NCBI GenBank assembly: GCA_963676835.2
Contig: CAXXFF010000002.1
Span: 512,001-576,000, forward strand
Length of the DNA: 64,000 nt
Direction of reading: 5' to 3'
Source: Marispirochaeta sp.
Lineage (GTDB): Bacteria > Spirochaetota > Spirochaetia > JC444 > Marispirochaetaceae
Under the pieces are notes generated by a model, which saw only the letters and a program-made list of their open reading frames with translations, was not told the origin of the DNA and searched no databases. Positions within the stretch are counted from its first letter, which is position 1. Each line of letters starts with the position of its first letter. This document shows, piece after piece, positions 1-64,000 of the stretch. The translations under genes were made by a program, and so were the position numbers.

Positions 1-755
1 GAACTGTAATTACCGAAGTAGTCCTGGTTCTCTATCTGCTGCTGGTACTCTATCGAAAAAAAATGGTCAGCCGTGGAAAAATCATAGGGGAAAAAGTTAT
101 TCATCTGCCCCTGATGGGTTTTATTACCAAAGCCTTTCTCCCTCCCATGATACAGAACATTATTGCCCTCGCAGTCTTCTTAAGTTACCAGTCCCTTGTA
201 AATATTCAGGGAACTGTCTACCTGGCGGTTACCCATATAGCCTTTGCCATGTTCCGCATTAATAAAACCATAGTCGGAGGATTCGCCAGAGGGTCTGCAA
301 TTCTTGTGGGCAACGAACTTGGCGGAGAAGATCCGGAAAGAGCCCGGCAGGTAATAATGGGATGTGAGTTTCTTGCTGCATTAATCGGTGTTGTGCTGCT
401 GCTTACGGTAATGCTGTTTCCCGGAGCAATAGTATCGCTCTTCTCAACAGATGCATCTACTATCGCCCTCGGTATCAAGGCTCTGCGCTTTTTTGCTCCC
501 TTCTATTTTATTGAGATTATGGGATATTCCTTTGAAATTATTTTTTCCAGTAACGGTTGGGGAAGGTATGTTCTGTTTTCCGAGTTTACCACCAACCTGC
601 TGTTTATCCTGGGAATGACCGCCCTGTTAACCCTTGTTTTTCATTTCGGGATTTTTGCCGCCTGGCTCTCATTCGGGCTGTATCAGGTTTTCCATGCCCT
701 GATTCTTGCCGCCGGGTTTATTTCCGGCCGCTGGAAAAAGGTTCAGGTAGATTAG
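1..755 (+). CDS. MATE family efflux transporter (5' part outside window)
   Basis: Multi-TM C-terminal half with MATE-like segments (GSAILVGNELG, SLFSTDASTIALG). Frame is open to the window edge. Confidence 0.75.
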   Translation, partial: TVITEVVLVLYLLLVLYRKKMVSRGKIIGEKVIHLPLMGFITKAFLPPMIQNIIALAVFLSYQSLVNIQGTVYLAVTHIAFAMFRINKTIVGGFARGSAILVGNELGGEDPERARQVIMGCEFLAALIGVVLLLTVMLFPGAIVSLFSTDASTIALGIKALRFFAPFYFIEIMGYSFEIIFSSNGWGRYVLFSEFTTNLLFILGMTALLTLVFHFGIFAAWLSFGLYQVFHALILAAGFISGRWKKVQVD

Positions 756-759
756 GTGA

Positions 760-2856
760 TTAAGTTGAAGATCGGAAATGAACTGCCGTGTCGGGAGCAC
801 CCCGGAGGGCGGTAAAATCCTGACCGCTCATGGGCTTTCCAAAGAGATATCCCTGATAGATATCACAGCCGGCCTGCTGCAGAAAATCCAGCTGCTCCCG
901 GTGCTCCACACCCTCGGCAACAACAGAAAATCCGAGATCGTGGCTCAGGCCGATGATGGCATTGATAATCGTGGACGATTTCTGGCTGTAGTTAAGATTC
1001 TCCAGAAATGATTTATCTATTTTGATAGTATCCACCGGAAAATCCTTCAGCTGCTTAAGGGAAGAATAGCCGGTGCCGAAATCGTCAATGGCGATCTTTA
1101 TTCCTCTGGCGGTCAACTCCTTGAGTTTACCCACCGCATCATCCTGATCCTGCATAATTCCCGTTTCGGTGATTTCAAGCTCCAGGAAGGCAGGATCAAA
1201 GCCGGTCTCTTCGAGAATATCCAGAATGCCCTTTACCAGATCGGGCTGGCAGAACTGAAAGGGCGAAAGGTTAACCGCAAGCTGAGGGACTATCTGTTCC
1301 CCTGCGGTCATCTTCAGCCAGCTGCTGCAGGCATTGCGCAGAATCTCCCTGCCGAATTCAACAATCAGGCCCGACTGCTCCACCACGGGAATAAAAGTAT
1401 CGGGGGGAACAATCCCCAGGTCGGGAGATTTCCAGCGGGCCAGGGCTTCAGCACCGAGGATCTGCCCGGACCTCCCCACCTTCGGCTGGTACTGCAGAAA
1501 GAACTCATCATTGCCAACGGCCCGTTCCAGTTTCCGCTGCATACTGCGGCGGGCCTGCAGAGAGGTGTGCTGACGGCGGTTGTAAAACTGATATGCCGAG
1601 CGCCCCTTCTCTTTTGCCATAAACATGGCGGTTTCACAGTTTCGGATTAGCTGTTCCTCATTTTGGCCATCATCAGGGTAGACTGCAACACCGATACTGG
1701 CGGCAACCCGAATCTGCTCGCCGTTGATCGCCAGGGTATGGGAGAAGCGGTCCAGGGTTTTCTGTACAATGGGCACAACATGCTCGGTGCGCTTGATATC
1801 TGTAAGAAGAACAGCAAACTTGTCCCCTTCAAGGCGGGCAACGGAGTCTTCTTTACGGTAGATGGAATTAAGATCCTCACCGATCTCTATGAGAATCCGG
1901 TCTCCCATCTTCGGTCCGTAGAGGTCATTAATCTCCTTGAAGCGGTCCAGTCCGATACAGAGAACCGCAAAGGTTGCAGCCCGCCGTTTAATATGTCTGA
2001 GCTCAAGGCCTATGCGCTCAAAAAACATGCGCCGGTTGGGAAGCCTGGTAAGATAGTCGTAGTGCTGAAAAAAGCGGGCTTTTTCTTCGGCTTTTTTCCG
2101 TGCCGAAATGTCCCGAATAGTAAGAATAACCCCGCCGATACGGAAATTATCCAGCTGATTATTGCAGTTTGCCTCGACGCGGACATACTCACCGGAAAAA
2201 ACCCGGAGGCGGAAATCGAGAATGTCAAAATTCTTAAGATCTGTTATACCGCTCACATAGAGGGCGTTTACCTGATCCTTGTCTTCATCATGAATCAGAT
2301 CCCTGAGACAGCGGCCGATAAGATCATGGGGGCCGTAGCCCAGCAGGCTGAGTACCGCTCCGGTGGCATACTCAATCTGCATGCCGTCGCCCACGACCAG
2401 ACTTATCTCCTGGCTCAGCTCAACCATGGCATTCAGCTTTTCTTCATTGCCCAGGAGTCGTTCTTCGTAGCGCTTCCAGTGGGTAACATCAAAAATATTT
2501 ACCACCGAAAGATTCTCTTCCGGCACAGGGCCCACCTGAACCAGCAGCCCCCGGTGAACGCCATTGCGGTCTATTATGGAACATTCATACTGCAATGGAA
2601 TGTCGGGATCCCCGTCCTGCCGGCGGTTGTGAAAATACCGCACTTTCTGAAGATCATCGTCCCGCACCAGTGAGTCCCAGTGTACTCCGCCGGAAAGCAG
2701 ATCCTCCCGGGAATATCCGGTAATCTCGCTGACTGCGCCGTTAACATATTTGAGGTTAAGCCACTGATCAAAAACCAGAATAGCCGTTCGTGAGTTTTCT
2801 ATTACTGTTTTATAAAATCCATCAGGATTCTTCGAGTCAACATTCACCGTATGCAC
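760..2856 (-). CDS. PAS-PAS-GGDEF(degenerate)-EAL protein, likely c-di-GMP phosphodiesterase
   Basis: Two PAS domains, DYLTRLPNR, EGDKF in place of GGDEF, and AEALARW, DDFGTGYSS, AEGVE motifs. Confidence 0.9.
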   Translation of the reverse strand: MHTVNVDSKNPDGFYKTVIENSRTAILVFDQWLNLKYVNGAVSEITGYSREDLLSGGVHWDSLVRDDDLQKVRYFHNRRQDGDPDIPLQYECSIIDRNGVHRGLLVQVGPVPEENLSVVNIFDVTHWKRYEERLLGNEEKLNAMVELSQEISLVVGDGMQIEYATGAVLSLLGYGPHDLIGRCLRDLIHDEDKDQVNALYVSGITDLKNFDILDFRLRVFSGEYVRVEANCNNQLDNFRIGGVILTIRDISARKKAEEKARFFQHYDYLTRLPNRRMFFERIGLELRHIKRRAATFAVLCIGLDRFKEINDLYGPKMGDRILIEIGEDLNSIYRKEDSVARLEGDKFAVLLTDIKRTEHVVPIVQKTLDRFSHTLAINGEQIRVAASIGVAVYPDDGQNEEQLIRNCETAMFMAKEKGRSAYQFYNRRQHTSLQARRSMQRKLERAVGNDEFFLQYQPKVGRSGQILGAEALARWKSPDLGIVPPDTFIPVVEQSGLIVEFGREILRNACSSWLKMTAGEQIVPQLAVNLSPFQFCQPDLVKGILDILEETGFDPAFLELEITETGIMQDQDDAVGKLKELTARGIKIAIDDFGTGYSSLKQLKDFPVDTIKIDKSFLENLNYSQKSSTIINAIIGLSHDLGFSVVAEGVEHREQLDFLQQAGCDIYQGYLFGKPMSGQDFTALRGAPDTAVHFRSST

Positions 2857-2901
2857 ACCTGTATACTTCGATTAACGGCATGGAGCTGCATAAGATTGAG
2901 G

Positions 2902-4716
2902 CTATCGCCTGCCTCTTCTGGAAGAATCTCTTTTCCCCGGAGCAACCAGAGCATTCCTGCCGAAGCCGATAAGGTCCGTCCGCCCCGCTTTTACCAGAGC
3001 TTTCCTCACCAGAGAGGCATTTTCCGGTCTGTTGAACTGCAGCAGCGCCCGCTGCATCTGTTTTTCCTCATAACTGCGGGGTACATAAATCTGTTTCATA
3101 TTCCGGGGATCAAGCCCGGTATAGTACATGCAGCTTGAGACGGTTCCCGGGGTTGGATAGAAATCCTGTACCTGTTCGGGGATAAACCGCTGCTGCCGGA
3201 AAAACAGGGCAAGCTCAATTGCATCCTCAAGGGTGGATCCCGGATGAGAGGAGATAAAATAGGGAACCATAAACTGCTTCTTCCCGAGAGAGGTATTCAT
3301 CTTTTCATATTTCTCCCGGAACTCAAGAAAAACGCCATGAGGAGGTTTTCCCATAGCCGCAAGCACCCGGCCCGAAACATGTTCAGGCGCGACCTTCAGC
3401 TGACCGCTCACATGGTGGGCGCAGAGTTCCCGCAGGAAATCTTCATTCCCTGCCTCAAGAAGATAATCGAAGCGTATTCCCGAGCGGATAAAGACCTTTT
3501 TAATCCCCGGCAGTTTGCGCAGTTTTTTTAATAGAGAAATATAATCACCATGATCGGTATCCAGGTGAGGACAGGGTTTCGGAAAAAGACACATCCGCTG
3601 TGGACAGGCCCCGGCGGATGCCTGTTTCTTGCAGGCAGGATGCCTGAAGTTCGCCGTAGGGCCGCCCACATCGTGGATATAGCCCTTGAAATCGGGCATT
3701 GCCTTTACCTGCTCCGCCTCTTTAATCAGAGAGACATGGCTTCGGGACTGGATAACCCTCCCCTGGTGAAAGGTAAGAGCACAGAAACTGCAGGACCCAA
3801 AACAGCCGCGGCTGGATACAAGACTGAAGCGAACCTCTTCGAGGGATGGCACCTTATCCGTGTACGACGGGTGCTGCTGCCGCAAAAAAGGAAGGGCATA
3901 GACCCGGTCGAGATCCTCCCGGGAAAGCGGCGGTGATGGAGGAAGCTGAAGAACCCCGCTGGCCCCGTAGGCTTCAAAAAGGGGTTTACCGCTGACCGCG
4001 TCGGCATTCTGAATCTGCAGACGAAAACTTTCCGCATAGGCTCTGCGGTCCGCTTTAAGATCATCATGAGAGGGAAGCAGCACCGTACCTTCAGGAAGAT
4101 CCTCAGGCTGCATTTTTACCACTGTTCCGGGAACATCAAGAATTTCCCGAGCCGGGATGCCACGGTCCATACGGCGGGCGATCTCCACAATACTCTGTTC
4201 TGCCATACCAAATACCAGGAGATCCGCCTTGGCATCCAGCAGAATGGAACGGCGCAGGCTATCTGACCAGTAGTCATAATGAGCCAGCCGTCTTAATGAG
4301 GCTTCTATTCCGCCGAGAATTACGGGAACTTTTTTATAGGCCCGCCGGACGAGATTGGCGTACACGATTGCCGCCCGGTCTGGACGCCGCCCGCCTTCTC
4401 CGCCAGGAGAATAGGAATCCTGACGGCGGGGCTTTTTGGCTGCTGTATAGTTGGCCACCATGGAATCGAGGTTGCCGGCGGTAACCAGAAAGCCCAGCCG
4501 GGGTCGGCCGAAGATCTTCAGACTCTCTTCGCTCTTCCAGTCGGGCTGAGCAATAATTCCAACCCGGAAGCCTTCCGCTTCCAGAATACGTCCGATAATG
4601 GCTGTGCCGAAGGAGGGATGATCCACATAGGCATCCCCGGATACAAGAATAAAATCGCAGCGATCCCAGCCCAGGGAGGACAGTTCGTCTGCAGTACATG
4701 GCAAAAAGCGGTTCAT
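2902..4716 (-). CDS. YgiQ (UPF0313) family radical SAM protein
   Basis: GDAYVDHPSFG, CFGSCSFC, DVGGPTAN and QVQDFYPTP motifs. Start taken at MNRFLP. Confidence 0.9.
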   Translation of the reverse strand: MNRFLPCTADELSSLGWDRCDFILVSGDAYVDHPSFGTAIIGRILEAEGFRVGIIAQPDWKSEESLKIFGRPRLGFLVTAGNLDSMVANYTAAKKPRRQDSYSPGGEGGRRPDRAAIVYANLVRRAYKKVPVILGGIEASLRRLAHYDYWSDSLRRSILLDAKADLLVFGMAEQSIVEIARRMDRGIPAREILDVPGTVVKMQPEDLPEGTVLLPSHDDLKADRRAYAESFRLQIQNADAVSGKPLFEAYGASGVLQLPPSPPLSREDLDRVYALPFLRQQHPSYTDKVPSLEEVRFSLVSSRGCFGSCSFCALTFHQGRVIQSRSHVSLIKEAEQVKAMPDFKGYIHDVGGPTANFRHPACKKQASAGACPQRMCLFPKPCPHLDTDHGDYISLLKKLRKLPGIKKVFIRSGIRFDYLLEAGNEDFLRELCAHHVSGQLKVAPEHVSGRVLAAMGKPPHGVFLEFREKYEKMNTSLGKKQFMVPYFISSHPGSTLEDAIELALFFRQQRFIPEQVQDFYPTPGTVSSCMYYTGLDPRNMKQIYVPRSYEEKQMQRALLQFNRPENASLVRKALVKAGRTDLIGFGRNALVAPGKRDSSRRGRR

Positions 4717-4830
4717 TCCGGTCAAGTATGACAAAATTAACAGGATTTTACCAGCAGGGGGCAAACTCCTTATTGACGGCACATAAGCCAGGGGCTAAGC
4801 TTTTAGCACAGCTCTTTCCGGAGGTAAAAA

Positions 4831-5310
4831 GTGTTCTCCTCATCCATTTTCTGGGCGATCAGCGGCCTGCTTCTCATCGGCTCCGAGATGCTCATTCCCG
4901 GCTTTACCATCTTCTTTTTCGGCCTCGGCGCCCTGGGAACGTCCCTGGCCAGCCTTGTTTTTCCCTTTCTGCCGGTACATCTCCAGGCAGTTATATGGCT
5001 GGGACTTTCCATCGGGGGGTTTATATTTCTGCGCAAGCGCTTCAGCTCCGTGCTGCGGGGAACCATTATCTACCGGGATGACGGGGCTGAAAATTTCACC
5101 GGCCGTGAAGCTGCGGTTCTGGAGACAATCAGCCCCGATGAGCCGGGAAGAATCCGGGTAAACGGAACAAGCTGGGAGGCTGCCTGTTATGACGAAACCT
5201 TCAACAAAGGCGACACCGTACTTATTTTGAAGCAGGAAGGTATGCAGTTTATCGTTACCAGCGTAATCGACGAAGCAGATATTGATAAACAGTATAAAAT
5301 AGAGGACTAA
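4831..5310 (+). CDS. NfeD family membrane protein
   Basis: Three TM segments plus OB-fold GRIRVNGTSWEA, upstream of SPFH genes. Confidence 0.85.
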   Translation: MFSSSIFWAISGLLLIGSEMLIPGFTIFFFGLGALGTSLASLVFPFLPVHLQAVIWLGLSIGGFIFLRKRFSSVLRGTIIYRDDGAENFTGREAAVLETISPDEPGRIRVNGTSWEAACYDETFNKGDTVLILKQEGMQFIVTSVIDEADIDKQYKIED

Positions 5311-5326
5311 TCAAGGAGGAAATGCT

Positions 5327-6235
5327 GTGAATGTATATTTACTCTACCCGCTGTTGGTTGTGGTAATTGTAGTCTTTTTCAAGCTTGTCCGGATTGTACC
5401 GGAACAGGAAGCCTACATTATCGAACAGTTCGGTAAATATCAGAGAACCCTGGGGGCCGGACTGCATCTGGTCATACCCTTTGTGCAGAGGGTGGCATAC
5501 AAACAGCTCTTAAAGGAGCAGGTAATTGATGTTGCCCCCCAGATCTGTATTACCAATGACAACGTACAGGTTACGGTGGACGGTCTTCTCTATCTGAAGA
5601 TTATCGATGCCGAAAAGGCGAGTTACGGAATCGAGGACTACCGCTATGCCACCGCCCAGCTGGCCAAGACAACCATGCGTTCGGAAATCGGTAAGCTGGA
5701 ACTGGACCGGTCATTCTCCGAACGGGACGATCTTAATGATGCCATTGTTAAGGCGGTGGATTCCGCATCGGACCCCTGGGGAATAAAGGTTACCCGTTAC
5801 GAGATAAAGGATATCTCCCCCACGGAAACCATTGAACAGGCAATGGAAGCCCAGATGCGGGCGGAACGGGAAAAACGGGCGGAGATTCTCAACTCCGAAG
5901 GAGACCGGGAATCCCGGATCAATATTTCCAAGGGAGAGAGGGAAAGCGCCATCAACCTGAGTAAGGGAGACAGGCAGCGGAGAATAAATGAGGCTGAAGG
6001 AAAGGCTCAGGCCATGGAAGTTGTAGCTGCGGCTACCGCTTCGGGAATTTCCGAAGTTGCCGATGCCCTGGCTTCCGCAAAGGGCCGCAGTGCCATGACC
6101 CTGCGACTGACCCAGCAGTATATCGAACAGATGTCGGAGATCTTCAGTTCCGCCGATGTCTCCATCCTGCCCTACGACCTGGCACAGGTAAAGTCGGTCC
6201 TCCAGGCCATGCTCCCTGTGGGAGGTAAATCATGA
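5327..6235 (+). CDS. SPFH/band 7 (stomatin/paraslipin-like) protein 1
   Basis: CITNDNVQVTVDG, TTMRSEIG, DPWGIKVTRYEI, AEREKRA. Confidence 0.92.
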   Translation: MNVYLLYPLLVVVIVVFFKLVRIVPEQEAYIIEQFGKYQRTLGAGLHLVIPFVQRVAYKQLLKEQVIDVAPQICITNDNVQVTVDGLLYLKIIDAEKASYGIEDYRYATAQLAKTTMRSEIGKLELDRSFSERDDLNDAIVKAVDSASDPWGIKVTRYEIKDISPTETIEQAMEAQMRAEREKRAEILNSEGDRESRINISKGERESAINLSKGDRQRRINEAEGKAQAMEVVAAATASGISEVADALASAKGRSAMTLRLTQQYIEQMSEIFSSADVSILPYDLAQVKSVLQAMLPVGGKS

Positions 6236-7152
6236 ATCCCTTTCTGCCCTTACTCATAATTTTTATAATTTTTGTTCTGGTCATCGTGGTAAACCTGCTG
6301 CGCAGCATTCGAATCGTACCTTCCCGCTCTGCCCTGGTGGTGGAAAGGCTGGGAAAATATGCCAAAACTCTGGAAGCGGGATTTCATGTAATGATCCCCT
6401 TCATTGACAAGGTCCGGTACAAACACAACCTCAAGGAAATTGCCGTCGACGTACCAGCCCAGGAGTGCTTCACCCAGGACAATGTGAAAATCCAGGTGGA
6501 CGGCGTTCTCTATCTGCAGGTGGTTGATCCCCGGCTGGCAAGCTACGGAATCGATAATTACCGTTATGCCACCATTCAGCTTGCCCAGACAACCATGCGT
6601 TCTGTGATCGGCCGCCTGGAGCTGGATAAAACCTTCGAGGAACGGGACCAGATTAATGCCCAGGTAGTTAAGGCCGTTGACGAGGCCTCCGACCCCTGGG
6701 GAGTTAAGGTTTCCCGCTATGAGATTCAGAATATCAGCGTACCCAAACCGATTCTGCAGTCCATGGAAATTCAGATGAAGGCGGAGCGGGAAAAACGGGC
6801 GGCCATTGCACGCAGCCTGGGAGAGATGGAATCCCAGATAAATGTCTCCACCGCGGCCATGGAAGAGGCTATCAACAAGAGTCAGGGAGAAAAAGAGCGG
6901 CGTATTAATGAGGCGGAAGGAAAAGCCGCGGAAATTCTTGCCGTAGCCAGGGCAACTGCCACCAGTATCAAGGCTGTCGCCAAATCCCTGGAAACTCCCG
7001 GAGGCGAAGAGGCCATGACATTGCAGATTAAAGAGCAGTATATCAACGAGCTCAGCAAGTTGGGCAAACCCGGAACGCAGCTTGTACTTGGAGCGGACCT
7101 CTCAGATATGGAGAGCGTCCTGAAAAACCTGGACAGCCTGCTGAAAACCTGA
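6232..7152 (+). CDS. SPFH/band 7 protein 2
   Basis: Paralogous motifs TTMRSVIG and DPWGVKVSRYEI. ATGA overlap with the previous gene. Confidence 0.92.
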   Translation: MNPFLPLLIIFIIFVLVIVVNLLRSIRIVPSRSALVVERLGKYAKTLEAGFHVMIPFIDKVRYKHNLKEIAVDVPAQECFTQDNVKIQVDGVLYLQVVDPRLASYGIDNYRYATIQLAQTTMRSVIGRLELDKTFEERDQINAQVVKAVDEASDPWGVKVSRYEIQNISVPKPILQSMEIQMKAEREKRAAIARSLGEMESQINVSTAAMEEAINKSQGEKERRINEAEGKAAEILAVARATATSIKAVAKSLETPGGEEAMTLQIKEQYINELSKLGKPGTQLVLGADLSDMESVLKNLDSLLKT

Positions 7153-7173
7153 TTCTTTCTTTTACCGATTCTA

Positions 7174-7209
7174 ACCCCGCCTGAGGATTTTCCCCGGCGG
7201 GGCTTTTTA
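7174..7209 (+). terminator. Probable intrinsic terminator of nfeD-SPFH operon
   Basis: ccccgcc...ggcgggg stem followed by T-run. Confidence 0.55.
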
Positions 7210-7269
7210 TATCCGGCTCTTCAATCCCACATAACGCCGATTTTCCGGGGAGGCCGGTTGTATTTCGCC

Positions 7270-8301
7270 TTAACGGGATTTACGTCGTTTTTCCCAATTT
7301 GATGGATTATTCACGATATATTTCCGGATACGGTTTAAATCATTTTCATTACGAACAATATGATCATAAAACCGCGGTTGCCATTTAAAGGGAATGTTGT
7401 TTTTCCTCGCATATTTTGTAACACCGATTTTAAACCCCCGGATGATTGATGCAATATTTCTTGATTGGGGCCCGAATTGGGATCGCCCGGTTTCCGGCGG
7501 TGATGTTGCCCCATGTGGTACATTCAAATGTTCCCCGCATGTACCGCATGGAATTGGGAAATCCGGATCGCCGGTTGCCGTATTCGGGTGGTCCGGATGG
7601 TCCGGGTGGTCCGGATGGTCACGGTGGTCCGGATGGTCACGGTGGTCCGGATGGTCACGGTGGTCCGGATGGTCACGGTGGTCCGGATGGTCACGGTGGT
7701 CCGGGTGGTCACGGTGGTCCGGGTGGTCACGGTGGTCCGGGTGGTCACGGTGGTCCGGATGGTCACGGTGGTCCGGGTGGTCACGGTGGTCCGGGTGATC
7801 ACGGTGGTCCGGATGGTCACGGTGGTCCGGGTGGTCACGGTGGTCCGGGTGGTCACGGTGGTCCGGGTGGTCACGGTGGTCCGGGTGGTCACGGTGGTCC
7901 GGGTGGTCACGGTGGTCCGGGTGGTCACGGTGGTCCGGATGGTCACGGTGGTCCGGATGGTCACGGTGGTCCGGATGGAGAGACGCAAGATCTTGCGTCT
8001 CTCCACGTTCCCCACGTTCCATCCCCACCGGTTTATCAATTACAATAATGCCGTGCACATGATCCGGCATGATTACAAATTCATCCAATTTTACAAATGG
8101 AAAATGGCGGGGAATTTCACGCCAACAATTTTGCGCAATAATTCCGAGGTTTGATAAAACCATTTTTTTGTTTATTACATTCCCGAAAACCCATTTTCGG
8201 TCATGCACACAAATCGTAATATAATATCCCCCGTTCGAAGAATAATCCCATCCCGGCAATCGCGAGGATTCAATACGGTATTTGTTTCGATAGAGGGTCA
8301 G
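7270..8301 (-). CDS. REP-associated-type (RAYT/Y1) HUH tyrosine transposase with internal repeat expansion
   Basis: RLPGWDYS, YYITIC, MPDHVH (HUH), WQPRFYDHIVR and YIVNNP motifs. Probable start is CTG at 8301, 6 nt after GGAGG (track start 8376). Confidence 0.8.
   Translation of the reverse strand: MTLYRNKYRIESSRLPGWDYSSNGGYYITICVHDRKWVFGNVINKKMVLSNLGIIAQNCWREIPRHFPFVKLDEFVIMPDHVHGIIVIDKPVGMERGERGETQDLASLHPDHRDHPDHRDHPDHRDHPDHRDHPDHRDHPDHRDHPDHRDHPDHRDHPDHRDHPDHRDHPDHRDHPDHRDHPDHRDHPDHRDHPDHRDHPDHRDHPDHRDHPDHRDHPDHRDHPDHRDHPDHPDHPDHPNTATGDPDFPIPCGTCGEHLNVPHGATSPPETGRSQFGPQSRNIASIIRGFKIGVTKYARKNNIPFKWQPRFYDHIVRNENDLNRIRKYIVNNPSNWEKRRKSR
7586..7978. repeat. 18-bp tandem repeat (GGTGGTCCGGRTGGTCAC), ~20 copies plus 9-bp half units
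   Basis: Directly visible. Encodes (HPDHRD)20 plus HPD repeats in the transposase frame. Confidence 0.97.
7976..8005. repeat. Perfect 30-bp palindrome, REP-like
   Basis: TGGAGAGACGCAAGA|TCTTGCGTCTCTCCA inside the transposase ORF. Confidence 0.85.
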
Positions 8302-8413
8302 AATCTGCCTCCGCAAGGTCTTCTTAAATTCGGAATATTCCGTCTTTTCGAAAGGTCCGGGTGGCGACAAAATCACGTGAAATCAACAAAAGCGGAAACC
8401 TTCCCGGGCCGGG

Positions 8414-9541
8414 TTATTTTTTACCCCTTAATATTACATACCGTCCGTTATCCGCGATGATTTCAATATTGCCGAAAATTCTTTGAATACGCCGGTGATA
8501 GCCCAGGTGCGTGTTGGCCACAATCTGCAGCTCCCCGCCGGGTTTCAGCTTCTCATGGGAATCATCTATAAGAGAGAAGGCAGTATCAAGACTGGTTGCC
8601 CGTCCCTGATGAAAGGGAGGATTGGACAAGACAAGATCCAGGGAAGCCGGTTCAATTATATTCAGAGACATTCCATGGACAGCGCTTACCCGGCATTCCA
8701 GACCATTACGGCGGATATTCTCTTCGGCAGATGCCACCGCCGCGGCTGAATCATCAATCATGGTTACCCGGGAATCGCTCAAATGGAGAGCCGCACGAAT
8801 GCCGAGGATTCCATTACCGCAGCCGAAATCCGCAATCTGCCTCCACGATTCATCAAGCTTAAGGTGGTCAAGAAAAAACCGGGTCCCCGGATCCTGACGG
8901 TGCCGGGAAAATACACCGGGAAGATTGATCAGCGGCTCAGGAATCCCATCCACAAGATAGGCAGCTTCCTTTTCGTTCGGAAGATCTGTTTTATCATGGT
9001 CGGGGGTACAGAAAATAAGCCGTGCCTTCTTTCGTGCCAGACTGCTTGTGGTCGTTCCCAGAATCTTCTCGAAACAGGCGATGGTTGAGGTATGGATATG
9101 ACGGGTCATGCCGGCACCGATGACAATTGCCGAACTGTCTGCAAAGCGGCGTACCAGACGCAGCTGATGTTCCAGCAGATCAAGGCTGTCCGGAATTTTT
9201 ATAAGCACCTGCGATACCGGATGAACCGGTGCGCTGTTATCCGCAAATATTGATCCGTCTGCCTGAAATCCATTCAATTCCAGATTTTTGAGAATTCCCT
9301 GCCGGGAGGTAAAGGAATCTGTATACACGGTCACAGGAGAGGCAAAGAGCGGCACAGCCAGCCCTCCCCGTTTATCATTGAATACAGCCAGCCCGTCAAT
9401 ATTCGGCCCGCTGTTTTCATGGAGATAAGCCAGAATATACTCATCGGCAGAATCCCAGGCCCGAAGAGCCCCTGAAACATCTTCGCTGTGAAGCCCCAAA
9501 ATTACTGTTCCATAGGGGTTTGTAAAATTAGTTTCAGCCAT
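8414..9541 (-). CDS. rlmG: RlmG/RsmC-like rRNA guanine-N2 methyltransferase
   Basis: LRAWDSADEY, PGVFS, DFGCGNGILG and NPPFHQ motifs. Confidence 0.75.
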   Translation of the reverse strand: MAETNFTNPYGTVILGLHSEDVSGALRAWDSADEYILAYLHENSGPNIDGLAVFNDKRGGLAVPLFASPVTVYTDSFTSRQGILKNLELNGFQADGSIFADNSAPVHPVSQVLIKIPDSLDLLEHQLRLVRRFADSSAIVIGAGMTRHIHTSTIACFEKILGTTTSSLARKKARLIFCTPDHDKTDLPNEKEAAYLVDGIPEPLINLPGVFSRHRQDPGTRFFLDHLKLDESWRQIADFGCGNGILGIRAALHLSDSRVTMIDDSAAAVASAEENIRRNGLECRVSAVHGMSLNIIEPASLDLVLSNPPFHQGRATSLDTAFSLIDDSHEKLKPGGELQIVANTHLGYHRRIQRIFGNIEIIADNGRYVILRGKK

Positions 9542-9914
9542 AGTGGCTCCAGATCGCCGCCATTGTTAACACCACAGCAGACAGCCAGATAGTTACAATA
9601 ATAATCGCTCCCTTTTTATTTTTCGGCAGATTACCGGAAGGCGCCAGTGTTGCTTCATCCTTCGCCCTTGAGAGAATTTCAACTGGGATTAGCTTAAAAC
9701 TTATCCATATAAGCACAGGTAATATAATCAGATCATCAAGATATCCAAGAAGTGGTATAAAATCGGGAATTAAATCAATTGGACTCAATGCATATCCTAA
9801 AGTTAGCACCAGCTTAATCCAGGCAAAAAGAGGAAGCTTCGGATTTTTATGGGCAAAATAGAGCACCCGCACCTGCTGTCTGATTCGAAATATCACCCTC
9901 TGAAAAAACTTCAT
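9534..9914 (-). CDS. YkvA/DUF1232 membrane protein
   Basis: YALSPIDLIPDFIPLLGYLDD. Confidence 0.9.
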   Translation of the reverse strand: MKFFQRVIFRIRQQVRVLYFAHKNPKLPLFAWIKLVLTLGYALSPIDLIPDFIPLLGYLDDLIILPVLIWISFKLIPVEILSRAKDEATLAPSGNLPKNKKGAIIIVTIWLSAVVLTMAAIWSHYG

Positions 9915-10297
9915 ACTGCTTAATCTTTATTGAGAGAATCTTGCTCTGTCAATGAGGATTCCTATAAGGAAGGATATACAACAAACACCCCAGATATAAA
10001 AAAATCTTCTTTTGTTAAACAATTATTTTTATACTACTGATTTCACATAAATTAACAAACTATCACAACAATACAAAATGTAAGCGTTTAGATTATTTTT
10101 GTTGTACTTTATTATCAACTCAAGAGCCGAAAATATAGCACTTAAAAATGCTTCAGCGTACTTAACAAGCCAATATTTTAATTAAAGAATTCCACGTAAA
10201 TATCGATACAGAAATACTTTATTCCGTTTCAATATTGACCTGCTATAGCACTTTCCGTATATTTTGCCCACTAATTCAGGAAATGGAGATGTATACA

Positions 10298-12652
10298 ATG
10301 AAACAAAACCCCGTATCCGGTGTAGAAAACAAAATTGATCTATTAAAGAAAAATTTTGCCCACTGGGAAAAAACCAAGGATCTGATCGATCAGTATATCG
10401 ACATCATTCTTAATTACAGACAAAGCGGGCATCCGGGTGGTTCCCGGTCAAAGGTCCACGCTTTTCTGGTTACTCTCCTCGGCGGTGTAATGAAGTGGGA
10501 CATTCGTGATCCCGGCAAGAAATTCAGCGACCGCTTTGTCCTCGGTGCAGGGCATACCATCCCCATGGTGTATGCAACCCTGGCAGTGTTAAACGAAGCC
10601 ATGAGGCTGAAATATGAGCAAACCGGCGATGCCCGGTATAAGAGTGCGCAACCCGTAGAACGGGTCCTCTACTGGGAGGATCTGCTTGGATTCCGTAATC
10701 AGGGCGGCCTGTCCGGACATGCGGAAAGCTCGGGAAAGACTCTTTTTCTTAAGTTCAACACCGGACCTTCCGGCCACGGAAGCCCCGCGGCAGCCGGCGA
10801 AGCCCTGGCACTGAAACGGGCCGGCGCCGGCCAGGTTAAGGTATTCCTCTTTGAAGGAGAAGGCGGACTCACCCCGGGAGCTACCCACGAAACAGCCAAC
10901 TCCGCCTACGGTCTGGCTCTGGACAACCTTCACTTTGTGGTTGACTGGAACGATTACGGAATCGACGGACACAAAGCAAGCGATGTAGTCTACGGTACCC
11001 CGGAAGACTGGTTTGCTCCCCACGGCTGGCAGGTTTTCGGCACTGAAAACGGCAGCGAATGGGAGGGAGTAACCCGGGCGTTCTGGAGCATGCTCCTGGT
11101 AGACAACCCCAACAGGGTTCCCAGTGCCGTTTGGGTAAAAACCCGTAAGGGCCGGGAGTATCTCAAATACGACAATGACTCCCATGGTGCACCCCATGCA
11201 ATGAACAGCGATCTGTACTGGCAGACTAAAAAGAGCTTTGCAGAGAAGTACAATGCCTCTTTCGTAAATGTTGACGGCCCGGCACCTGCAGGCGATGCCC
11301 TGAAAAAGGAATTTGAAGCAAACCTTAAGGCTGTTGCAGATGTTCTCAAACAGGACCAGGCGCTGATTGATTATCTCGCGGATACCCTGGTCGAGATCGG
11401 AGACAGTGTTCCCGCGTCCATCGCAGGCTTCCAGCTCGGCTCAAAGGGAAACCCCTTCGAAGACAAACGCCTCTACGACTACAAAAATTACCCCGAGGAT
11501 ATGTGGGTAAAACCCGGCCAGAAAGCCCCCAACCGGGCCGCCCTGGCAAAATGGGGAGCCTGGGTTAACAGCTTCGGAGCCAAAGAATACAACCGGCCCC
11601 TCTTCCTCGCTGCCTCCGCAGACCTTTCTGGCTCTACCAACCTGAACGGTTTTGCCCAGGGCTACGGCGATTTCAAGGGATACGGCTGGTACGAAAGGGT
11701 CGGGGATAAAGACGGTGTTCTTCTGCCCCAGGAAATAACCGAGTTTACCAACATGGGTATTCTTACCGGAATGGCAGCGGTTAACTTCGCCGACAATCAG
11801 GAAACCGGATTCGACGGCTTCTGGGGAGCAACCTCTACTTATGGTTCCTTCTCATACCTGAAATACGGCCCCATGCGCCTCTTCAGCCAGCTGGCTCAGG
11901 ATTCAGAGTTTAAGACCGGAAAAATCATCTGGATCGCCGGACATTCCGGACCGGAAACAGCGGACGACTCCCGTACCCACTTCGGAATTTTCTCTCCTGC
12001 AGTAACCCAGCTCTTCCCCGAAGGGCATGCAATAAATCTGCATCCATGGGAGTACAATGAAGTCCCGGTTATGCTGGCAGCAGCTCTGCAGCTGGATGAA
12101 CCAATTATCGCCCTGCACCTTACCCGCCCGCCGGTGGAAATACCCGACCGGGCCGCCCTGGGAATGGCATCCCACTTCGACGCCGCAAGGGGTGCATATA
12201 TAGTACGAAACTACAAAGAAGGCAAACCCAAAATGGGTACCGTCATAGTTCAGGGAACCAGTGCCATGGAAGGAATAATCAAGGTGCTTCCCGAACTGGA
12301 CAAAGCAGACCTGAACGTAAAGATTGTATGTGCCGCAAGTGCAGAGCTCTTCGCAAAGCAGCCGGACAGTTACAAAAACGAGATTCTTTCTGCCGGGGAC
12401 CGGGTAAACTCCATGGTGGTAACCACCGCAGGGCGTATAACCATGCACAGCTGGCTTTTTAACCGTATTGCCGAGGAATACACCCTTTCTCCCGACTGGG
12501 ACAACAACTGGCGAACCGGCGGTAATCTTGAGGAAGTCCTTGATGAATCCCGCCTATCCCCGGAGTGGATTTTCAAGGGTATCGAAAAATTTGCAGCAGA
12601 CAGGGATGCACGTCTCGGTCGATTGCAAAAAGAACTGGAACAGGTAAAATAA
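10298..12652 (+). CDS. Transketolase-family ThDP enzyme
   Basis: SGHPGGS, DRFVLGAGH, GEGG...DWN ThDP motif, ADLSGST, DDSRTH. Confidence 0.85.
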   Translation: MKQNPVSGVENKIDLLKKNFAHWEKTKDLIDQYIDIILNYRQSGHPGGSRSKVHAFLVTLLGGVMKWDIRDPGKKFSDRFVLGAGHTIPMVYATLAVLNEAMRLKYEQTGDARYKSAQPVERVLYWEDLLGFRNQGGLSGHAESSGKTLFLKFNTGPSGHGSPAAAGEALALKRAGAGQVKVFLFEGEGGLTPGATHETANSAYGLALDNLHFVVDWNDYGIDGHKASDVVYGTPEDWFAPHGWQVFGTENGSEWEGVTRAFWSMLLVDNPNRVPSAVWVKTRKGREYLKYDNDSHGAPHAMNSDLYWQTKKSFAEKYNASFVNVDGPAPAGDALKKEFEANLKAVADVLKQDQALIDYLADTLVEIGDSVPASIAGFQLGSKGNPFEDKRLYDYKNYPEDMWVKPGQKAPNRAALAKWGAWVNSFGAKEYNRPLFLAASADLSGSTNLNGFAQGYGDFKGYGWYERVGDKDGVLLPQEITEFTNMGILTGMAAVNFADNQETGFDGFWGATSTYGSFSYLKYGPMRLFSQLAQDSEFKTGKIIWIAGHSGPETADDSRTHFGIFSPAVTQLFPEGHAINLHPWEYNEVPVMLAAALQLDEPIIALHLTRPPVEIPDRAALGMASHFDAARGAYIVRNYKEGKPKMGTVIVQGTSAMEGIIKVLPELDKADLNVKIVCAASAELFAKQPDSYKNEILSAGDRVNSMVVTTAGRITMHSWLFNRIAEEYTLSPDWDNNWRTGGNLEEVLDESRLSPEWIFKGIEKFAADRDARLGRLQKELEQVK

Positions 12653-12680
12653 AGCCTGATAATTCTACTGGAGGTATTTA

Positions 12681-13595
12681 ATGACTGAATCACTTCACGC
12701 CTATATGCGCGTAGGCCTTATACACTTTATGGCATTCCCCGAAGCCGGCAGCGGCCAGGGGGCCATAGACGAAACAATTAAGAAGATTGCCGCCGATGAC
12801 TACTTCGACGCAATAGAGATTACCTGGATCAAGGATGCAGAGGTACGTAAACGGGCTAAAGCCCTGCTGGACTCCTCGCTGATGTCCGTAGCCTTCGGCG
12901 CTCAGCCCATGCTGCTCTCCCAGAAACAGAATATCAACAGCCTTGATGCCGGAGAACGTCAGAAAGCCATTGATACCCTCAAGGCTGCTGTAGATGAAGC
13001 CTATGAAATGGGAGCCCAGGGTATGGCATTTCTCAGCGGAAAATGGGAAGAGGCCACTAAAGAAGAGGCTTTCAAGGTTCTGGTGGACGCTACCAAAGAA
13101 ATCTGTGCCTACGCGAAATCCAAGGGAGACCTGAGGGTTGTACTGGAAGTCTTCGATTACGATGTGGACAAATCCAGCCTTATCGGTCCTGCAGCCCTGG
13201 CTGCCCGCTATGCCGAAGAGGTACGCAAGGAATATGACAATTTCGGCCTTATGGTCGACCTCAGTCACATTCCTCTCACCAGAGAATCCGCAAAGGAGGC
13301 CCTGCTTCCGGTAAAAGACTATCTGGTACATGCCCATATCGGAAACTGCGTTGTACAGGATCCTTCAATGGATCAGTACGGCGACCAGCATCCCCGTTTC
13401 CGCTACCCCAACAGCGAAAACGACATTCCCGAAGTGGCAGAATTTCTGCAGGTTCTGAAGGATATGGGATTTCTGAATACGGAAAAACCGCCGATTCTCA
13501 GCTTTGAGGTTAAACCCACTCCGGGCGAAGATCCCGAGGTAGTTATCGCAGGATCCAAGCGGGTTCTCAACCGCGCCTGGACCCTGGTGAAATAG
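12681..13595 (+). CDS. Sugar phosphate isomerase/epimerase (TIM barrel, AP-endonuclease-2 family)
   Basis: VLE, VDLSH, HAHIGN and SFEVKP metal ligands. Confidence 0.8.
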   Translation: MTESLHAYMRVGLIHFMAFPEAGSGQGAIDETIKKIAADDYFDAIEITWIKDAEVRKRAKALLDSSLMSVAFGAQPMLLSQKQNINSLDAGERQKAIDTLKAAVDEAYEMGAQGMAFLSGKWEEATKEEAFKVLVDATKEICAYAKSKGDLRVVLEVFDYDVDKSSLIGPAALAARYAEEVRKEYDNFGLMVDLSHIPLTRESAKEALLPVKDYLVHAHIGNCVVQDPSMDQYGDQHPRFRYPNSENDIPEVAEFLQVLKDMGFLNTEKPPILSFEVKPTPGEDPEVVIAGSKRVLNRAWTLVK

Positions 13596-13620
13596 CTCTC
13601 ACCTGGGTTAACGCATGTAC

Positions 13621-13647
13621 ACCGGCAGCACCGCTGCCGGTTTTTTT
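13621..13647 (+). terminator. Intrinsic terminator
   Basis: accggcagc-acc-gctgccggt plus T-run. Confidence 0.8.
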
Positions 13648-13662
13648 CAGACGGTTTTTATG

Positions 13663-14859
13663 CTAATTTCTACCCGGAACAGGCCCGAAGGCTTTTGCCC
13701 GCTGGATCAGTTTCCTGATGCGGTTAAAATCAGCATCCGGAGGAACTGTGTCTGCAATTGAAATAATAAATCTATTACCATCACCGACGGCATCGAAGAA
13801 ATCGTCAAGATATGCATCATACTCTTTCTCTGAATAAGATCCCGGCAGCATCATAAGGGAGGGAATACCACCCCAGATACCAACCCTGCCATCAAAGGTT
13901 TCCCGTGTCTCTCGTACGGAGAGAGTCGTCATCGGCGCAGGACATAAGGACTCGGCCATATCCACCTCACAGGCGAGATACTCTTCCAGAAGCCCGCCAT
14001 TTTCACCATCGGTGTGTGTGGTAAGTATTTTGCCCTTCTCATGCAGCTTCCGCGACCGCTCACGAAGATGCGGGGTAATATGTTCTTTGAAAAAGGGGGG
14101 ATTCTGCATCATCGAATCATAGTTTCCCCCCATCCGGTACACATCAACGGGAGCTTCAAGCATAATGTCAAAAATCTTATCCTCCATACAGCCGATGGCC
14201 CAGGTAAGATTCTCAAGCTCTTCTGCATGGTCAAACATTTCAAAGAAAAACTGTTCGAACCCCATAAGCTGTTTCTGAATATAGTGCATTGGAGACGCAG
14301 TTGAGGTAATCCAGCCGATTGGCAGGCCCCGGTTACCGGCCATGCCCTCCATTCGGGCAATTCTGTCATACCGGGGTTTGACAACTGCAGACTCAAAGAT
14401 ATAACAGAGAGACCGGTAATCTGCCGCAGATTTAAACGCCTTTTCGGAAATGTGGCTTACAGTAACACCATCCTGCGCCATTTTTTCAGAATAGAGGCTC
14501 CTGGTGGTAATAATTCCATAAGGGGTATGGTACTCGGTAACCAGCTCATCCCCGTCCGAAAAAATGCGGACATCCATGTCAAAGTCCAGGGTGTAGAAAA
14601 TATCTGCACACTGAAACAGTCCTAGTGCCCGAAATGCTTCCTCCTCAGGACGTTCAAGCGCCCTGAAATCCGGTATTGTTGTATTGTAGCCAATATCGAG
14701 ACTCTCAATTATCTGAAACAGTGTGGCGCTCCGGTATTCCCGGGGAAGGGTTCCATTCCGTTTGTTTGCATTGTACCAGAGGTCCAGCCGCGGACATATC
14801 GGCAGTTCGTCCGAAGCTCCACCGGTCAGCCCGGCATAAATACGTTCCCTGTAATTCAT
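13663..14859 (-). CDS. Uroporphyrinogen decarboxylase / methyltransferase-like family protein
   Basis: THTDGE, GIWGGIP and IADTVPPDA pattern of the URO-D/MtaA superfamily. Confidence 0.7.
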   Translation of the reverse strand: MNYRERIYAGLTGGASDELPICPRLDLWYNANKRNGTLPREYRSATLFQIIESLDIGYNTTIPDFRALERPEEEAFRALGLFQCADIFYTLDFDMDVRIFSDGDELVTEYHTPYGIITTRSLYSEKMAQDGVTVSHISEKAFKSAADYRSLCYIFESAVVKPRYDRIARMEGMAGNRGLPIGWITSTASPMHYIQKQLMGFEQFFFEMFDHAEELENLTWAIGCMEDKIFDIMLEAPVDVYRMGGNYDSMMQNPPFFKEHITPHLRERSRKLHEKGKILTTHTDGENGGLLEEYLACEVDMAESLCPAPMTTLSVRETRETFDGRVGIWGGIPSLMMLPGSYSEKEYDAYLDDFFDAVGDGNRFIISIADTVPPDADFNRIRKLIQRAKAFGPVPGRN

Positions 14860-16352
14860 GCGGCTTCCATCCTTTTCTTCCTTAACTCATTAACAGCGGT
14901 GAAAATTACAAACAGAAAGGCTATTCCAAGGAGAACGCCAGAGATGGGACTTGTCAAAAACGGCAGATAATCCCCCTTGCTCATCTGGAGACCTCTGCGA
15001 AGATTGGTTTCCGCCATCGGGCCGAGAATAAAACCGAGGATAATCGGAGGAAGAGGAAAACCTAATTTTTCAAGGAAATATCCCGAGAATCCAAAAAGCA
15101 GCAAGGTCCAGACATCAAACATACGGCTGTTTATTGTGTATGACCCGACCAGACAGAGAACAAGCACCAGGGGCAGGATGTAATACTTCGGAATGGCAAG
15201 CAGCCGCACAAAAATGCGTATCCCGAAATACTCAAGAAGCAGCATCGCAATACTTGAAAGTATAAGAGCCGCAAAAATCGTATAAACAAACTCGGGGTTA
15301 TTGGTAAAGAGCAACGGACCGGGGGCCATTCCATGAATCGTAAACCCGCCGAGAAGCATTGCAGTTACGCCGTCTCCCGGTATGCCAAGTGTCAGGAGAA
15401 TAACCAGTGCACCGCCGATTGATCCGTTGTTGCTGGTTTCTGACGCGACAATACCATCAATAATTCCCGTACCGAACTTTTCCGGATACTTTGATCCTTT
15501 CTTGGCTGCAGTATAGGCAATGATGTTGGCAGTACCTCCGCCGATTCCCGGAAGGATTCCCACACCGGTGCCGATAACAGCAGACCGCAGGGCATTAAAA
15601 ATCTGAGATTTTGCTTCCGTTAGGGAAAACCCGAATCCGCGAATAGCCGCACTTTTTGTCTGCGCCCTGGCGGTAATGCTGCGGCTTTCAGAAGATTTCA
15701 TAATTTCCGATATTGCGTACAACCCGACCAGTGCCGGAAGCAGGGCAAATCCGGCATCAAGATTATAGACTCCATACGTAAACCGGGGAACACCGTCAAT
15801 GGGGGCCAGCCCCACCATTGCGAGCAGCATACCGTAACCTCCGGCAGCAATTCCCTTTGCAAGACTTTTTCCGGACAAACCGGAAATAAGGGTCAGAGTC
15901 AGTATTGCAAGGGCAAAATACTCATACGAGCCAAACTGCACCGCAACATCCGCCAGGGGAGGAGCAACAAAAACCAGAACCGCCACTCCGAAGAGTGTCC
16001 CGATAAAAGAGAAAAAGATTCCCACTCCCAGGGCCTTTCCTGCCTGCCCCTTCATCGCCAGCGGATACCCGTCAAAGGTAGTGGCGATGGAAGAAGGGGT
16101 ACCGGGAATATTCAGCATAACCGCAGCAATAAGACCACCGGAAACCCCGCCGATATACAACGAAACAAGAAGTGCGAATCCCGACATGGGATCCATACCA
16201 AAGCTGATAGGCAGACATAACGCCACCGCCATGGATGCAGTAAGACCGGGTATAGATCCGAAGATAATCCCCAATGTGGTACCAAAAAGAATAATTCCGA
16301 GGTTGCTGAGTGTTAAAAGTGTTTTAAATCCGAACAAAAAGTATTCAAGCAT
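14856..16352 (-). CDS. tctA: Tripartite tricarboxylate transporter large permease
   Basis: NIPGTPSSIATTFDGYPLA, ASETSNNG, LTLGIPG. Confidence 0.92.
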   Translation of the reverse strand: MLEYFLFGFKTLLTLSNLGIILFGTTLGIIFGSIPGLTASMAVALCLPISFGMDPMSGFALLVSLYIGGVSGGLIAAVMLNIPGTPSSIATTFDGYPLAMKGQAGKALGVGIFFSFIGTLFGVAVLVFVAPPLADVAVQFGSYEYFALAILTLTLISGLSGKSLAKGIAAGGYGMLLAMVGLAPIDGVPRFTYGVYNLDAGFALLPALVGLYAISEIMKSSESRSITARAQTKSAAIRGFGFSLTEAKSQIFNALRSAVIGTGVGILPGIGGGTANIIAYTAAKKGSKYPEKFGTGIIDGIVASETSNNGSIGGALVILLTLGIPGDGVTAMLLGGFTIHGMAPGPLLFTNNPEFVYTIFAALILSSIAMLLLEYFGIRIFVRLLAIPKYYILPLVLVLCLVGSYTINSRMFDVWTLLLFGFSGYFLEKLGFPLPPIILGFILGPMAETNLRRGLQMSKGDYLPFLTSPISGVLLGIAFLFVIFTAVNELRKKRMEAA

Positions 16353-16361
16353 ACGAAACTC

Positions 16362-16907
16362 CTACCAGATCAAACCAGGTATTATCCCGAAGGGAAGATA
16401 CAATCTGAACCCGTAAATAAATCCGAAGTAGACCACCAGAGAAAATACGACTGACAGCAACAATACAAAGCCCCGGTTTATACCGCCATGCTGCATAACC
16501 CGTATCTGAAAATTAAGATAGAAAATAGTTGACAGAATAAATCCGAAATACTCCGTTACCGCAAAATAGATAAGAATAAGCAGGGGGGTTAATATAATCG
16601 AATTGTCATATTCAGTTTCCCCGCATGCCCCCGCACTCCCTGATCGGGAGGAAACACCCTTCCTGCATTCCCAATGTCTTATCAATGCCCTGAGAAGCAG
16701 AAAGATACCAATACCAATAAGAAGCAGACTTATCAGTTTCGGGAAAAAATCCGATCCAATTTTGGAGACAACAGTCTTCCTGATGGGAAAGGAAGAGATA
16801 AAAGTAAATAATGAGAACACAATCAATACCGAACCGGCAACGATGTCACGGACCTCATCCGATATTGAAGGGATCTTCAGCTTTAAAGCTTTGTTGAACA
16901 TGTCCAT
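16362..16907 (-). CDS. tctB: Tripartite tricarboxylate transporter small subunit
   Basis: Four to five TM segments, FFPK motif, located between tctC and tctA. Confidence 0.8.
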   Translation of the reverse strand: MDMFNKALKLKIPSISDEVRDIVAGSVLIVFSLFTFISSFPIRKTVVSKIGSDFFPKLISLLLIGIGIFLLLRALIRHWECRKGVSSRSGSAGACGETEYDNSIILTPLLILIYFAVTEYFGFILSTIFYLNFQIRVMQHGGINRGFVLLLSVVFSLVVYFGFIYGFRLYLPFGIIPGLIW

Positions 16908-16934
16908 TTCTATGTCCTTATTCCAGACAGGAGA

Positions 16935-16976
16935 CAGAGTGAGCCTCCCCTCTGCATAGAGAAGAGGCTCACTGTG
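16935..16976. other. Intergenic hairpin after tctC (mRNA stabiliser or partial terminator)
   Basis: agtgagcctc...gaggctcact inverted repeat. Confidence 0.55.
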
Positions 16977-17011
16977 TTAACCTGATAATGTACGTTGAAA
17001 TTGAAATTCTA

Positions 17012-17992
17012 CTACTGGTTTACAACATCCTTGAAACCGTCATAAATGCCCGCGACTTTCTTGATGTGAGCCAGGGATTCCTCCCGGTTCATGAATTGGA
17101 TTTCCATCTTGGCCTTAAGAGCCTCGTCCAGAAATGAAGGATTATGTGCCACCCTGTCCAGGGCTGCACTCATGGTATCGACCACTTCGTCAGGAGTTTC
17201 TTTCGGAAAGAAAATTGCAAAATAGTATCCGTCATGGGTAAAATCAACTCCCTGTTCCCTGGCTGTAGGAACATCCGGAGCCAGGGGATTTCTTTCATCA
17301 CCGAACATACTCAGACAACGAAAATCTCCGCTCTGTACATACTGTTCCGCACTGCCCCACAGTCCAGGCATAACATCGATTTTGTTTCCCTTGAGAGCGG
17401 CAATTTTCTGAGAATTGGTTCCTACGTCTACAATGTTAAATTCAATACCCGCAGCCTGCTGGAATGCCAGAGCCATAAGATGTGTGTAAGCCCCGGTTTC
17501 AGTCGCATAGGTAATAGTGCCGGGAGCAGCTTTTGCCTTTGCAATAAGATCAGGCAGATCTTTAATATCAGACTTGGAATTTACATAAAAGCTGGATGTA
17601 TTCATGTGAGAAACAATGCCCGCAACCTTGAAGGCATCGTAGGAGAAATCAGTGATCCCCATCAGATTACTGATAAGCATACTGTTATGAAAATACAAGG
17701 CAGTATATCCGTCGGCTTTCGAGTCCATAACTTTACGTGCAGCAAGACTTCCACCTGCACCGGCCATGTTCACAACAACCATCGGCTGTCCAAGATCCGC
17801 TTCCAGGTATTTGGCAATAAGCCTGCAGCTTACGTCAGTTCCACCCCCGGCATTCGCCGGAACAATAAACTGAACATTTTTCTCCGGGTACGATGCCGCC
17901 GCCCCGGATGCACCCTTCTCCTTGCCGCCTTCGGCAAAAACTGCTGACACAACAAGAGATGCCAGTAGAATCAGACATAATCTTTTTTTCAC
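17012..17992 (-). CDS. tctC: Tripartite tricarboxylate transporter substrate-binding protein
   Basis: YPEKNVQFIVPANAGGGTD, VVNMAGAGG, DVPTAREQG. GTG start with signal peptide. Confidence 0.9.
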   Translation of the reverse strand: MKKRLCLILLASLVVSAVFAEGGKEKGASGAAASYPEKNVQFIVPANAGGGTDVSCRLIAKYLEADLGQPMVVVNMAGAGGSLAARKVMDSKADGYTALYFHNSMLISNLMGITDFSYDAFKVAGIVSHMNTSSFYVNSKSDIKDLPDLIAKAKAAPGTITYATETGAYTHLMALAFQQAAGIEFNIVDVGTNSQKIAALKGNKIDVMPGLWGSAEQYVQSGDFRCLSMFGDERNPLAPDVPTAREQGVDFTHDGYYFAIFFPKETPDEVVDTMSAALDRVAHNPSFLDEALKAKMEIQFMNREESLAHIKKVAGIYDGFKDVVNQ

Positions 17993-18032
17993 TATTCCTA
18001 CTCCTTTTAGAAAAGATTGATGAGTCTGATAG

Positions 18033-18048
18033 TGCAAACAGGATGCCA
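18033..18048 (-). promoter_or_regulatory. Sigma54 -24/-12 promoter for tctCBA-uroD-like operon
   Basis: TGGCATCCTGTTTGCA (GG-N10-GC) ~40 nt upstream of tctC, with a divergent sigma54 activator. Confidence 0.8.
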
Positions 18049-18198
18049 AATTCTTTTGATATTTTGTATTTTCCCCAAAAAATGTGCATCTTTTACGACG
18101 AATATCGCTACATATCCCGGATACGTATAAAAATACGCAGATATCTACTACACACACATCTATCTGTATATGAGTTTATTTATAATATTTTGCAGTTA

Positions 18199-18217
18199 CG
18201 TTTCATCGAATGAAATG
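18199..18217. promoter_or_regulatory. Candidate upstream activator site
   Basis: Palindrome CGTTTCAT-CGA-ATGAAATG ~150 bp from the sigma54 promoter. Confidence 0.45.
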
Positions 18218-18255
18218 TTTTTTGACAATTCTGCAACACAAGAGTAACATATGGC

Positions 18256-20193
18256 ATGATCAAAATGCTTCTCATCGCACCTTATGAAAAAATGGTGGAA
18301 GATTTTTCACGAGTATTCAACCAGCACAATCAAACCAGCCATAAGGCTGAGTACGAAGTAGAGCAGTATTCACTGGAAACAGTTGTTGCACGGGTTCCTG
18401 AAGACCTGCCGGATTTCAACTTCAATGTTGAAGTTGTTATTTCCCGCGGACTGGTATCCTCCGGACTGCGCAGACTGAATGAATACATCCCTGTGGTGGA
18501 AATTCCCGTCGCAGCCAACGACATTGTCAGGGCATTAAGCAAGGCTGGCAAAATCAATAACAATATCGGACCTGTGGCAGTTACAGGCTCACCTAACATG
18601 ATCATGGGGGCGGAAGATATTGCCGACATCCTCGGTATAGAAATCAAAACCTACCTGATTCCAACTGATGAAGATATCCCTCTGGTTGTGAATCAGGCCT
18701 GTGCCGATGGTGCAGCAACATTGGTCGGAGGCATCAGTACCACTGCCCTGGCACGCTCCATGGGTTTAAAAAGCGTTCTACTTGAATCTGGTAGAGAATC
18801 AATATGGCACAGTATTACCGAAGCAAAACGGCTGGCTTACCTCATGCGCCGGGAAGAAGAAAAAACCGCCCGGCTGAATACCGTATTGAATCACTCGGAA
18901 GATGCAATTATTGTTCTGGACCGAAACAACACAGTTACCCTTTTAAATAAATCTGCAGAAAGGATATTCCATTCAAGTTCACAAGACTACAGGAACAAGC
19001 CGGTTGAAAAAATTTTCCCCTCCTGCCCTGACCTTGATTATCTCTCTAACGCTGTGCCTCAGGAAGCAGTCGTAGTTGAGCATAATGGCCTGACACTGAA
19101 TATCAGCGTATCATCCCTGACAGTACACAATGAGGTTATAGGAAAACTGTTGACCATACAGGACATTTCTAAAATTCAGGAACTGGAAAGAAAAATCAGG
19201 GAGAAGCTGTATGAAAAAGGGCATGTAACCCGGCACAGCTTCGATGATATAAAAGGGACCAGCAGTGCAATCAGGGAAAGCCTCCGAATCGCCAAAGAAT
19301 ACAGTACAGCAGAATCGACAATCCTCATTATAGGAAAAACCGGTACTGGAAAAGAGCTCTTTGCCCAGAGTATTCACAACGAAAGCAGACGGCGAAACAG
19401 ACCTTTTATAGCCCTCAACTGTGCTGCCCTCAGTGAACATCTGCTGGAGAGCGAACTCTTCGGGTATTCTGAAGGAACCTTTACAGGCGGCATGAAAGGG
19501 GGCAAGCCCGGTCTTTTTGAACTCGCTCATCTGGGGACAATTTTTCTCGATGAGATATCTGAAATACCGCTGAATCTGCAGGCCAAACTACTGCGGGTAT
19601 TACAGGAAAAAGAGGTACGCCGTATGGGAGATGACAAGGTTATACCCCTGGACGTACGTATTATATCAGCTGCAAATATAAACCTTTACGACCAGGTGGA
19701 AAAAGGCCTGTTTCGGGAGGATTTATTATACCGGATAAATATTCTTGAGCTGACATTGCCTGATTTAAAGGAACGGCGGGAAGATATCCCCATTCTTGTT
19801 ACATCGATTATGGAGAACCTAGGAAAATCCCGAACCAGGAATATTTCACTAAGTGCAGACGCCCTGGAGTATTTAACCGACTTAAGCTGGCCCGGGAATA
19901 TTCGGCAGCTCAGAAATATCTGCGAGAGATTGTCTGTCTTATACAAGACAAAGCAGATAGATATTGAGGATATACGCAAAATCCTTCCATCCCCAAAAAC
20001 CCTTTCACCTTCCTGCGACGACGAACTGTTTTCTGATAATTTTTTGAGGCAGCAGCAGATTGAACATGAACGCACCAGAATAGTAAAAGCACTGAAAGAG
20101 GCGAATTTCAACAAGGGAGAAGCTGCCAGCATACTGGGTATCAGTCGGGCAACACTGTGGCGAAAAATGAAATCCCTTAACCTGGAATACTGA
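18256..20193 (+). CDS. PrpR-like sigma54-dependent activator (PrpR_N, PAS, AAA+, Fis HTH)
   Basis: GKTGTGKE, ESELFGY..GTFTGG, FLDEI, WPGNIRQL and C-terminal HTH. Confidence 0.9.
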   Translation: MIKMLLIAPYEKMVEDFSRVFNQHNQTSHKAEYEVEQYSLETVVARVPEDLPDFNFNVEVVISRGLVSSGLRRLNEYIPVVEIPVAANDIVRALSKAGKINNNIGPVAVTGSPNMIMGAEDIADILGIEIKTYLIPTDEDIPLVVNQACADGAATLVGGISTTALARSMGLKSVLLESGRESIWHSITEAKRLAYLMRREEEKTARLNTVLNHSEDAIIVLDRNNTVTLLNKSAERIFHSSSQDYRNKPVEKIFPSCPDLDYLSNAVPQEAVVVEHNGLTLNISVSSLTVHNEVIGKLLTIQDISKIQELERKIREKLYEKGHVTRHSFDDIKGTSSAIRESLRIAKEYSTAESTILIIGKTGTGKELFAQSIHNESRRRNRPFIALNCAALSEHLLESELFGYSEGTFTGGMKGGKPGLFELAHLGTIFLDEISEIPLNLQAKLLRVLQEKEVRRMGDDKVIPLDVRIISAANINLYDQVEKGLFREDLLYRINILELTLPDLKERREDIPILVTSIMENLGKSRTRNISLSADALEYLTDLSWPGNIRQLRNICERLSVLYKTKQIDIEDIRKILPSPKTLSPSCDDELFSDNFLRQQQIEHERTRIVKALKEANFNKGEAASILGISRATLWRKMKSLNLEY

Positions 20194-20244
20194 AGCAGGT
20201 AGCTCTTTATTGCTGCATAAATCCTGTACAGATAGAACTTTTCC

Positions 20245-20300
20245 TTGACAACCCGAATATAGTGCCTTAGCATGGTATTTACCCCTTCGATGGTATACCA
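20245..20300 (+). promoter_or_regulatory. Sigma70 promoter with downstream palindromic operator for gntR-TRAP operon
   Basis: TTGACA-N17-TAGCAT (20245-20273) and TGGTATACCA palindrome (20291-20300). Confidence 0.55.
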
Positions 20301-20436
20301 AGTGTATATATTGTTGCGCCTTTGTGTCCTGCACGATGTACACAAAACGTATTGATCGTAGCGGATGGTGTTGTTTTCTTTTCGGGAGTACAATTGATTG
20401 CTTTCATCAGCAATCACATTTTTAAGGACTTGATAC

Positions 20437-21096
20437 GTGAATAAGAGTGAAATCATCGATGACATCAAGAACAAAATTCACAATGAAACCTATGCTCCCG
20501 GAGATTATCTGATAGAACGGGATCTTTGTGAATTTTACGGTATCAGCCGTACTCCCATGCGGGAAATTCTCTTCAGCCTGGTTAACTCAGGACTGATCAT
20601 TCAGCAGCGGGGTAAAGGTTTTTCTGTAAGAAAACTTGATATCAAACAGCTGTTTGAAATCTTCGAAGCCCGGGAGAGCGTGGAAGCCATGGCAGCACGT
20701 CTCTGTTGTCAGAAGATTACCAATACGGAACACACCGAATTTCAGAGGCTCAGGGAAGAACTCGAAACGGCAAATCCCCGGGAAAACGCCGAGCAAAGTA
20801 TCAGCTATGGTCGGAATATGCACCAGATGATCATCCAAATTGCCGGAAACACCCTGTTGTCCGAATTCTACGAAAAGCTGAACAACATGGTCATACTCAC
20901 CGCCAACATGACCAGAAAGATTTCTACCATAGAAATGGATTCCCGGGTTCATCACATGAAAATTATTGATGCGATCCTTGCGGGGGATGAAAAGAACAGC
21001 GAGAATTATATGCGCGAGCATATTGTTATGACCTGCCAGCACCTTCTCCATTCCCTATATCCAAGCTACAGCGGTCTGGCTGCGAGTCAGGTTTAG
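20437..21096 (+). CDS. GntR (FCD) family regulator
   Basis: wHTH GISRTPMRE plus FCD domain. Confidence 0.9.
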   Translation: MNKSEIIDDIKNKIHNETYAPGDYLIERDLCEFYGISRTPMREILFSLVNSGLIIQQRGKGFSVRKLDIKQLFEIFEARESVEAMAARLCCQKITNTEHTEFQRLREELETANPRENAEQSISYGRNMHQMIIQIAGNTLLSEFYEKLNNMVILTANMTRKISTIEMDSRVHHMKIIDAILAGDEKNSENYMREHIVMTCQHLLHSLYPSYSGLAASQV

Positions 21097-21151
21097 ATGT
21101 AATTAGAGCCCGTTGGGCTTTAAAATAATTATTCCTATCAAAGGAGTGTGA

Positions 21152-22165
21152 ATGATGAAAGCAAAAACTCTCTTACAGGTACTGCTGCTTCTACTCATCG
21201 GAAGCGCACTGGTATTTGCAAACGGACAGCAGGACGGTGCCGCCGCTGCAGAAAAGTCTTTTGAAATGACCTTTGCCTATGCAGGAGCAAATGGTGGTGA
21301 AGACGATCTTACCGCCAAGGAACTCAAAAACTACATCGAAGAGAAATCCAACGGTCGTATCACTGTAAAACTGTACGGTGACGAGCAGCTTGGAAAAGAA
21401 GTTGATGTTGTTAACATGCTTGAGCTTGGTACTGTTGACGGTTCCGTTATGGGTACCACCGTTCACCAGCAGGCAGCACCTGAATATAACATCTGGAGTG
21501 CATACTATATCTTCAAGAGCGGCGACGAAGTTATGTCCGTTCTTAATGGTAAAATCGGAGACCGCGTAAAGAAGGCCTTCATGGATAACAAAGGAATCCG
21601 CATCATCGGTTACGGTCTCCGCGGTCCCCGTTACCTCACATCACTGCGACCTATCCGCAGTGCATCAGATGTAGCCGGACTTAAAATACGTGTTCCCCTG
21701 CAGCCCATCTACGTAGCAAGCTGGGAAGCTCTGGGCGCACAGCCTCAGTCCATCGCTTACGGTGAGCTCTACATGGCACTTCGTCAGGGCGTTGTTGAAG
21801 CACAGGAAAACCCCCTTGCATACATCTATGCCCCTCACTTTGATGAGGTTCAGGACTACGTTAACCTTACCGGTCACCAGCGGTCTTTCTTCACCTATGT
21901 AATCAGCGACAAGTTCTATCAGAAACTTCCTGCTGATCTTCAGGCAGTAATCGACGATGCAGGTGTGTATGCAACTAAATACCACAATAATCTTCAGGCA
22001 GGCGGCGAAGCCGACTACCGCACCAAACTTGAAGAGAAAGGTATGGAGTTCATCGACGTAGATGTTCCTTCCTTCCAGAAAGTTCTCAAGAGCATCCCCG
22101 ATCAGTTTGCTGACAAATGGGTTCCCAACCTGTTTGCCGATATTCAGGCTGAACTCGGAATGTAA
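21152..22165 (+). CDS. dctP: TRAP transporter substrate-binding protein (copy 1)
   Basis: GLKIRV, GELYMALRQGVVEAQENP, signal peptide. Confidence 0.92.
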   Translation: MMKAKTLLQVLLLLLIGSALVFANGQQDGAAAAEKSFEMTFAYAGANGGEDDLTAKELKNYIEEKSNGRITVKLYGDEQLGKEVDVVNMLELGTVDGSVMGTTVHQQAAPEYNIWSAYYIFKSGDEVMSVLNGKIGDRVKKAFMDNKGIRIIGYGLRGPRYLTSLRPIRSASDVAGLKIRVPLQPIYVASWEALGAQPQSIAYGELYMALRQGVVEAQENPLAYIYAPHFDEVQDYVNLTGHQRSFFTYVISDKFYQKLPADLQAVIDDAGVYATKYHNNLQAGGEADYRTKLEEKGMEFIDVDVPSFQKVLKSIPDQFADKWVPNLFADIQAELGM

Positions 22166-22197
22166 TTACTGAATATCCCCAAGGGTATTCAAAATGG

Positions 22198-22223
22198 AGC
22201 TGCCGTCTTCCGACGGCAGCTTT
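22198..22223 (+). terminator. Hairpin after dctP
   Basis: agctgccgtc-ttcc-gacggcagct followed by tt. Confidence 0.6.
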
Positions 22224-22300
22224 CGTTGTCTCAACAAGGTGCCCGGAAATCCGTTTGACCGGCCCTTAGCATTTTTAACTGAAAGGATTCAGAGGCATTT

Positions 22301-22756
22301 ATGGAAAATAAAATTGTCCGTATTCTCGAGTACTTTATCGGCGCGCTGCTGATAGGCATGGTAGTCCTGCTTTTTGCACAGGTGCTTACCCGCTATGTAC
22401 TCCAGGGTTCTCTTCTGTGGGCAAGCGAAATGGCCACCTGGCTTTTTGTCTGGATGGTCTACATTGGTTCCGTTGTACTGTATATGAAGAAGAAGCATGT
22501 TGTAGTAGACATTGTCAGCTATTTTCTCCCTGCCAGGGTTAACGCTATTCTGGAAATGATCTCTTCCATCATCATTTTTATCTTCATGCTCATCCTGTTC
22601 AAGGAATCAATTCCGATTGTAATTTCCTACTCAAAACAGACAGCAACTGCAATTGAAGTTTCGAAAAAGTACCTTTTTTCTTCACTTTCTGTCGCAACAT
22701 TTCTGATGATCTTTGCTGCAATTTTCCGCTTTATCAACGCAATGAGGAGGCGCTGA
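22301..22756 (+). CDS. dctQ: TRAP transporter small permease
   Basis: QVLTRY, WASE, HVVVD; four TM segments. Confidence 0.88.
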   Translation: MENKIVRILEYFIGALLIGMVVLLFAQVLTRYVLQGSLLWASEMATWLFVWMVYIGSVVLYMKKKHVVVDIVSYFLPARVNAILEMISSIIIFIFMLILFKESIPIVISYSKQTATAIEVSKKYLFSSLSVATFLMIFAAIFRFINAMRRR

Positions 22757-22757
22757 A

Positions 22758-24032
22758 ATGTTGTTAGTTGTACTTATAGTCATGCTGACAGGGTTTGCAA
22801 TCGGTATTCCTGTAGCTTTTACCCTGGGTATAGCCGCTCTGTCCTACTTCTTCATGAACCCCGGACTGCCCATGCTGCTCATCCCGCAGCGCTTTGTTAC
22901 CGGTACTGAATCTTTCAGCCATATGGCGATTCCCCTGTACATGCTTGCCGGAAATATCATGAACTCCACCGGAGTTACCGACCGGATTTTCCGCTTTACC
23001 CGGGCACTGGTTGGACACTATACCGGTGGTACCGCCCATGTGAATATCCTGGCAAGTTTCATTTTTTCCGGTATGTCCGGTTCAGCCCTTGCTGATGCCA
23101 GCGGACTGGGAAAAATCCTTATCAAGGCAATGGAAGATGAAGGCTACGACACTGAGTTTGCCGCTGCGGTAACCGGTGCATCCGCTACCATCGGTCCCGT
23201 ATTCCCCCCCAGTATCCCCATGGTACTGATTGGTGGTGTTGCAGGTATTTCAATCGGAAAACTATTTGTGGGCGGTATTATTCCGGGAATTCTGCTTGCC
23301 GTTTACATGATGGTGACGGTTTACTTTATTTCCAAGAAACGGAAATACCCCAAGTCTGAAAAAGCCAGTATGGCCGTGCTTGGAAAAGAGTTCATCGGAG
23401 CGCTTCCTGCCCTTTCAACACCTGTTGTTATTCTTGGAGGAATCCTGGGCGGATTCTTTACTCCTACGGAAGCTGGTGTTGTTGCGGTAGTATACTCTCT
23501 GCTGATTGGTATTTTTGTTTACCGGCAGAGGGACTGGAAACATATGTTTGAGATGGTAATTGATACCGCGAAAGGCACAGCCAACATAATGATAATCGTT
23601 GGTGCAGCCTACTCCCTGGCCTGGGTTTTCTCCCGGGAACAGGTCGGACTGCTGCTGACCGCCGGTTTTACCGCCATTTCATCCAACCCGACAGTTATTC
23701 TCATTCTTATCCTCATCGGATTTCTTGGAATGGGCTGTATCCTCAATCCTTCAGCAAATATCATCATCTTTATTCCAATGTTGATGCCCCTGGTTAACTC
23801 TGTGGGTATTGATTTGATTCACTTCGGTGTTCTGGCAACCCTGGTTCTCATGGTTGGCCTGGTTACGCCGCCGTTGGGCTTGAGTATGTTTATCATCTGT
23901 GAAATTACAGGGATATCCACTATACAGTTTACCAAGGCCATGGGCCTGTTCTTCCTTGCACTGCTTCTGGTCGTACTTACCATGATCTTCTTCCCGGCAA
24001 CAGTTACCTGGCTGCCGAGTGTGATTATGTAA
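22758..24032 (+). CDS. dctM: TRAP transporter large permease
   Basis: GMSGSALAD, PPSIPM, GFFTPTEAG, TPPLG. Confidence 0.92.
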   Translation: MLLVVLIVMLTGFAIGIPVAFTLGIAALSYFFMNPGLPMLLIPQRFVTGTESFSHMAIPLYMLAGNIMNSTGVTDRIFRFTRALVGHYTGGTAHVNILASFIFSGMSGSALADASGLGKILIKAMEDEGYDTEFAAAVTGASATIGPVFPPSIPMVLIGGVAGISIGKLFVGGIIPGILLAVYMMVTVYFISKKRKYPKSEKASMAVLGKEFIGALPALSTPVVILGGILGGFFTPTEAGVVAVVYSLLIGIFVYRQRDWKHMFEMVIDTAKGTANIMIIVGAAYSLAWVFSREQVGLLLTAGFTAISSNPTVILILILIGFLGMGCILNPSANIIIFIPMLMPLVNSVGIDLIHFGVLATLVLMVGLVTPPLGLSMFIICEITGISTIQFTKAMGLFFLALLLVVLTMIFFPATVTWLPSVIM

Positions 24033-24057
24033 AAGCAGAGTATTTCTACTTTTTTTG

Positions 24058-24090
24058 TGGGAATCCGTAAAACGGATTCCCATTTTTTTT
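24058..24090 (+). terminator. Intrinsic terminator
   Basis: tgggaatccgt-aaa-acggattccca plus T-run. Confidence 0.8.
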
Positions 24091-24214
24091 CACTTTTTCT
24101 GAGCATCGTACTCCTTTCTGGTTATTTCTTTTATAAACATTTTCTTGACAATACGCACCGGCTGGCTTAAAGTTAACTGTTATTTTGCATGCAAAATAAC
24201 AACACTGAGGAAAA

Positions 24215-25222
24215 ATGAAAAACAAAACTCTTGTACAGGTGCTTCTTTTGCTGTTTCTCGCAAGTACAGTAGTCTTTGCCAACGGAACTCAGGAAGGCGG
24301 CGCGGAAAAAACCTTTAAAATGACCATCTCCTATGCCGGTGCATCCGGTGGAGAAGACGACCTTTCAGCAAAGGAATTCAAACGAAAAGTTGAAGAAAGA
24401 TCAGGCGGACGCATTCAGGTTAGCCTCTATGGTGATGAACAGCTTGGAAAGGAAGTGGATATTGTAAATATGCTTGAGCTGGGTACAGTAGACGGAGCTA
24501 TCATGGGTGCAACCGTACACCAGCAGACAGCACCGGAATACAACATATGGAGTCCCTACTACATTTTCAAAACCAGTGAGGAACTTTTGTATATCCTGAA
24601 CGGCTCAATCGGTGACCGGGTAAAACAGGCATTCATGGACAACAAGGGAATCCGCATAATCGGTTATGGTCTTCGCGGTCCCCGTCACCTCACCTCCCTG
24701 CGCCCTATCCGCAAGGCATCAGAAGTAAAGGGTCTCAATATCCGTATAGGCCTTCAGCCCATCTATGTAGCCAGCTGGGAAGCCCTTGGAGCAACACCCC
24801 AGGCAATTGCATACGGAGAACTCTATATGGCACTCCGCCAGGGCGTTGTAGAAGCCCAGGAAAATCCCCTTGCATATATCTATGCACCTCATTTCGATGA
24901 GGTTCAGGACTATGTAAACCTTACTGCACACCAGAGATCTTTCTTTACCTATGTTGTGAGCGACAAGTTCTATCAGAAACTGCCTGCGGACCTGCAGCAG
25001 ATTATTGATGAAGAGGGTGAATATATCTCAGGTTTTCATAACAACCTTCAGGCAAAGGGAGAAGCTGACTACCGGGTTAAACTCGAAGAAAAAGGCATGA
25101 CCTTTATCGACGTGAATGTTGCCTCATTCCAGGAAGCCCTGAAAAATATTCCCGATCAGTTTGCTGATGTCTGGGTACCCAATCTCTATAACGATATTAA
25201 AGCTGAACTGTCAGCTATGTAA
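24215..25222 (+). CDS. dctP: TRAP substrate-binding protein (copy 2, close paralog)
   Basis: Long identical blocks shared with 21152..22165. Confidence 0.92.
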   Translation: MKNKTLVQVLLLLFLASTVVFANGTQEGGAEKTFKMTISYAGASGGEDDLSAKEFKRKVEERSGGRIQVSLYGDEQLGKEVDIVNMLELGTVDGAIMGATVHQQTAPEYNIWSPYYIFKTSEELLYILNGSIGDRVKQAFMDNKGIRIIGYGLRGPRHLTSLRPIRKASEVKGLNIRIGLQPIYVASWEALGATPQAIAYGELYMALRQGVVEAQENPLAYIYAPHFDEVQDYVNLTAHQRSFFTYVVSDKFYQKLPADLQQIIDEEGEYISGFHNNLQAKGEADYRVKLEEKGMTFIDVNVASFQEALKNIPDQFADVWVPNLYNDIKAELSAM

Positions 25223-25249
25223 TTGTTATCGATTTGAGTTATCTCTATT

Positions 25250-25283
25250 CCCCTTGAAGCGTTGCTTCAAGGGGATTTTTTTT
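25250..25283 (+). terminator. Intrinsic terminator
   Basis: tccccttgaagc-gtt-gcttcaagggga plus T-run. Confidence 0.8.
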
Positions 25284-25291
25284 ATGTAACC

Positions 25292-25918
25292 CTAATCTAT
25301 CTTAACAAATCCCTTTACAGAGTCATCATAGTTGAAGACCTCACCGGTACCGATCATGTAGTACCAGCCGAGAAGGTTTAATTCACCTTTTTCATACTTA
25401 TCAAGAATATATGGATAGGAGAGCAGATGATTCATCTGCTCAACCACGTTAAGCTGCTCGGTTACCCATTCACGTTTCACCACATCCTGCATCAGTTCCG
25501 GATCCTTCTCTACCCGCTCCCGTACAGGCCGGGCAAGCTCAAGCCACTTCTTTGTATGGGGAATTGTCTCAAGCTCTTTTTCGCTGGCATACATGGCATT
25601 ACAGCCTCCGCAGTTGGAGTGACCGCAGACGATTATATTTTCCACCTCTAAAATCTGCACAGCATATTCAATGGCGGATGTAGTAGAGAGAAACTCCTCC
25701 GACGCCCGGTAGAAAGGAACAATGTTGGCAATATTCCGGATAATAAAGAGCTCTCCCGGAAGAGACTTTGTTATCATATTGGGAACTATTCTGGAATCTG
25801 AACAGGAGATAAACAGAGAGTGGGGCTTCTGCCGTTTTTCAAGGTTTTCAAACAGTTCCTGATAGTGACGGAAATCGTTCCCCGAAAAATCACGAACACC
25901 TTCAAAGAGATAATCCAT
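25292..25918 (-). CDS. Beta-class carbonic anhydrase
   Basis: CSDSR, RNIAN, GHSNCGG. Confidence 0.93.
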   Translation of the reverse strand: MDYLFEGVRDFSGNDFRHYQELFENLEKRQKPHSLFISCSDSRIVPNMITKSLPGELFIIRNIANIVPFYRASEEFLSTTSAIEYAVQILEVENIIVCGHSNCGGCNAMYASEKELETIPHTKKWLELARPVRERVEKDPELMQDVVKREWVTEQLNVVEQMNHLLSYPYILDKYEKGELNLLGWYYMIGTGEVFNYDDSVKGFVKID

Positions 25919-25965
25919 AGACCATCAATATACCCTGAAATTTACTTTCCGGTCGATAAAGGCAC

Positions 25966-25997
25966 AAAAAAAACCAGCCGCGGATAACGGCTGGTTT
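25966..25997 (-). terminator. Intrinsic terminator
   Basis: aaaccagccg...cggctggttt with a preceding A-run. Confidence 0.75.
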
Positions 25998-26022
25998 AAT
26001 AATCAAAAAGATCCCGGGCTTA

Positions 26023-26739
26023 TCAGCGTTTTACCGCATCAAGGCCGCCGGAAATCTTCAGCACATTCCGCTCAAAGGTAACATTCAGAGCACCTCTCCA
26101 GTAGAACATGGAATCGCGAGCAGCTTTGTCATCGACAATATTGCCGGTTTTCTTGTCGCTGCCTTCAATGGCACCACCACCGGAAACACGGGAATCCCAT
26201 ACTTTATCCCACTGAATAGTGGCTGCAGTACCGTTACGGGAAAAATCCCGGGAGATAACCTGGGGGTTCCCGCCGGAAATAGTACCAATTGCACGCTTCT
26301 GGAATGTACCGTTGACAACATCCAGCTTTCCGTTTCTGTCTGTAACAAAGCGATAGGCTGTTCCCCGGTGGGCAAACTGCACGGTAATTTCACCGGAACG
26401 TGCTTTTTCCACAGTCAGGTTATCAGCTTTCAGAGTATCCGGTCCGGCAACACCGTACAGGACTGCACTTCGGATACTGTCGGGGATTACCTGCTTTCCA
26501 AGAACGTCTACCCGGTAGGTCTGGAATACGTGGGTAGATCCCTTAACTGACGCACCGGTACGGCCGTCAAAATGATCCTTGTCCACAGCAATGTATCGAA
26601 CAGGGCCTTCAAAGGTGGAGTAGTTAGTCCTGGAAGTTCCAGTAACATCCACCTGAATATCAATTTTTAAATCCTGGGCAAAGGCTGTGCTGCTGAGAAG
26701 CGCAGCTGCAACCAGAAGAACAATGAGTGCTTTTTTCAT
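26023..26739 (-). CDS. Exported hypothetical protein
   Basis: Signal peptide MKKALIV...AFA, GGAGGAG SD, own terminator. Confidence 0.7.
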   Translation of the reverse strand: MKKALIVLLVAAALLSSTAFAQDLKIDIQVDVTGTSRTNYSTFEGPVRYIAVDKDHFDGRTGASVKGSTHVFQTYRVDVLGKQVIPDSIRSAVLYGVAGPDTLKADNLTVEKARSGEITVQFAHRGTAYRFVTDRNGKLDVVNGTFQKRAIGTISGGNPQVISRDFSRNGTAATIQWDKVWDSRVSGGGAIEGSDKKTGNIVDDKAARDSMFYWRGALNVTFERNVLKISGGLDAVKR

Positions 26740-26914
26740 ATCTCTTCTCCTCCAAGAATAGTATAAATTCATACTGATATTATTTTATCGACATGTCAAG
26801 ATTTTTCACAACAATTTTATGATAATAATACTCATGTACACAATATTTATTTCGATTGTCTTTTTTTTGAAATAATTTAATAATAACAGCTGGTTTATTC
26901 AGGAGTTTTTTACC

Positions 26915-27847
26915 ATGCAAAGCAAATATTCAGAACTTATGGCCAATACATCCAGGGCGGTGGTAGGTAAAGAAAAGGCAATAGAGCTTCTTGTCATCGC
27001 CATGATTGCAGAAGGGCATGTTCTGCTGGAAGATGTGCCCGGGCTGGGAAAAACACTGATGGCAAAAGCCCTCGCCCGCAGTATGGACGGAGAGTTCCGC
27101 CGAATACAGTTTACCCCGGACCTTCTCCCGGCAGATGTAACCGGGTTCTCAATATATGATCAGAAAAGCAGCAGTTTTGTTTTTAACCCGGGACCGGTAA
27201 TGTGCAACATACTGCTGGCGGATGAGATAAACCGCACCATTCCGCGGACCCAATCCAGCCTCCTGGAGAGCATGGGAGAGTTTCAGGTTACCGTCGACGG
27301 AAAAACCATGGATCTGCCCCGGCCGTTTCTGGTAATTGCCACCCAGAACCCCATAGAGATGGATGGAACATTCCCTCTGCCGGAAGCCCAGCTTGACCGG
27401 TTTCTCATGAAGATAGACCTGGGCTATCCAAGCGTTGAGGAAGAGATTGAGATTCTGGAACGCTATCAGGAGCATGATCCTTTACAGGAACTCAAGCCGG
27501 TACTGTTTCCCGATGATATCGTTAAGATGCAGAAGGAACGGTCCGCAATTAAAATGACACCTCCATTACGGGAGTATATTGCATCCCTTGCTGCAGCAAC
27601 CAGGGAGCATCCAAAAGTCCGCTACGGTATCAGTCCAAGGGGTTCTCTGGGTATAATGAAAGCTGCCCAGGGGTTTGCCATGCTGAAAGGCCGCAACCAT
27701 GTACTCCCGGACGATATTAAATACCTCGCCCATCCGGTGCTGTCCCATCGGATTATCATTTTTAACGAAGAACGGGCTCGCGGTGTTAACAGCCGGACTG
27801 TTCTCGATGAAATTCTCAACTCGGTCCCTGTCCCGGTTTATGCCTGA
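26915..27847 (+). CDS. MoxR family AAA+ ATPase
   Basis: HVLLEDVPGLGKT, IQFTPDLLP, DEINR, ATQNP, LPEAQLDRF. Confidence 0.95.
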   Translation: MQSKYSELMANTSRAVVGKEKAIELLVIAMIAEGHVLLEDVPGLGKTLMAKALARSMDGEFRRIQFTPDLLPADVTGFSIYDQKSSSFVFNPGPVMCNILLADEINRTIPRTQSSLLESMGEFQVTVDGKTMDLPRPFLVIATQNPIEMDGTFPLPEAQLDRFLMKIDLGYPSVEEEIEILERYQEHDPLQELKPVLFPDDIVKMQKERSAIKMTPPLREYIASLAAATREHPKVRYGISPRGSLGIMKAAQGFAMLKGRNHVLPDDIKYLAHPVLSHRIIIFNEERARGVNSRTVLDEILNSVPVPVYA

Positions 27848-29060
27848 TCCTGTAGTCTCGGAAGCCCCCCGAAAAGTGCAGCCCGAATATATCGCACTGT
27901 TCAGCATAGGACTGACATTGGGATTAACCTGGATCGTGCTTATCTTTGCACTCATACAGCGGGACCGGAGCCTCTCAATGCTCAGCGGAGCTGTCCTGAT
28001 CCTCATGCACGGCACCGGCTTATGGAGCAGACTTGCACACAGGAAGCTTTCAATCTCTGTCCGGGCCGATTCGGGACATCTTTTTTACGGAGAAAAGCTG
28101 TATCTGGAAATGGTGGTCAGAAACAGGAAACTTCTTCCCGTCTGGATCCGCCTGGAACTGGAGACCTCTTCCCTTTTTTCAGAAATACCGAAAGGGGGAG
28201 AAACCCTTCTTCCTCCTTTTTCTGAACGGTTTAAGACAGTCAGCCTTACCTCCTGCCGCAGGGGAGTTTGGTCTGAGCGAAAAGCACTGGTTAAAAGCGG
28301 CGATATATTCGGTCTGCACAGTAGAACTGCAAGCTCAATCTTCCCGGGCGAAATAGTAGTCTATCCCCGTATCGGCACGCTCCGGAAAATGGAAATTCCC
28401 TTTCAGGAATTCTTTGGTATTCATATTTCCAGGGGCTGCATAGAAGATCCTTCCCGCTACGAAGGAACCAGGGAGTATAAGGGCCTGAGATCATCCCGTC
28501 ACATAAACTGGAAAGCCAGTGCCCGATTCAACCAGCTGCAGGAAAACATATACGAACCATCAAGTCACCGAAAGGTACTGTTTATTCTGGACGTATCTGC
28601 ACCGGAGACTATCTCTTTATACAGTAATTCCGAAGGATTTCCGGATTTTGAACATCTGCTAACAACTGCGGCCACCATAGCATCCGAACTGGTGCAGACA
28701 GATACAACTTTTGCATGCATAACCAATGCCGTATTAAACAGTACAGCCGGCAATATCCTTCACTTCGGACGGGGACCGGAGCACCTGGGCCGGTTGCTTA
28801 CTCTTCTGGCAAGAGTAAATCCGTCTCCGGGCAAACCGCACCCCCTTCCCCATCCCGATGGGTGGACAAATGGAACAGGTAGTATTTACCTCTCCATAAA
28901 AGCTCATACCGATCCTGAAGAAATTGTACCCTACGAAATCGTAAAGAGCAAAAATCAGAAGCTTGCTGTTTTTGCAGAAAATGGCGAGGACTCCTGCATT
29001 GCCGCCTGGCAGAAGCTGGGATTTCAGGTTTACAAAGCCGGAGAGCTGGTAGATGAATAA
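27840..29060 (+). CDS. DUF58 domain protein
   Basis: VVYP, GTREY, RHINWKASAR; follows moxR. Confidence 0.85.
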   Translation: MPDPVVSEAPRKVQPEYIALFSIGLTLGLTWIVLIFALIQRDRSLSMLSGAVLILMHGTGLWSRLAHRKLSISVRADSGHLFYGEKLYLEMVVRNRKLLPVWIRLELETSSLFSEIPKGGETLLPPFSERFKTVSLTSCRRGVWSERKALVKSGDIFGLHSRTASSIFPGEIVVYPRIGTLRKMEIPFQEFFGIHISRGCIEDPSRYEGTREYKGLRSSRHINWKASARFNQLQENIYEPSSHRKVLFILDVSAPETISLYSNSEGFPDFEHLLTTAATIASELVQTDTTFACITNAVLNSTAGNILHFGRGPEHLGRLLTLLARVNPSPGKPHPLPHPDGWTNGTGSIYLSIKAHTDPEEIVPYEIVKSKNQKLAVFAENGEDSCIAAWQKLGFQVYKAGELVDE

Positions 29061-30516
29061 TAAGGCAATGAAAAATGGACGGCAGAACCTGCTCCTTGCA
29101 CTCTCCATAGCACTCTCAATTCCGGGACAGGAGATACTGAAGCTCTATACTATATTTTCCCTGTTACTCCTGATACCGGAACGGTCTCCGGTACCTCTGG
29201 CAAGCCTCGCAATAATGTTTCTGATACCTTTTTTTCTGGTCAAAGTTACTGCACTGATCCGCATGCGAAATATCAGCAGAATTATTCTCCATCTGCTCAT
29301 TTTTTCATTTTCTCTTATGTTCAGCTTTACCTTGTATCCGGATCTCCCGTTTTTCGGGGCCTGGAACCTGGAGCTGTTTAGAACCGGGTTTCTGCAGATA
29401 GGCACAGGACAAACTGTTTTATGCTTTGTTCTGGTAGTAATTGCCGGTTCAGTTACGGCTTTGCGTGGAATACTGCTTGCCCGCCGTACTTACAACCACG
29501 ATCTGGTCCTTATGAACTTTGAAAGCGGCCTGGTTATCATGGCCAGCATATATTTTCTCAGGATGGGAATGGGTATTCCGGATTCCCAGGCAGTGAATAT
29601 TACCGGCGGCTATTTTCTGTTTGCCCTGATAGCCCTTGGGGCCTCGGTCTCCCGGGATGATTCTGATTCTTTCCGGAGCTCCTCCGGGCAACTGCGTTTT
29701 TCCCTTGCAGTTTCGGGAATCATGATTTTTCTGATACTGCTTGCCATTATGATACTGCTCTATCCTGTGGCCGGAACTTCCGCCCGGGGAATCTATTCCC
29801 TGACGACGCAGACCCTGGCTCCGCTGGTCCCATACCTTATTGCAATTATTCGTTTTCTATTCACCCTGGGACGCCCCCAGAGTCAGGCTGCAGCACCTGT
29901 TGAAAGTGACACTGCCGGCCCCCTTGCAGCTGTGCCCGGAGAATCCCCTGCCTGGCTTATGCTGATTGAGAGGATTCTCACATGGGGACTGTTAGGAACT
30001 GTTGCAGTGATCACACTGATACTCGTAATTTACAGTGCATACAGAATACTTGTATTTCTTTTTTCTCCCGGCAAATCCGATGAAGGGTTAAGCCCGGGGC
30101 AATTCATCCGGTTCCTTCTTCGCACAATCACCGCTGTACTAAAATCCTTGTTGTCTAACATCGGATTACTGAAGGATAATATGCGCAGCGCCAGGGGAAA
30201 CAAATCTCCCGAAGGGCTCAGGGCATTCCATAAACTGTGTGCCTGGGGAAGCGGAGCAGGCCTGCCGAGGGAAGAAAACGAAACACCTGCGGAATACTCA
30301 AGCCGTCTTTCTCTCTGGTCGGGAAACTATGCTCCTGCAGTAAAAACCATTTGTAATGCCGTCCAAAGCGAAGTCTATGCGGGATGTACACTTCAGAACT
30401 CTGAACTAACTGACCTGAGGAAAGCTGTATCCAGACTTGGCTTTTTCCGCTCCCTATCCAAACAGGCATCTATCCGGTTGAAAAAAACAGTAAGAGGCTC
30501 CTCCCATACAGATTGA
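29053..30516 (+). CDS. Polytopic membrane protein with C-terminal DUF4129-like domain
   Basis: Many TM segments and a PREENETPAEY motif. Confidence 0.65.
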   Translation: MNNKAMKNGRQNLLLALSIALSIPGQEILKLYTIFSLLLLIPERSPVPLASLAIMFLIPFFLVKVTALIRMRNISRIILHLLIFSFSLMFSFTLYPDLPFFGAWNLELFRTGFLQIGTGQTVLCFVLVVIAGSVTALRGILLARRTYNHDLVLMNFESGLVIMASIYFLRMGMGIPDSQAVNITGGYFLFALIALGASVSRDDSDSFRSSSGQLRFSLAVSGIMIFLILLAIMILLYPVAGTSARGIYSLTTQTLAPLVPYLIAIIRFLFTLGRPQSQAAAPVESDTAGPLAAVPGESPAWLMLIERILTWGLLGTVAVITLILVIYSAYRILVFLFSPGKSDEGLSPGQFIRFLLRTITAVLKSLLSNIGLLKDNMRSARGNKSPEGLRAFHKLCAWGSGAGLPREENETPAEYSSRLSLWSGNYAPAVKTICNAVQSEVYAGCTLQNSELTDLRKAVSRLGFFRSLSKQASIRLKKTVRGSSHTD

Positions 30517-30562
30517 CAGCCTTTCCAGTTTCTCTGATAATTTCGCCGTACGGAGGATCAAT

Positions 30563-30838
30563 ATGACAATTAAACACAGTGTCTATTTTGACGGAGCAGT
30601 ACAGAGCCTTGGCTTCGTCGATGATAATGGAAAAATGAGCATGAGTGCCGGGACCGTCCTTCCCGGAGAATACGATTTCGGCAAGGCCGGTCCTAAAGAG
30701 ACCTTTATGATCACCAGCGGCGAGCTTACCATCAGCGGTGGAACCTACAAGAAGGGAGATACCTGCGTTATTGAAACAGGCAACCCGATTCTTATTTCAA
30801 CCGCTGTTGAATCAAGCTACACCTGCCACTACGGCTGA
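30563..30838 (+). CDS. ppnP: Pyrimidine/purine nucleoside phosphorylase (DUF1255)
   Basis: HSVYFDGAVQS, GTVLPGEYDFG, YTCHYG. Confidence 0.8.
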   Translation: MTIKHSVYFDGAVQSLGFVDDNGKMSMSAGTVLPGEYDFGKAGPKETFMITSGELTISGGTYKKGDTCVIETGNPILISTAVESSYTCHYG

Positions 30839-30896
30839 GAACCCGGTACAGCCGGAACATAAGTTCCGGCTCTTGTTTCACCTTTTATCTGTCTTT

Positions 30897-31598
30897 TCAA
30901 GTTTTTATCTTTTCAAGCTCAATACCATGATGTTCTTCATCCACCAGCTTCCGTCCCAGAATTGAATCAAACCGGCTTATATCAAGACAATAGTAAAGAT
31001 CCGTGGCTGGAGCAAATCCGGTTTCGCTAAAACCTTTACCACTGCCTTTTCTCAAGCGGATAAAAACATCTTCAAAATCACAGGGCTCTCCTGTTATTTT
31101 TTTCTTCAGATAATCTGCATATAAATAGTCCTCTTCTCCGAACATCTGTTCAGGAAGAGCGGTACCGTAAATATTTACCTTATCTATCTTCTTCGCATGA
31201 ATGTAATCAATTATCGCCTGAAGATTTACAAAACTGCCAACAACCACTTCATTCTGTTCCGGCTGCAGAAGCAGGCCTTTGGTGCCGGCGGTGGTCGTAT
31301 GCACGACAGTTTTTCCGGAAAAATCCCTGCCGGTAATCTCTGTAGGACTGTTGCCGTAATCAAAACCGTCAATCTTTATACCCTGACGTTCACCAATGAG
31401 AAGAACATCCTCATAGCGCGCCTTCAGCTCCTGGGAATGCTCAATACTCTCTGAGATTATGTATTTTGCCGGGTTGTTTGCCAGAATATAATAGGAGACG
31501 GAAAAAGCCCGAAATACATCAACAACAACAGTAAACCCACGAATCGCCGAAGCGTCATCATTGGGAGAAAAGATATTAACTTCAACAGGCATTTGCAT
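30897..31598 (-). CDS. 2-phosphosulfolactate phosphatase (ComB) family
   Basis: VVVDVFRA, GER.G, FDYGNSP, TTAGT. Confidence 0.85.
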   Translation of the reverse strand: MQMPVEVNIFSPNDDASAIRGFTVVVDVFRAFSVSYYILANNPAKYIISESIEHSQELKARYEDVLLIGERQGIKIDGFDYGNSPTEITGRDFSGKTVVHTTTAGTKGLLLQPEQNEVVVGSFVNLQAIIDYIHAKKIDKVNIYGTALPEQMFGEEDYLYADYLKKKITGEPCDFEDVFIRLRKGSGKGFSETGFAPATDLYYCLDISRFDSILGRKLVDEEHHGIELEKIKT

Positions 31599-31666
31599 AA
31601 GGGCATAGTTGCATGAATCTTGAATTTAGTCTTCAGAAAGATTCACATATTTTTACCAATATTTTA

Positions 31667-31695
31667 TTGATAATTTTGTTTTACCCGGGTATTAT
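31667..31695 (+). promoter_or_regulatory. Promoter overlapping a palindrome, probably leaderless transcript
   Basis: TTGATA-N17-TATTAT containing TACCCGGGTA. ATG lies 6 nt after the -10. Confidence 0.5.
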
Positions 31696-31701
31696 TAGGC
31701 C

Positions 31702-32262
31702 ATGAACGAATCAGAAAGATACTCCTCCTTTATAGGAGACCGCCACCTGTTTACCGGCGACTTGAAAGGTATGCTCAGCCAAACCCATGCATATATCTCC
31801 CGTCATGGAGAAGAGGGGCTTCTCATTTTCGATAATTTCAGCGGCAGGCAGATCGATTATAATTTCAGGGTAAGCCTGGAAGAACTGCTGGGCAAAGAAC
31901 TGCCTCCAACCCCGAAAAAAGGCCCGGGACGGCCACGGCTGGGGGTTGTCTGCGGTGAGATTTCACTTCTACCCCGACACTGGGACTGGCTTCAGCGGCA
32001 GCGGCAAAGTGCATCAGCAACAATCCGGCGGCTGATTGAAGCGGCAATGAAAGAAGCCTCCCCGGAAGAAAAGACCAGAGAGGCTATCGATGCTGCAGGC
32101 AAGTTTCTCTGGACCATGGCCGGAAACCTGTCAGATTTTGAAGAAGCATCCCGGGCGTTGTACGCACAGAAATGGCATATTCTTGATGCAATCACAGCAG
32201 CCTGGCCGGAAGATATCGCAAAGCATCTGAACATGATGCTTAAGGCGACAGGCAAACAGTAG
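31702..32262 (+). CDS. DUF2239 family protein
   Basis: GRPRLGV..EISLLPRHWDWL, MAGNLSDFEEASRALY. Confidence 0.88.
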   Translation: MNESERYSSFIGDRHLFTGDLKGMLSQTHAYISRHGEEGLLIFDNFSGRQIDYNFRVSLEELLGKELPPTPKKGPGRPRLGVVCGEISLLPRHWDWLQRQRQSASATIRRLIEAAMKEASPEEKTREAIDAAGKFLWTMAGNLSDFEEASRALYAQKWHILDAITAAWPEDIAKHLNMMLKATGKQ

Positions 32263-32294
32263 ATGCGCTCGTTATACGGGCTTCACAATTTTAA

Positions 32295-32744
32295 TCAGCA
32301 GCTTTCCAGCAGGCTCTGAAGTACTCGTTCCCATGCTGCATTAAAGTAATCAAAAACAGCATCCCAGGAGGGATCATTCGGCCATCCAAGATGATGTATT
32401 TCTACCTCGGTTGACTCGTCTGTCAGAGTATTGAACAGAACGACAACCCAGGTTGGATTTACTCCTCCACGGATATCCGGGAACAGGGGAGGAGCATTCC
32501 AGGAAAAAGAGAGCATTCTCTGAGGGAGATATGAGAGAATCCTGCATCCTTCAGAACCTCTCTCTCCCGGGGGATTATCCATAAGAAAATAGATCTCAAA
32601 GGCTCCGCCGGGCACCAGTTCAACTTTATTATCAGCTCCGAAAAAGGTCTTCAAGCCCTCACTGGTGGTCCATTTATCCCATACAGCCCCGGAGGAAAGG
32701 GGGATAAGCTCAGATTTGATAATACTTCTTCGATGTTCAGCCAT
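32295..32744 (-). CDS. SRPBCC/AHSA1 domain protein
   Basis: WTTSEGL, LSFSWNAPP, HLGW. Confidence 0.8.
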   Translation of the reverse strand: MAEHRRSIIKSELIPLSSGAVWDKWTTSEGLKTFFGADNKVELVPGGAFEIYFLMDNPPGERGSEGCRILSYLPQRMLSFSWNAPPLFPDIRGGVNPTWVVVLFNTLTDESTEVEIHHLGWPNDPSWDAVFDYFNAAWERVLQSLLESC

Positions 32745-32929
32745 ATTACTCTCCTGTTCTTCTACCATCTAAAATGCTTCAGGAAAGAAGACAGGACAAG
32801 AATAATCCGCAGAAATGAGTAACGGCAGAATTCCATTCTGGAGTGTAAATGAACCAGTCGAAATCACATGGGATGGTGATTTTTCATAAGGTGTAGTAAG
32901 GTTAATCAATATTTTCGGGGAGAGTATTT

Positions 32930-34063
32930 ATGACTCTGGCAATACATTTAGACCTGCTGGTTTATTCCCTTCTCATTTCTTTATTTCTGCTCATCTACAT
33001 AACAAAAAACTACTCTTTCTCCGAGTACTCCACCGGCTTGTTTGCAGCAATTATCATTTCAACCAGTTGTGTATTGCTTCTGGAAATCTCCACCTGGCTG
33101 GTAGATGGAAATGACTCTCCGGCCATGCGTATCCTTAACTATTTGACCAACTCTGTGCTCACCTCATTAGAATATATACCGGGGTTTTTCTGGCTCCTCT
33201 ATTTCGATTACAAGATCATCGATGATTTTGAAGCCGCAAAAAAGAGAGCTCCTTTTTACCTGCTTCCAGGGGTAATTATTCTCGGCATTGTCCTTTTCTC
33301 ACTTAGAACTGGATTCCTGTTTTTTCTCCAGCCCGGCAATGTCTATACCAGAGGTCCGGGGGTCTATGCAGTCTCTGGCATCTACTATATTCAGTATATT
33401 ATTGCTTTCTTTATAGCAGTACGACACAGAAGAAACGTAAATGCCGAACTGGTTCTTTCATTGGTTGCATACTTTACCCTTCCCCTTCTGGCTATGATTC
33501 TTCAGATAGCTTTTTATGGAGCAACATTAATCTGGCCAATGTTCACCCTGGTAAACCTCATTGCCTTTATCCTGCTGGAAAAGGATGTGATGCTGCGGGA
33601 TCCTCTAACCGGTATCTATACCCGGGGCGAGTTTCAGCAGAAGGTTTTTCGTCTTATAAAAGCCAAAAAACCCTTTACCCTGATTATGTTTGATCTGGAC
33701 AAGTTTAAGGAAATAAACGATACCTACGGCCATCAGGCAGGAGATGATGCCTTAATCGAACTCGTCAGTCTGGTAACTGTGGAAAAAAGAAAAACCGATA
33801 TCTTCTGCCGATACGGTGGCGATGAGTTTATGATCCTCATGCAAAGCGACAATCCCAATGTCGGGCAGTATCTCAAAGAACGGATCGAAAACTCTGTCTT
33901 AATCCGCAACAAGTCCAGCGAAAAAGAGTATTCCCTCTTCATGAGTTTCGGAATTGTTCATGTCGGAAAAGATAATGAAAGCAGCCAACAAAAAATTCTG
34001 GAAGAAGTTGACATGCAGATGTATCAGGAAAAATCTGTCAACAGGAAGAAGCACAAGGGGTAA
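32930..34063 (+). CDS. Membrane-bound diguanylate cyclase
   Basis: About seven TM segments, DPLTG, FKEINDTYGH, RYGGDEF. Confidence 0.92.
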   Translation: MTLAIHLDLLVYSLLISLFLLIYITKNYSFSEYSTGLFAAIIISTSCVLLLEISTWLVDGNDSPAMRILNYLTNSVLTSLEYIPGFFWLLYFDYKIIDDFEAAKKRAPFYLLPGVIILGIVLFSLRTGFLFFLQPGNVYTRGPGVYAVSGIYYIQYIIAFFIAVRHRRNVNAELVLSLVAYFTLPLLAMILQIAFYGATLIWPMFTLVNLIAFILLEKDVMLRDPLTGIYTRGEFQQKVFRLIKAKKPFTLIMFDLDKFKEINDTYGHQAGDDALIELVSLVTVEKRKTDIFCRYGGDEFMILMQSDNPNVGQYLKERIENSVLIRNKSSEKEYSLFMSFGIVHVGKDNESSQQKILEEVDMQMYQEKSVNRKKHKG

Positions 34064-34081
34064 AAACACGCCCGTCAACGG

Positions 34082-34480
34082 TCAGCCCAGGGCAACGACT
34101 AAACCTGCAATAAACTGTATCAGTGCCACCGGCGCCCAGATCCGCTCTATTTTGCTCGGTGTTATGGTATTCATCACTGTCCCGAACAGGTAAAACACAA
34201 CGACAAACCAGACTGCAATTTTTGCAAAGTTCAGCATACCCGGCAGCAGAACTTCAGCACGGGTTAGAATAATACCACCCATAAACGCAAGAATCGCCAT
34301 ATTGACCAGTGCAGCAAGTCGCATTTTCGGCGGGTATTTGCCTGGAAACCTGCCGCCCATGGATGCGGATCCCCACGGCAGTCCCAGGGCAAGGCATGCC
34401 TGAAACAGAACCAGAATTCCACTGAAAAAGGCAAAAATCAGGGCTGCTATTGTCTGCATAATGATTTGTAACTCCTGCAT
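34082..34480 (-). CDS. Small membrane protein
   Basis: Four TM segments, LALGLPWG..MGG, ITPSKIER. Confidence 0.65.
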   Translation of the reverse strand: MQELQIIMQTIAALIFAFFSGILVLFQACLALGLPWGSASMGGRFPGKYPPKMRLAALVNMAILAFMGGIILTRAEVLLPGMLNFAKIAVWFVVVFYLFGTVMNTITPSKIERIWAPVALIQFIAGLVVALG

Positions 34481-34528
34481 AAAAATTACACAGGAAGTTG
34501 TACAAAATCAAATCTGGCTGGAGCTGTT

Positions 34529-34990
34529 TTACAGCCCGGAAGCCTTGCCTGTTATTTCCTTAATATCAATCCTGAGAATGGTTACTTTTGACACAGCTTT
34601 CTCAGGAATATCCCAATCATCCTTACCGGTATGCTGGGCCATAATTAGGTTAAGGGCGGCAATTTTTTCAGAGGGATCTTTAACTTCAGAAACTGTTCCG
34701 GTGGCAATTACAGAACGGAATTTAGTACCATAACCGCAGGCATTTTCGGAAGTAACCAGCTCTATGGAATCGGAAATTTCAACACATACATTATTGTTAC
34801 TGCGTATAATCTGCAGTTTCCTGCCCTCAACTGCGGTATGCAGGAAAATAGAGTTATCCTTGTACCCGTAGTTCATGGGAATCACATAAGGAAAAATACC
34901 GTCGCTTAATGCTACCCTGCAAATAGTATTGGTGGATAAAATCTCATGTATCATCTTCGGATCAGTAATCTGCTTGTCTGTTCTTCTCAT
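34529..34990 (-). CDS. Pyridoxamine 5'-phosphate oxidase / NimA-like FMN-binding protein
   Basis: MRRTDKQI, PYVIPMNY, HTAVEGRK, ITGK. Confidence 0.85.
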   Translation of the reverse strand: MRRTDKQITDPKMIHEILSTNTICRVALSDGIFPYVIPMNYGYKDNSIFLHTAVEGRKLQIIRSNNNVCVEISDSIELVTSENACGYGTKFRSVIATGTVSEVKDPSEKIAALNLIMAQHTGKDDWDIPEKAVSKVTILRIDIKEITGKASGL

Positions 34991-34991
34991 A

Positions 34992-36518
34992 TCACAACTC
35001 TTCTTTATTGCATTTATTTATCGGACGAAAAGGCTCTTTCACAATTAAAATATTTTCCTTTATTAATTTCTCAACCTTTATCATCCAGGTAGTATCAACC
35101 AGGCTTTTCAGAAAATAATTATCGTGGCTGACAAGCAAAACAGCACATTCTGATTCCTTCAGAGTCTGTTCAAGACATTCTGCAGAACCAAGATCCATAT
35201 GATTCGTTGGCTCGTCCATAATCAGAATTGCCGGGGATTGAATAAACCCTTCCGACAACATGAGTTTACGCAACTCTCCCGGACTCGGCATCCCGGACTC
35301 AATCACCCTTACGGGATCAGAACCCAACCTGTCCATTGAAGCATAAATATCCGCCTTAATATTCCCCGGAAGAGTTCTTATTCTTTGCATAAATGAAGCA
35401 GTTTCATCTGGAGGGATTTCCTGTGGAATATAAAGACATTTTTTCATTGGAACAGACTGAAGAATAAATTTAATTAAACTGGATTTTCCCGAGCCGTTTG
35501 GTCCGACAATCCCGATCCGATCCCCCGGCTTTACTTCCAGGTCAGGAAAATGAAGAGTCTTTGCGCCTATATCAACTGAACCGGATGGTATCCTGAAGAT
35601 AAAATCTGACCGCAAAGCACTATAATCAGCGTAAATCTTGAAGTCCCGCTGCTGTTTTACATTAATCCCGTCCAGTTTCTCTTCTTCCGTGATAATCCTG
35701 TTCTGTATTCTGGTAAATAACTTCCCCTGAACTGCATCACGTCCCGTCAACTTTGCCAGATCAAGCTTTGCCCTCCCATCGTGATCTTTTCGATGAAGAT
35801 TCTTTTTTGATCTATCTGAATCAGCTCTTGCAGCCAGATTCTTTTTCCGTGTCGCCTCAATCTTCAGTTTTTTTACCTTTTTCTGCAGTTGTGCCCTTGT
35901 GTGTACTGCCTCTGCATGCTCACGAGACACTTCCGTTCTACCGGATTCATAATTACCCGGTCGCAAAACAGCCCTGGGTGGATCAAGAAAAAGGCAATGC
36001 CCGGGAAGTGAATTCAGAAGCATTCTATCATGACTTACAAGAAGCCCGGTTCCACGAAAGAGGGATAAAGAATTGTACACCAACTCTCTGCTTTCAAAAT
36101 CCAGATGGTTGGTTGGCTCATCAGCCAGAAGAATGTCCGGTTCTCCGCTTAAAGCACAGGCAATCTGGAAACGGATACGCTCACCGAAACTCAGAGTATT
36201 CCATCTCTCAGCCCAGTCATTCTCTATTCCAAGAATTCCCTTTAGTCTCATGGTATGATGAGAGTAGTCGAATAAAAACTGTTCTGTTTCAGCAGGAAGA
36301 GCAATGGAATTCTGGGAGCAGTAAGCAGCTGTTCCCAAGACTGTCACACTACCGCTCAACGGCTTGAGATTGCCTGCAAGTAAATTTAAAAGAGTAGTTT
36401 TGCCGCAACCATTTTTCCCGACTACTGCAGTCCATCCGTCTGAGAATGTACAGGAAAGATTGGTAAATAATGGAGATGTGAATCCGAATGTCAGGTTATT
36501 TATAATTATACCGGTCAT
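34992..36518 (-). CDS. ABC-F family ATPase (two NBDs, no TM; possible ribosome protection)
   Basis: GKNGCGKTT and GPNGSGKSS, two DEPTNH motifs, basic interdomain linker. Confidence 0.85.
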   Translation of the reverse strand: MTGIIINNLTFGFTSPLFTNLSCTFSDGWTAVVGKNGCGKTTLLNLLAGNLKPLSGSVTVLGTAAYCSQNSIALPAETEQFLFDYSHHTMRLKGILGIENDWAERWNTLSFGERIRFQIACALSGEPDILLADEPTNHLDFESRELVYNSLSLFRGTGLLVSHDRMLLNSLPGHCLFLDPPRAVLRPGNYESGRTEVSREHAEAVHTRAQLQKKVKKLKIEATRKKNLAARADSDRSKKNLHRKDHDGRAKLDLAKLTGRDAVQGKLFTRIQNRIITEEEKLDGINVKQQRDFKIYADYSALRSDFIFRIPSGSVDIGAKTLHFPDLEVKPGDRIGIVGPNGSGKSSLIKFILQSVPMKKCLYIPQEIPPDETASFMQRIRTLPGNIKADIYASMDRLGSDPVRVIESGMPSPGELRKLMLSEGFIQSPAILIMDEPTNHMDLGSAECLEQTLKESECAVLLVSHDNYFLKSLVDTTWMIKVEKLIKENILIVKEPFRPINKCNKEEL

Positions 36519-36644
36519 AGCTTCCTCCCGAAAGCAGCAACCGGGCCTGTTTATTTAAATCTGAAATTTAATTCAGTAAGCTTGCCCGGGAAACGGATGT
36601 GCAGAAATTCACAATCGAGATAAAAATTTTTGTGAAAATCCGCC

Positions 36645-36656
36645 TTATATCCTCAT
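36645..36656 (-). promoter_or_regulatory. Three-codon leader uORF (Met-Arg-Ile) in ABC-F leader
   Basis: CAGGGGAA-ATG AGG ATA TAA followed by hairpins. Confidence 0.6.
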
Positions 36657-36691
36657 TTCCCCTGAAACTCCAGTAAGTAACTATTTCTTTC

Positions 36692-36720
36692 ACAGTAACA
36701 ACGGCAGACAATCCTGTCAA
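36692..36720 (-). promoter_or_regulatory. Sigma70 promoter of ABC-F leader
   Basis: TTGACA-N17-TACTGT with extended TGn. Confidence 0.65.
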
Positions 36721-36943
36721 TCTGATAATTCAGCAGGATGCAGTCTCAGTATCTTCTTGATTTACTCCATCTATATACTGCAGCTCCATCAAAACAGAAC
36801 ATCCCGTTTTTACAGTTTTATTTAGTACCTTTCGAAACTGATTTTCAGGAGATTTTTCCCTGAATGTTCCGGTTCTACTTTTTTCATAATACTCTCCAGC
36901 TATTTTACCCGAGCCCAGGTGAAAGCTGTAAGTTGAGATGAAT

Positions 36944-37360
36944 TTACCGAAGTATTTCTTCCAATTTATTCAATACCTGCTCATTGGCAGGTTTAATCAC
37001 AGGTAGAATTTTTTCCAGCAATTCCGGATCATCAAAAACCTGTAGAAAATTTAGAATAGAACCTGTATCAGTTCTCTCAATCGTTAATGTAACCGTAAAA
37101 TACGGCATCCCGTCATGCCGGATAATAACTTCATCAGGTTTGCTTATAGAGATGAACCTGTTTTCATTCGGATATTCTTTTCCATCCGGGCCTATCATGG
37201 TAAAAATCCATCGACCATCCTCTTTGAATTCAAAAATATCGAATTTACACGAGAACCCTTCGGGGCCCCACCATTTAGCCAGTTTTTCTTTATCCTCTAT
37301 AGCATTGAAAAGTATTTCCGGTTCTACAGGAAATTCTCTTTGACTAACAAACTGGTGCAT
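36944..37360 (-). CDS. SRPBCC/AHSA1 domain protein
   Basis: LAKWWGPEGF, MIGPDGKEYPN. Confidence 0.85.
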   Translation of the reverse strand: MHQFVSQREFPVEPEILFNAIEDKEKLAKWWGPEGFSCKFDIFEFKEDGRWIFTMIGPDGKEYPNENRFISISKPDEVIIRHDGMPYFTVTLTIERTDTGSILNFLQVFDDPELLEKILPVIKPANEQVLNKLEEILR

Positions 37361-37409
37361 AAAGTCTCCTTTATTTTTAAAGTATCCTATTCCACCTGTT
37401 TGTCAATTA

Positions 37410-37808
37410 TTATTTGCAGAAGATGAGTTCTATGATAAAAGATACCCCAATCACAGCCAGCAACAACATCACATTGATTAAGCCATAGATCACTGCTTCT
37501 TTCCGGGGAGGCTTCAGATCAAACTTTGAAGGTAAAAAATACACAATCTGGAAGAAAAGAAAAATAAATGAAGTATTTGTAACTCTGGCAAGAAAAACAC
37601 TTTTACTTTCTTTCAGATAATCAAACAGATAATAGCTTGAATCAAGTGCCATCAGAATTATACTTGCTGCAAGAACCAGAATCAGGTTCAGACCTGCCTG
37701 GAAAATAATCCAGCCTCTTATACTTCGTAATTTACTGAAGCCAGCCAGTAAGCCAATAACATAAATAATGAAAACAGCTCCGAGTAATACAGCTTCTAAC
37801 CAATGCAT
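37410..37808 (-). CDS. Hypothetical membrane protein
   Basis: Four hydrophobic segments. Confidence 0.55.
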   Translation of the reverse strand: MHWLEAVLLGAVFIIYVIGLLAGFSKLRSIRGWIIFQAGLNLILVLAASIILMALDSSYYLFDYLKESKSVFLARVTNTSFIFLFFQIVYFLPSKFDLKPPRKEAVIYGLINVMLLLAVIGVSFIIELIFCK

Positions 37809-37875
37809 TCAATAGTATCCTGCGCCGGACTTGGTATGATTTTCTTCAACTTAGACATAAGACCAGACATTCAAC

Positions 37876-38310
37876 TCACTTACAATCTGGAACATTTTTA
37901 TCTATCTGCTTCCCCATGCTGATACGTTCTTCAACTTTGTACCCATTCTTTCTATAAAATTCCTGTACATCGCTGTTTGAACTTACAACCTGAAGATTTA
38001 TCTTCATACAGCCTTTTTCAGACAGAGAGTCTTCCGCAAACTGTAAGAGCTTTGATCCGATCCCTTTATTTCTATATGCCGGTGATACCGCCAGAGAGTA
38101 AATCCACCCTCTGTGACCATCATATCCGGTCATTACAGTACCGATGACCATGGTTTCATCCATGGCAATGTAGAGCTGATCATCAATTTCCAGCTTTTTA
38201 TCTATAGATAACCCCGGTTCGTTTCTTACATCGGTATAGCCGAACACTGTTTTCCAGAGTTCAATCACCTGTTTGCGGTGCATTAAATTGTTGTATTTTT
38301 TTATGTGCAT
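37876..38310 (-). CDS. GNAT acetyltransferase (YpeA-like)
   Basis: GYDGHRGWIYSLAV, RNKGIG, KINLQV. Confidence 0.88.
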   Translation of the reverse strand: MHIKKYNNLMHRKQVIELWKTVFGYTDVRNEPGLSIDKKLEIDDQLYIAMDETMVIGTVMTGYDGHRGWIYSLAVSPAYRNKGIGSKLLQFAEDSLSEKGCMKINLQVVSSNSDVQEFYRKNGYKVEERISMGKQIDKNVPDCK

Positions 38311-38319
38311 CTTCTATAA

Positions 38320-38664
38320 TCACTCCGAAAGCACAAAATCCCCTGAAGAACTCCGTTTCAGCCTGACGATGTTGTGAACCGCCTCTTTGTTGATAGTACC
38401 ATAGATATGAGGAAACAGCTCTTCAGCTCCACTGAGGTTCTCATATACACATTTGGAATTCAGCTTCTCTTCTATAATTTCCAGAGCAATGACTTGTGAT
38501 TCGCCTCCATAATGCTTTTTCAGAACATTACTCAACTGGGTTTTCGTACAGCAATGAAGAAAATCATTCGACAACAGCTGAACCTTACCATATTCTGGAT
38601 CATCATAGTGATTATGAAACTGCTCTACAGTCAAAATATGATAAAATACTTTTTTCTTTTCCAC
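38320..38664 (-). CDS. DUF952 family protein
   Basis: YHI, FLHC, FPHIYG. Confidence 0.8.
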   Translation of the reverse strand: MEKKKVFYHILTVEQFHNHYDDPEYGKVQLLSNDFLHCCTKTQLSNVLKKHYGGESQVIALEIIEEKLNSKCVYENLSGAEELFPHIYGTINKEAVHNIVRLKRSSSGDFVLSE

Positions 38665-38725
38665 TAAGTACCTTCCTTTTTTATAACAGCATATAAGCCG
38701 CAAAGAGAATGCTGTCACAAAATGC

Positions 38726-39217
38726 TTACCCAAGAATAGAATCTCTCAAGGCAAAAATTGCATTGAAATAGAACAGACAAAAAGCAAAAAAACGTAGAAA
38801 CGAAACTGATATATTTTCAATCAGAGAAGGATTCTGGTATTTTTTATCAGACCCTATTATACAGCAAAAAAGAAGGTAAACACCGGCGTATATATAATTA
38901 TTATTTATAAAGTTTACCTGAAGAAACAAAAGAACAATGCCTGTTCCTGTGGACAATACTGCAGGGAGCCATTGAAAAATAATACCGCACAATTTAAATA
39001 TAAGTTTCTGTAATACAAAAGCCACAAAGAAGAATAAAACAAACATTATGTAGAAAAGGTACTTCGCAATATGGACCATACTGACAGACCCGATCGAAGC
39101 CGGCAAAAGTCTCAACCAGAATACCACGTATATAATAAAGGGGAGAATCAACAGTACTGCAGCTTTTCTGTTTCTAAACTGTGTAATGTCATTATCAAAA
39201 AACAATTGTGCTTTCAT
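38726..39217 (-). CDS. Hypothetical membrane protein
   Basis: Five hydrophobic segments, AT-rich. Confidence 0.5.
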   Translation of the reverse strand: MKAQLFFDNDITQFRNRKAAVLLILPFIIYVVFWLRLLPASIGSVSMVHIAKYLFYIMFVLFFFVAFVLQKLIFKLCGIIFQWLPAVLSTGTGIVLLFLQVNFINNNYIYAGVYLLFCCIIGSDKKYQNPSLIENISVSFLRFFAFCLFYFNAIFALRDSILG

Positions 39218-39253
39218 GTTTGCCTTTTTGTTAAAACATTGAAGAAAAGCAGA

Positions 39254-39619
39254 CTAAATCCAAATATCATTCGGCGCAGTTTGCGCTCCCCCGGCGTCCC
39301 CCGTATTGAGTGTTCCGGCAGGTTCGATCAAAAGAATTTTACATTCTTTTTCTGCATATGGTTTATGCTTCACCCCTTTTGGAATAACCAGCATCTCTCC
39401 TGCATGTAATGTCTTCTCTGTCTCATCAAAATCAATCCTTAAGACCCCTTCGATGACAACAAATACTTCATCAGTTTCTTTATGATCATGCCAGGTAAAA
39501 TCCCCCTCTACACGGGCAAGTTTAAAATGATAATCGTTCATTTGTGCAATAATCTTCGGAGCCCACAGATCAGAGAATAACTCAAACTTCTGCTTAAAAT
39601 TCACGACTGCATTGTTCAT
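39254..39619 (-). CDS. Cupin domain protein
   Basis: [26 protein letters not shown]. Confidence 0.88.
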
Positions 39620-39699
39620 GACGTCTCCTCTATCATGGATTTACTTTTCCCATTTCTTGAACCTTTCATTCCTCCATTACTTGAAATACAAAATGGGTA

Positions 39700-40020
39700 C
39701 TATTTATTCTTCTTAGCCTTTTTTACCGGTACTTTAATAACTTTCTCAAGCTCATCTATTATTTTGAAAAAATTATCATTATCCTCAACATCAACTACGT
39801 AATGTTCCTTTGCTCCAGCATAAGGAAATCCTGTTTCTTCTTTAAGATACGGCTTAAGACAATCCAGCTTTTTTGCATACACCGTATTGTTACAGACAAG
39901 CAATATCGGTTTATCGTTTACATAAACCATATATTCCCCAAACATTTTCCTGTATCTTTTATTCCACCGATTATCAATCTGATCGTAGACAAATTCTATA
40001 AATTCTGGTGTTGTTGCCAT
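39700..40020 (-). CDS. TfoX/Sxy N-terminal domain protein
   Basis: RYRKMFGEY, PYAGAK. Confidence 0.8.
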   Translation of the reverse strand: MATTPEFIEFVYDQIDNRWNKRYRKMFGEYMVYVNDKPILLVCNNTVYAKKLDCLKPYLKEETGFPYAGAKEHYVVDVEDNDNFFKIIDELEKVIKVPVKKAKKNK

Positions 40021-40030
40021 CGTTATCTCA

Positions 40031-40423
40031 TTAATCCTTATTAAATGATCCTATCTCAATTAAGTTTCCTTCAGGATCTGCGACATAGCAAGTTCTTTGT
40101 CCCCAGGGTTCAGTGGTAGGTTCGAGTACCGAGACTGCTCCCTTACCAATGACTTCAGCGTATGTTTTATCAACGGCACTATAATTCTCAACTCCTAAGG
40201 CAATTTCAAAGTGGGCATTGAATTTCTTCACATACTCAAAACTTCTATTTACCATTTTCTCAAAATCGGTGCGTCTATAAAGCAGGAATAAAGTTCCATC
40301 TTTCTCCAGATATACATTTGTTGCATTCTCATCTTCTTTTATATTAAATCCAAGAACCTCTCTGTAAAAGCGTATCATCACAGTCATATCTTTCACAAAG
40401 ATTCCAAATCCTTCCAGTTTCAT
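40031..40423 (-). CDS. VOC/glyoxalase family protein
   Basis: FYREVLGF, EPWGQRT.YVADPEGNLIEI. Confidence 0.9.
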   Translation of the reverse strand: MKLEGFGIFVKDMTVMIRFYREVLGFNIKEDENATNVYLEKDGTLFLLYRRTDFEKMVNRSFEYVKKFNAHFEIALGVENYSAVDKTYAEVIGKGAVSVLEPTTEPWGQRTCYVADPEGNLIEIGSFNKD

Positions 40424-40495
40424 TGCTGCTCCAATCTTGTATCTTCAGAAATCTGTAAAAGGAAAATTTCATGCAGGAACGCTGTATGCTCATTA

Positions 40496-40753
40496 TCAGG
40501 AAATAGTTTTTATCAGCGTAAGTAACAGAACAATAAAAACAGGGAGCAGAATAAATACACCAACCAGAAAACTTATTAAAAACCACTTGCTTCGGTCCTT
40601 TAGTAAAGCTTCCCTTTTTCCGCTATCAAGCTCTCCGTTTAAAGATTTCCTCTGCTGAATCTCAAGCTCAATAACCTTCCAGGTGAATAAAAGAACAAGT
40701 AGAAATACTATAATTAAAAATGGTTTAGTCAAAAAAATGTAACAGAGGATCAT
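40496..40753 (-). CDS. Small hypothetical membrane protein (possibly a fragment)
   Basis: Two TM segments, same strand as neighbours. Confidence 0.35.
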   Translation of the reverse strand: MILCYIFLTKPFLIIVFLLVLLFTWKVIELEIQQRKSLNGELDSGKREALLKDRSKWFLISFLVGVFILLPVFIVLLLTLIKTIS

Positions 40754-41081
40754 CCTCTTCTTCCTCTATTAATGGCATCGAGGTGATCAAAATCACATCA
40801 CCTTCTATTTTCAGTCCATATTTTCTTAATCTGGGAGCATCCTGATTAAGACACTCTCCGCTTACCAGATTAAATTTCCATCCATGACGGGGACAGGTTG
40901 CTACATCGCCGGAAATATGCCCTCCGGTAATATCCGCCCCCTGGTGCTTACAGCCGACTTCAATGGCATAAAATTCCGAATTCCGCCCCTTGATAATGCC
41001 GACTTTTCTGCCCAATATGGTAACACTTTTTATTCGGGTATTCTTGAATTCATTAACATTGGCCGCTTTGATATAGTCCAA
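40725..41081 (-). CDS. Rieske [2Fe-2S] ferredoxin
   Basis: CKH...CPRHGWKF. Confidence 0.88.
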   Translation of the reverse strand: MDYIKAANVNEFKNTRIKSVTILGRKVGIIKGRNSEFYAIEVGCKHQGADITGGHISGDVATCPRHGWKFNLVSGECLNQDAPRLRKYGLKIEGDVILITSMPLIEEEEDDPLLHFFD

Positions 41082-41445
41082 TTCGGGTTATCCTGCCTTG
41101 TGTTTAAAGACTGTAGTAAGTAGTAAGTTTAAGTATACTATATAGAGACCATGGCTTGCGATTTTTATATGTCTTTAGTTCGGTCTTTTCCCATAATATT
41201 TCGCTGTTATACGGGGAAAAGCACCGCAAGAAGAAGAGTACCCACTCCTGTAACTATATTTGCATATATTAAATGGGGTGATACCGCCTATCCCTGTGAT
41301 AATACCGAGAAATAGCCCAGCTGCTGATTGATTTTAGAATCCGTGTGTATTCCGATGATTTCGGACAGTGATTCCGGCGGAAAACGGACAGCTGCCTGAA
41401 GGAAGTAAATCCTCGTCTTCAGTATGATCAGGTGTCCGTTTTGCG

Positions 41446-42186
41446 TCAATCTACAGCATAGAGTTTCCTCCTTACCGAGTCCCCGGTTATTACAATTCTA
41501 TGAGAATGAAAGGCAAGACGGTCCATTATGGCATCGGCAATCGTGGGGTCACCGATAATGCTGTGCCAGTTTTCTACCGGCTGTTGGGCGATCACTATCG
41601 TAGATTTTCTCCGGTGTCGATCTTCAAGGATTTCAAGAAATGCCATCCGTGCAGTATGCTCCAGCGGTTCCAGACCGAAGTCATCGATAATGACCAGCTT
41701 GTTTTTCATTATGCGTGACAAGTGCTTCAGGTAGGTTCCATCATCCCTTGCCGCCGCTATTTCATTGAATAAACGCGTTGTGGAAAAGTAAGCGACGGTA
41801 TACCCATACTGACATGCCTGATGTCCGAAAGCCGATCCAAGAAAACTTTTTCCTCCTCCGGTCGGACCCGTGATGAGCAGGTCCTGCCCCCGGGATATCC
41901 AGGAGCAGGCTGCAAGTCTTAAGATCTGGTTTTTGTCCAGATTCCGGTCGAAGGTATAGTCGATATCTTCAATCGCTGCCTTATAGCGGAAACGGGCCGC
42001 ATTGGCAAGGCGCGCCAGTCGGCGATTGTGTTTCTCATCCCATTCTGAGTCGACAAGGTAGCTGATAACCTCATCGGTTGTAAGATCCATATGGCGTCCG
42101 GTCTCCTGCAGTGTACGGAAGGCCTGTACCATTCCGTGGAGACGCATCTCGGTCATCTTGTTGATTGTCGCCTGATTATTATTCAT
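41446..42186 (-). CDS. istB: IS21 helper ATPase
   Basis: GPTGGGKS, IIDDFG, ADAIMDRL. Confidence 0.95.
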   Translation of the reverse strand: MNNNQATINKMTEMRLHGMVQAFRTLQETGRHMDLTTDEVISYLVDSEWDEKHNRRLARLANAARFRYKAAIEDIDYTFDRNLDKNQILRLAACSWISRGQDLLITGPTGGGKSFLGSAFGHQACQYGYTVAYFSTTRLFNEIAAARDDGTYLKHLSRIMKNKLVIIDDFGLEPLEHTARMAFLEILEDRHRRKSTIVIAQQPVENWHSIIGDPTIADAIMDRLAFHSHRIVITGDSVRRKLYAVD

Positions 42187-42194
42187 CGGTTACC

Positions 42195-43757
42195 TCATTT
42201 GTAGATTGCAGAATCCCGCAGGTTCTTGTGATCGGCGAAGAGAAACACCTGTTTGTTCTGCTGTTCATCCTTTTCTTGTCGCATGATTTCATCCAGATAT
42301 GCACGAACATCCCGATAACTGATTCTCGAGTAGTTCAACGCACGTCGGCAGGCCCAGTTCAGCCGGTGTGATCCGGCATCCTTTGCCAGGTTCAGCACAC
42401 CAAGGCAGGATTTGTACGCCTGCTGCTCATGTGGCTTGCTGTTTAATAGATGTGAAATCACCAGGAACGTCTCTTCTCCAATCGACTCAGCCCAGGTGGT
42501 AAACTTCTCCGCCGACCATGATTCAACAAATTGATGGTGCCTGGGCATGTGTGCGGACTGTGTGGAGTATTGTCCTTTCTTTCTGCTCCGGCGGTGCTGG
42601 GCTACGCGTACATTCTTGTGATATACCGCTATAATTCGCTCATCAAAGATCACTTTGACCTGTTCTCCCTTCAGCTGCCAGGGAACAGAGTAGTAGTGCT
42701 TATCTTTTGACAGAATAAAGTGATAGTCCGGTGCAACCTTGTGAGTTTCGAAGTATTTCATTGGATACGGTTCGCCCGGCAGCGTCTTCAGCGCAGACCG
42801 TTCGATCTCTTCAAACAACTGACGCCGTGAGATTTGCAGCTTTGTCAGTTTCCGGGTATTGTGTTCTTCAAGAAGTTCTGCGATGGCCTGGTTGAGCTCA
42901 GCCAACGAATGGAACCTCTTGCCGTACAGCGGGGCGAATATCCGCTGATAGGTTAACTTGACGGCATTCTCCGCCAGGGATTTGTCTTTCGGTTTATAGG
43001 CCCTGGCGGGGATTATCGTCGTCCGGTAGTAATCGGCAAAATCATCGAACAACGGATTAAGCTCCGGCTCATATTTACTCGCACTGAGCACGGCCGCCTT
43101 CAGGTTATCCGGGACGAGAGCTCGCGGAACCCCGCCGAAGTACCTCAAAGCCCGTTCTGTGGAGCGGACAAAGGCCTCTTGTTTCTGGCTCTCACTTGCT
43201 TCAACATAGGCCAGCTGACTTGCTCCGAGTACCGCAACGAATATTTGTGCCCGCTGCTCATCTCCATCAGGATAGTAAGGGAACGTTTCTCCGGCATAGT
43301 CGAGATATGCCATATCTCCAGGCTCGTGGGGCTGACGCATCGTCACCTCACCGCAGTCCAGAAACACCGTAAAGTGGTGACAGAACTGACTGTATCTATA
43401 TCCGTTTGGATACTTTCTACGGTATTCCTTCCATAGGAACTGCTTCGTCATCCCCCGCTGTTTCAGCCGTTTGGCGTACTCGGGGAACAGTGTCGTTAGT
43501 TGTGTATACTGCTCACTTTCTTCCTGCTTTTTCTCTTCGAACAGGCCAAGCAGCTGCTCATCGGTAAGCTTTTGGCTTGCTGCATAGCTGATCCCGGTGC
43601 GGCGGAATCGCACCAGATATTCGCTGACTGTGGTTTTAGATACTCCGGTCAGTTGGGATACATCCCGAAGTCCCAGCTTGCTCTCGTACGTGAGCGCAAG
43701 CAGTTTACGCATGTGTTTCACATGAATCCTCGCTCTCGACATTCTGTACTCCGTCAA
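42195..43757 (-). CDS. istA: IS21 DDE transposase
   Basis: YSQFC, DYAG, VPDNLK, PKDKSLAE, YYSVP. Confidence 0.95.
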   Translation of the reverse strand: MTEYRMSRARIHVKHMRKLLALTYESKLGLRDVSQLTGVSKTTVSEYLVRFRRTGISYAASQKLTDEQLLGLFEEKKQEESEQYTQLTTLFPEYAKRLKQRGMTKQFLWKEYRRKYPNGYRYSQFCHHFTVFLDCGEVTMRQPHEPGDMAYLDYAGETFPYYPDGDEQRAQIFVAVLGASQLAYVEASESQKQEAFVRSTERALRYFGGVPRALVPDNLKAAVLSASKYEPELNPLFDDFADYYRTTIIPARAYKPKDKSLAENAVKLTYQRIFAPLYGKRFHSLAELNQAIAELLEEHNTRKLTKLQISRRQLFEEIERSALKTLPGEPYPMKYFETHKVAPDYHFILSKDKHYYSVPWQLKGEQVKVIFDERIIAVYHKNVRVAQHRRSRKKGQYSTQSAHMPRHHQFVESWSAEKFTTWAESIGEETFLVISHLLNSKPHEQQAYKSCLGVLNLAKDAGSHRLNWACRRALNYSRISYRDVRAYLDEIMRQEKDEQQNKQVFLFADHKNLRDSAIYK

Positions 43758-43817
43758 ATAGTAGTTTTGCTATTGTGACGAGAGTGCTCGTGTTAATCGA
43801 GGATTTCTTATTTCAGG

Positions 43818-44489
43818 TTAAAGCAATTCCGGCGCTCCGGAAAAACTGTCCGTTTTCGGCCGGAACAGGTGTCCGTTTTTGCCCGGAATCACTGTCCGCT
43901 TTCCTCCGGAATGGGTGTCCGTTTTCGGCCGGTGTACACATCCGGGGTCAACCTGTTCGGATTCATATGATTTTTTGATTTTTATATATATTTTTGTCAA
44001 TTTTTCAATCTCACGCATTTTCTGTATTGAATCAACTGTCCAGGGACTATCCCTATGCTCTGACATCACAGTCGAGAACATATAGTATGCTTCAGCCATT
44101 TTATTAATTAAAGAATCAATTACTGCCGGGGTATCAACTGCTGTTTTAACGGCATCAGCATTAAATAAACCTTCAATTGAAAAATATTTCCATTGCGAAG
44201 GATGAATTGTCTGGATTATTTTAATGCCTTTTTTATATATAATATATGCATCATCTCTTTCCGGAACGCTACTGACAGTCTGTTGCGTATCAATCTTTTT
44301 AAGCAGGTTCGAATAAGCCTGATTAAGACGGATCATTGAGAGATGGCTGTTACAGGTGGTCTGATTGGTATCAGGATGAAACTTCTTTGATTTCTCCCGG
44401 AAGGCTTTTTTCAGCTCGGAATATGAAAACGTCTCATCAAGGCCGAGAATATCATTATCAGTCATCTTTTTCCCTGTCGCATGTTTCAT
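43818..44489 (-). CDS. J-domain (DnaJ-like) protein with C-terminus replaced by IS21 read-through
   Basis: ILGL..LKKAFR..FHPD. Sequence after VDPG comes from the IS end. Confidence 0.75.
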   Translation of the reverse strand: MKHATGKKMTDNDILGLDETFSYSELKKAFREKSKKFHPDTNQTTCNSHLSMIRLNQAYSNLLKKIDTQQTVSSVPERDDAYIIYKKGIKIIQTIHPSQWKYFSIEGLFNADAVKTAVDTPAVIDSLINKMAEAYYMFSTVMSEHRDSPWTVDSIQKMREIEKLTKIYIKIKKSYESEQVDPGCVHRPKTDTHSGGKRTVIPGKNGHLFRPKTDSFSGAPELL

Positions 44490-45067
44490 ATTTCACCCGG
44501 CATAATATTCCCAGGCACCGGCCTGGACGTATCATAAACCAGTTCAATATATTTTTTATTGTTATACTCAAATTCTTTAAGCTTTTCCATTTTCAATTTA
44601 TCAATGTGGGCTTTAACGGATCTTGGATTCTTTACATTCACAAATGTCACCAGAAAAGGGTACTGCTCTTCCATAACAAGCCTGGCAAACTCAAACAATC
44701 CTTCAAGAACCCCTTTGCCACGGAATTTTTTATCTATGCATACCGGACCATATTGGTATGAGTTTTCAACCGTTAGCGTGTGCCCCTGATAACGTAAACT
44801 CTCTAAATCTTTTATCATATGCTGGAACATAGGCCATTTTGAGCAGTATTCCCAGGATGCTGACATCACAAAACCGATAATCAGATTGTCTTCGACAGCA
44901 ACAACTAATCCGTTCTCTTTTATGAGTTCCAGCAATAACTCCCGGTTCAGAAGAGTGGTTACAAAACCATCCGCCTTATCTGATTCTGCGATCGTATCGA
45001 TATGGTATTTTCTGTGTAATGACAAAACACCGGGGATATCATTACCGGCAGCCAGTCTGTATTCCAT
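44486..45067 (-). CDS. GNAT acetyltransferase
   Basis: DGFVT, YQYGPVCI, RGKG, NPRS..AH. Confidence 0.8.
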   Translation of the reverse strand: MEYRLAAGNDIPGVLSLHRKYHIDTIAESDKADGFVTTLLNRELLLELIKENGLVVAVEDNLIIGFVMSASWEYCSKWPMFQHMIKDLESLRYQGHTLTVENSYQYGPVCIDKKFRGKGVLEGLFEFARLVMEEQYPFLVTFVNVKNPRSVKAHIDKLKMEKLKEFEYNNKKYIELVYDTSRPVPGNIMPGEI

Positions 45068-45334
45068 TCATCCACCTCGGCAGCAATTCTACGCAGTATA
45101 CTGATAATAACGTGCAAACATCTAATCACTCATTCCCTGAAGTTTCTGTCACAACATCGGAGCGACTTGGTTGTCGGTTGTTCTAACTTAACATAACCAA
45201 TTTTAAATTAAACTCAGCGGGAAGCAGTTCACCATAAACACGATTGTTTTTGAACAGAATCATGTCATTATCAAAAACCAATACTTCTTCCATAAGATCT
45301 CTGCCGTCTGAACGAAGAAAAACATCATCGCAAC

Positions 45335-45823
45335 CTAAAGATGCTTCTGCATATAGACAATATCAAATTCTCTTCCAAGCTTGGTACCTATTCTCCTGAA
45401 TCTCCCGCATTCGCGAAAGCCGTTTTTCATATGGAACCGCTGACTAATCAGATTCTCTCCCGAAATAGAAACCAATACCTGCGTTTTTCCTTTTTTCCTG
45501 GCAGCTTCTAACAGCTGTTCGAGGATAAACGCCCCAACCCCCTGGCCTGTTGATTCTTCCGCCAGGAAGTATGTCAACTCTACGGTCTTCTCAAAGGTCG
45601 GATTGTCCGAATAGGGTTTAAGCTGGCAGAATCCGATCAGAGAATTGGCCTCATTTAGAATGGCAAATCCGCAAAGCCGCCTTGCATTATCAATAAACTT
45701 GTCAAAGTAATCATAGTCAACCTCCTCCGGCCGATAAGCATAGGTTGTATTACGAATGTAGTAGTTATAAATATCAATTACCGGCTTTCTGTGCCGTTCC
45801 TCCAGGGGTTCGAGTGTAACCAT
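45335..45823 (-). CDS. GNAT acetyltransferase (phosphinothricin/YncA-like)
   Basis: IYNYYI, GQGVG, N..S..FH...GF, GTKLG..FD. Confidence 0.85.
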   Translation of the reverse strand: MVTLEPLEERHRKPVIDIYNYYIRNTTYAYRPEEVDYDYFDKFIDNARRLCGFAILNEANSLIGFCQLKPYSDNPTFEKTVELTYFLAEESTGQGVGAFILEQLLEAARKKGKTQVLVSISGENLISQRFHMKNGFRECGRFRRIGTKLGREFDIVYMQKHL

Positions 45824-45897
45824 GCGCAACTCCCTATACATTTTTAGTCGAAAACTGCTCCAGTAGAACTCTAACAATCCTGGCGCGAAGGAGCATA

Positions 45898-46437
45898 TTA
45901 CTTATTCTTACTCCCCAATCTATACAGAAACATTTGTGTATTTCCCGGCCTTGCTATTTCTGCTTCCAGTTTCATGCCGGCTTTAACAGCGATTTTTTGT
46001 GATATTTTATTATCAGGCTTTATTAAAGCTACTACACTATTAATTTTCTTTTCGTTGAATGCATAATTCAATAGCATTTCAGAGACTTCTGATGCATACC
46101 CGTTACCCCAATAAATCTCATCGATAACATAGATAACTTCAACTTCATCCTGGCCTTCTATACTCTTTTTCAACAAACCGCAGTGGCCGATGAGATTATG
46201 GGAAGTCCTCTCTTCCAGAATCCAAAGGTCATACTCTTCTTTAAATGGATTGTCTATATTTTCCTGTACAATAGGTTGGATTTCATTATTGTCTCTTGGA
46301 CCACCCATATATTTGGTTACCGCTGGATTGGTCCAAAGATTCACTACGAAATCTTTATCAGAAGGTACAATATTCCGTAATAACAATCGATTAGACTTTA
46401 TGCTGACAACATATTTTGCAGGTTCATTTTTTTTCAT
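45898..46437 (-). CDS. GNAT acetyltransferase (RimJ/RimL-like)
   Basis: SNRLLLR, IGHCGL, YWGNGYASE, N..S. Confidence 0.88.
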   Translation of the reverse strand: MKKNEPAKYVVSIKSNRLLLRNIVPSDKDFVVNLWTNPAVTKYMGGPRDNNEIQPIVQENIDNPFKEEYDLWILEERTSHNLIGHCGLLKKSIEGQDEVEVIYVIDEIYWGNGYASEVSEMLLNYAFNEKKINSVVALIKPDNKISQKIAVKAGMKLEAEIARPGNTQMFLYRLGSKNK

Positions 46438-46558
46438 ATCATTCTCACGCTATCTTCCGTTCTTCAGTACAGTTTAAGACTGCCTGCAGTTAAACTGTAA
46501 CAGTGTCCATCGATATAGAAGAGGCAGCAATTGTTGTTTCCTGAAACACGGATATTAC

Positions 46559-46795
46559 TTACTCTTCCGGCAAGGCCTCAAATTCTTTCTTCCTGGTTTC
46601 AAACCATTCCTGCATTTTCTGAGGCTTTTCCATTAACGCTTTCATGTCATTCATCGCCTTAAGGTGAGCCTCATCACCTTTTTGAAACATTTCCATTCCA
46701 TGATTTTTACTTAATTCGGCTATCTCTTCGAAAGTGTTTGCCTGAAAAATCTTGTTACAAGCTCCGCCAAGTTGCCTGCAGGTCATTGATTTCAT
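46559..46795 (-). CDS. DUF1059-like small protein
   Basis: MTCRQLGGAC, HG, H. Confidence 0.7.
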   Translation of the reverse strand: MKSMTCRQLGGACNKIFQANTFEEIAELSKNHGMEMFQKGDEAHLKAMNDMKALMEKPQKMQEWFETRKKEFEALPEE

Positions 46796-46921
46796 AAAAA
46801 CTCCTTCATGGAGGACATACTCTTTAAATGATATCAAACATTAAAGAAGTTGCAACCTAACATATAGCAAATAGATAAAGTTGGTCGGTGTCTGATCTTC
46901 GGGAATCGATATATCCAACGA

Positions 46922-47416
46922 CTATAGCTTCTTCTCCATACAATAAAACGGTTGTTCCCTAAACGGAAATGTCACTTCTCCGATATTCGCATACCCTTTA
47001 CTCAAATACAATTTCTGCGCAACCTTATTCGCACTGTATACATCCAATCTTACACTACTGTACTTATTCTTTCTGGCATAAGCTTCAATGAACTCCATCA
47101 GTCTACCTGCGATACCCCGGCCCTGAAAATCAGGATGAACTGCCAGCCTGTGTATAATCAGGTTCTTCCCATCCGCATCGCCCCACTTGACTTGCCCATA
47201 TTCTATTGGCTGTTCTTCGTTGATCGCAAAATAGGCCTCACATAAGTCCTCTTCTTTAATTACATATCCATATCCATTTTTTATATCTTCTTCAACAATC
47301 GCATGAGTGGGATAGTGTTCATTCCATTGATAAATCCCCTGTGATTCCATGGAAGAAATGCATTCAGAAAACATGCTCATAATTATAAGCAGATCTTGTA
47401 CTTGTGCTATGGTCAT
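46922..47416 (-). CDS. GNAT acetyltransferase
   Basis: QWNEHYP, IHRLAVHP.FQGRG, N..A..LY. Confidence 0.88.
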   Translation of the reverse strand: MTIAQVQDLLIIMSMFSECISSMESQGIYQWNEHYPTHAIVEEDIKNGYGYVIKEEDLCEAYFAINEEQPIEYGQVKWGDADGKNLIIHRLAVHPDFQGRGIAGRLMEFIEAYARKNKYSSVRLDVYSANKVAQKLYLSKGYANIGEVTFPFREQPFYCMEKKL

Positions 47417-47544
47417 TCCTATTAATCACCTCACTTGTTTCTTTTTTATACTTTTTATTGAAACACAGGGAAAACTGCACCTGTCATCCCGTGAAGTTGT
47501 TAAAGAAAATATGGGTAGAGCTGTATATCCCCTTTTTTGTATTG

Positions 47545-47997
47545 TTAATTTATGCCTTCAGCAGAATTATAATAATTGCTCACACTTTCTTTTACAAATA
47601 GATACCAATAGATGACTAAACTAAACAGAAGTGAAGGGAGTATATTTATAAGAGTGAGCAACTCATTCATTCTCAGAACCGGTAAAATAATTGATGGAAT
47701 CATATAACTACACATCATCAACAACCTTCCCCATTTTATTCTATTCAAAATTGTATACCCGCAAATTGGACAGATTATACCTGCAGCAACAAAAATCCAG
47801 GGGGCTTTTGTTTTCATAAAATCACCATAAGTCATTGCAACACCATTTACAGTGTAATTCATCCCGGGAAAAGGGATGACAGCTATTATAAACAGACTGA
47901 AACAGAGAAAACATAATGCCACTACACGCAATACAAAAGGCATAGATGCAATCTTTGATCTAAACGCCTGTATATATTCAATAATTTTGAAATACAT
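47545..47997 (-). CDS. Hypothetical membrane protein (distal cassette)
   Basis: Four TM segments, starts just after site 1. Confidence 0.6.
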   Translation of the reverse strand: MYFKIIEYIQAFRSKIASMPFVLRVVALCFLCFSLFIIAVIPFPGMNYTVNGVAMTYGDFMKTKAPWIFVAAGIICPICGYTILNRIKWGRLLMMCSYMIPSIILPVLRMNELLTLINILPSLLFSLVIYWYLFVKESVSNYYNSAEGIN

Positions 47998-48030
47998 TTT
48001 TCTCCTCGAACCAATTCTTTAGTTAATTTC

Positions 48031-48112
48031 ATACAATGTCCCACGAATAGGTGAAGTTGCTATGGGAAATTTGGGGGAAGTCACAAGCGAGACCGTGCAT
48101 TCGCTGTTGTAT
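48031..48112 (-). repeat. attC-like site 1 (degenerate)
   Basis: ATACAAT-gtccc-acgaata...cattcgc-t-GTTGTAT. Confidence 0.7.
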
Positions 48113-48130
48113 GATGTGCTTGTTAGTGTG

Positions 48131-48574
48131 CTATGCCTTTTCCAACATCCTCTTTAAATCATCCATGTCAGCAAGAAAAGCCTTCTTCATCCCACCCACC
48201 ATAAATGAAAAGAGTAAATTGAGAAGTTTCGCAGTAAAAGTAGTTGCTCTTCCGGAAAACTCAATTGAAACTCCGGTTTTACCGCCTTCATCAATAAAAC
48301 GCCATTCTGTAGCGTAGTGCATTCCGTTTGACTGCGCCTCTTCTTTGAAATAGTCGGGAGGGTTGAATTGAGTTATTTCCATTGTTTCGCTGGATTCTTT
48401 TCCAAACATGACTCGGGTTTCTTTAAACTTACTCCCTATGCCGACTTCTCCAGGTGTCAAGATTTCAATACTTTTAATGGCCTTTACGTTGTTTGCTAAA
48501 TTTTTCAGGTCAGAAAACGCATTGAATACTTCAGCCTTTTCTGCATTGATTGTGCCATGGGCTTTAACTTTCAT
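48131..48574 (-). CDS. SRPBCC/polyketide cyclase-like protein (cassette)
   Basis: GIGSKFKETRVMFGK, DMDDLKR. Confidence 0.85.
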   Translation of the reverse strand: MKVKAHGTINAEKAEVFNAFSDLKNLANNVKAIKSIEILTPGEVGIGSKFKETRVMFGKESSETMEITQFNPPDYFKEEAQSNGMHYATEWRFIDEGGKTGVSIEFSGRATTFTAKLLNLLFSFMVGGMKKAFLADMDDLKRMLEKA

Positions 48575-48667
48575 TCTGGTCTCCTTTGCTATTTTCAAAC
48601 TTAACTATAGGTATTTCTATAGAATTCAAAACTGCTTTCAGCTGTTCTGCCGAACACCGGCAGTTTC

Positions 48668-48741
48668 ATACAACATTCCGCGAAGTTGTCGAAAGCAATT
48701 TGGGTGACGCCGCAGGCGGAACCGCTTATTTGCTGTTAGGT
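48668..48741 (-). repeat. attC-like site 2 (internal deletion)
   Basis: ATACAAC-attcc-gcgaa...tatttgc-t-GTTAGGT. Confidence 0.75.
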
Positions 48742-48759
48742 GACGTTCTGTTTTTGCAC

Positions 48760-49059
48760 TTAAGATACTTTCACTTGTTGAATTTTATCGAGTTCTATTT
48801 CAATTTTTGGACGTTCAATACGCAATTCATACTCATCCTGAATTCCAAGCCAAAAATCTGGAGAGTTTCCAAAATACTTAGCTAAGCGAAGAGCAGTGTC
48901 TGCAGTAATCTTACGATTTCCCTTTAGAATTTGAGAAATTCTAGTCGCTGGCATATTTGTATCTTTTGCTAACCGATATGCACTTATGTTCATTGGACCA
49001 AGAAATTCTTCTAGGAGAATTTCTCCTGGAGTTATTACTGGGATTTTTTCCATACTCAC
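48760..49059 (-). CDS. higA: HigA antitoxin
   Basis: PGEILLEEFL, ITADTALRLAKYFG.SPDFWL. Confidence 0.93.
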   Translation of the reverse strand: MSMEKIPVITPGEILLEEFLGPMNISAYRLAKDTNMPATRISQILKGNRKITADTALRLAKYFGNSPDFWLGIQDEYELRIERPKIEIELDKIQQVKVS

Positions 49060-49343
49060 CTCTTATGGTAATCAGTTATCTCGACTTCGGTGGCTGTTCC
49101 ATTATTCCAATAAAAACAAATACGCCACTGAGAATTAATCCTTATGCTGTACTGCCCTTTTCTATCCCCTGAAAGCTGCTCAAGTCTGTTACCCGGCGGT
49201 ACCCTAAGATCATTGATGTCTTTTGATCGATGTATAAGTATTAACTTTCTTAAGCCTATTCTTTGCATTTCTTTCGGGAAATGTTTTGAATAGGTTCCAT
49301 TCCATATTTTCTTTGTGTCTTTATCTTTAAAAGATTCTATCAC
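49056..49343 (-). CDS. higB: HigB (RelE-like) toxin
   Basis: DLRVPPGNRLEQL.GDRKGQYSIRIN.QWRICF, DYH. Confidence 0.93.
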   Translation of the reverse strand: MIESFKDKDTKKIWNGTYSKHFPKEMQRIGLRKLILIHRSKDINDLRVPPGNRLEQLSGDRKGQYSIRINSQWRICFYWNNGTATEVEITDYHKR

Positions 49344-49349
49344 TAATCA

Positions 49350-49378
49350 ATAGTAACGCTTCTCGTTACTAACGTCAA
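49350..49378 (-). promoter_or_regulatory. higBA promoter/operator
   Basis: TTGACG-N17-TACTAT enclosing the palindrome TAGTAACG-N5-CGTTACTA. Confidence 0.75.
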
Positions 49379-49404
49379 GCGTTAATATATTTAAACAGAA
49401 TGTC

Positions 49405-49486
49405 ATTTAACGTTCCGCGAATATATGAAGTTGGCCGAAGGCCAATCTTTGTGAAGCGCAGCGAAACCGCCTATTCGCTGTTATAT
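49405..49486 (-). repeat. attC-like site 3
   Basis: ATTTAAC-gttcc-gcgaata...tattcgc-t-GTTATAT. Confidence 0.85.
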
Positions 49487-49532
49487 GTCGTTTGACTGTA
49501 ACCGTCAATTAAACCTCACCCAGAGAAAAAAA

Positions 49533-51053
49533 TCAGAGGGAAATATTCCATGGCAGCAATTTTTCCCAGTTATCAGATTCATTCATGAGTGGAGCTTCCT
49601 CAAAAACGCGTCTCAGGTAGTCGTTCGGGTTCACATTATTTTGTTTGGCTGTCTCAATCAGTGAATACATGGCACAGGAACTTTCTGCCCCCTTTGGACT
49701 ACCGGAAAATAACCAGTTCTTTCGGCCCAGAACAAACGGCCGAATAGCCTGTTCCGCGCTATTGTTGTCAGGTGTCAGATAAGGAGAATCGAGGTAGTGT
49801 ACCAGTTTCTCCCATTCGTTCAAGGTGTACTGAATTGCTTTCCCAAGCAATAACGAAGGAGGAACCTGCTGACTGCGTTTTTCAAGCCAGGTTCTAAACT
49901 TCTGCAAAACCGGTTCCGCCTGAGATTTGCGCTGGTCAACAAACTGGTCTTCGGGCAATTCCATACTGCGAAGACGCTCTTCAATTCCATACAGTTTCCT
50001 GATGGCATTCAATGCTTCCTGTGCACTTGCTGCTTTCTTCGAGGCCTTTGCAGCTTCATGAAACTTTCGCCGAACATGGGCCATGCAGCCGACATGGACT
50101 ATCTGTTCATTCCCCGCCAGGGCTGTACGATACGCATCATAGCCGTCGGTCTGTAAAAAGCCGCTGAATCCATCGAGAAGTTCTTTAATATGCCGGGACC
50201 CGCGGGTTTCCCGGTATGAATAAAGCAATCCCGGGTTTTCCGGAGGGCCGCCGCGGGCAAGCCACATATAGGATTTCGCCGTGTCAGGGCGTTCCGGTTC
50301 TCCGTGTACCTGGACCGGGGTTTCATCCATGTTGATGACCGGCCCTGACCGGATATGCGTTTTCAGTGTTTCTATTAACGGTTCAATTTTATCAAACGCC
50401 GCCTGCTGCCAGTTGCTCATGTTCTGACGGCTTATGTGGATGCCGATTCTTTCAAACCGTTTCTCCTGCCGGTAATAGGGCAGATGATCGACAAACTTGT
50501 TCACTATGATGAAGGAGATCAATCCTGGCGTTACAATGCTTTTAGGGATAATACTTGCAGGGGGATCAGCAACCCTTACCGCCGGCTTCTCTTCATCCCC
50601 GGAGCCTTCACAGTTTTTACAGGCATACTTGGGGCGGATAATCCGTTCCACCCACATCTTCGGGGGGATTACCTGTAAGCGCTCGCTGGTCTCTTCGCCG
50701 ATACGAACCAGCGCATGGCCGCAGGCACACTGTTTTTCTTCTTCGGGAATATCAATGATGATCTCATCCCGGGGAAGGCTTTCATCAATTGGTTTTCTGC
50801 CGGATTTCCTGCGGGGATGGGACTGAACTGGTACGGAAGTCTCTGATGCATCGTTCTCCGAAGTACCATTCTCTTCAAGTCCGAACAACAGCGGTTGATA
50901 CTCATCCAGTTGTTCTTTTTCACTTTTACGGCCAAATTTCTGAAGAAGAAGCAATTTGTACTGCTCTTCCAAGGCACCATAACGCTGCTCCCAGGAACTA
51001 TTAAGTTCGTGGATATAGTCCTGTACTTCCCTGGGAAGTTCTGTAACATCCAT
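49533..51053 (-). CDS. tnpC: IS66 DDE transposase (outer)
   Basis: Zn-finger, KFVDHLPYYRQ, DET, TDGY, CMAHVRRKF, NN.AE.AIRP, GRKNWLF. Confidence 0.95.
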   Translation of the reverse strand: MDVTELPREVQDYIHELNSSWEQRYGALEEQYKLLLLQKFGRKSEKEQLDEYQPLLFGLEENGTSENDASETSVPVQSHPRRKSGRKPIDESLPRDEIIIDIPEEEKQCACGHALVRIGEETSERLQVIPPKMWVERIIRPKYACKNCEGSGDEEKPAVRVADPPASIIPKSIVTPGLISFIIVNKFVDHLPYYRQEKRFERIGIHISRQNMSNWQQAAFDKIEPLIETLKTHIRSGPVINMDETPVQVHGEPERPDTAKSYMWLARGGPPENPGLLYSYRETRGSRHIKELLDGFSGFLQTDGYDAYRTALAGNEQIVHVGCMAHVRRKFHEAAKASKKAASAQEALNAIRKLYGIEERLRSMELPEDQFVDQRKSQAEPVLQKFRTWLEKRSQQVPPSLLLGKAIQYTLNEWEKLVHYLDSPYLTPDNNSAEQAIRPFVLGRKNWLFSGSPKGAESSCAMYSLIETAKQNNVNPNDYLRRVFEEAPLMNESDNWEKLLPWNISL

Positions 51054-51114
51054 GCTAATAAGAATTCTAGCATGCCGTACATTCTATGTAAATTCCTTTA
51101 CACCAATAATATGC

Positions 51115-51462
51115 TTACGAAACCCGCGAATATTCCAAACTAGTATGTTCATTCCAAAAATCGATGCCTTTCAACAGCATCGATAGCTGTTCCGGGGTAA
51201 TCATACGTGCAGTTTCTTCGGTTACGGGCCAGGGAAACTTATGCTTTTCCAGTTTCTTCTGCCAGAGACAGAATCCGTTCTTGTCCCAGTAGAGGGCTTT
51301 CATAATTCGTCGTTCGCGGTTGCAGAACAGAAACAGATTGCCGCTTAACGGATTTTCATTCATATAGTCCTGCACCATGACAACTAAGCCGTTGATTGCT
51401 TTACGCATATCAGTGATGCCTGGCCGGATAAATATCTGTACCGCTGATAAATCTGGGGTCAT
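51115..51462 (-). CDS. tnpB: IS66 accessory protein (outer)
   Basis: TDMRKAINGL, LYWD.NGF.LW.KKLE. Confidence 0.95.
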   Translation of the reverse strand: MTPDLSAVQIFIRPGITDMRKAINGLVVMVQDYMNENPLSGNLFLFCNRERRIMKALYWDKNGFCLWQKKLEKHKFPWPVTEETARMITPEQLSMLLKGIDFWNEHTSLEYSRVS

Positions 51463-51693
51463 TCATAAACCCTCAAGGCTGTTAATACTGCTTTAAGCTG
51501 GTCATGGTTTGCTGTTACCGGCAGAGTAATAACAATATCGTGCAACTTTATGGTAATGGTTTCTTTTTTGGATAAATGATGAAAAGAGCTTTTTACTGGT
51601 ATGAACCCGGCTGCTGCTGTTTCAGAAGCTAATCCTGTTTGTACGGCACGTTTCCTTTGTAACCGTCAATTAAACCTCACCCAGAGAAAAAAA

Positions 51694-53223
51694 TCAGAGG
51701 GAAATATTCCATGGCAGCAATTTTTCCCAGTTATCAGATTCATTCATGAGTGGAGCTTCCTCAAAAACGCGTCTCAGGTAGTCGTTCGGGTTCACATTAT
51801 TTTGTTTGGCTGTCTCAATCAGTGAATACATGGCACAGGAACTTTCAGCCCCCTTTGGACTACCGGAAAATAACCAGTTCTTTCGGCCCAGCACAAATGG
51901 CCGGATGGCCTGCTCCGCGCTATTGTTGTCCGGCGTCAGATAAGGCGAATCAAGGTAGTGTACCAGTTTCTCCCATTCGTTCAAGGTGTACTGAATTGCT
52001 TTCCCAAGCAATAACGAAGGAGGAACCTGCTGACTGCGTTTTTCAAGCCAGGTTCTAAACTTCTGCAAAACCGGTTCCGCCTGAGATTTGCGCTGGTCAA
52101 CAAACTGGTCTTCGGGCAATTCCATACTGCGAAGACGCTCTTCAATCCCATACAGTTTCCTGATGGCATTCAATGCTTCCTGTGCACTTGCTGCTTTCTT
52201 CGAGGCCTTTGCAGCTTCATGAAACTTTCGCCGAACATGGGCCATGCAGCCGACATGGACTATCTGTTCATTCCCCGCCAGGGCTGTACGATACGCATCA
52301 TAGCCGTCAGTCTGTAAAAAGCCGCTGAATCCATCGAGAAGTTCTTTAATATGTCGGGACCCGCGGGTTTCCCGGTATGAGTAAAGCAATCCCGGGTTTT
52401 CCGGAGGGCCGCCGCGGGCAAGCCACATATAGGATTTCGCCGTGTCTGGGCGTTCCGGTTCTCCGTGTACCTGGACCGGGGTTTCATCCATGTTGATGAC
52501 CGGCCCTGACCGGATATGCATTTTCAGAGTCTCAATTAAAGGTTCAATCTTTTCATACGTCATCTGCTGCCAGTTGCTCATGTTCTGACGGCTTATGTGG
52601 ATGCCGATCCGCTCAAATCGTTTCTCCTGCCGGTAATAGGGCAGATGATCTACAAATTTATTCACTATGATGAAGGAGAGCAATCCAGGCGTTACAATGC
52701 TTTTAGGGATGATACTTGCAGGGGGGGCAGCAACCCTTACTGCCGGCTTCTCTTCATCCCCGGAGCCTTCACAGTTCTTGCAGGCATACTTGGGACGGAT
52801 AATCAGTTCTACCCACATCTTCGGGGGGATTACCTGTAAGCGCTCGCTGGTCTCTTCGCCGATACGAACCAGCGCATGGCCGCAGGCACACTGTTTTTCA
52901 TCTTCGGGAATATCAATGATGATCTCTTCCCGGGGAAGGCTTTCATCAATTGGTTTTCTGCCGGATTTCTTGCGGGGATGGGACTGAACTGGTACGGAAG
53001 TCTCTGATGCATCGTTCTCCGAAGTACCATTCTCTTCAAGCCCGAACAACAGCGGTTGATACTCATCCTGTTGTTCTTTTTCACTTTTACGGCCAAATTT
53101 CTGAAGAAGAAGCAACTTGTACTGCTCCTCCAAGGCACCGTAGCGATGTTCCCAGGAACTGTTTGCTGTCTCAAGAGAGTGAATGTAGTCTTGTACTTCC
53201 TTCGGAAGGGCTGCAACATCCAT
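51694..53223 (-). CDS. tnpC: IS66 DDE transposase (inner)
   Basis: Near-identical to outer tnpC. Confidence 0.95.
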   Translation of the reverse strand: MDVAALPKEVQDYIHSLETANSSWEHRYGALEEQYKLLLLQKFGRKSEKEQQDEYQPLLFGLEENGTSENDASETSVPVQSHPRKKSGRKPIDESLPREEIIIDIPEDEKQCACGHALVRIGEETSERLQVIPPKMWVELIIRPKYACKNCEGSGDEEKPAVRVAAPPASIIPKSIVTPGLLSFIIVNKFVDHLPYYRQEKRFERIGIHISRQNMSNWQQMTYEKIEPLIETLKMHIRSGPVINMDETPVQVHGEPERPDTAKSYMWLARGGPPENPGLLYSYRETRGSRHIKELLDGFSGFLQTDGYDAYRTALAGNEQIVHVGCMAHVRRKFHEAAKASKKAASAQEALNAIRKLYGIEERLRSMELPEDQFVDQRKSQAEPVLQKFRTWLEKRSQQVPPSLLLGKAIQYTLNEWEKLVHYLDSPYLTPDNNSAEQAIRPFVLGRKNWLFSGSPKGAESSCAMYSLIETAKQNNVNPNDYLRRVFEEAPLMNESDNWEKLLPWNISL

Positions 53224-53285
53224 ACTGAAAAAAATTCTAGCATACAGCTCTTTCTCTGTAAATTCCTTTACACCATTAAAATGCT

Positions 53286-53633
53286 TTAAGAAACACGGGA
53301 ATATTCCAAAGTAGTATGTTCATTCCAGAAATCGATGCCTTTCAACAGCATCGATAGCTGTTCCGGGGTAATGGCAAGAGCATCTTCTTCAGTTACGGGC
53401 CAGGGGAATTTATGCTTTTCCAGTTTCTTCTGCCACAGGCAGAAACCATTCCGGTCCCAATACAATGCCTTCATGATTCGTCGTTCGCGGTTGCAGAACA
53501 GAAACAGATTGCCGCTTAACGGATTTTCATTCATATAGTCCTGCACCATGACAACTAAGCCGTTGATTGCTTTACGCATATCAGTGATGCCTGGCCGGAT
53601 AAATATCTGTACGGCTGATAAATCTGGGGTCAT
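53286..53633 (-). CDS. tnpB: IS66 accessory protein (inner)
   Basis: As outer tnpB. Confidence 0.95.
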   Translation of the reverse strand: MTPDLSAVQIFIRPGITDMRKAINGLVVMVQDYMNENPLSGNLFLFCNRERRIMKALYWDRNGFCLWQKKLEKHKFPWPVTEEDALAITPEQLSMLLKGIDFWNEHTTLEYSRVS

Positions 53634-53959
53634 TCATAAACCCTCAAGGCTGTTAATACTGCTTTTAGCTGGTCATGATTTGCTGTTACCGGCAGAGTAA
53701 TAACAATATCGTGCAACTTTATGGTTATGGTTTCTTTTTCGGATAAATGATGAAAAGAGCTTTTTACTGGTATGAACCGGGCTGCTGCTGTTTCAGAGCC
53801 TATTCCGGTTTGTACGGCACGTTTCCTTTCGGCTTTTTTCCAGCTGTAAAACGTTGTGGGTGGTATTTCGTGCTGCCGGCAATACTCCTGCCCGCTTAAC
53901 CCGCTTTTTTCCCAATTTCTAAGATGTTCACACTGCTGTTCCCGGTTATATTTGACCAT
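53630..53959 (-). CDS. tnpA: IS66 HTH protein (inner)
   Basis: WEKSGLS..EYC..H.I...TFYSW, FIPV. Confidence 0.9.
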   Translation of the reverse strand: MVKYNREQQCEHLRNWEKSGLSGQEYCRQHEIPPTTFYSWKKAERKRAVQTGIGSETAAARFIPVKSSFHHLSEKETITIKLHDIVITLPVTANHDQLKAVLTALRVYE

Positions 53960-54232
53960 GCGATTCCTCCATTAAGGGAGGATTGTAGGGCATTCATTGA
54001 TGTCGGCATAAGGTGGGGTTTAATTGACGGTTACTTTCCTTTCGGCTTTTTTCCAGCTGTAAAATGTTGTGGGTGTTATTTCGTGCTGCCGGCAATACTC
54101 CTGCCCGCTTAACCCACTTTTTTCCCAATTTCTAAGATGTTCACACTGCTGTTCCCGATTATATTTGACCATGCGATTCCTCCATTAAGGGAGGATTGTA
54201 GGGCATTCATTGATGTCGGCATAAGGTGGGGT

Positions 54233-54652
54233 TTAATTGACGGTTACGTTTGACTCTTGCACCCAGTTTTCAATGATCAGTTTGGGTACTCTCTCAAATT
54301 CCTTTACATTATTTGTAACAAGACATAAGTTTCTTGTTACACACTGTGCGGCTATTTGGAGATCATATGGCCCAATTGGGGTACCTAATTTATTTAGATA
54401 AGCACGTATATACCCGAAGTTCTCAGCGTCTAATTCACTAAAAGGGATAATTTCAAAAGGAGACAGAAATCCATATAGTAATTCCCTATTTCGATCAGGA
54501 TATAAACTTTTTGCTATTCCATACTCCAGTTCAGCTATAGTAATTGAAGAAAGAGCAATATTAAACAACTCTTCATCCTCTATCCTGATTTGAAGTTCGG
54601 GATATTTCTTTTTCATTAAATAAATACAAATATTTGTATCAAGTAAATACAC
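54233..54652 (-). CDS. vapC: VapC PIN-domain toxin (last codons supplied by IS66 end)
   Basis: YLLDTNICI, GPYDLQIAA, LVTNN..EF.RV. Confidence 0.92.
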   Translation of the reverse strand: MYLLDTNICIYLMKKKYPELQIRIEDEELFNIALSSITIAELEYGIAKSLYPDRNRELLYGFLSPFEIIPFSELDAENFGYIRAYLNKLGTPIGPYDLQIAAQCVTRNLCLVTNNVKEFERVPKLIIENWVQESNVTVN

Positions 54653-54882
54653 TATATACTTTCCCGTTCTTGCATTTCGGGCTGCTCTCTCCCTTCCGAG
54701 AATAAATCATCGGAAAACATATTTATACTATTTCTAAAAGAAGACCATAAATCATCTTTTGAAGTTAGAATAATAGAGCTTCCTACTTTATGTATAAGGA
54801 GCTCCGAATCAGAAATCGCATATTCTTTTGGGATTCTAATAGCTTGGCTATTGCCACTTCGGAATACTTTTACCGTTTGCAT
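54652..54882 (-). CDS. vapB: VapB (AbrB-type) antitoxin
   Basis: KVFRSGNSQAIRIPKEY. Confidence 0.92.
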   Translation of the reverse strand: MQTVKVFRSGNSQAIRIPKEYAISDSELLIHKVGSSIILTSKDDLWSSFRNSINMFSDDLFSEGREQPEMQERESI

Positions 54883-54902
54883 ATTTTATGCCTCCTGCAT
54901 CA

Positions 54903-54931
54903 AGTATATACCTATGTGTATACATTTTCAA
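54903..54931 (-). promoter_or_regulatory. vapBC promoter/operator
   Basis: TTGAAA-N17-TATACT overlapping the imperfect palindrome GTATATAC-N4-GTGTATAC. Confidence 0.7.
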
Positions 54932-54943
54932 GAGTCAAATGAC

Positions 54944-55038
54944 ATATAACGTCCCGGGGTTATGTGACGTACGGCGTAAGCCGTATGTGGCGCAGCCCGA
55001 GGAGCGTATAGCGACGAAGCACATAGCCCCTGTTATAC
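54944..55038 (-). repeat. attC-like site 4
   Basis: ATATAAC-gtccc-ggggttatgtg...cacatagcccc-t-GTTATAC. Confidence 0.88.
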
Positions 55039-55052
55039 GACGTTTCATATAT

Positions 55053-55460
55053 CTACCTTTGAGCAATTATTTCTTTTACAAACTCTTTTGAAAAATCGTA
55101 TTGCTCAGAGTTTTCCACCTCAAATTTTATATTATATCCTTCCGAATATTTTCTGGCGGTTGATACCATTTCTTTATATTTTACCATATCCTCTTTAGAC
55201 TCAAAATATTCTTTTTCATTTTTTCTAATAGCCATACTCAGAATAAAGGAATCGTTCAACGGAATAAAATAGTAAAGTGCTTTTTTCTTATCTTCTACTT
55301 TTTCCATCCAGCCACTCGATCTTGAATGATTCCAGGTGTGTTGAAAATCTTTTGTCAATTTATTTAAATCTTGATAATATTCGGAAACAACACCGAGTGC
55401 TTCATTTATTTTTTCGTTTGTAGGTTCATTCGATTTTTCTTTAAACGGTCTTTCACTCAC
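55053..55460 (-). CDS. DUF3788-like protein (cassette)
   Basis: PT...I..ALG, SGW..K..KKKAL.Y.IP, YSEG. Confidence 0.65.
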   Translation of the reverse strand: MSERPFKEKSNEPTNEKINEALGVVSEYYQDLNKLTKDFQHTWNHSRSSGWMEKVEDKKKALYYFIPLNDSFILSMAIRKNEKEYFESKEDMVKYKEMVSTARKYSEGYNIKFEVENSEQYDFSKEFVKEIIAQR

Positions 55461-55491
55461 TTTTTACTCCATTTTAGATATGTGATATGTC

Positions 55492-55637
55492 GTATAACGT
55501 GATGCGAATATGCGAAGATATTCGCTGAAATTATACTATCATGTTTGTCCATTAGAACAAACATGATTTTTGTAAAATGCAAGAGCGGATATTTTGAGCG
55601 AAGGCTGAAAGCCGTAGCCGCATATTCGCAGTTAGTA
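55492..55637 (-). repeat. attC-like site 5
   Basis: GTATAAC-gtgat-gcgaatatgcg...cgcatattcgc-a-GTTAGTA. Confidence 0.88.
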
Positions 55638-55659
55638 GAAGTGTTTAATTTTTTTATAA

Positions 55660-56106
55660 CTATAATTCGTTTGTTCTACCAAAAGCAAAAGTTGCTTTTG
55701 ATGTGTATTTTGCAGAAAACCCTTTCATTTCTGAATCCATGGCTTGATCTAACATTATTATTGCATTTGCACCTTTTGTTTTAGCATAATCCTTCAATAA
55801 TTTATAATACTCAGAAGCATCTGGTTGCTTATAATTCATATTGAACCCTGATAATTTGTTCGTTGTATTTATTGTGATCATTCCAATTTGATTGTATTTA
55901 AAAGAAGGTGGTATTAACATATTAGAATGATATGCAACGGCTGAATCAACCGCTAATGCAGGATAAACTTTACCTGTTGGTATATACAATTCTTCTAAAT
56001 CAGTCATTGTATAATCTGATACATTACTTTTTTCTTTGTTTGTAGATGTTGTTACACATCCCAATAATGTTAATAAAAGTACTAAAATTAAAATTAACTT
56101 TCTCAT
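55660..56106 (-). CDS. Hypothetical lipoprotein (cassette)
   Basis: Lipobox LLGC, AKTKGANAII (YbjQ-like). Confidence 0.7.
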   Translation of the reverse strand: MRKLILILVLLLTLLGCVTTSTNKEKSNVSDYTMTDLEELYIPTGKVYPALAVDSAVAYHSNMLIPPSFKYNQIGMITINTTNKLSGFNMNYKQPDASEYYKLLKDYAKTKGANAIIMLDQAMDSEMKGFSAKYTSKATFAFGRTNEL

Positions 56107-56185
56107 GGTCACTCCTTAATTATTAATAAATTATTTATAGCAAAATTTCTTCTTAAAATCAATATTCTATAATTTTAAACACTTC

Positions 56186-56445
56186 TACTAACGTTCCGCG
56201 AATATATGAATTTTCTATCAAAAACACGGGTTTATTTTCAATATAACGCCGTTTTCTGCTGCAGACCGTGAAATTGGCGCAGAATGTGCGTAAGCAGATT
56301 CTGTGACAATAGGGCTGACAGTAGCAAAACATGGTTATATTGTCGTTTATTATAGCATGTAAATTGTTTATTTCGGAACCAATTCTTTTTGATAGAAATT
56401 TGGCGAAGCCCGGAGCGAAGCGGAGCATATCATTCGCTGTAAAAC
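56186..56445 (-). repeat. attC-like site 6 (260 bp, long internal insert)
   Basis: TACTAAC-gttcc-gcgaatatatg...catatcattcgc-t-GTAAAAC. Confidence 0.8.
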
Positions 56446-56473
56446 GAAGTTTTCTTGGGGGCGCGTACAATAA

Positions 56474-56890
56474 TTAATGCTGATGTACGAAGCTGTTAAT
56501 AAAATTTCCATCCATATCAAAAACAATGTCGAATGTATCAGGATCAATTCCATACCCAGTCCACCAACCTATTGAATATAATAATATATCTCTCTCTTCT
56601 TCATAATCATTGATAAAGGCATCCTCTGGTTCTCCTAAGAGTTCAATTGTTTCTAGTTTATTTAATTTTTTCTCATTCAAAATACTTTGTAGTGATTCTA
56701 CCATTTTCCCGCGATCATTATCGGTGCCCCAGTTTCCAGCATTTTCCTTCCAAACCACTTCATTAAAAGGGAGATCATCGAAAATATTTCCACCTTTTGC
56801 AATGTAGGAGACACAACTAGAAAAAATTAGAGTTGCGAAGAATATCAGAAAAACTGAAATGTTGTTCCTATGCGTAAAGATCGTTTTCAT
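56474..56890 (-). CDS. Hypothetical lipoprotein (cassette)
   Basis: Lipobox FSSC, RGKMV..L, IELLGEP. Confidence 0.7.
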   Translation of the reverse strand: MKTIFTHRNNISVFLIFFATLIFSSCVSYIAKGGNIFDDLPFNEVVWKENAGNWGTDNDRGKMVESLQSILNEKKLNKLETIELLGEPEDAFINDYEEERDILLYSIGWWTGYGIDPDTFDIVFDMDGNFINSFVHQH

Positions 56891-56918
56891 TTTGAAAAAT
56901 ATCCCCCAAGAAAATTTT

Positions 56919-57009
56919 GTTTAACGTTCTGACAATATATGAAGTCTACCACGGAGTGGGAGATTTGGCGAAGCCCGAAGCGAAGCGGAGCATATATTGT
57001 CTGTTAGAA
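56919..57009 (-). repeat. attC-like site 7
   Basis: GTTTAAC-gttct-gacaatatatg...catatattgtc-t-GTTAGAA. Confidence 0.88.
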
Positions 57010-57063
57010 GTAGTTACATCCTGCCATTGCATAATAAATAAACCGAAAGGAAAACACTAAGAT

Positions 57064-57513
57064 TTAATACAGTGGTTCAAACTGCTTATTCTCGGGATTC
57101 CAGAAATATACACGAGCATTATTAATGAAGTTTTTCCCTTCATTTGTGTAGACTGATAACTTTAAAGTTATATCGTCTCCTATTTCAATTTTATACCCAT
57201 AGAAGACTGAATCTCGACGCATTGGCACTTTGTGAGGATCTTTGCTCCAATAGTCTGTAATCATCTCTTTCTCAATTCTAAAAACTTCATGAATAGATCT
57301 GGAGCTCGTAGAAAGGATTAGCATTTGGTCAAAAAAAGTTTGACTATCGTCAATGTAGTGGAATCCGAAATATAAACCCTGAGGTTCGAAGGAGGTGATA
57401 ATGAACTCTTTTTCATTAAAAAAAGATTTCATTTCATCGTCAATTGACTCAGAGAATGAAAAATATGAAAAACCTAAAAGAAAAACTAGCGTGATGAAAT
57501 ATTTTTTTGACAT
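57064..57513 (-). CDS. Exported hypothetical protein (cassette)
   Basis: Signal peptide, bounded by sites 7 and 8. Confidence 0.65.
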   Translation of the reverse strand: MSKKYFITLVFLLGFSYFSFSESIDDEMKSFFNEKEFIITSFEPQGLYFGFHYIDDSQTFFDQMLILSTSSRSIHEVFRIEKEMITDYWSKDPHKVPMRRDSVFYGYKIEIGDDITLKLSVYTNEGKNFINNARVYFWNPENKQFEPLY

Positions 57514-57550
57514 GTACATCTCCATAACCAATTGAAAAGGATGTAATTAC

Positions 57551-57640
57551 TTCTAACGTTCCGGGTTTATATGACGTTTTTGCAACGCAAAAATGTGGCG
57601 TAGCCCAAGCCGAAGGCGCAGCATATAAACCCTGTTATAC
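57551..57640 (-). repeat. attC-like site 8
   Basis: TTCTAAC-gttcc-gggtttatatg...catataaaccc-t-GTTATAC. Confidence 0.88.
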
Positions 57641-57660
57641 GATGGTTTTTGGTTCAGTTG

Positions 57661-57942
57661 TCAGGCCTTCTGAATTTTCCAAACTGAATCCTTTAATTCC
57701 CTATATGCTTCCATACCAGGACTGAGATCAGAAATATCATTTATTGATGAATCAATATTCAAAGCTTCTTGCATACTGATCACACGGCCATCTTCTGTAT
57801 TATTAGTTGTTCCACAAAAAAATCCCCAAGAATGATCATCCTCATAGTGCACAACTTTTAAAATGGGATATCCTTCTTCAAGCACTTGCTTTGTGGTAAT
57901 TGCAGCAGTATTTGGCGATTGATCAAAATTCCATTTATCCAT
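57661..57942 (-). CDS. DUF2185/immunity-like small protein (cassette)
   Basis: VVHYEDDHSWGFFCG, ID.SI..I.DL.PG..A.R. Confidence 0.6.
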   Translation of the reverse strand: MDKWNFDQSPNTAAITTKQVLEEGYPILKVVHYEDDHSWGFFCGTTNNTEDGRVISMQEALNIDSSINDISDLSPGMEAYRELKDSVWKIQKA

Positions 57943-57983
57943 CAGCATACCATTTCTATAAAATAAGTTTTCCAAAAACTATC

Positions 57984-58134
57984 GTATAACGTCTCGCCAA
58001 TATGCGAAGTTGCCTGGCACCCCATCGGGGTTGATAAATGCTGGGAAAATTGTAGCACGGTTTTTCCGGCATTTGTCAAAGGCAATTTGGGTGCAGTGAG
58101 CAAAGCGAACGGAACCGCATATTGGCTGTTATGC
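57984..58134 (-). repeat. attC-like site 9
   Basis: GTATAAC-gtctc-gccaatatgcg...cgcatattggc-t-GTTATGC. Confidence 0.88.
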
Positions 58135-58336
58135 GAAGGAATCAGACTTTTATTCCTGCTCACACCAGCGTCGTTCTTGCCGGGTGCGACTGCACCTTAA
58201 TGAAGCCTTCCACTTGGACGGTCTTTATTACGCATTGCGTATTAATTCCCGGCCCGCGCAACTCTTTAAAAAGCAGGAATTACGACACCATTTTTAATGG
58301 TGCGACTATATATCCCCACTGATTCTTTCGCATAAC
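58128..58336 (-). other. ORF-less first cassette with multiple stems (candidate ncRNA or regulatory cassette)
   Basis: Bounded by an 18-bp IR, no credible ORF, several inverted repeats. Confidence 0.6.
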
Positions 58337-58352
58337 TACACTTATCCGCATT
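58325..58352 (-). promoter_or_regulatory. attI-like / dif-like primary recombination site
   Basis: TTTCGCATAA-CTACAC-TTATCCGCAT. The last cassette end is not followed by an attC core; the site abuts the integrase. Confidence 0.7.
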
Positions 58353-58373
58353 GTACATTAAGTTCCCCATTAT

Positions 58374-59222
58374 ATGAAGCAACATAATACTTCTGCGGTT
58401 ATTATAAGTATGAGCACTACATATATTGAGAAAATAGCCAGAGAAATGCAGGATCATATGATCTTCCGTAACTATTCACGCCACAGCATTACAGCATACA
58501 TTTCTCACATTCGATCATTTCACAACTTTTGCAGCAATACCAGTGAATCCAACCGCGAAAAACGTATCATTGCGTATATAAATCAATGTCCCCACTCAAG
58601 CAGGACAGTGGCGCGGTCGGCCTTGAAATACCTCTATGTAAATATCCTGAAAATCCCGGTTTCCATTTTAGATGTTAAGGTGCGTCATAGCCAAAAAATC
58701 CCCCCGGTTTTATCACGAGCCGAGGCTATCAGTCTTATCAACTCCATTACAAATTGTAAGCACCGTCTTATGATCGCCCTTTTGTATGGATCAGGATTAA
58801 GGGTAAGCGAAGTTGTCAATTTGAAAGTTGGAGACGTACTTCTTTCGCGTCAAAAGCTTCATATCAGGCAGGCGAAGAACAAAAAAGACAGGATTGTAGT
58901 CCTGTCCGCAGAATTGATGCCCCAGATAATTAACGATATAGCCGGCAGATCACCGAAAGAGTGGCTGTTCTTAAATCAATCTGGAAAGAAATATGCTATC
59001 CGGACAGTTCAGGCTGTTTTCAAAAAAGCCCTTCACAAGTGCAATCTCAACAGAAATGCCAGCTGTCATTCCCTCCGCCATTCGTTTGCAACATCACTGC
59101 TGGAAAATGGTGTGGACATAAGGCTTATACAGGCTCAACTTGGGCACTCAAATCTCAAAACAACCATGCGCTATACAAGGATTTCCGGAGCTATGATTGA
59201 AAATCTTCAATCTCCTTTATAG
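58374..59222 (+). CDS. Tyrosine recombinase (integron-integrase-like, lacking IntI insertion)
   Basis: N-terminal RNYS.HSI.AY, then YGSGLRVSE, K.KKDR, HSLRHSFAT, LGH, TTMRY. True start may be 58410. Confidence 0.9.
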   Translation: MKQHNTSAVIISMSTTYIEKIAREMQDHMIFRNYSRHSITAYISHIRSFHNFCSNTSESNREKRIIAYINQCPHSSRTVARSALKYLYVNILKIPVSILDVKVRHSQKIPPVLSRAEAISLINSITNCKHRLMIALLYGSGLRVSEVVNLKVGDVLLSRQKLHIRQAKNKKDRIVVLSAELMPQIINDIAGRSPKEWLFLNQSGKKYAIRTVQAVFKKALHKCNLNRNASCHSLRHSFATSLLENGVDIRLIQAQLGHSNLKTTMRYTRISGAMIENLQSPL

Positions 59223-59385
59223 CAATTATTACGCAATGCGCAAAATATGCTTCTGTATACAAATCTTTTTGCATAGAGTACAATAAGGTTGAATTAATAC
59301 CAGAAAATAATACTGCCTTAGGCCTGCCGAAGTTTACCTGTTTATTTAACCCTAATGGTGGTAAATTTAGTGAGAGAGTTTTTTT

Positions 59386-61566
59386 ATGCTTTCACGCAAA
59401 GTGATTGTCACATGCTGTTCTCTTTTCTGTGTACTCTCTATATTCACATACGCACAGAGTACCGCAGTAAATCTTGACGAAATGTATGCTTACCCTCTGG
59501 GGTTTTCCGTGGATATCTCAAGTTATTCGCCTGTTGTGGCCCTGGGCACAGATTTTGATTACACCTTCAGTGTTAACGATTTCTCAGCAAAAGCTACATA
59601 TCCATTGCCGCAGCATCCGGTCTGGCAGCCCTATCTTTCTCTGGGCCTGATTTCCTACACATCAACAGATACCGAAAACGAAGCTCAGGCAGATCAATTT
59701 AACCATAATCAGGCATATCTTTCCGGTGGAATTTCCTATCTTACAAAGATGTCAAAGCAGATGGAAATCGGAGTGAGTACCGGCCTTGGGTTGAGTCAAT
59801 CCTATTTTTCAGAATTAGGTGGATCAACGGATACTGTCGGGCAGATGAATCTGCTTGCAGATTTAAACGGCCACCTTGGCCTGAATGTATCTTATAATCT
59901 GCATCTGGCCTTCGAACCGCGAATCCGCTATACAAAAACATTCGGACTTTTAGAGCGCTTTAACGGCGTAACCTTCGGTGTTGGGTTTACCGGCCAATAT
60001 CGTCTTGGAGAAGATCCGGACTCTCCCAAAGCTGAAATTAAGAGTATCCGCTTTCTTGACGGAAAAATCTCCAATATATTTGCAGCTCTTCAGAGTTTCT
60101 ATGTAAACAACAGCATCGGGTCAGTTGCATTCGTAAATGAAGACAAATTTCCCATAACCAACGTGGAAGTCTCTTTTTATCAGGCCGGGTTTATGGATAC
60201 CCCTACACTGCTTAAATCCTTCGATAAAATCGATTCAAAAGAAGAACAGTCTCTCGATATCTTCGCCGCCTATAACACCCGGGTATTTGAAACCGCTGGA
60301 ATCACACCACTTACCGGTGAGCTGGTTGTAGCATATACAAGCCGGGGGCGCAGCTATACTCAGAAACTCCCTCTTACCTATGATATGTACGACAAAGAGG
60401 CCCTTTCCTGGGATGACACACGTAAAGCCGCGGCCTTTGTTACTCCCGCAGACAGTGCCCTCAGAAACTACAGCAGCTATGTTCGCCAAATTTCCAGAGA
60501 ACGAAATATTACCGGCTACAGCGAAGAGATGCAGACCGCCATGCAGATCTATTACGGCCTTAAGGAACTCGGACTTATTTACCAGCTCGATCCAACCAGC
60601 CCCTTTGATCAGGCCCAGGAAAACACCGGCGTAATCGATGCAGTCAGTATTCCGCGAAACACCCTTAAACGACTTACCGGTGACTGTGACGATCTATCTG
60701 TACTCTATTCAAGTCTGCTTGAATCCGCTGGAGTTGAAACCGCCTTTGTAACTGTACCGGGACATATATACGTGGCGTTTAATACAACCGTACCTTCACG
60801 GGATTATCAACTGCTCCATCCATCCCAGAAGATGTCCATAAATATAAAAAATCAGCTCTGGGTTCCTGTGGAAGTAACCATGGTTGGCACCGACGATTTC
60901 TTAACCGCCTGGCGAACCGGTATTCAGCAGTTTACATCTCTGGACAGCAATCCTGATCAGCGGGAAATTATCAATATCCGCCAGTCCCAACAGACTTACC
61001 GGGCAGTGGGGCTTCAGGAAACCGACCTGGGCCTGCAGTACGGAGACTCCCAGACAGTAGCCCGGAACTTTTCCCGGGATGTAAATCAGGTAATCAACGA
61101 AATTATCCAGTCTTACAGTACCATTGCTGAGGAGACAAATAACAAAAGCGGTTTCAACCGGCTGGGAATTGTCAGCGCCATGTTCCGCCGCTACAGCGAA
61201 GCAGAACAGGCATTTAACCGAGCCCTGGCTCTGGACCGGAATTTTCTTTCCGCCCGGATAAATCTTGCAAATGTCTACTTTCAGCGCAATGAATATCAGA
61301 ATGCTCTGCGTATTCTCCATGCGGTGGAAAAGGAATATATTGCCAGCGGCAGAGAACAGTCCCGCAGTCTGCAGATTGTGCTTCTGAACATTTCCCGCTG
61401 TTACTATTCGCTGGAAAACTTCGATATGGCCGAAGATTATCTGGCAAGGCTTAAAGAACTGAACCCGGATCTTGCAAATCAGAACTCGTATCTTGCAGCC
61501 CAGAACGGATCCCGGGCTTCCCGCGGTGGAGCCGATTCGGGTGTTTTGTTTGTGGAGGAAGATTAA
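59386..61566 (+). CDS. Exported protein: beta-barrel-like N-terminus, transglutaminase-like core, TPR C-terminus
   Basis: Signal peptide, alternating beta strands, GDCDD...PGHIY...VPVE, TPR repeats. Confidence 0.7.
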   Translation: MLSRKVIVTCCSLFCVLSIFTYAQSTAVNLDEMYAYPLGFSVDISSYSPVVALGTDFDYTFSVNDFSAKATYPLPQHPVWQPYLSLGLISYTSTDTENEAQADQFNHNQAYLSGGISYLTKMSKQMEIGVSTGLGLSQSYFSELGGSTDTVGQMNLLADLNGHLGLNVSYNLHLAFEPRIRYTKTFGLLERFNGVTFGVGFTGQYRLGEDPDSPKAEIKSIRFLDGKISNIFAALQSFYVNNSIGSVAFVNEDKFPITNVEVSFYQAGFMDTPTLLKSFDKIDSKEEQSLDIFAAYNTRVFETAGITPLTGELVVAYTSRGRSYTQKLPLTYDMYDKEALSWDDTRKAAAFVTPADSALRNYSSYVRQISRERNITGYSEEMQTAMQIYYGLKELGLIYQLDPTSPFDQAQENTGVIDAVSIPRNTLKRLTGDCDDLSVLYSSLLESAGVETAFVTVPGHIYVAFNTTVPSRDYQLLHPSQKMSINIKNQLWVPVEVTMVGTDDFLTAWRTGIQQFTSLDSNPDQREIINIRQSQQTYRAVGLQETDLGLQYGDSQTVARNFSRDVNQVINEIIQSYSTIAEETNNKSGFNRLGIVSAMFRRYSEAEQAFNRALALDRNFLSARINLANVYFQRNEYQNALRILHAVEKEYIASGREQSRSLQIVLLNISRCYYSLENFDMAEDYLARLKELNPDLANQNSYLAAQNGSRASRGGADSGVLFVEED

Positions 61567-64000
61567 TGAAAAATCTTCTGAATATTCTACTTATTACAAC
61601 CTTTTCAATCTTCATACTCTCCTGTCCGGAACCGATTTCTCAGGAAGTACTTAATCAGGCGGAAGATACTTACAGCCCGCGAATCTCAGTTTCAGGCCCG
61701 GATAACAACGATATTTACTATTCAGAAACAACCGTTACTGGAACAGTTAGTGATGATGCCATAGAAAACGGTGATTCTCAGGGCGTTATAGATTCATTCA
61801 GTTTTGAAATCCTCTACGATGCGGACCGCCGCGGAGGTATCGTCCGGGAAGGCGGCACCTATGTAATGGATACCGATGTCGGAACCGGGGTTGTCTCATA
61901 CACTCCTGCAACAGGAGCCTTTGAATTTACCGTATCAACAATTACCCCGTCTGTTCTCACCGGCCAGGTAACCCTGAGAATGACAGCAACCGATTCCAAT
62001 GGAAACACAACTATCAGTGACCTGAAACTTCTGGAAAGCAATGGCCCGGTGATCAGCCTGGTGGATCCGGGAACCACAGTTACTGAATTCGATACCGGCG
62101 ATGATATTCCAATCAGCGGCACGGTGGTAAATTCAAATCAGGATTCCGGTGCAGATCAGATAAGCAGAATTTCCTGGAATGCCAACAATGCAATAACCGG
62201 GGATCTCACCCTGGATGGTTCTGATGGAACCTTTACCAGTAACACAAGTCAGGGAATAACCCTCTCATATAATACCAGCACAACGGCGTTCAGTTCTATT
62301 TTGCGGGTCAGTGACACGACAACCGGCTTTTATGTAATCACCGTTGAAGCCGAGGATTTCAACGGGCATGTCACAACGGTATCAAGAACCATTTACCGGG
62401 AAGGTGCGGGCCCGGACTTCGACTTCACCGGCAGTACAAATACCCTGGCGAGCAGCACATACCTCCGTAAAGATGCCTATTCGCCATTTCCCATAGAGAT
62501 CACCTTCGATGATTATACGGAAGTTACCAGTCTCAAATATCAGGGAAAATCCAACGCCGGAGATCCTGCCCTGGATGAAGTCACCCTTTCGCCGCTCCCC
62601 TCTGGTAACACTTACACATTTACTCCCAATTATGGGACATACTTCACAGAGATTCAGGGCTGGCTTGCCACTACCGAGGTTCTCCAGCTGTATGTAACCG
62701 CGGAAAATGCTGAAGGAGAAGAGTCTGTCCATCTCCTTAATATGATGCTCGATTCTCAGGGACCAACCGTAAGTATCGACGGAATCAGCGGCACCAATGC
62801 TTATAACGGCAACACCTACGCCACCGACGGAACAAAAACCATTGATTTCAGCTATAGCGATTCATATTCCGGTATGGATGACATTACTCTGTCTATAACC
62901 GGGCAGACTGTTTCCAATGTTGATCCGCCGACTACAAGTTACGACCAAATCTTCACAACGGGTACAGACGGTGGAACAGTAACCTTTACTCTTTCTGCAG
63001 ATGATGTTGCAGGTAATACCTCGACCGCAACTCAGAACGTCATCTTCTACTTTGATGACCCGACGATCTCATGGGACGATATTACCTCCGGCGGTAATTC
63101 CTATGCAGCCTCGGGCGATACCATAACCCTGGAATTTTCATCAGATCACGTGCTCGATACCCTTCCAACCGCTCAGATCAACGGCGTATCCGCCACAGTA
63201 GCCAGAGTGGATGATACAAACTTCACCGCAGAAGCCTCTCTCAGCAGCGGTTCAAGAATCGATAATGTAGGCATTTCAATAGACAGTGTTACCGATGCCG
63301 CCGGCATCAGTTTGTCCAGCCCCTACACGGCATCAACTACCCTTATTTACGATCCCGTTGCCCCGGTTATTTCCACCGTCAGTTCTTCCCCTACAGCTGG
63401 ATCATCCCTGCAGAAGAACGACTCTGTAACGGTCACCTGGAATGCTTCCACCGACGGCGAAACAGAAATAGCCTCAGTAAGCTTTGATTTTTCAGAACTC
63501 GGCGGCGGAGCAGTCGCCGGCTCATTATCCGGAGGCAGCTGGTCAGCAACCTTCACCGTTACAGACGACGATGTTGAAACAACAGATGCGGACGTACTTA
63601 TTACCGCAACCGATCTAGCCGGTAACAGCAACAGTACTCCATATGAACACGGTTCGTGGATAATCGATACCACCCCGCCGACCATTACCACCGCAAACAT
63701 CAGTCTCAGTGGATCATCAGGTACCGCAGGAACATATACAACCGGCGACACCGTAACCTGTACCTGGGATGCTGCAGCGGACGGCAATACTGACATAGCT
63801 TCTGTTGATTTTGACTTCTCAGATTTTGGCGGCGGGACCGTTCAGGATACAAGCTCTACCGGCGGCTGGTCTGCAACATATACCCTGGTTTCCGGCAGCA
63901 TAGACGCTACCTCCGCGGTTGTAGAGGTTTCCGCATCCGATACCAGCGGAAACGATACATCATCAAATGTTGACAGCAGTCAGGCGAAGGTTGATACAGA
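61566..64000 (+). CDS. Large surface lipoprotein with Ig-like repeats (runs off window)
   Basis: MKNLLNILLITTFSIFILSC lipobox. Same frame at the window end, T/S/D-rich, repeated D..GN and DTTPP motifs. Absent from the ORF track because it has no stop. Confidence 0.8.
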   Translation, partial: MKNLLNILLITTFSIFILSCPEPISQEVLNQAEDTYSPRISVSGPDNNDIYYSETTVTGTVSDDAIENGDSQGVIDSFSFEILYDADRRGGIVREGGTYVMDTDVGTGVVSYTPATGAFEFTVSTITPSVLTGQVTLRMTATDSNGNTTISDLKLLESNGPVISLVDPGTTVTEFDTGDDIPISGTVVNSNQDSGADQISRISWNANNAITGDLTLDGSDGTFTSNTSQGITLSYNTSTTAFSSILRVSDTTTGFYVITVEAEDFNGHVTTVSRTIYREGAGPDFDFTGSTNTLASSTYLRKDAYSPFPIEITFDDYTEVTSLKYQGKSNAGDPALDEVTLSPLPSGNTYTFTPNYGTYFTEIQGWLATTEVLQLYVTAENAEGEESVHLLNMMLDSQGPTVSIDGISGTNAYNGNTYATDGTKTIDFSYSDSYSGMDDITLSITGQTVSNVDPPTTSYDQIFTTGTDGGTVTFTLSADDVAGNTSTATQNVIFYFDDPTISWDDITSGGNSYAASGDTITLEFSSDHVLDTLPTAQINGVSATVARVDDTNFTAEASLSSGSRIDNVGISIDSVTDAAGISLSSPYTASTTLIYDPVAPVISTVSSSPTAGSSLQKNDSVTVTWNASTDGETEIASVSFDFSELGGGAVAGSLSGGSWSATFTVTDDDVETTDADVLITATDLAGNSNSTPYEHGSWIIDTTPPTITTANISLSGSSGTAGTYTTGDTVTCTWDAAADGNTDIASVDFDFSDFGGGTVQDTSSTGGWSATYTLVSGSIDATSAVVEVSASDTSGNDTSSNVDSSQAKVDT

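Follow-up and report, generated by a model that had tools for sequence, protein, structure and literature searches.

Integron integrases are defined by an additional domain, which is held necessary for recombining folded attC sites, and detection tools use the same domain to separate integrons from clusters without an integrase. In sedentary chromosomal integrons, such as that of Vibrio cholerae (integrase VchIntIA, structure 2a3v), the recombinase gene diverges from the array, attI carries a G|TT crossover, and the cassettes are co-oriented, promoterless, single-gene units with imperfect AAC...GTT palindromes. Their sites are conserved in structure over sequence, toxin-antitoxin cassettes are present, G+C content is low and cassette content varies between species. 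These features appear to be common to the cassette array described here, which was found in a window of 64,000 nucleotides (the whole stretch of DNA that was analysed) from Marispirochaeta sp. However, the IntI of sedentary integrons has the insertion, whereas the recombinase of this array is without about 43 residues of it and fails the integron-integrase cut-offs.

The short recombinase shares its size, its domain layout and the lack of an IntI insertion with the Xer proteins (XerC/XerD at dif; archaeal XerA), but Xer goes with a single dif site and the short recombinase with multi-kilobase cassette arrays. XerCD can recombine phage CTX DNA as a folded single strand, which means that hairpin substrates are not strictly I2-dependent. 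IntegronFinder, by its rules, would class the array as a CALIN if the attC model detects its sites, since there is no intI_Cterm region in the recombinase next to it. Unlike a CALIN, however, the array is headed by an attI-like site and a recombinase that is conserved and IntI-related, and it therefore does not 'lack' a recombinase. In the consulted part of Cury et al. (2016), the only cases reported beside intermediate recombinases have fewer than three attC sites, and our literature search found no published description of an insertion-less platform.

The cassette array and its recombinase

Nine co-oriented cassettes, each closing in a related hairpin site, were counted divergent from the recombinase gene (Table 1), in agreement with the number and named contents given in a preliminary description of the window. 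The G+C content of the array was 32-35%, compared with about 48% in the flank. Cassette 1 opens with 10 nt that are exactly complementary to the 10 nt of S1 ending in AAC, and an element at 56238-56344 in the loop of S4 is similar to the IntI-associated site type. The ORF of cassette 2 had been called DUF2185-like; the match to Imm33/former DUF2185 was recovered, but only as a weak one (E 0.014, 15.6 bits vs. a cut-off of 25.4). Cassette 7 contains two IS66 copies (49498-54247) between the vapBC genes and S7. The first reading overlooked these copies, the possible decayed tenth unit and the canonical integron on another contig of the genome.

Table 1 Features of the array and the recombinase gene, in window positions
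Feature	Position	Strand	Details
Possible decayed tenth cassette	47480..48036	-	membrane ORF 47545-47997, then the remains of an inner site motif
Cassette 9	48037..48673	-	SRPBCC protein 48131-48598; site S9 48028-48118, GTT decayed to ATT
Cassette 8	48674..49410	-	higB 49056-49343, higA 48760-49059; truncated site S8 48665-48747
Cassette 7	49411..54949	-	vapB 54652-54882, vapC 54233-54652; site S7 49402-49492
Cassette 6	54950..55497	-	DUF3788 protein 55053-55460; site S6 54941-55044
Cassette 5	55498..56191	-	150-aa lipoprotein-like ORF 55660-56112; site S5 55489-55643
Cassette 4	56192..56924	-	138-aa lipoprotein-like ORF 56474-56890; long site S4 56183-56451
Cassette 3	56925..57556	-	155-aa exported protein 57064-57531; site S3 56916-57015
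Cassette 2	57557..57989	-	104-aa ORF 57661-57975 (weak Imm33/former DUF2185); site S2 57548-57646
Cassette 1, ORF-less	57990..58335	-	site S1 57981-58140
attI-like block	58334..58380	-	conserved in six genus genomes; ends GTAG|TTA, G at 58336
Short IntI-like tyrosine recombinase	58374..59222	+	ORF of 282 aa, without the IntI-specific insertion

The recombinase probably starts at 58410, giving a protein of 270 aa, because the codon of M13 at this position was kept in 6/6 genus genomes whereas the ATG at 58374 was kept in just 2/6. The database copy of the protein (P0001) is also 270 aa long. The catalytic set of tyrosine recombinases (R-K-H-R-H/W-Y) is present, its residues R143, K168/K171, H232, R235, H258 and Y267 were invariant in an alignment of 14 relatives, and Pfam Phage_integrase matched the protein at 3e-39. 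The interval from KDR (171-173) to HSLRH (232-236) is exactly 58 residues. Both the 282-aa ORF with its full catalytic set and this count had been given in the preliminary description, as had the absence of the IntI insertion. The alignment to IntI passes over this insertion, of which about 43 residues are missing: at the I2 helix region, from the KxxR hairpin to HxxR, VchIntIA has 64 residues vs. 21 in the short recombinase, and the alignment to the IntI of the same genome contained 46 gap positions. The I2 segment was missing from all 22 short-clade sequences when these were aligned with six IntI.

The score of the short recombinase was below the cut-offs of the integron-integrase models TIGR02249 (177.4 vs. 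265 bits) and NF011946 (112.7 vs. 435) and of the Xer families XerA_Arch (192.9 vs. 220), XerC (142.2 vs. 335) and XerD (131.8 vs. 330). XerA_Arch was the top NCBIfam model. Among solved structures VchIntIA (2a3v) was the top sequence match, and a fold search with the predicted model of the recombinase placed 2a3v first and XerA structures second. In a tree from a quick search, which left out archaeal XerA and gives no branching order between short forms and IntI, these two formed one group, split by a branch with SH-aLRT 100 from Xer, including E. coli XerC/XerD and the genome's own Xer-like genes. Canonical IntI was a single clade inside this group and the short recombinase was placed outside it, so the latter appears to belong to another clade, as had been supposed.

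Type-S sites and the attI-like block

A covariance model was built from the nine sites of the window, here called type-S, and the window was searched with filters off. Exactly nine sites were recovered, all on the minus strand, at 60-85 bits; the opposite strand at the same places scored 8-16 bits. No hit was obtained with this model at the possible tenth cassette (47480..48036). The number of sites in the preliminary description was thereby recovered, but the length given there (74-260 bp) was not, the modelled sites being 83-269 nt long. These imperfect AAC...GTT palindromes bound the cassettes and are conserved in fold and variable in sequence. In 9/9 sites the more stable fold was on the strand opposite the ORFs. 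In 53/53 sites the spacer was 1 nt on one side (AAC to inner stem) and 5 nt on the other (inner stem to GTT), and the bulge is one-sided, of 4-5 nt. The inner stem was without an extra base in 44 of the 53 sites and had a single one in nine, and eight of its ten pairs showed double-sided changes. The outer stem is about 14 bp long and includes a wobble at a fixed position.

Pairing was quantified on an alignment of the 53 sites; this alignment had been fitted to the model and so is biased towards pairing. Of its cells, 94.1% were paired vs. 74.2% after shuffling, double-sided changes numbered 133 vs. 34, none of 500 shuffles matched either observed value, and slid controls gave 17-48%. The cassette ends were also complementary. 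When the 14 nt past the GTT of one site were compared with the 14 nt that precede the AAC of the next, taken as reverse complement, they agreed at a mean of 10.4/14 positions (n = 45), with 5.5 ± 1.9 for random pairs and 5.4 within one site (n = 54). The window and genus mates showed this, as did distant spirochaetes and loci of the candidate phyla radiation (CPR). The type-S sites are thus kept as structure rather than as sequence, and the cassettes are discrete units.

In 6/6 genus genomes the block upstream of the recombinase was conserved as far as GTAG|TTA, past which the sequences were unrelated. It contains a -10-like motif (TGTAYAAT) directed into the array, and the first cassette begins at its G|TT end. 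Sequence comparison places the crossover at G|TT, where each site has its 3' end and where the attI-like block stops.

Four class 1 integron attC sites that were read had spacers of 5 nt and 4-5 nt, whereas those of type-S sites are 1 nt and 5 nt; in place of the symmetric spacer and flipped-out bases of canonical attC, type-S sites have the one-sided bulge. The type-S model found none of the class 1, class 3 or own-genome IntI-associated attC sites, and no Rfam family matched the region. Judged by these searches, type-S sites are a family distinct from the attC of the genome's own IntI and of class 1 and class 3 integrons, in line with the earlier claim of different sites, and a standard attC model could overlook them.

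Occurrence in the genus and in other bacteria

The same genome also runs a classical integron, which has a site type of its own. This canonical integron lies on another contig, and its IntI scored 355.6 bits vs. the cut-off of 265 (TIGR02249); canonical IntI was found in all five genus mates too. Type-S sites adjoin the short recombinase in 5/5 genus genomes and a different site type adjoins canonical IntI in the five genus genomes searched, with both systems on a single contig in two of the genus genomes. Hybrid sites indicate some traffic between the type-S and IntI arrays.

Comparison of cassette order in relatives, which had been proposed earlier, showed that the gene order next to the short recombinase is not invariant: across five genus genomes the cassette content beside the orthologous recombinase was almost wholly different. 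The flank of the platform was syntenic with that of the nearest species (76.7% at the nucleotide level). Only the higBA cassette was common to the array and this species (93% identity), and the shared block stops at the GTT of the flanking sites. In public runs, covered as assembled contigs only, no recombination event was seen; the junctions between sites there have flanks of just 22-34 nt and may therefore be repeat-derived.

Among 401 genomes of the phylum, the short clade was found in 42 and a canonical IntI match in 44, with both in only three; 39 of the 42 short-clade genomes had no canonical IntI. The other search proposed in the preliminary description, for co-occurrence of the sites with this recombinase clade, found type-S-like sites beside the short gene at 15 of the 24 loci tested. 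The remaining nine had no such sites, several of them being cut by contig ends. Four of five complete IntI-less genomes have sites beside the short gene, spanning 3.5 to about 70 kb. A whole-genome search of G405, which has the short gene and no IntI, returned no type-S site. Five complete genomes have IntI and no short gene that was found; three of these are without a type-S site and one further has type-S sites beside a frameshifted short gene. Type-S clusters also occur away from any short recombinase, at 592-603 kb in G004 and as several clusters in G005, and G338 contains two orphan sites. The same pairing of recombinase and sites was seen in MAGs of Peregrinibacteria, Patescibacteria and Thermodesulfobacterium, and none of the five MAGs checked, these included, passed the IntI cut-off.

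Mechanism, alternatives and significance

On the sequence comparisons above, it is on the whole probable that the array is an integron-type chromosomal cassette platform, whose recombinase is an IntI relative without I2 and whose type-S sites are a distinct attC-like hairpin. The hairpin would form from the strand complementary to the ORFs, with an outer stem of about 14 bp carrying a fixed G.T wobble, an inner stem of 11 bp and, beside the crossover, a one-sided 4-nt bulge. The short recombinase would join this folded hairpin to double-stranded attI via a single strand exchange, to be resolved by replication as in integrons. Strand and orientation asymmetry, given in classical integrons by flipped-out bases and the I2 helix, may here be given by bulge and wobble.

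The short recombinase could also be the cognate enzyme and yet work in the manner of Xer, with two strand exchanges on sites that are ordinary double-stranded DNA and no single-strand folding; the inner arm, 5-nt spacer and GTTA arm, which make up the 3' half of a site, would then serve as the core site. A double-stranded reaction is possible because the most conserved stretch (ACGTT) is palindromic. The best conserved RRAAC|GTTA contains the palindrome AACGTT, GTTA is also present in attI, and the protein is without the domain used by integron integrases on folded sites; in the consulted part of Escudero et al. (2016; PMC4792948), even IntI is capable of double-strand reactions. However, the inner stem varies freely in sequence yet stays complementary, which a folded substrate predicts and a sequence-specific arm does not. 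The outer arm is specific to each cassette, and neither the one-sided bulge nor the fixed A.C/G.T position has a meaning outside a folded strand, which makes a double-stranded reaction rather doubtful.

Adjacency, orientation and the attI-like junction were kept beside the short gene in 5/5 genus genomes, and canonical IntI was always flanked by the other site type. These facts argue against an ordinary cassette cluster for which the canonical IntI of the other contig would act in trans, with the short gene as an Xer-like neighbour of another role. Service in trans agrees with the presence of canonical IntI in this genome and in all five genus mates, with type-S clusters away from any short recombinase and with the hybrid sites, which imply some exchange between arrays, but the 39 short-clade genomes without IntI, the four complete ones with sites beside the gene, and the distribution among the complete IntI genomes speak against it, and we consider it quite unlikely. 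The platform might instead be a fossil that was once active, has lost recombinase function and retains its array by means of the two toxin-antitoxin cassettes; decay of the three distal sites (S8 truncated, S9 with ATT, the remnant beyond), the IS66 copies within the array and the frameshifted gene of one relative would fit. That the ORF is intact with invariant catalytic residues, that the six recombinase-proximal sites are well formed, that cassettes were turned over between species beside a still syntenic flank, and that one cassette is closer between species than the flank all make such a fossil quite unlikely.

For the preferred reading of an active integron-type platform, the evidence suggests a second, overlooked kind of integron. 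It is possible, though tentative, that insert-less recombinases with bulged, wobble-marked sites are the older integron form, within which IntI arose by gaining I2 together with flipped-out attC bases; the two systems of the genus would then coexist with their own sites and trade cassettes via composite (nested-in-loop) sites.

If the platform works without the domain, some 'attC clusters without integrase' may own an overlooked integrase. Integron-type gene capture would also extend to groups, CPR bacteria among them, for which our searches found no integron description. The co-evolution of I2 and extrahelical bases is treated as a chicken-and-egg paradox in the consulted part of Escudero et al. 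(2016), and under this reading the joint evolution of the I2 domain and extrahelical attC bases would become testable with natural enzymes and sites. This genome is a convenient test bed, because the two systems share one chromosome set and their sites can be distinguished.

The short recombinase and the adjacent cassettes

The preliminary description gave the tyrosine recombinase of the window 282 aa. An ORF of that extent is present, but its ATG at 58374 is not conserved, whereas six genus genomes all keep the ATG for M13 (58410). The short recombinase is therefore probably 270 aa long, and with this start the attI-like block lies entirely upstream of the gene. All curated cut-offs were missed, namely those of XerA_Arch (192.9 against 220), XerC (142.2 against 335) and the integron integrase model TIGR02249 (177.4 against 265). 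By sequence, the closest solved structure was 2a3v, a Vibrio integron integrase, which was matched in two pieces with 64 residues skipped in 2a3v against 21 in the short recombinase. Compared with the canonical IntI of the same genome, 46 gap positions were found at the insertion place, and in an alignment of 22 short-clade and 6 canonical IntI proteins both insertion parts were missing from the whole short clade. These comparisons uphold the earlier claim that the recombinase is without the IntI insertion.

The catalytic residues were invariant in an alignment of 14 relatives. The predicted structure (mean pLDDT 85.2) had 2a3v as its nearest fold (E 7.8e-16), followed by archaeal XerA (9.2e-15). 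Kinship was examined in a quick maximum-likelihood tree (63 sequences, E. coli XerC/XerD as the root, archaeal XerA left out). A single group (SH-aLRT 100) united IntI with the short forms and their candidate-phyla-radiation (CPR) relatives. Within this group the canonical IntI proteins, IntI1 and IntI3 among them, were a single clade (100), and the short forms lay around it as a grade with no firm branching order.

The nine cassettes are all on the - strand, co-oriented and divergent from the short recombinase gene. The array of nine described previously thus stands as nine co-oriented units, with the addition that the vapBC cassette contains IS66 copies that had gone unmentioned; TnpC and TnpB are encoded in each copy, and TnpA also in the second. 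Cassette products identified by Pfam were SRPBCC, HigB/HigA, VapC (PIN) with a MazE/AbrB-type antitoxin, and DUF3788. One cassette is ORF-less, and four small exported or lipoprotein-like cassette ORFs had no Pfam family, relaxed thresholds giving sub-threshold hints alone. The G+C content is 32-35% in the array versus about 48% beyond 60 kb.

Just past the decayed array end, the stretch 44400-47420 has five ORFs in cassette orientation, four of them GNAT acetyltransferase-like and one small. No site was detected among these ORFs, which may represent either ancient cassettes or normal flanking DNA. To the left of the array region, at 41500-44000, is an IS21-like element with IstA and IstB (about 50% G+C), and a near-identical IstA start is found in the canonical integron array of this genome (L009 2583-4894, contig C3).

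Coordinates of features in the window and in compared loci
Feature	Location	Strand	Details
Tyrosine recombinase gene	58374-59222	+	ORF
Two tandem IS66-family copies	49498-54247		Between vapC and the site of the vapBC cassette
IS66 duplicated end	53822-54034 / 54035-54247		213 bp, after the two copies
IS66 terminal repeats	49498-49520, 51659-51681, 54012-54034, 54225-54247		
Canonical integron, same genome	C3:3503-29100 (L009, L011)		419-aa IntI; at least 20 second-type sites, opposite strand
Frameshift-broken short-clade gene	L172 12129-12964 (G216)		Two type-S sites downstream; canonical IntI about 1 Mb off

Structure of the type-S sites and the crossover point

The cassette sites of the window array (type S) have, in ORF direction at each cassette end, the form YNTAAC-A-[11-nt inner arm]...[complementary inner arm]-RRAAC-GTTA. 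A covariance model built on the nine sites (R1) and run with filters off over 24 kb found exactly these nine at 60-85 bits and no decayed tenth site. At the same nine places the opposite strand scored 8-16 bits, and the sites therefore have a clear polarity. An Rfam scan of 44000-59400 at E<=1 gave two chance-level matches, neither related to the sites. Fuzzy motif searches of the genome were too permissive, and the tighter ones were taken as leads only.

To describe site conservation, 53 sites from the window and 13 other loci were aligned. In this alignment, which was fitted to the model and is thus biased toward pairing, 94.1% of the cells that make up both stems were paired versus 74.2% after shuffling (slid controls 17-48%), and double-sided changes numbered 133 versus 34; neither value was reached in 500 shuffles. 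Eight of the 10 inner-stem positions showed many different pair types, for which model-fitting does not account. The more stable fold was on the strand opposite the ORFs for all nine window sites and consisted of an outer stem, a one-sided 4-nt bulge and an 11-bp inner stem. The spacer asymmetry of 1 nt versus 5 nt was found in 53/53 sites, whereas an extra base in the inner stem was found in 9/53 only. The four class 1 integron attC sites compared differ in that AAC is followed by 5 nt before the inner stem begins, and GTT is preceded by 4-5 nt. Type S also has a mismatch at a constant place, some 10 nt away from GTT, which is A.C when the ORF strand is read and a G.T wobble on the complementary strand.

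When the 14 nt that follow GTT were compared with the 14 nt preceding the next AAC, taken as reverse complement, the two ends of a cassette matched at a mean of 10.4/14 positions (n=45), versus 5.4 within a site (n=54) and 5.5 +/- 1.9 for random pairs. A block upstream of the short recombinase gene is common to six genus genomes, stops exactly at GTAG|TTA and is wholly divergent beyond. In the window, the 10 nt from the G of GTAG|TTA exactly complement the 10 nt ending in the AAC of the first site. Crossover at the AAC end was ruled out, since the attI junction and the first-cassette layout fit the GTT end only; integrons likewise cross over at the GTT end of the site. At the sequence level, these data establish the cassette unit structure, the crossover point and the structural conservation of the sites. 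A promoter scan of the attI region found one promoter-like site where 1.1 would be expected, a number without significance on its own.

Two site types in one genome and the turnover of cassettes

A different contig of the genome that contains the window encodes a canonical IntI (355.6 bits; 40% identity to IntI1). The sites of its array are of a different type, about 175 nt, and with filters off R1 matched neither these nor class 1 or class 3 integron attC. The idea that the window array simply uses sites taken from the canonical integron was rejected on this ground. Sites of the second type, searched with their own model (R2), directly adjoin the canonical IntI in the five genus genomes searched, and in 5/5 the short recombinase has type-S sites, found with R1, directly next to it on the other strand; in the genus mates G004 and G005 both systems are on one contig. 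The cassettes of the canonical integron include vapBC, BrnT/BrnA-like, PLD-like and lipoprotein genes, and IS21 and IS3 elements interrupt the array. Further clusters of second-type sites, with no integrase seen nearby, are at C4:336373-342093 and C1:3483-9013.

Cassette content differs between genus genomes, as found by the comparison of cassette order that had been suggested, and in the nearest species the flank of the platform is conserved in synteny (76.7% nt). The sole array cassette shared with that species is higBA (93%), and the shared block stops at the flanking GTTs. The other genus genomes had no cassette in common with the window except a distant vapBC pair.

The loop of site S4 (56238-56344) contains an element matching the IntI-associated site type at 62.8 bits. 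Conversely, a BrnT/BrnA-like cassette occurs twice in the canonical array (L009 8864-10075 and 12636-13620) between complementary type-S site halves, as would result from the opening of a nested-site circle at a site of the other type, and G004 has this cassette in its type-S array (90% over 740 nt). The S4-loop element and these half-site flanks look like composite sites. They may be a sign of cassette traffic between the two systems, or alternatively may have arisen by homologous recombination between conserved site parts.

Sequencing data comprised three contig-level runs from one study. On 54250-61600 the run contigs showed five joints between sites (sides 22-67 nt, depth 2-7 versus about 16), which may stem from repeats or other organisms and were therefore not counted as excision. 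The stretch 54742-55233 (S6 and the DUF3788 cassette end) had about fourfold depth in run X1 (66 versus 16) with variant contigs, which suggests extra copies or relatives in the sample.

Distribution beyond the genus and interpretation

Among 401 sampled genomes of the phylum, the short clade was found in 42 (34-46% identity) and a canonical IntI match in 44 (42 over the cut-off), with both in only three. R1 sites were found within 10 kb of the short gene at 15 of 24 loci, contig ends cutting several of the nine blanks. Five complete genomes with the short clade and without IntI were searched. In four of them sites adjoin the gene and extend over 3.5, about 27, about 29 and about 70 kb, respectively; the fifth, G405, had no R1 site at E<=0.01. 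As a control, five complete genomes with IntI and no short gene found were searched, and three had no type-S site, one had two beside a frameshifted short gene (see table) and another had two orphan sites. Type-S site clusters without a short gene nearby also occur. Of 80 loci from other genomes, 10 had R1 matches, including two Peregrinibacteria, one Patescibacteria and one Thermodesulfobacterium MAG; five MAGs that included these were checked and none had a match over the IntI cut-off, although genes may be missed in MAGs. The co-occurrence of site model and recombinase clade that the preliminary description proposed to look for is therefore seen in all five genus genomes compared and in loci beyond, and genome comparison demonstrates that the recombinase type pairs with the site type and that the system occurs without IntI.

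Two array layouts were found, divergent upstream as in the window and co-directional downstream. Relatives with the latter (L060, L062, L063, L066, L068, L069, L071, L072) have an N-terminal extension of about 90 aa with an RKWD...W.IP motif, for which two of four scanned proteins gave a sub-threshold Pfam HARP match (E 3e-4, 5e-3). Another N-terminal extension occurs in a second group, whose arrays are divergent, and the window's protein is without any.

Several less likely explanations were considered. The window array may be serviced in trans by the canonical IntI, which is present in the same genome and next to its own site type; type-S arrays are also found in complete genomes without IntI. 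The window platform may be decayed, and the IS66 copies in the vapBC cassette are to be set beside the invariant catalytic residues and the turnover of cassettes next to a syntenic flank. The sites may also be recombined by a double-stranded reaction. If, as the paired stems and strand polarity suggest, the substrate of the short recombinase is the folded strand, the bulge and the wobble would stand in for the extrahelical bases and the I2 helix.

It has been reported by Cury et al. 2016 that 50 recombinases without the IntI region lie near attC, 29 of them in genomes with IntI elsewhere, and that four are intermediate between IntI and Xer, each with <3 sites; proteins without the region were concluded not to be IntI. 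Ghaly et al. (2021, 2022) and Néron et al. 2022 define IntI by the additional domain. Within the mainly open-access literature searched, no account of an insert-less integrase at the head of an integron-like system was found. Escudero et al. 2016 (PMC4792948) present I2 and the extrahelical bases as an example of coevolution and pose a chicken-and-egg question. The evidence for the window array favours an integron-type platform with the short enzyme as its own recombinase.

Follow-up and report, generated by a model that had tools for sequence, protein, structure and literature searches.

Why should every gene cassette of an array carry, at its two ends, a long inverted repeat of its own? This question is raised by a locus of Marispirochaeta sp. 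within a 64,000-nt stretch of DNA (contig CAXXFF010000002.1, positions 512,001 to 576,000; here called the window), in which attC-like sites alternate with cassettes beside a tyrosine recombinase gene. A preliminary description of this DNA listed eight such repeats, and proposed that they pair fully only in an excised circle, where they would lengthen the site hairpin.

Cassette arms in the window and in related arrays

The window contains nine sites, read on the + strand, which is opposite to the strand of the cassette genes. Each site is given from the final base of its left core (AAC; AAT in S0) to the G of GTT, and the features are as follows.

48037..48106, + strand: site S0, distal end of the array, left core AAT instead of AAC
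48106..48674, - strand: SRPBCC cassette, own arms 48106-48114 and 48666-48674, 9 nt only
48674..48735, + strand: site S1
48735..49411, - strand: higBA cassette, arms 48735-48753 and 49393-49411, 16/19
49411..49480, + strand: site S2
49480..54950, - strand: vapBC cassette, arms 49480-49497 plus 54256-54259, and 54929-54950, 21/22
49498..54255, - strand: IS66-family insertion, splitting the left vapBC arm
54950..55032, + strand: site S3
55032..55498, - strand: DUF3788 cassette, arms 55032-55055 and 55475-55498, 21/24
55498..55631, + strand: site S4
55631..56192, - strand: cassette with a 150-aa ORF, arms 55631-55648 and 56175-56192, 18/18
56192..56439, + strand: site S5, long loop with a nested attC-like hairpin, 56239-56342
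56439..56925, - strand: cassette with a 138-aa ORF, arms 56439-56461 and 56903-56925, 20/23
56925..57003, + strand: site S6
57003..57557, - strand: cassette with a 155-aa ORF, arms 57003-57022 and 57538-57557, 19/20
57557..57634, + strand: site S7
57634..57990, - strand: cassette with a 104-aa ORF, arms 57634-57652 and 57972-57990, 18/19
57990..58128, + strand: site S8
58128..58336, - strand: attI-proximal (first) cassette, 209 nt, without a convincing ORF, arms 58128-58145 and 58319-58336, 17/18
58337..58380, + strand: attI-like site TACACTTATCCGCATTGTACATTAAGTTCCCCATTATATGAAGC, abutted by the arm of the first cassette at TAAC|TAC
58410..59222, + strand: tyrosine recombinase, 270 aa (282 aa if started at ATG 58374)

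All eight arm pairs of the preliminary description were recovered with coordinates and match counts unchanged, and the distal SRPBCC cassette has own arms of only 9 nt, as had been claimed. An independent repeat search returned all six arm pairs of the interval 54200-58400, and a model-free scan for inverted repeats anchored at GTT... and ...AAC (at least 16 nt, identity at least 85%) found 6 in the array, against a mean of 0.0 in 5 shuffles. The left vapBC arm is split in two because an IS66-family block was inserted at 49498-54255; this block consists of two partly duplicated copies, 94% alike over 2.17 kb, and is flanked by the 8-bp target duplication GTTTGACT. To the left of S0, another cassette, a partner arm or a bracketing repeat was sought, and none was found. 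The hairpin nested in S5 was considered as a classical attC by sequence and rejected: half-site profiles of the C3 type gave no match in the window at E <= 1, so the hairpin is attC-like by fold only. At gathering thresholds, no Rfam family was found in the window. A structure-only scan, in which every AAC...GTT pair was subjected to constrained folding, was dropped as unspecific, with 23-42 'sites' per strand.

The arms had been described as private to each cassette and unpaired across a site. In an all-versus-all matrix, arms match 18-24 nt within their own cassette (9 nt in the SRPBCC cassette) and 0-9 nt at the same site, which upholds this view of the arms as a whole but not of their first part: positions 1-12 have a common frame, GTTAnnnGnA(G/A)T, which was in part selected by the search, because the profiles that located sites in related loci were built from the window sites and covered 10 nt of one arm. 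Positions 1-4, 8, 11 and 12 pair across an in-array site in 77-100% of 48 cases; pairing at positions 5-7, 9-10 and 13 onward is about background (29-64%, most 41-54%). Within a cassette, the arms pair in at least 83% of cases through position 18; the figure is 66% at positions 19-20, and beyond position 20 it falls to background. Cassette-specific sequence is confined to positions 5-7, 9-10 and 13-20. The bracketing repeats are thus real, and they constitute an own-end stem of 18-20 bp that closes only when the ends of a cassette meet.

The arrangement recurs in nine arrays beside homologous recombinases (39-71% identity), where own arms of at least 15 nt bracket 48 of the 64 inter-site intervals (median 20), compared with 1 of 64 for arms of the same site and 18 of 1280 for random arms. 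Stem length is uniform, at 18-20 nt, even where the recombinases of the arrays share only 39-40% identity. Among the 16 intervals without long arms, 12 exceed 1.8 kb and may contain missed sites or insertions; the other four, which include the SRPBCC cassette of the window, are short (637-1106 nt). On a Peribacteria contig, long arms are common to several cassettes, so that the privacy of arms follows from the design without being central to it. Beside distant homologues, anchored bracketing repeats were found in small numbers at L050, L054 and L060, and none at L051, L052, L055-L059 and L061-L063. One public run with the locus, represented by contigs only, gave three untrustworthy 'skipping' joints, with sides of 23-34 nt at conserved GTTA/TAAC cores, and one 'goes back' joint from a contig 91% alike; it yields no usable evidence of excision.

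Sites, attI and recombinase

The sites are imperfect palindromes with an inverse core (...AAC), a core (GTT...), and R and L boxes, which places them with attC sites. The half-site consensus, drawn from related arrays (77 left and 43 right halves), reads TAAC-G-TTCC-GCGAATATnCGAAGTT ... GGAACCGnATATTCGC-T-GTTA. On the + strand, an arm ending in ATTnCnnnTAA|C is followed by G, a 4-nt bulge (TTCC), an 11-bp L stem and the loop; beyond the loop come the second strand of the L stem, T, and the arm beginning GTTAnnnGnAGT... The same consensus shows a motif ending in GAAGT in both the R arm and the L arm, with inverted symmetry. Extrahelical bases in L, which belong to the definition of integron sites, are not characteristic here; irregularity resides instead in the 4-nt bulge next to the core and in a 3x3 internal loop, also conserved, with AAG facing AAC. 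The two L-stem halves pair perfectly (11/11) within a site in 25 of 48 cases, across a cassette in 5 of 48 and in random pairs in 3 of 48. Since the L halves pair within the site and not across the cassette, the pairing partner changes after the L stem and before position 5 of the R stem. A crossover in the loop, with L halves owned by cassettes, was rejected, as cross-site L pairing equals random pairing. As in integrons, the two ends of a cassette complement each other, the mark left by a circle that was opened at G|TT.

Upstream of the recombinase gene, the attI-like 44-nt block is conserved in six genomes of the genus, and to the left of its TAAC the sequence differs in each of the six, with unrelated cassette arms abutting at TAAC|. 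Judged from sequence, this block is a credible attI, lying beside the integrase gene at the putative point of cassette insertion. It can be divided by inspection into an 11-bp arm, a 6-nt centre (CTACAC) and another 11-bp arm (TTATCCGCATT), and these 11-bp arms fit the frame of the cassette arms; both the 11-6-11 geometry and the cleavage point were read by eye from consensus sequences.

The arms also differ between the two DNA strands. In 42 of 48 cassettes, one arm has G at position 11 and the other has T, forming G.T on the non-coding strand. Arm mismatches can be read as G.T 62 times on the array strand and 9 times on the opposite strand (binomial p 7e-11), a bias that becomes weak without position 11 (20 versus 9, p 0.06). 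In the higBA cassette of the window, all three arm mismatches are G.T on the + strand, and comparison with the G004 copy of this cassette reveals three arm differences, all of them pair-preserving on that strand.

According to its sequence matches, the recombinase is related to IntI and XerA and has no IntI-specific additional domain, the feature by which an integron integrase is defined. It scores 192.9 bits against NCBIfam XerA_Arch (cut-off 220) and 177 bits against TIGR02249 (cut-off 265), the latter in two stretches that leave model positions 178-239 unmatched; the classical IntI of the same genome reaches 355.7 bits against TIGR02249. The best solved relative is VchIntIA (2a3v), matched in two stretches with chain residues 183-246 unmatched, followed by XerA (4a8e, 5hxy). 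In a tree whose IntIs all come from one class and whose outgroup Xer sequences lie on long branches, the recombinase is sister to classical IntI (support 97/92); the row IntI_L095 in this tree is a mispicked ORF on a very long branch and is to be disregarded. Relatives do not share the ATG at 58374, and in the database the protein has 270 aa.

A probable site stem parted by the gene

Predicted folding supports the idea that the arms lengthen the site hairpin only if a cassette's own ends are brought together. For the bottom strand of the window sites, the predicted energy is -23.6 kcal/mol within the array versus -35.7 at the circle junction, and the minimum-energy fold contains 3.9 of 26 outer pairs versus 18.9. 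For 47 cassettes of related arrays, the corresponding values are -28.4 versus -40.2 kcal/mol and 6.2 versus 19.3 outer pairs. Circle junctions thus gain about 12 kcal/mol (11.8 for the 47 cassettes), compared with 3.4 in classical arrays (39 cassettes), and the array strand folds better than its complement at 46 of 47 junctions. Own arms are predicted to pair, too, in an array that is entirely single-stranded, across the looped-out gene: when 54880-58420 was folded as ssDNA, own-arm stems appeared in 6/6 cases on the + strand and 5/6 on the - strand, and same-site stems in none. This gene-looped pairing, as modelled, could equally assist excision. Of the roughly 20 bp by which the hairpin was proposed to lengthen, only about 8 bp go beyond a protein-sized arm, because the first 12 positions belong to the shared frame, which is most likely a recombinase-binding arm.

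With good probability, the arms are the separated strands of the outer R stem in an attC-like site formed by the folding of single-stranded DNA. Strand exchange would take place at TAA|C, where the R arm joins the 6-bp centre. As the crossover at the conserved TAA|C / GTT would lie about 20 bp inside the stem, insertion at attI would part the stem strands and set the gene between them: one of these R-stem strands would remain with the site body and the other would lie beyond the gene, so that every cassette would bear its own complementary pair. Positions 2-12 would form a recombinase-sized 11-bp arm with the frame found in both attI arms, and hence the 11-6-11 geometry of an Xer/dif site, while positions 13-20 would serve as a private clamp. 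Being without the IntI domain that reads extrahelical bases, the recombinase probably requires a true duplex R arm, and such a duplex could be supplied only by the cassette's own ends, either in an excised single-stranded circle or in a single-stranded array with the gene looped out. The G.T at position 11 and the other wobbles would favour the fold of the + strand over that of the coding strand, and in this way select the strand. The wobble bias and the strand asymmetry in fold energy would be indirect signs that a folded bottom-strand attC recombines with a double-stranded attI. From these patterns we infer single-strand recombination, the protein contacts, the exact cleavage point and any effects on rate. 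The further suggestion that the arms record how cassettes are created was not borne out; such arms are the expected footprint of a crossover inside a long stem.

Other readings concern what the divided stem does. If the full stem formed only in the circle, sites in the array would be poor substrates and circles good ones, so that capture would be favoured and arrays would be stable. This ratchet, which is somewhat on the improbable side, agrees with the few outer pairs of in-array sites relative to circle junctions and with the background-level pairing of positions 5-7, 9-10 and 13 onward across a site. Yet circles need prior excision, so in-array sites cannot be dead, and of positions 1-12 the conserved frame keeps 7-8 paired in the array. 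Moreover, a single-stranded array is predicted to pair its own arms anyway (6/6, + strand), obtaining a perfect R arm without excision.

That last prediction, in which 54880-58420 formed all six own-arm stems on the + strand and no same-site stems, is also the basis of a more doubtful reading, namely that arms pairing across the gene on long ssDNA (from the lagging-strand template, conjugation or transformation) promote excision of the whole cassette. The next site would then obtain an R arm that is perfect and lies on an uninterrupted, cleavable strand, with the two crossover points of the cassette side by side. The argument is thermodynamic throughout; local hairpins form faster than stems closing loops of 300-500 nt, and a synapse geometry with a one-base tether between sites has to be assumed.

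It is very unlikely that the arms are passive remnants of the palindrome that gave rise to each site, kept without selection. The oldest, most distal cassette is indeed down to 9 nt, and arm pairs have 0-3 mismatches, but decay alone does not fit with uniform 18-20 nt stems across such divergent recombinases (39-40% identity), the identical position-11 G.T in 42/48 cassettes, the one-strand wobble bias among mismatches, or the pair-preserving changes between homologous cassettes. A role in RNA or transposition (an mRNA-end panhandle, a terminator, or the terminal inverted repeats of a miniature transposon) is most improbable: although the arms lie in untranslated cassette ends and closely bracket the ORF, position 11 would be an A.C mismatch on the coding strand and wobbles favour the non-coding strand (62 versus 9), and the arms always begin at the GTT/AAC site core, differ between cassettes beyond the frame instead of forming a family-wide repeat, and have no flanking target duplications, unlike the IS66 block.

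Comparison with integrons, Xer/dif and folded phage sites

Recognition of classical attC sites is structural, through the extra domain of IntI, with an R box of only 7 bp. The premise that canonical cassettes have short own-end complementarity was confirmed in a classical set of 40 cassettes from five arrays (L117 was left out, as its right-core pattern matched no site): the classical array of the same genome has a median of 9 (16 cassettes) and the four other arrays one of 8, with 0/24 reaching 15. In Loot et al. 2017 (PMC5371416), the R box is likewise treated as 7 bp, and its variable part in classical cassettes is described as complementary within the cassette and not within the in-array site. 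Literature searches in openly accessible journals, at the level of listings and abstracts, gave no description of long cassette-specific stems or of integron-like arrays with an insert-less integrase.

It is possible, although rather unlikely, that these arrays preserve a design ancestral to classical integrons, in which an insert-less Xer-like recombinase acts on folded, dif-shaped ssDNA with a duplex arm made from the cassette's own ends. If so, each cassette would be able to synapse by itself on ssDNA through its gene-spanning stem, classical IntI would later have exchanged the long duplex arm for recognition of extrahelical bases, and cassettes with both site types could shuttle between two systems per cell. 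An insert-less sister recombinase associated with R stems of 18-20 bp and a protein-sized conserved frame, in genomes that contain a short-stem classical integron as well, offers a natural paired comparison; it raises the questions of what the extra domain replaces, how a strand is chosen without extrahelical bases, and whether a split stem tunes the balance between cassette capture and loss. In practice, the stems provide a rule by which the cassettes of these arrays can be delimited; the integron finders now in use are keyed to the IntI domain and would miss them. The stems also offer a design for recombination sites that are structure-specific and give each unit its own address.

With classical integrons, the array shares co-oriented, mostly single-gene cassettes beside a divergent tyrosine recombinase and attI, imperfect palindromes with AAC...GTT cores, an R box whose variable part has its complement in the same cassette and not in the same in-array site, and one strand that folds better. 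It differs in its own-end stem of 18-20 bp, about twice the length seen in the 40 classical cassettes (median 8-9 bp), in the conserved 12-position frame with G.T at position 11, and in the 4-nt bulge adjoining the crossover, putatively on the cleaved strand. In addition, the L stem is often perfect here, whereas an extrahelical base marks the classical sites in the same genome, and the recombinase is without the IntI extra domain.

The Xer/dif system is approached from another side. The recombinase resembles XerA (4a8e, 5hxy) over its whole length, with no IntI insert, and by inspection attI and the folded site read 11-6-11, with the crossover at the border of arm and centre. Dimer resolution, in contrast, uses a single 28-bp double-stranded site per replicon, whereas here nine or more sites are arrayed and bound mobile genes, and cassette sites are predicted to arise from the folding of one strand, with one arm cassette-specific.

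A folded substrate for Xer recombinases has a precedent in the single-stranded CTX phage genome, which XerCD is reported (Val et al. 2005) to integrate by way of a hairpin folded into the likeness of dif. As in the putative reaction of the array, a folded single strand gives a dif-like duplex with an irregular centre, and only one strand exchange is possible. The phage example, however, is an attachment site served by the host Xer, without a split, unit-specific stem and without an array of cassettes that has its own recombinase.

Own-cassette arms in the array

Nine attC-like sites, numbered S0 at the distal end to S8 nearest the recombinase, span 48.0-58.3 kb of the window. On the + strand each is laid out as ...TAAC / G-TTCC-GCGAATATnCGAAG ... 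loop ... CGnATATTCGC-T / GTTA.... Nine cassettes lie between them. Eight carry genes, all on the - strand, namely SRPBCC, higBA, vapBC, DUF3788 and four family-less ORFs of 104-155 aa; in the remaining one, 209 nt long, no ORF is evident. Two further features are:

58410-59222: tyrosine recombinase gene, right of the array and pointing away from it, preceded by a conserved attI-like block
49498-54255: IS66-family block that interrupts the vapBC cassette within one of its arms; its target duplication is 8 bp long (GTTTGACT)

Internally, the IS66-family block contains two copies, 94% alike over 2.17 kb, and a 217-nt repeat.

The preliminary description had proposed that cassettes are bracketed by inverted repeats of their own, and all eight of its arm pairs were reproduced with identical match counts. 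An independent repeat search recovered the six pairs falling in 54200-58400. In an all-against-all comparison of the window arms (an arm being one strand of the outer part of the R stem), the two ends of one cassette match over 18-24 nt, and the two arms flanking one site over 0-9 nt. The same signal appears in a scan blind to the sites, which sought GTT.../...AAC-anchored inverted repeats with arms of 16 nt or more, an identity of 85% or higher and a separation of 150-3500 nt: six were found in the window array and none in five shuffles. The SRPBCC cassette, previously described as retaining a short repeat, indeed matches over 9 nt and is alone in the window in having a short own stem. Its arms, at 48106-48117 and 48663-48674, read GTTGTATGATGT and GTTGTATGAAAC, and the neighbouring distal-end arm of the array (48024-48037; ATTGTATGAAAT, read outward) is similar to both.

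Arm frame and the change of pairing partner

The arms are not private throughout. Numbered outward from the GTT/AAC core, positions 1-12 follow a common frame, GTTAnnnGnA(G/A)T; the arm right of a site, read from the core, is GTTAnnnGnAGT, and the arm left of a site, reverse-complemented, is GTTAnnnGnAAT. The earlier claim of cassette-specific arms therefore stands for the 18-24 nt own-arm match but not for this frame. Likewise, the view that arms do not pair across a site in the array is right in that the match is just 0-9 nt, but positions 1-4, 8, 11 and 12 pair across the site in 77-100% of cases (n=48), the rest being at about background. Within cassettes, pairing stays at or above 83% through position 18, falls to 66% at 19-20 and reaches background from position 21. 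On these profiles, the 18-24 nt arm comprises a core base, a frame of 11 positions and a genuinely free stretch of about 6-8; inside the frame, positions 5-7 and 9-10 are free as well.

Position 11 is G in the right-hand arm and A in the reverse-complemented left-hand arm in 42 of 48 cassettes, so that the + strand has a G.T wobble where the coding strand has an A.C mismatch. At all other positions together the bias towards wobbles is weak (20 vs 9, p 0.06), so the strand argument leans mainly on this position and on fold energies.

The L stem behaves in the opposite way to the R stem, whose partners lie in the same cassette and not at the same site. L halves within a site are perfectly complementary (11/11) in 25 of 48 cases, with a mean of 9.9; the 3' L half of one site against the 5' L half of the next gives 5/48 perfect and a mean of 8.7, close to random pairs (3/48, mean 8.3). 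The partner switch is thus located between the L stem and R-stem position 5, at the conserved core. In six genomes attI is joined straight to a cassette arm at TAAC/TAC, without an intervening site body. Together, this junction and the switch set the cassette order on the coding strand as start arm, gene, end arm, site body, which is also the order in a classical integron. In this order the + strand is the bottom strand, and the joint would lie at TAA/C.

attI can be read as an 11-nt arm, then CTACyC, then TTATCCGCATT, an arm in which the frame's conserved bases recur (T2, T3, A4, G8, A10, T12). In the folded cassette site, a GAAGT-ending motif lies on the R-stem 3' strand and on the L-stem 5' strand in inverted symmetry. 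Six pairs (C-G, G.T, G-C, c-g, g-c, a-T) separate the two motifs, and four bulged bases (TTCC) lie on the strand carrying TAA/C. By inspection, both attI and the folded site match the 11-6-11 layout of Xer/dif, with crossover at the border of arm and centre, a reading that would explain why conservation extends to position 12.

Related arrays, classical controls and the recombinase

Homologues of the recombinase (E <= 1e-45) occur in 39 of 401 sampled genomes of the class and in 7/7 of the family. Arrays of this site type, placed relative to the gene on the side and strand that were expected, are present in the sampled genomes G004, G005, G006, G002, G003, G232, G159, G167, G226 and G151. Own arms reach at least 15 nt in 48 of 64 inter-site intervals of related arrays (median 20 over all 64), a length attained by 1/64 same-site and 18/1280 random non-own pairs. 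The other 16 intervals comprise four short ones and 12 longer than 1.8 kb, which may hold missed sites or insertions. The site profiles started from window sequences and took in 10 nt of one arm, so that selection contributed in part to the shared frame, though not to the private positions. At one locus of G005 an identical 26-nt sequence (...CACGTCCAGTCGCACTTG...) precedes several sites (8603, 11111, 13072, 18704), suggesting either a repeat element or the duplication of a cassette end.

A Candidatus Peribacteria contig (L010, 1800-5420) has the same site design, including G/A at position 11; its recombinase is 34% identical and lies 4.7-8 kb from the sites, with other genes between. Its long arms are alike between cassettes, which points to the long stem as the core feature and to privacy as a probable consequence of mixing cassettes of different origin.

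A classical integron in the same genome (contig C3:1-29100) encodes a 419-aa IntI (355.7 bits vs a cut-off of 265); its sites, at least 19 in number, are of another type, TAAC-ATC-CAATTGAGCTGC ... GCTCCAATTGC-Tk-GTTAT. Six and four sites of this classical type also lie on two further contigs, at C4:336-342 kb and C1:3.5-9 kb. Own-end complementarity in C3 is short, as had been expected of classical cassettes (median 9, 16 cassettes), except for a small cassette present in two duplicate copies, where it reaches 18. Nor are long stems routine in the four further classical arrays of the class that were measured in detail (L103, L104, L105, L118): the median is 8 and the maximum 12, and 0/24 reach 15. 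Repeat clustering found clusters in 13 of 17 fetched classical loci. Across the 119.9 kb of nine window-type loci, the site-blind scan yielded 65 anchored repeats; across the 363 kb of 18 classical IntI loci it yielded 12, three of them in C3.

Some cassettes carry features of both site types. Within the loop of site S5 lies a further hairpin (56239-56342) with the architecture of a classical attC: a 9-bp stem (CAATATAAC/GTTATATTG), then a 3x3 spacer, then an inner stem with a bulge (-26.7 kcal/mol, z -5.9); no sequence match to the C3-type half-site profiles was found. In the classical C3 array (locus L007), a toxin-antitoxin cassette with one BrnA-like member is present in two copies (3058-3902 and 6813-7650). 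The gene pair is flanked by window-type arms (17/18, G/A at position 11), outside which lie the two halves of one window-type site, an arrangement that resembles a circle of the window type, cut open at a classical site within the loop. Dual-site cassettes of this kind could pass from one system to the other.

The recombinase reaches neither the XerA_Arch cut-off (192.9 vs 220) nor that of the integron integrase. TIGR02249 positions 178-239 have no match in it, and among solved structures VchIntIA (2a3v) is matched in two stretches, skipping chain residues 183-246; the next matches, XerA 4a8e and 5hxy, cover the whole length. Databases label the family merely 'tyrosine-type recombinase/integrase' or 'XerD'. 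In a tree of 38 rows, among them one mis-selected ORF (IntI_L095), the classical IntIs of the class, 12 in all, form one clade (100/100), sister (97/92) to a clade of 10 short spirochaete recombinases including the window's protein. Both are nested in a grade of other short candidate-phyla homologues, and the genome's own Xer-like proteins fall outside; sampling in this tree is narrow and outgroup branches are long. In G179, a genome of the class, one contig (C194:363-2284) has the gene for the short recombinase and a classical intI arranged tail to tail, with about 220 nt between them. The longest recombinase ORF begins within the conserved attI block, but its ATG (58374) is not kept in relatives, so the true start is probably the ATG at 58410, giving 270 aa. 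A stop counted inside the G004 match may fall in the upstream part of the ORF.

Predicted folding and possible mechanism

The proposal that the arms extend the site hairpin in an excised circle was supported by fold predictions with ViennaRNA and DNA parameters.

Predicted bottom-strand folding of sites in the array and at circle junctions (set; state; energy; outer pairs)
Window, 9 sites; in array; -23.6 kcal/mol; 3.9
Window, 9 sites; circle junction; -35.7 kcal/mol; 18.9
47 window-type cassettes; in array; -28.4 kcal/mol; 6.2
47 window-type cassettes; circle junction; -40.2 kcal/mol; 19.3
39 classical cassettes; in array; -29.5 kcal/mol; 5.7
39 classical cassettes; circle junction; -32.9 kcal/mol; 9.1

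On the window's top strand, in-array sites fold at -19.6 kcal/mol and circle junctions at -29.2 kcal/mol; for 46 of 47 circle junctions, the bottom strand gives the more stable fold. In the model proposed here, the site would be a folded, dif-shaped substrate whose R arm forms a regular duplex only when both strands derive from the same cassette. Having no domain that reads extrahelical bases, the recombinase probably requires this duplex. The additional 6-8 pairs would hold the hairpin shut at its open end, and the wobbles would act against the coding strand.

Two models could describe how these stems affect the balance between cassette capture and loss. In the ratchet put forward in the preliminary description, sites in the array would be weak and circles strong. 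Alternatively, own arms may pair on long single-stranded DNA, giving each site a perfect arm and holding the two joints of a cassette together. When 54880-58420 was folded as a single strand, own-arm stems paired in 6/6 cases on the + strand and 5/6 on the - strand, with genes looped out and no same-site stem paired. The ratchet and the gene-loop model make opposite predictions for excision.

None of the literature listings and abstracts consulted described long cassette-specific stems, or integron-like arrays whose integrase lacks the insert. Loot et al. (2017, PMC5371416) describe an R box of 7 bp, with four variable bases that need no pairing in the array. The window adds a conserved frame with its wobble, the location of the partner switch, an 11-6-11 reading common to attI and the folded site, and cassettes bearing both site types, together with a classical control within the same genome.

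Follow-up and report, generated by a model that had tools for sequence, protein, structure and literature searches.

An integron-like cassette array in Marispirochaeta with attC sites predicted to fold into dif-like hairpins carrying G·T pairs

The window analysed here is a 64,000-nucleotide stretch of a Marispirochaeta sp. contig (CAXXFF010000002.1, positions 512,001 to 576,000). By reading the paired arms and scoring with a covariance model, which was trained on wobble-bearing sites and slightly favours the finding of such sites, we located nine cassettes and nine attC sites between positions 48037 and 58336 of the window (Table 1). The cassette ORFs are on the - strand, and the gene of a tyrosine recombinase, P0001, points away from the array. 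As in an integron array, the nine folded sites have an AAC...GTT core and paired R and L boxes, and sites of the same type are present in all six genomes of the genus. A search of the sites against Rfam matched no family. Toxin-antitoxin and GNAT genes are among the cargo, a feature shared with classical integrons. One cassette, number 7, is split by two IS66-family copies and one partial copy (about 49498-54247). Cassette content is shuffled between genomes of the genus; for example, cassette 8 has a 95%-identical counterpart in the array of another genome, and two cassettes common to different genomes have retained the attC downstream of their ORF.

Table 1. Recombinase gene, attI, cassettes and attC sites in the window. 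Cassettes are numbered from attI; pairs given for cassettes are those at position 11 of the inverted repeat, and bit scores are those of the covariance model.
Feature	Position	Strand	Details
Recombinase P0001	58374-59222	+	282 aa; Pfam PF00589, E=3e-39
attI	58325-58352	+	duplex site, 11-6-11, from alignment of six genomes; left arm 58325-58335 (end of newest cassette), centre CTACAC 58336-58341, right arm 58342-58352
Cassette 1	58128-58336	-	no convincing ORF; 18-nt repeat; G58138·T58326
attC 1	57990-58128 (C1 to G1)	+	53.1 bits; centre G57991·T58127; bulge 57992-57995; L stem 57996-58006 with 58116-58126; L-arm wobble G58009
Cassette 2	57634-57990	-	104-aa ORF; 19-nt repeat; G57644·T57980
attC 2	57557-57634	+	86.1 bits
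Cassette 3	57003-57557	-	155-aa ORF; 20-nt repeat; G57013·T57547
attC 3	56925-57003	+	78.6 bits
Cassette 4	56439-56925	-	138-aa ORF; 23-nt repeat; G56449·T56915; further G·T at position 8, A·A at position 3
attC 4	56192-56439	+	long, atypical; 21.3 bits for the part matched by the model, rest read from the sequence; GTA replaces GTT; one extra base in L stem; no G at L-arm wobble position
Cassette 5	55631-56192	-	150-aa ORF; perfect 18-nt repeat; G55641-C56182
attC 5	55498-55631	+	38.7 bits; centre G×A, not G·T
Cassette 6	55032-55498	-	DUF3788; 24-nt repeat; G55042·T55488
attC 6	54950-55032	+	85.8 bits
Cassette 7	49480-54950	-	MazE-like antitoxin and PIN toxin; 18-nt repeat; G49490·T54940
attC 7	49411-49480	+	90.6 bits
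Cassette 8	48735-49411	-	HigB-like toxin and HTH antitoxin; 19-nt repeat; G48745·T49401; two extra G·T, positions 5 and 6
attC 8	48674-48735	+	43.1 bits; decayed, 5' L arm partly deleted
Cassette 9	48106-48674	-	SRPBCC/polyketide-cyclase-like; repeat pairs over about 9 nt only; G48116·T48664
attC 9	48037-48106	+	52.7 bits; decayed, AAT replaces AAC

P0001 resembles both IntI and XerA, scoring 193 bits on NCBIfam XerA_Arch (cut-off 220) and 177 bits, in two stretches, on TIGR02249 (cut-off 265). Its best solved relative, IntI4 (2a3v), was also matched in two stretches, and residues 190-212 of P0001 lie opposite residues 182-247 of IntI4, a difference of about 43 residues. By these comparisons, P0001 lacks the IntI-specific insertion and falls outside the IntI subfamily. 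Its scores on XerC (142 bits, cut-off 335) and XerD (132 bits, cut-off 330) likewise place it outside XerC/XerD; unlike the enzymes of the dif/XerCD system, it is a separate paralogue, and the genome contains two better XerC/D-like genes, with 281.6 and 309.5 bits on XerD. Orthologues of P0001 with 50-71% identity are present in all five other genomes of the genus, and in all six the array begins with a conserved attI, from which the recombinase gene is separated by 38 bp. Judged from its array and attI, the region can be classed as integron-like, with a recombinase outside the IntI subfamily. It shares with classical integrons (for example, VchIntIA with VCR sites, 2a3v) a divergent recombinase gene, an adjoining attI and an array of promoterless cassettes, but differs from them in that the recombinase has no IntI insertion and the sites have neither extrahelical bases nor a symmetric unpaired spacer.

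In the six genomes, the 11-6-11 layout of attI is kept; its sequence agrees between them to the right, from TAAC onwards, and varies to the left. In this way, attI lies beside the integrase gene with variable cassette content on one side, as in an integron. Because conservation begins at TAA|C, the crossover is placed on the AAC side of the + strand, before C58336. This position, the - strand ORFs and the divergence of the recombinase gene from the array all agree with the original prediction that the + strand is the bottom strand. The crossover at AA|C of the bottom strand, the AAC...GTT core and the covarying R and L stems are also features of classical integrons.

To describe the cassette repeats, the GTT-side arm of the + strand was paired without gaps to the AAC-side arm of each cassette, the G of GTT being position 1. 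We obtained the same counts as those first reported: position 11 is a G·T pair in eight of the nine cassettes and G-C in the ninth (55631-56192), and the 13 mismatches in the eight long repeats (18-24 nt) comprise 11 G·T, one A·A, one T·T and no A·C. The five other genomes contributed 24 additional unique cassettes, 22 of which had G·T at position 11. Among the 30 unique cassettes of the six genomes that passed a repeat filter with an equal penalty for every mismatch type, 27 had this pair and three were without the R-arm wobble, and G·T was found in 46 of 61 adjacent attC pairs of the six genomes when no filter was applied. Once the AAC/GTT core and position 4 are set aside, few positions of either arm are conserved as well as position 11: 42 of 44 AAC-side arms have T there, and 38 of 45 GTT-side arms have G.

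The proposed excess of G·T over A·C persisted in the homologous arrays. When position 11 was excluded, the repeats had G·T and A·C pairs in a ratio of 15:3 (binomial p=0.0075), the three A·C pairs occurring in repeats of relatives, and in the inner L stem the bias was weak (20:9 in the best 40 sites, p=0.06; 25:17 in the best 66, p=0.28). The excess does not stem from base composition, since G is scarce on the + strand in this region (GC skew -0.055). The wobble pattern exceeds chance. It is hardly credible that it arose by chance, by common descent or through a one-strand mutational bias (C-to-T, for instance), and this reading is largely refuted by the counts: the sample comes from one genus, the counts from six related genomes are not fully independent and transitions dominate mutation, yet the 30 arm pairs have the wobble in common while being unrelated in sequence, the base composition is unfavourable, the Watson-Crick A that would restore the pair replaces G11 in only 3 of 45 GTT-side arms, and the same mispair is found again in a second arm, described below.

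A new feature that emerged from the predicted folds is that the folded + strand of attC appears to imitate dif, with two 11-bp arms flanking a 6-bp centre that bears a 4-nt bulge. The R arm consists of positions 2-12 of both cassette-end arms; the centre is formed by C-G, G·T and the next four base pairs, which belong to the L stem, and it has a bulge of four pyrimidines on the strand cut after TAA; and the L arm combines 7 bp of the L stem with 4 bp of a small hairpin. In 42 of 47 sites, this hairpin is stacked on the L stem without a gap. The predicted folds have an unbroken 11-bp L stem, the central G·T and a single 4-nt bulge on the 5' side, the central pair being G·T in 42 of 47 sites and in 18 of the 19 rows of one alignment (A1). 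The L stem has compensatory changes in seven of its 11 pairs, and 171 cells were altered on both sides as against 43.6 in shuffles, none of 500 shuffles giving as high a value. One 11-nt + strand motif, roughly WTAYRYGAMGT, occurs twice per site, one copy per arm, and the R'' arm and L'5-L'15 share its profile (r=0.81; none of 20 other offsets exceeded 0.46). In both arms, a G at arm position 10 lies opposite T, position 11 of the cassette repeat being position 10 of the R arm. In the L arm, where this is the third pair of the stacked hairpin, G·T was found in 24 of 27 unique stems and was missing from three, and the adjoining pair covaries (A-T in 19, C-G in six). Because the second motif copy forms G·T at the same arm position, the wobble is a feature of both putative recombinase-binding arms.

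Extrahelical bases were sought in the predicted folds and none was found, and the sites thus have neither the extrahelical L-box bases nor the unpaired central spacer of a classical attC. Passages of Bouvier 2009 (PMC2727003) describe the conservation of classical sites as confined to AAC and GTT, and the words 'wobble' and 'G-T' are absent from its main text. In the present sites, by contrast, the arms are 11 bp long and conserved in sequence as far as position 12, three G·T pairs are fixed, a 4-nt bulge is present, and pairing specific to each cassette continues for 18-24 nt past the core. The dif layout of 11-mer, hexamer and 11-mer described in parts of Carnoy and Roten 2009 (PMC2731167) and a cut after ...TAA at the arm edge are shared with dif/XerCD as presented there, and the consensus R'' arm differs at two of 11 places from the common XerD arm in a table of that paper. 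The dif-type core, two 11-bp arms and a 6-bp centre with inner ends ...ATAA and TTAT..., is present in attI as a duplex and in attC as a folded strand with a bulge. Unlike dif, which is one duplex site per chromosome, the system here has as one partner a bulged, folded single strand, with G·T at arm position 10.

The + strand fold was more stable than the - strand fold in all nine sites, the summed folding energies being -310.6 and -250.3 kcal/mol, respectively, in the context of the circular cassette and -206.3 and -171.1 kcal/mol in that of the array. The R stem of a site within the array combines arms from two cassettes and pairs only at conserved positions (about 72% of cells at 2-12); the cognate R stem forms only in the excised circle. 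The lower energy of the + strand fold, the fixed wobbles, the bias outside position 11 and the covariation of the L stem uphold the claim that selection acts on a + strand fold, and a folded bottom-strand substrate appears well supported by these sequence features. Recombination of duplexes without any folding, as by XerCD at dif or at the pdif sites of Acinetobacter plasmids, with the repeats serving as paired binding sites, is improbable. The enzyme is Xer-like and without the IntI domain, and the 3' half of each site, as a duplex, does have its L'' and R'' arms 6 bp apart, but the attI crossover is at the AAC-side arm, outside that half; in the duplex, the cut arm is 10 bp from the L' arm, and no partner arm lies at a 6-bp distance from it; duplex binding would have no need of a covarying L stem and stacked hairpin; and the mismatches are one-sided. 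The pdif modules, as described in part of the literature on them, resemble the present cassettes in being gene modules bounded by Xer-type sites, but their sites are XerC/XerD duplexes in alternating orientation, without a hairpin design or an adjacent dedicated recombinase with attI. The strand bias alone fits RNA and single-stranded DNA alike, a G·T in DNA being a G·U in + strand RNA, and the hairpins might therefore belong to a transcript antisense to the cassettes that folds and tolerates G·U. We regard this as highly improbable, since the AAC/GTT core, the attI junction and the shuffling of cassettes between genomes point to DNA recombination, the cognate stem needs the excised circle and would be absent from a linear array transcript, and Rfam offered no match.

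The locus is thus probably an integron-like cassette platform of a short Xer/IntI-like recombinase, in which the attC sites act as + strand hairpins that mimic dif. We infer that the hairpin is the substrate, that P0001 is the enzyme concerned, and that the wobble as such is recognised. Each arm would bind one recombinase monomer; the R-arm monomer would cut TAA|C; one strand would be exchanged with duplex attI or another attC; and the junction would then be resolved by replication, the route of classical integrons and of CTX integration by XerCD. Parts of PMC3442271 describe how folded, single-stranded DNA of a phage and a duplex dif exchange one pair of strands through Xer recombinases, and how replication is thought to finish the reaction. 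CTX integration into dif1 as described there is similar in its folded single-stranded mimic of dif, its single strand-pair exchange and its lack of an IntI-type domain, a resemblance of design only; the phage genome integrates once through the host XerCD, whereas the present locus has many cassettes in an array and a recombinase of its own.

At the wobble places, the folded + strand would present G·T, the duplex G:C or A:T, and the folded - strand C·A; because G·T would occur in the folded + strand only, the wobbles could tell the correct substrate from the two other forms. The one-strand G·T in both arms most likely marks the strand that is folded and recombined. The original prediction was that the position-11 wobble may be a recognition or orientation determinant replacing the extrahelical bases read by IntI, which is in keeping with the absence of such bases and of the IntI insertion, but it needs amending in that the wobble is not confined to cassette ends and is present in both binding arms. 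A role as a recognition mark is plausible, and we tentatively suggest, as a possibility rather than a probability, that the G·T at arm position 10 is what enables a domain-less Xer-type recombinase to distinguish the folded bottom strand from the duplex and the folded top strand. If so, the wobble takes the role that extrahelical bases and the IntI insertion have in classical integrons, and the system could resemble a stage between Xer/dif systems and integrons.

The G and the T might also each be kept for sequence reasons of their own, the hairpin still being the substrate but the geometry of the pair going unrecognised; for example, the G may be read within the 11-nt motif, and the T may be needed in the AAC-side arm as the future left arm of duplex attI. 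The arm-position-10 G does belong to a motif found twice per site, the AAC-side arm does become the attI left arm and there matches ordinary dif arms with A:T at this place, as tabulated in part of PMC2731167, and both bases are kept where the arms pair poorly, with G·T still in 19 of the 30 pairs that failed the repeat filter. However, the L-arm T lies on the returning strand of the small hairpin, which never becomes part of attI, and it is retained as often as noted above while its neighbours covary freely. Since two independent contexts give the same mispair, selection on the pair itself is favoured, and an incidental wobble seems rather unlikely. Other asymmetries could also set polarity, namely the 4-nt pyrimidine bulge on the cleaved strand, which might suffice by itself, and the central G·T. 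A passage of Bouvier 2009 (PMC2727003) indicates that in classical sites the central spacer can impose strand choice once the bulged bases have been removed.

The same genome has a classical IntI on contig 3 (355.6 bits, above the family cut-off), and full-length IntI proteins above the cut-off are encoded in all six genomes of the genus, so that the sites cannot be tied to the short recombinase by presence and absence. The sites may then be substrates of the classical IntI, with the short recombinase having another job, and the classical array does contain copies of one cassette with the arm types of the sites studied here. This assignment is nevertheless quite improbable, given that the short recombinase gene keeps its place beside the conserved attI throughout the genus and that the sites are without the bulged bases that IntI reads according to the relevant part of Bouvier 2009 (PMC2727003). 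In addition, the classical integron has sites of its own that are built differently, with a near-symmetric spacer and, in the predicted fold, single unpaired bases on the 3' side of the attC stem.

The array consists of nine units on the - strand that adjoin a divergent tyrosine-recombinase gene, the short recombinase of 282 aa (coordinates of all features are collected in the table). Neighboring units are separated by a repeat that reads, on the + strand, ...TAAC, 5 nt (mostly GTTCC), an 11-nt box L', a variable middle, a complementary 11-nt box L'', T and GTTA.... This is the layout of an integron: a recombinase, an attI site and cassettes each ending in an attC site. The ORFs of the units are small, all on the - strand, and specify two toxin-antitoxin pairs, a DUF3788 protein, an SRPBCC protein and several proteins without a known family. 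One unit, the MazE/PIN cassette, is split by an insertion 18 nt from its GTT end, made up of two IS66-family copies in tandem (91-97% similar) and a duplicated end of 213 nt. An Rfam scan of positions 44000-59000 gave no relevant family. The cassette next to attI (209 bp) has no convincing ORF. It lies between the array and the recombinase start codon, which follows the crossover point by only 38 bp, so that this cassette, attI or their vicinity must hold the promoters of both sides. To the left of the array, genes for three GNAT acetyltransferases and ORFs of 92 and 150 aa are separated by gaps containing fragments that resemble decayed sites, and the array may once have been longer leftward.

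Aligned across six genomes, the region 5' of the recombinase gene revealed a conserved sequence, ...TAA/C TACNC TTATCCGCATT..., whereas the sequences left of TAAC were divergent, which places the crossover between TAA and C (marked by the slash) on the + strand. The attI site is a duplex site with an 11-bp arm, a 6-bp centre and a second 11-bp arm. Such recombinases usually cut 3' of ...TAA; with the crossover at this point, exchange would involve the + strand, which is the bottom one with respect to the cassette genes. Two cassettes common to different arrays (94% and 95% identical) retain the attC downstream of the ORF and not the other one, which lends modest support, as sites throughout this family resemble one another fairly closely. 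Four candidate joints at repeat arms, in which contigs of one public run departed from the array (short sides of 23-67 letters, depths of 2.9-6.7), were taken as repeat or assembly effects that speak neither for excision nor against it.

A loose hairpin scan of the window was unspecific, giving as many matches on the control strand (38 against 35), and we therefore adopted a covariance model built from an alignment of 19 clear attC sites, which yielded 85 matches at E<=1 on the fetched loci. Compensatory changes were found in seven of the 11 pairs of the L stem, and cells changed on both sides numbered 171 in the 85 matches vs 43.6 in shuffles, with none of 500 shuffles reaching as high a value. 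When the partner column was shifted, pairing fell from 91% to 29-46%. The + strand fold, calculated with DNA energy parameters, was more stable than that of the - strand at all nine window sites, whether the arms were those of the cassette itself (summed energies of -310.6 vs -250.3 kcal/mol) or those found in the array (-206.3 vs -171.1 kcal/mol).

For the cassette inverted repeats, the GTT-side arm of each cassette was paired with its own AAC-side arm without gaps, giving repeats of 18-24 nt in eight cassettes and about 9 nt in the ninth. The original prediction had placed a G·T pair at position 11, counted from the G of GTT, in eight of the nine cassettes and a G-C pair in the remaining one, and had counted 11 G·T and no A·C among the 13 mismatches of the eight long repeats; recounting reproduced these figures exactly, the other two mismatches being one A·A and one T·T. 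The 85 matches formed 61 adjacent site pairs, whose arms were extended with a score penalizing all mismatch types equally. A repeat of at least 14 nt was present in 31 of the 61, of which 30 were unique, and in these position 11 was G·T in 27, G-C in two and T·T in one (G·T in 22 of the 24 unique pairs from the relatives alone). Without the filter, G·T occupied this position in 46 of the 61 pairs, the 30 pairs failing the filter being mostly interrupted by inserted elements or containing weak or decayed sites. At the other repeat positions of the 30 unique pairs there were 15 G·T or T·G, three A·C or C·A and 12 other mismatches (p=0.0075 for G·T vs A·C). The predicted excess of G·T over A·C thus extended to the cassette repeats of homologous arrays, but in the L stem it was slight (20 vs 9 in the best 40 sites; 25 vs 17 in the best 66), and the L-stem counts argue against a general strand bias. 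Base composition is not the source of the G·T excess, because the + strand is G-poor (GC skew of -0.055).

Position 11 was among the best-kept positions of both arms once position 4 and the AAC/GTT core are set aside: G8, G11 and T12 were conserved in 36, 38 and 38 of 45 GTT-side arms, and C8, T11 and A12 in 32, 42 and 30 of 44 AAC-side arms. An A opposite T11, which would give a normal pair, occurred in only three of the 45 GTT-side arms, indicating that the wobble is preferred over a Watson-Crick pair. In the array, where the R stem of each hairpin, formed by the cassette-end arms, is a hybrid of the arms of two cassettes, position 11 was still G·T in 37 of 47 sites.

We found that the motif of the GTT-side arm recurs inside the fold. 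The consensus of its positions T2-T12, TTATGTGAAGT, resembles that of a stretch that starts at the fifth base of L' and runs four bases past its end, ATATACGAAGT (profile correlation of 0.81 at the matching offset and at most 0.46 at 20 other offsets); the complement of the AAC-side arm has the consensus TTATGTGAAAT. In 42 of the 47 sites a small hairpin is stacked directly on the L stem, such that the four bases past L' pair with the returning strand. Among 27 unique stems, pair 1 was A-T in all 27; pair 2 was A-T in 19, C-G in six, a compensatory change, and otherwise in two; pair 3 was G·T in 24 and G-C, A-T and T-A in one each; and pair 4 was T-A in 26. These counts treat sites singly, as the MAFFT alignment of the 19 sites misaligns the returning strand of one site class and therefore undercounts this helix. 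Together, the shared motif and these pairs define two 11-bp arms with the same + strand motif, each with a G·T at arm position 10, the equivalent of repeat position 11. The centre between them comprises C-G, G·T, a 4-nt pyrimidine bulge and four L-stem base pairs, that is, 6 bp with the bulge on the cleaved strand; its central pair was G·T in 42 and A-T in four of the 47 sites (G·U in 18 of the 19 alignment rows), and the bulge was TTCC in 20 of the 47. Both the arm sequences and the 11-6-11 layout are those of dif as given by Carnoy and Roten (PMC2731167). In the duplex, 10 bp separate the cut arm from the L' arm, and the dif spacing is therefore reached in the fold only. Pairing between the 5-nt spacer and the five bases preceding L'' was discarded, being true of one site class only.

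The wobble might act as a mark, in that a G·T at both arms is present in the folded + strand only, the same positions being G:C or A:T in duplex DNA and C·A in the folded - strand. Binding, cleavage, single-strand exchange and reading of the wobble by the short recombinase would follow by analogy with what is established for IntI (PMC2727003; PMC4792948) and for XerCD with the CTX phage (PMC3442271), whose folded dif mimic is of the kind closest to the wobble attC sites. The main alternative is that G and T are each conserved for separate reasons; this is weakened by the second arm, the T of which sits on a segment never used in attI. The sites follow a simple, mutable rule, in which one G·T mispair is repeated in each arm of the dif mimic and the centre is bulged. 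If it holds, this would explain how an ordinary Xer-type enzyme could be directed to single-stranded DNA. Such a rule would bear on the origin of integrons from Xer systems and would help software to detect arrays that current integron finders call integrase-less or miss. The words 'wobble' and 'G-T' are absent from the main texts of PMC2727003 and PMC3053210, and searches of the literature outside subscription journals and supplements found no paper on fixed wobbles in attC sites and no description of an Xer-type enzyme serving an array of cassettes.

Integron integrases are thought to require a special domain and bulged bases to recognize the folded single strand. The system described here acts like an integron, yet it lacks both of these defining features, the IntI domain and the extrahelical bases. 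The closest solved relative of the short recombinase is the Vibrio integron integrase IntI4 (2a3v), which aligned in two stretches, residues 190-212 of the query standing opposite residues 182-247 of IntI4 (about 43 residues fewer in the short recombinase); XerA-type enzymes aligned end to end. The protein scored under the curated cut-offs of the IntI, XerA, XerC and XerD models, and two genes elsewhere in the genome are better XerC/D-like candidates. The five other genomes of the genus that were compared all encode orthologues with 50-71% identity, and the covariance model detected the site type in all six; it found none in one other genome of the family (81% complete). Around class-level homologues with 35-41% identity (L036-L043), a hairpin scan showed no such site and there were no array-like repeats, L040 containing repeats of another kind. 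Scanning metagenome contigs with the recombinase gave four loci, all at 34-36% identity; in L058, the one metagenome locus read, no array was seen in the upstream DNA.

A full-length classical IntI (355.6 bits, above the cut-off) is encoded on contig 3 of the same genome, and such an IntI also occurs in all five relatives of the genus. In the window genome the protein seems to be extended far at its N terminus (open frame of 434 aa). The associated integron has an attI and about eight long sites of a differing type. The 4-nt spacers of these sites are nearly symmetric, and the 3' side of the predicted stem bears single unpaired bases, a design that Bouvier et al. (PMC2727003) give for classical sites. 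Two pairs of enzyme and site type thus coexist in one genome: IntI goes with sites that have bulged bases, and the domain-less enzyme with wobble sites that have none. This contrast is consistent with the wobble substituting for extrahelical bases but falls short of proof. All six genomes carry both enzymes, so co-occurrence is no guide to which of them uses the sites; adjacency and the conserved attI assign the wobble sites to the short recombinase.

Locations of the array, its sites and related elements (G000, genome of the window; G002 and G003, relatives; L numbers, fetched loci)
Feature	Location	Strand	Remark
Nine-unit array	window 48106-58336	-	
Short recombinase gene	window 58374-59222	+	
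Genes left of array	window ~45800-48040	-	
Decayed-site-like fragments	window, e.g. near 45880, 46850, 47490		
IS66-family copies	window 49498-54247		
Cassette with G-C at position 11	window 55631-56192		
Cassette next to attI	window 58128-58336		
Long site class	window 57996-58126; L029 9457-9621, 11974-12143; L044 10723-10893; L056 4090-4259		140-170 nt
Group II introns	L031 8385-8496, 10187-11004, 12147-12965, 17779-18597	-	arm ends also in L032, L048, L050, L051
~150-nt element	L033 1170-1340, 4874-; L050 2286-2456; L055/L056 pair at 25093		
Classical IntI gene	G000 contig 3, 28113-29042		
Classical integron	L062 ~11000-19950; L063		
Wobble-arm cassette in classical array	L062 14880-15628, 18635-19383		two copies
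Orphan half site	G000 contig 1, 88010-88090 (L008 1484-1560)		
Remote site clusters	G002 contig 1, 591900-602973 (L044); G003 contigs 3, 4, 5		

Several elements were found inserted in the sites. Group II introns about 0.9 kb long and without an ORF (Rfam scores of 76 bits for D1-D4 and 58-71 bits for D5/6) interrupt many sites of one relative immediately after position 11 in the AAC-side arm, and the T's at positions 10 and 11 of these arms come from the intron end. A recurrent element of about 150 nt, placed exactly after TAAC and ending in ...GTTTTGTTGATC ahead of the 5-nt spacer, has its own hairpin with a stem like a classical L box. In several sites the stacked hairpin has a near-identical loop insert of about 60 nt (stem AAGTTGCCT.../...AGGCAATTT, span of 82 nt), which gives rise to the long site class. 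Sites of the wobble type also cluster far from any short recombinase gene in two relatives, resembling the integrase-less attC clusters known for classical integrons, and an orphan half site (TAAT, spacer, L' box and stacked hairpin) without a matching 3' half lies far from the array on contig 1 of the window genome. Within the classical array, a wobble-arm cassette with G·T at position 11 occurs twice, flanked by the 3' half of its site to the left and by the 5' half to the right, as would result from opening a cassette circle within the loop of the small hairpin stacked on the L stem.
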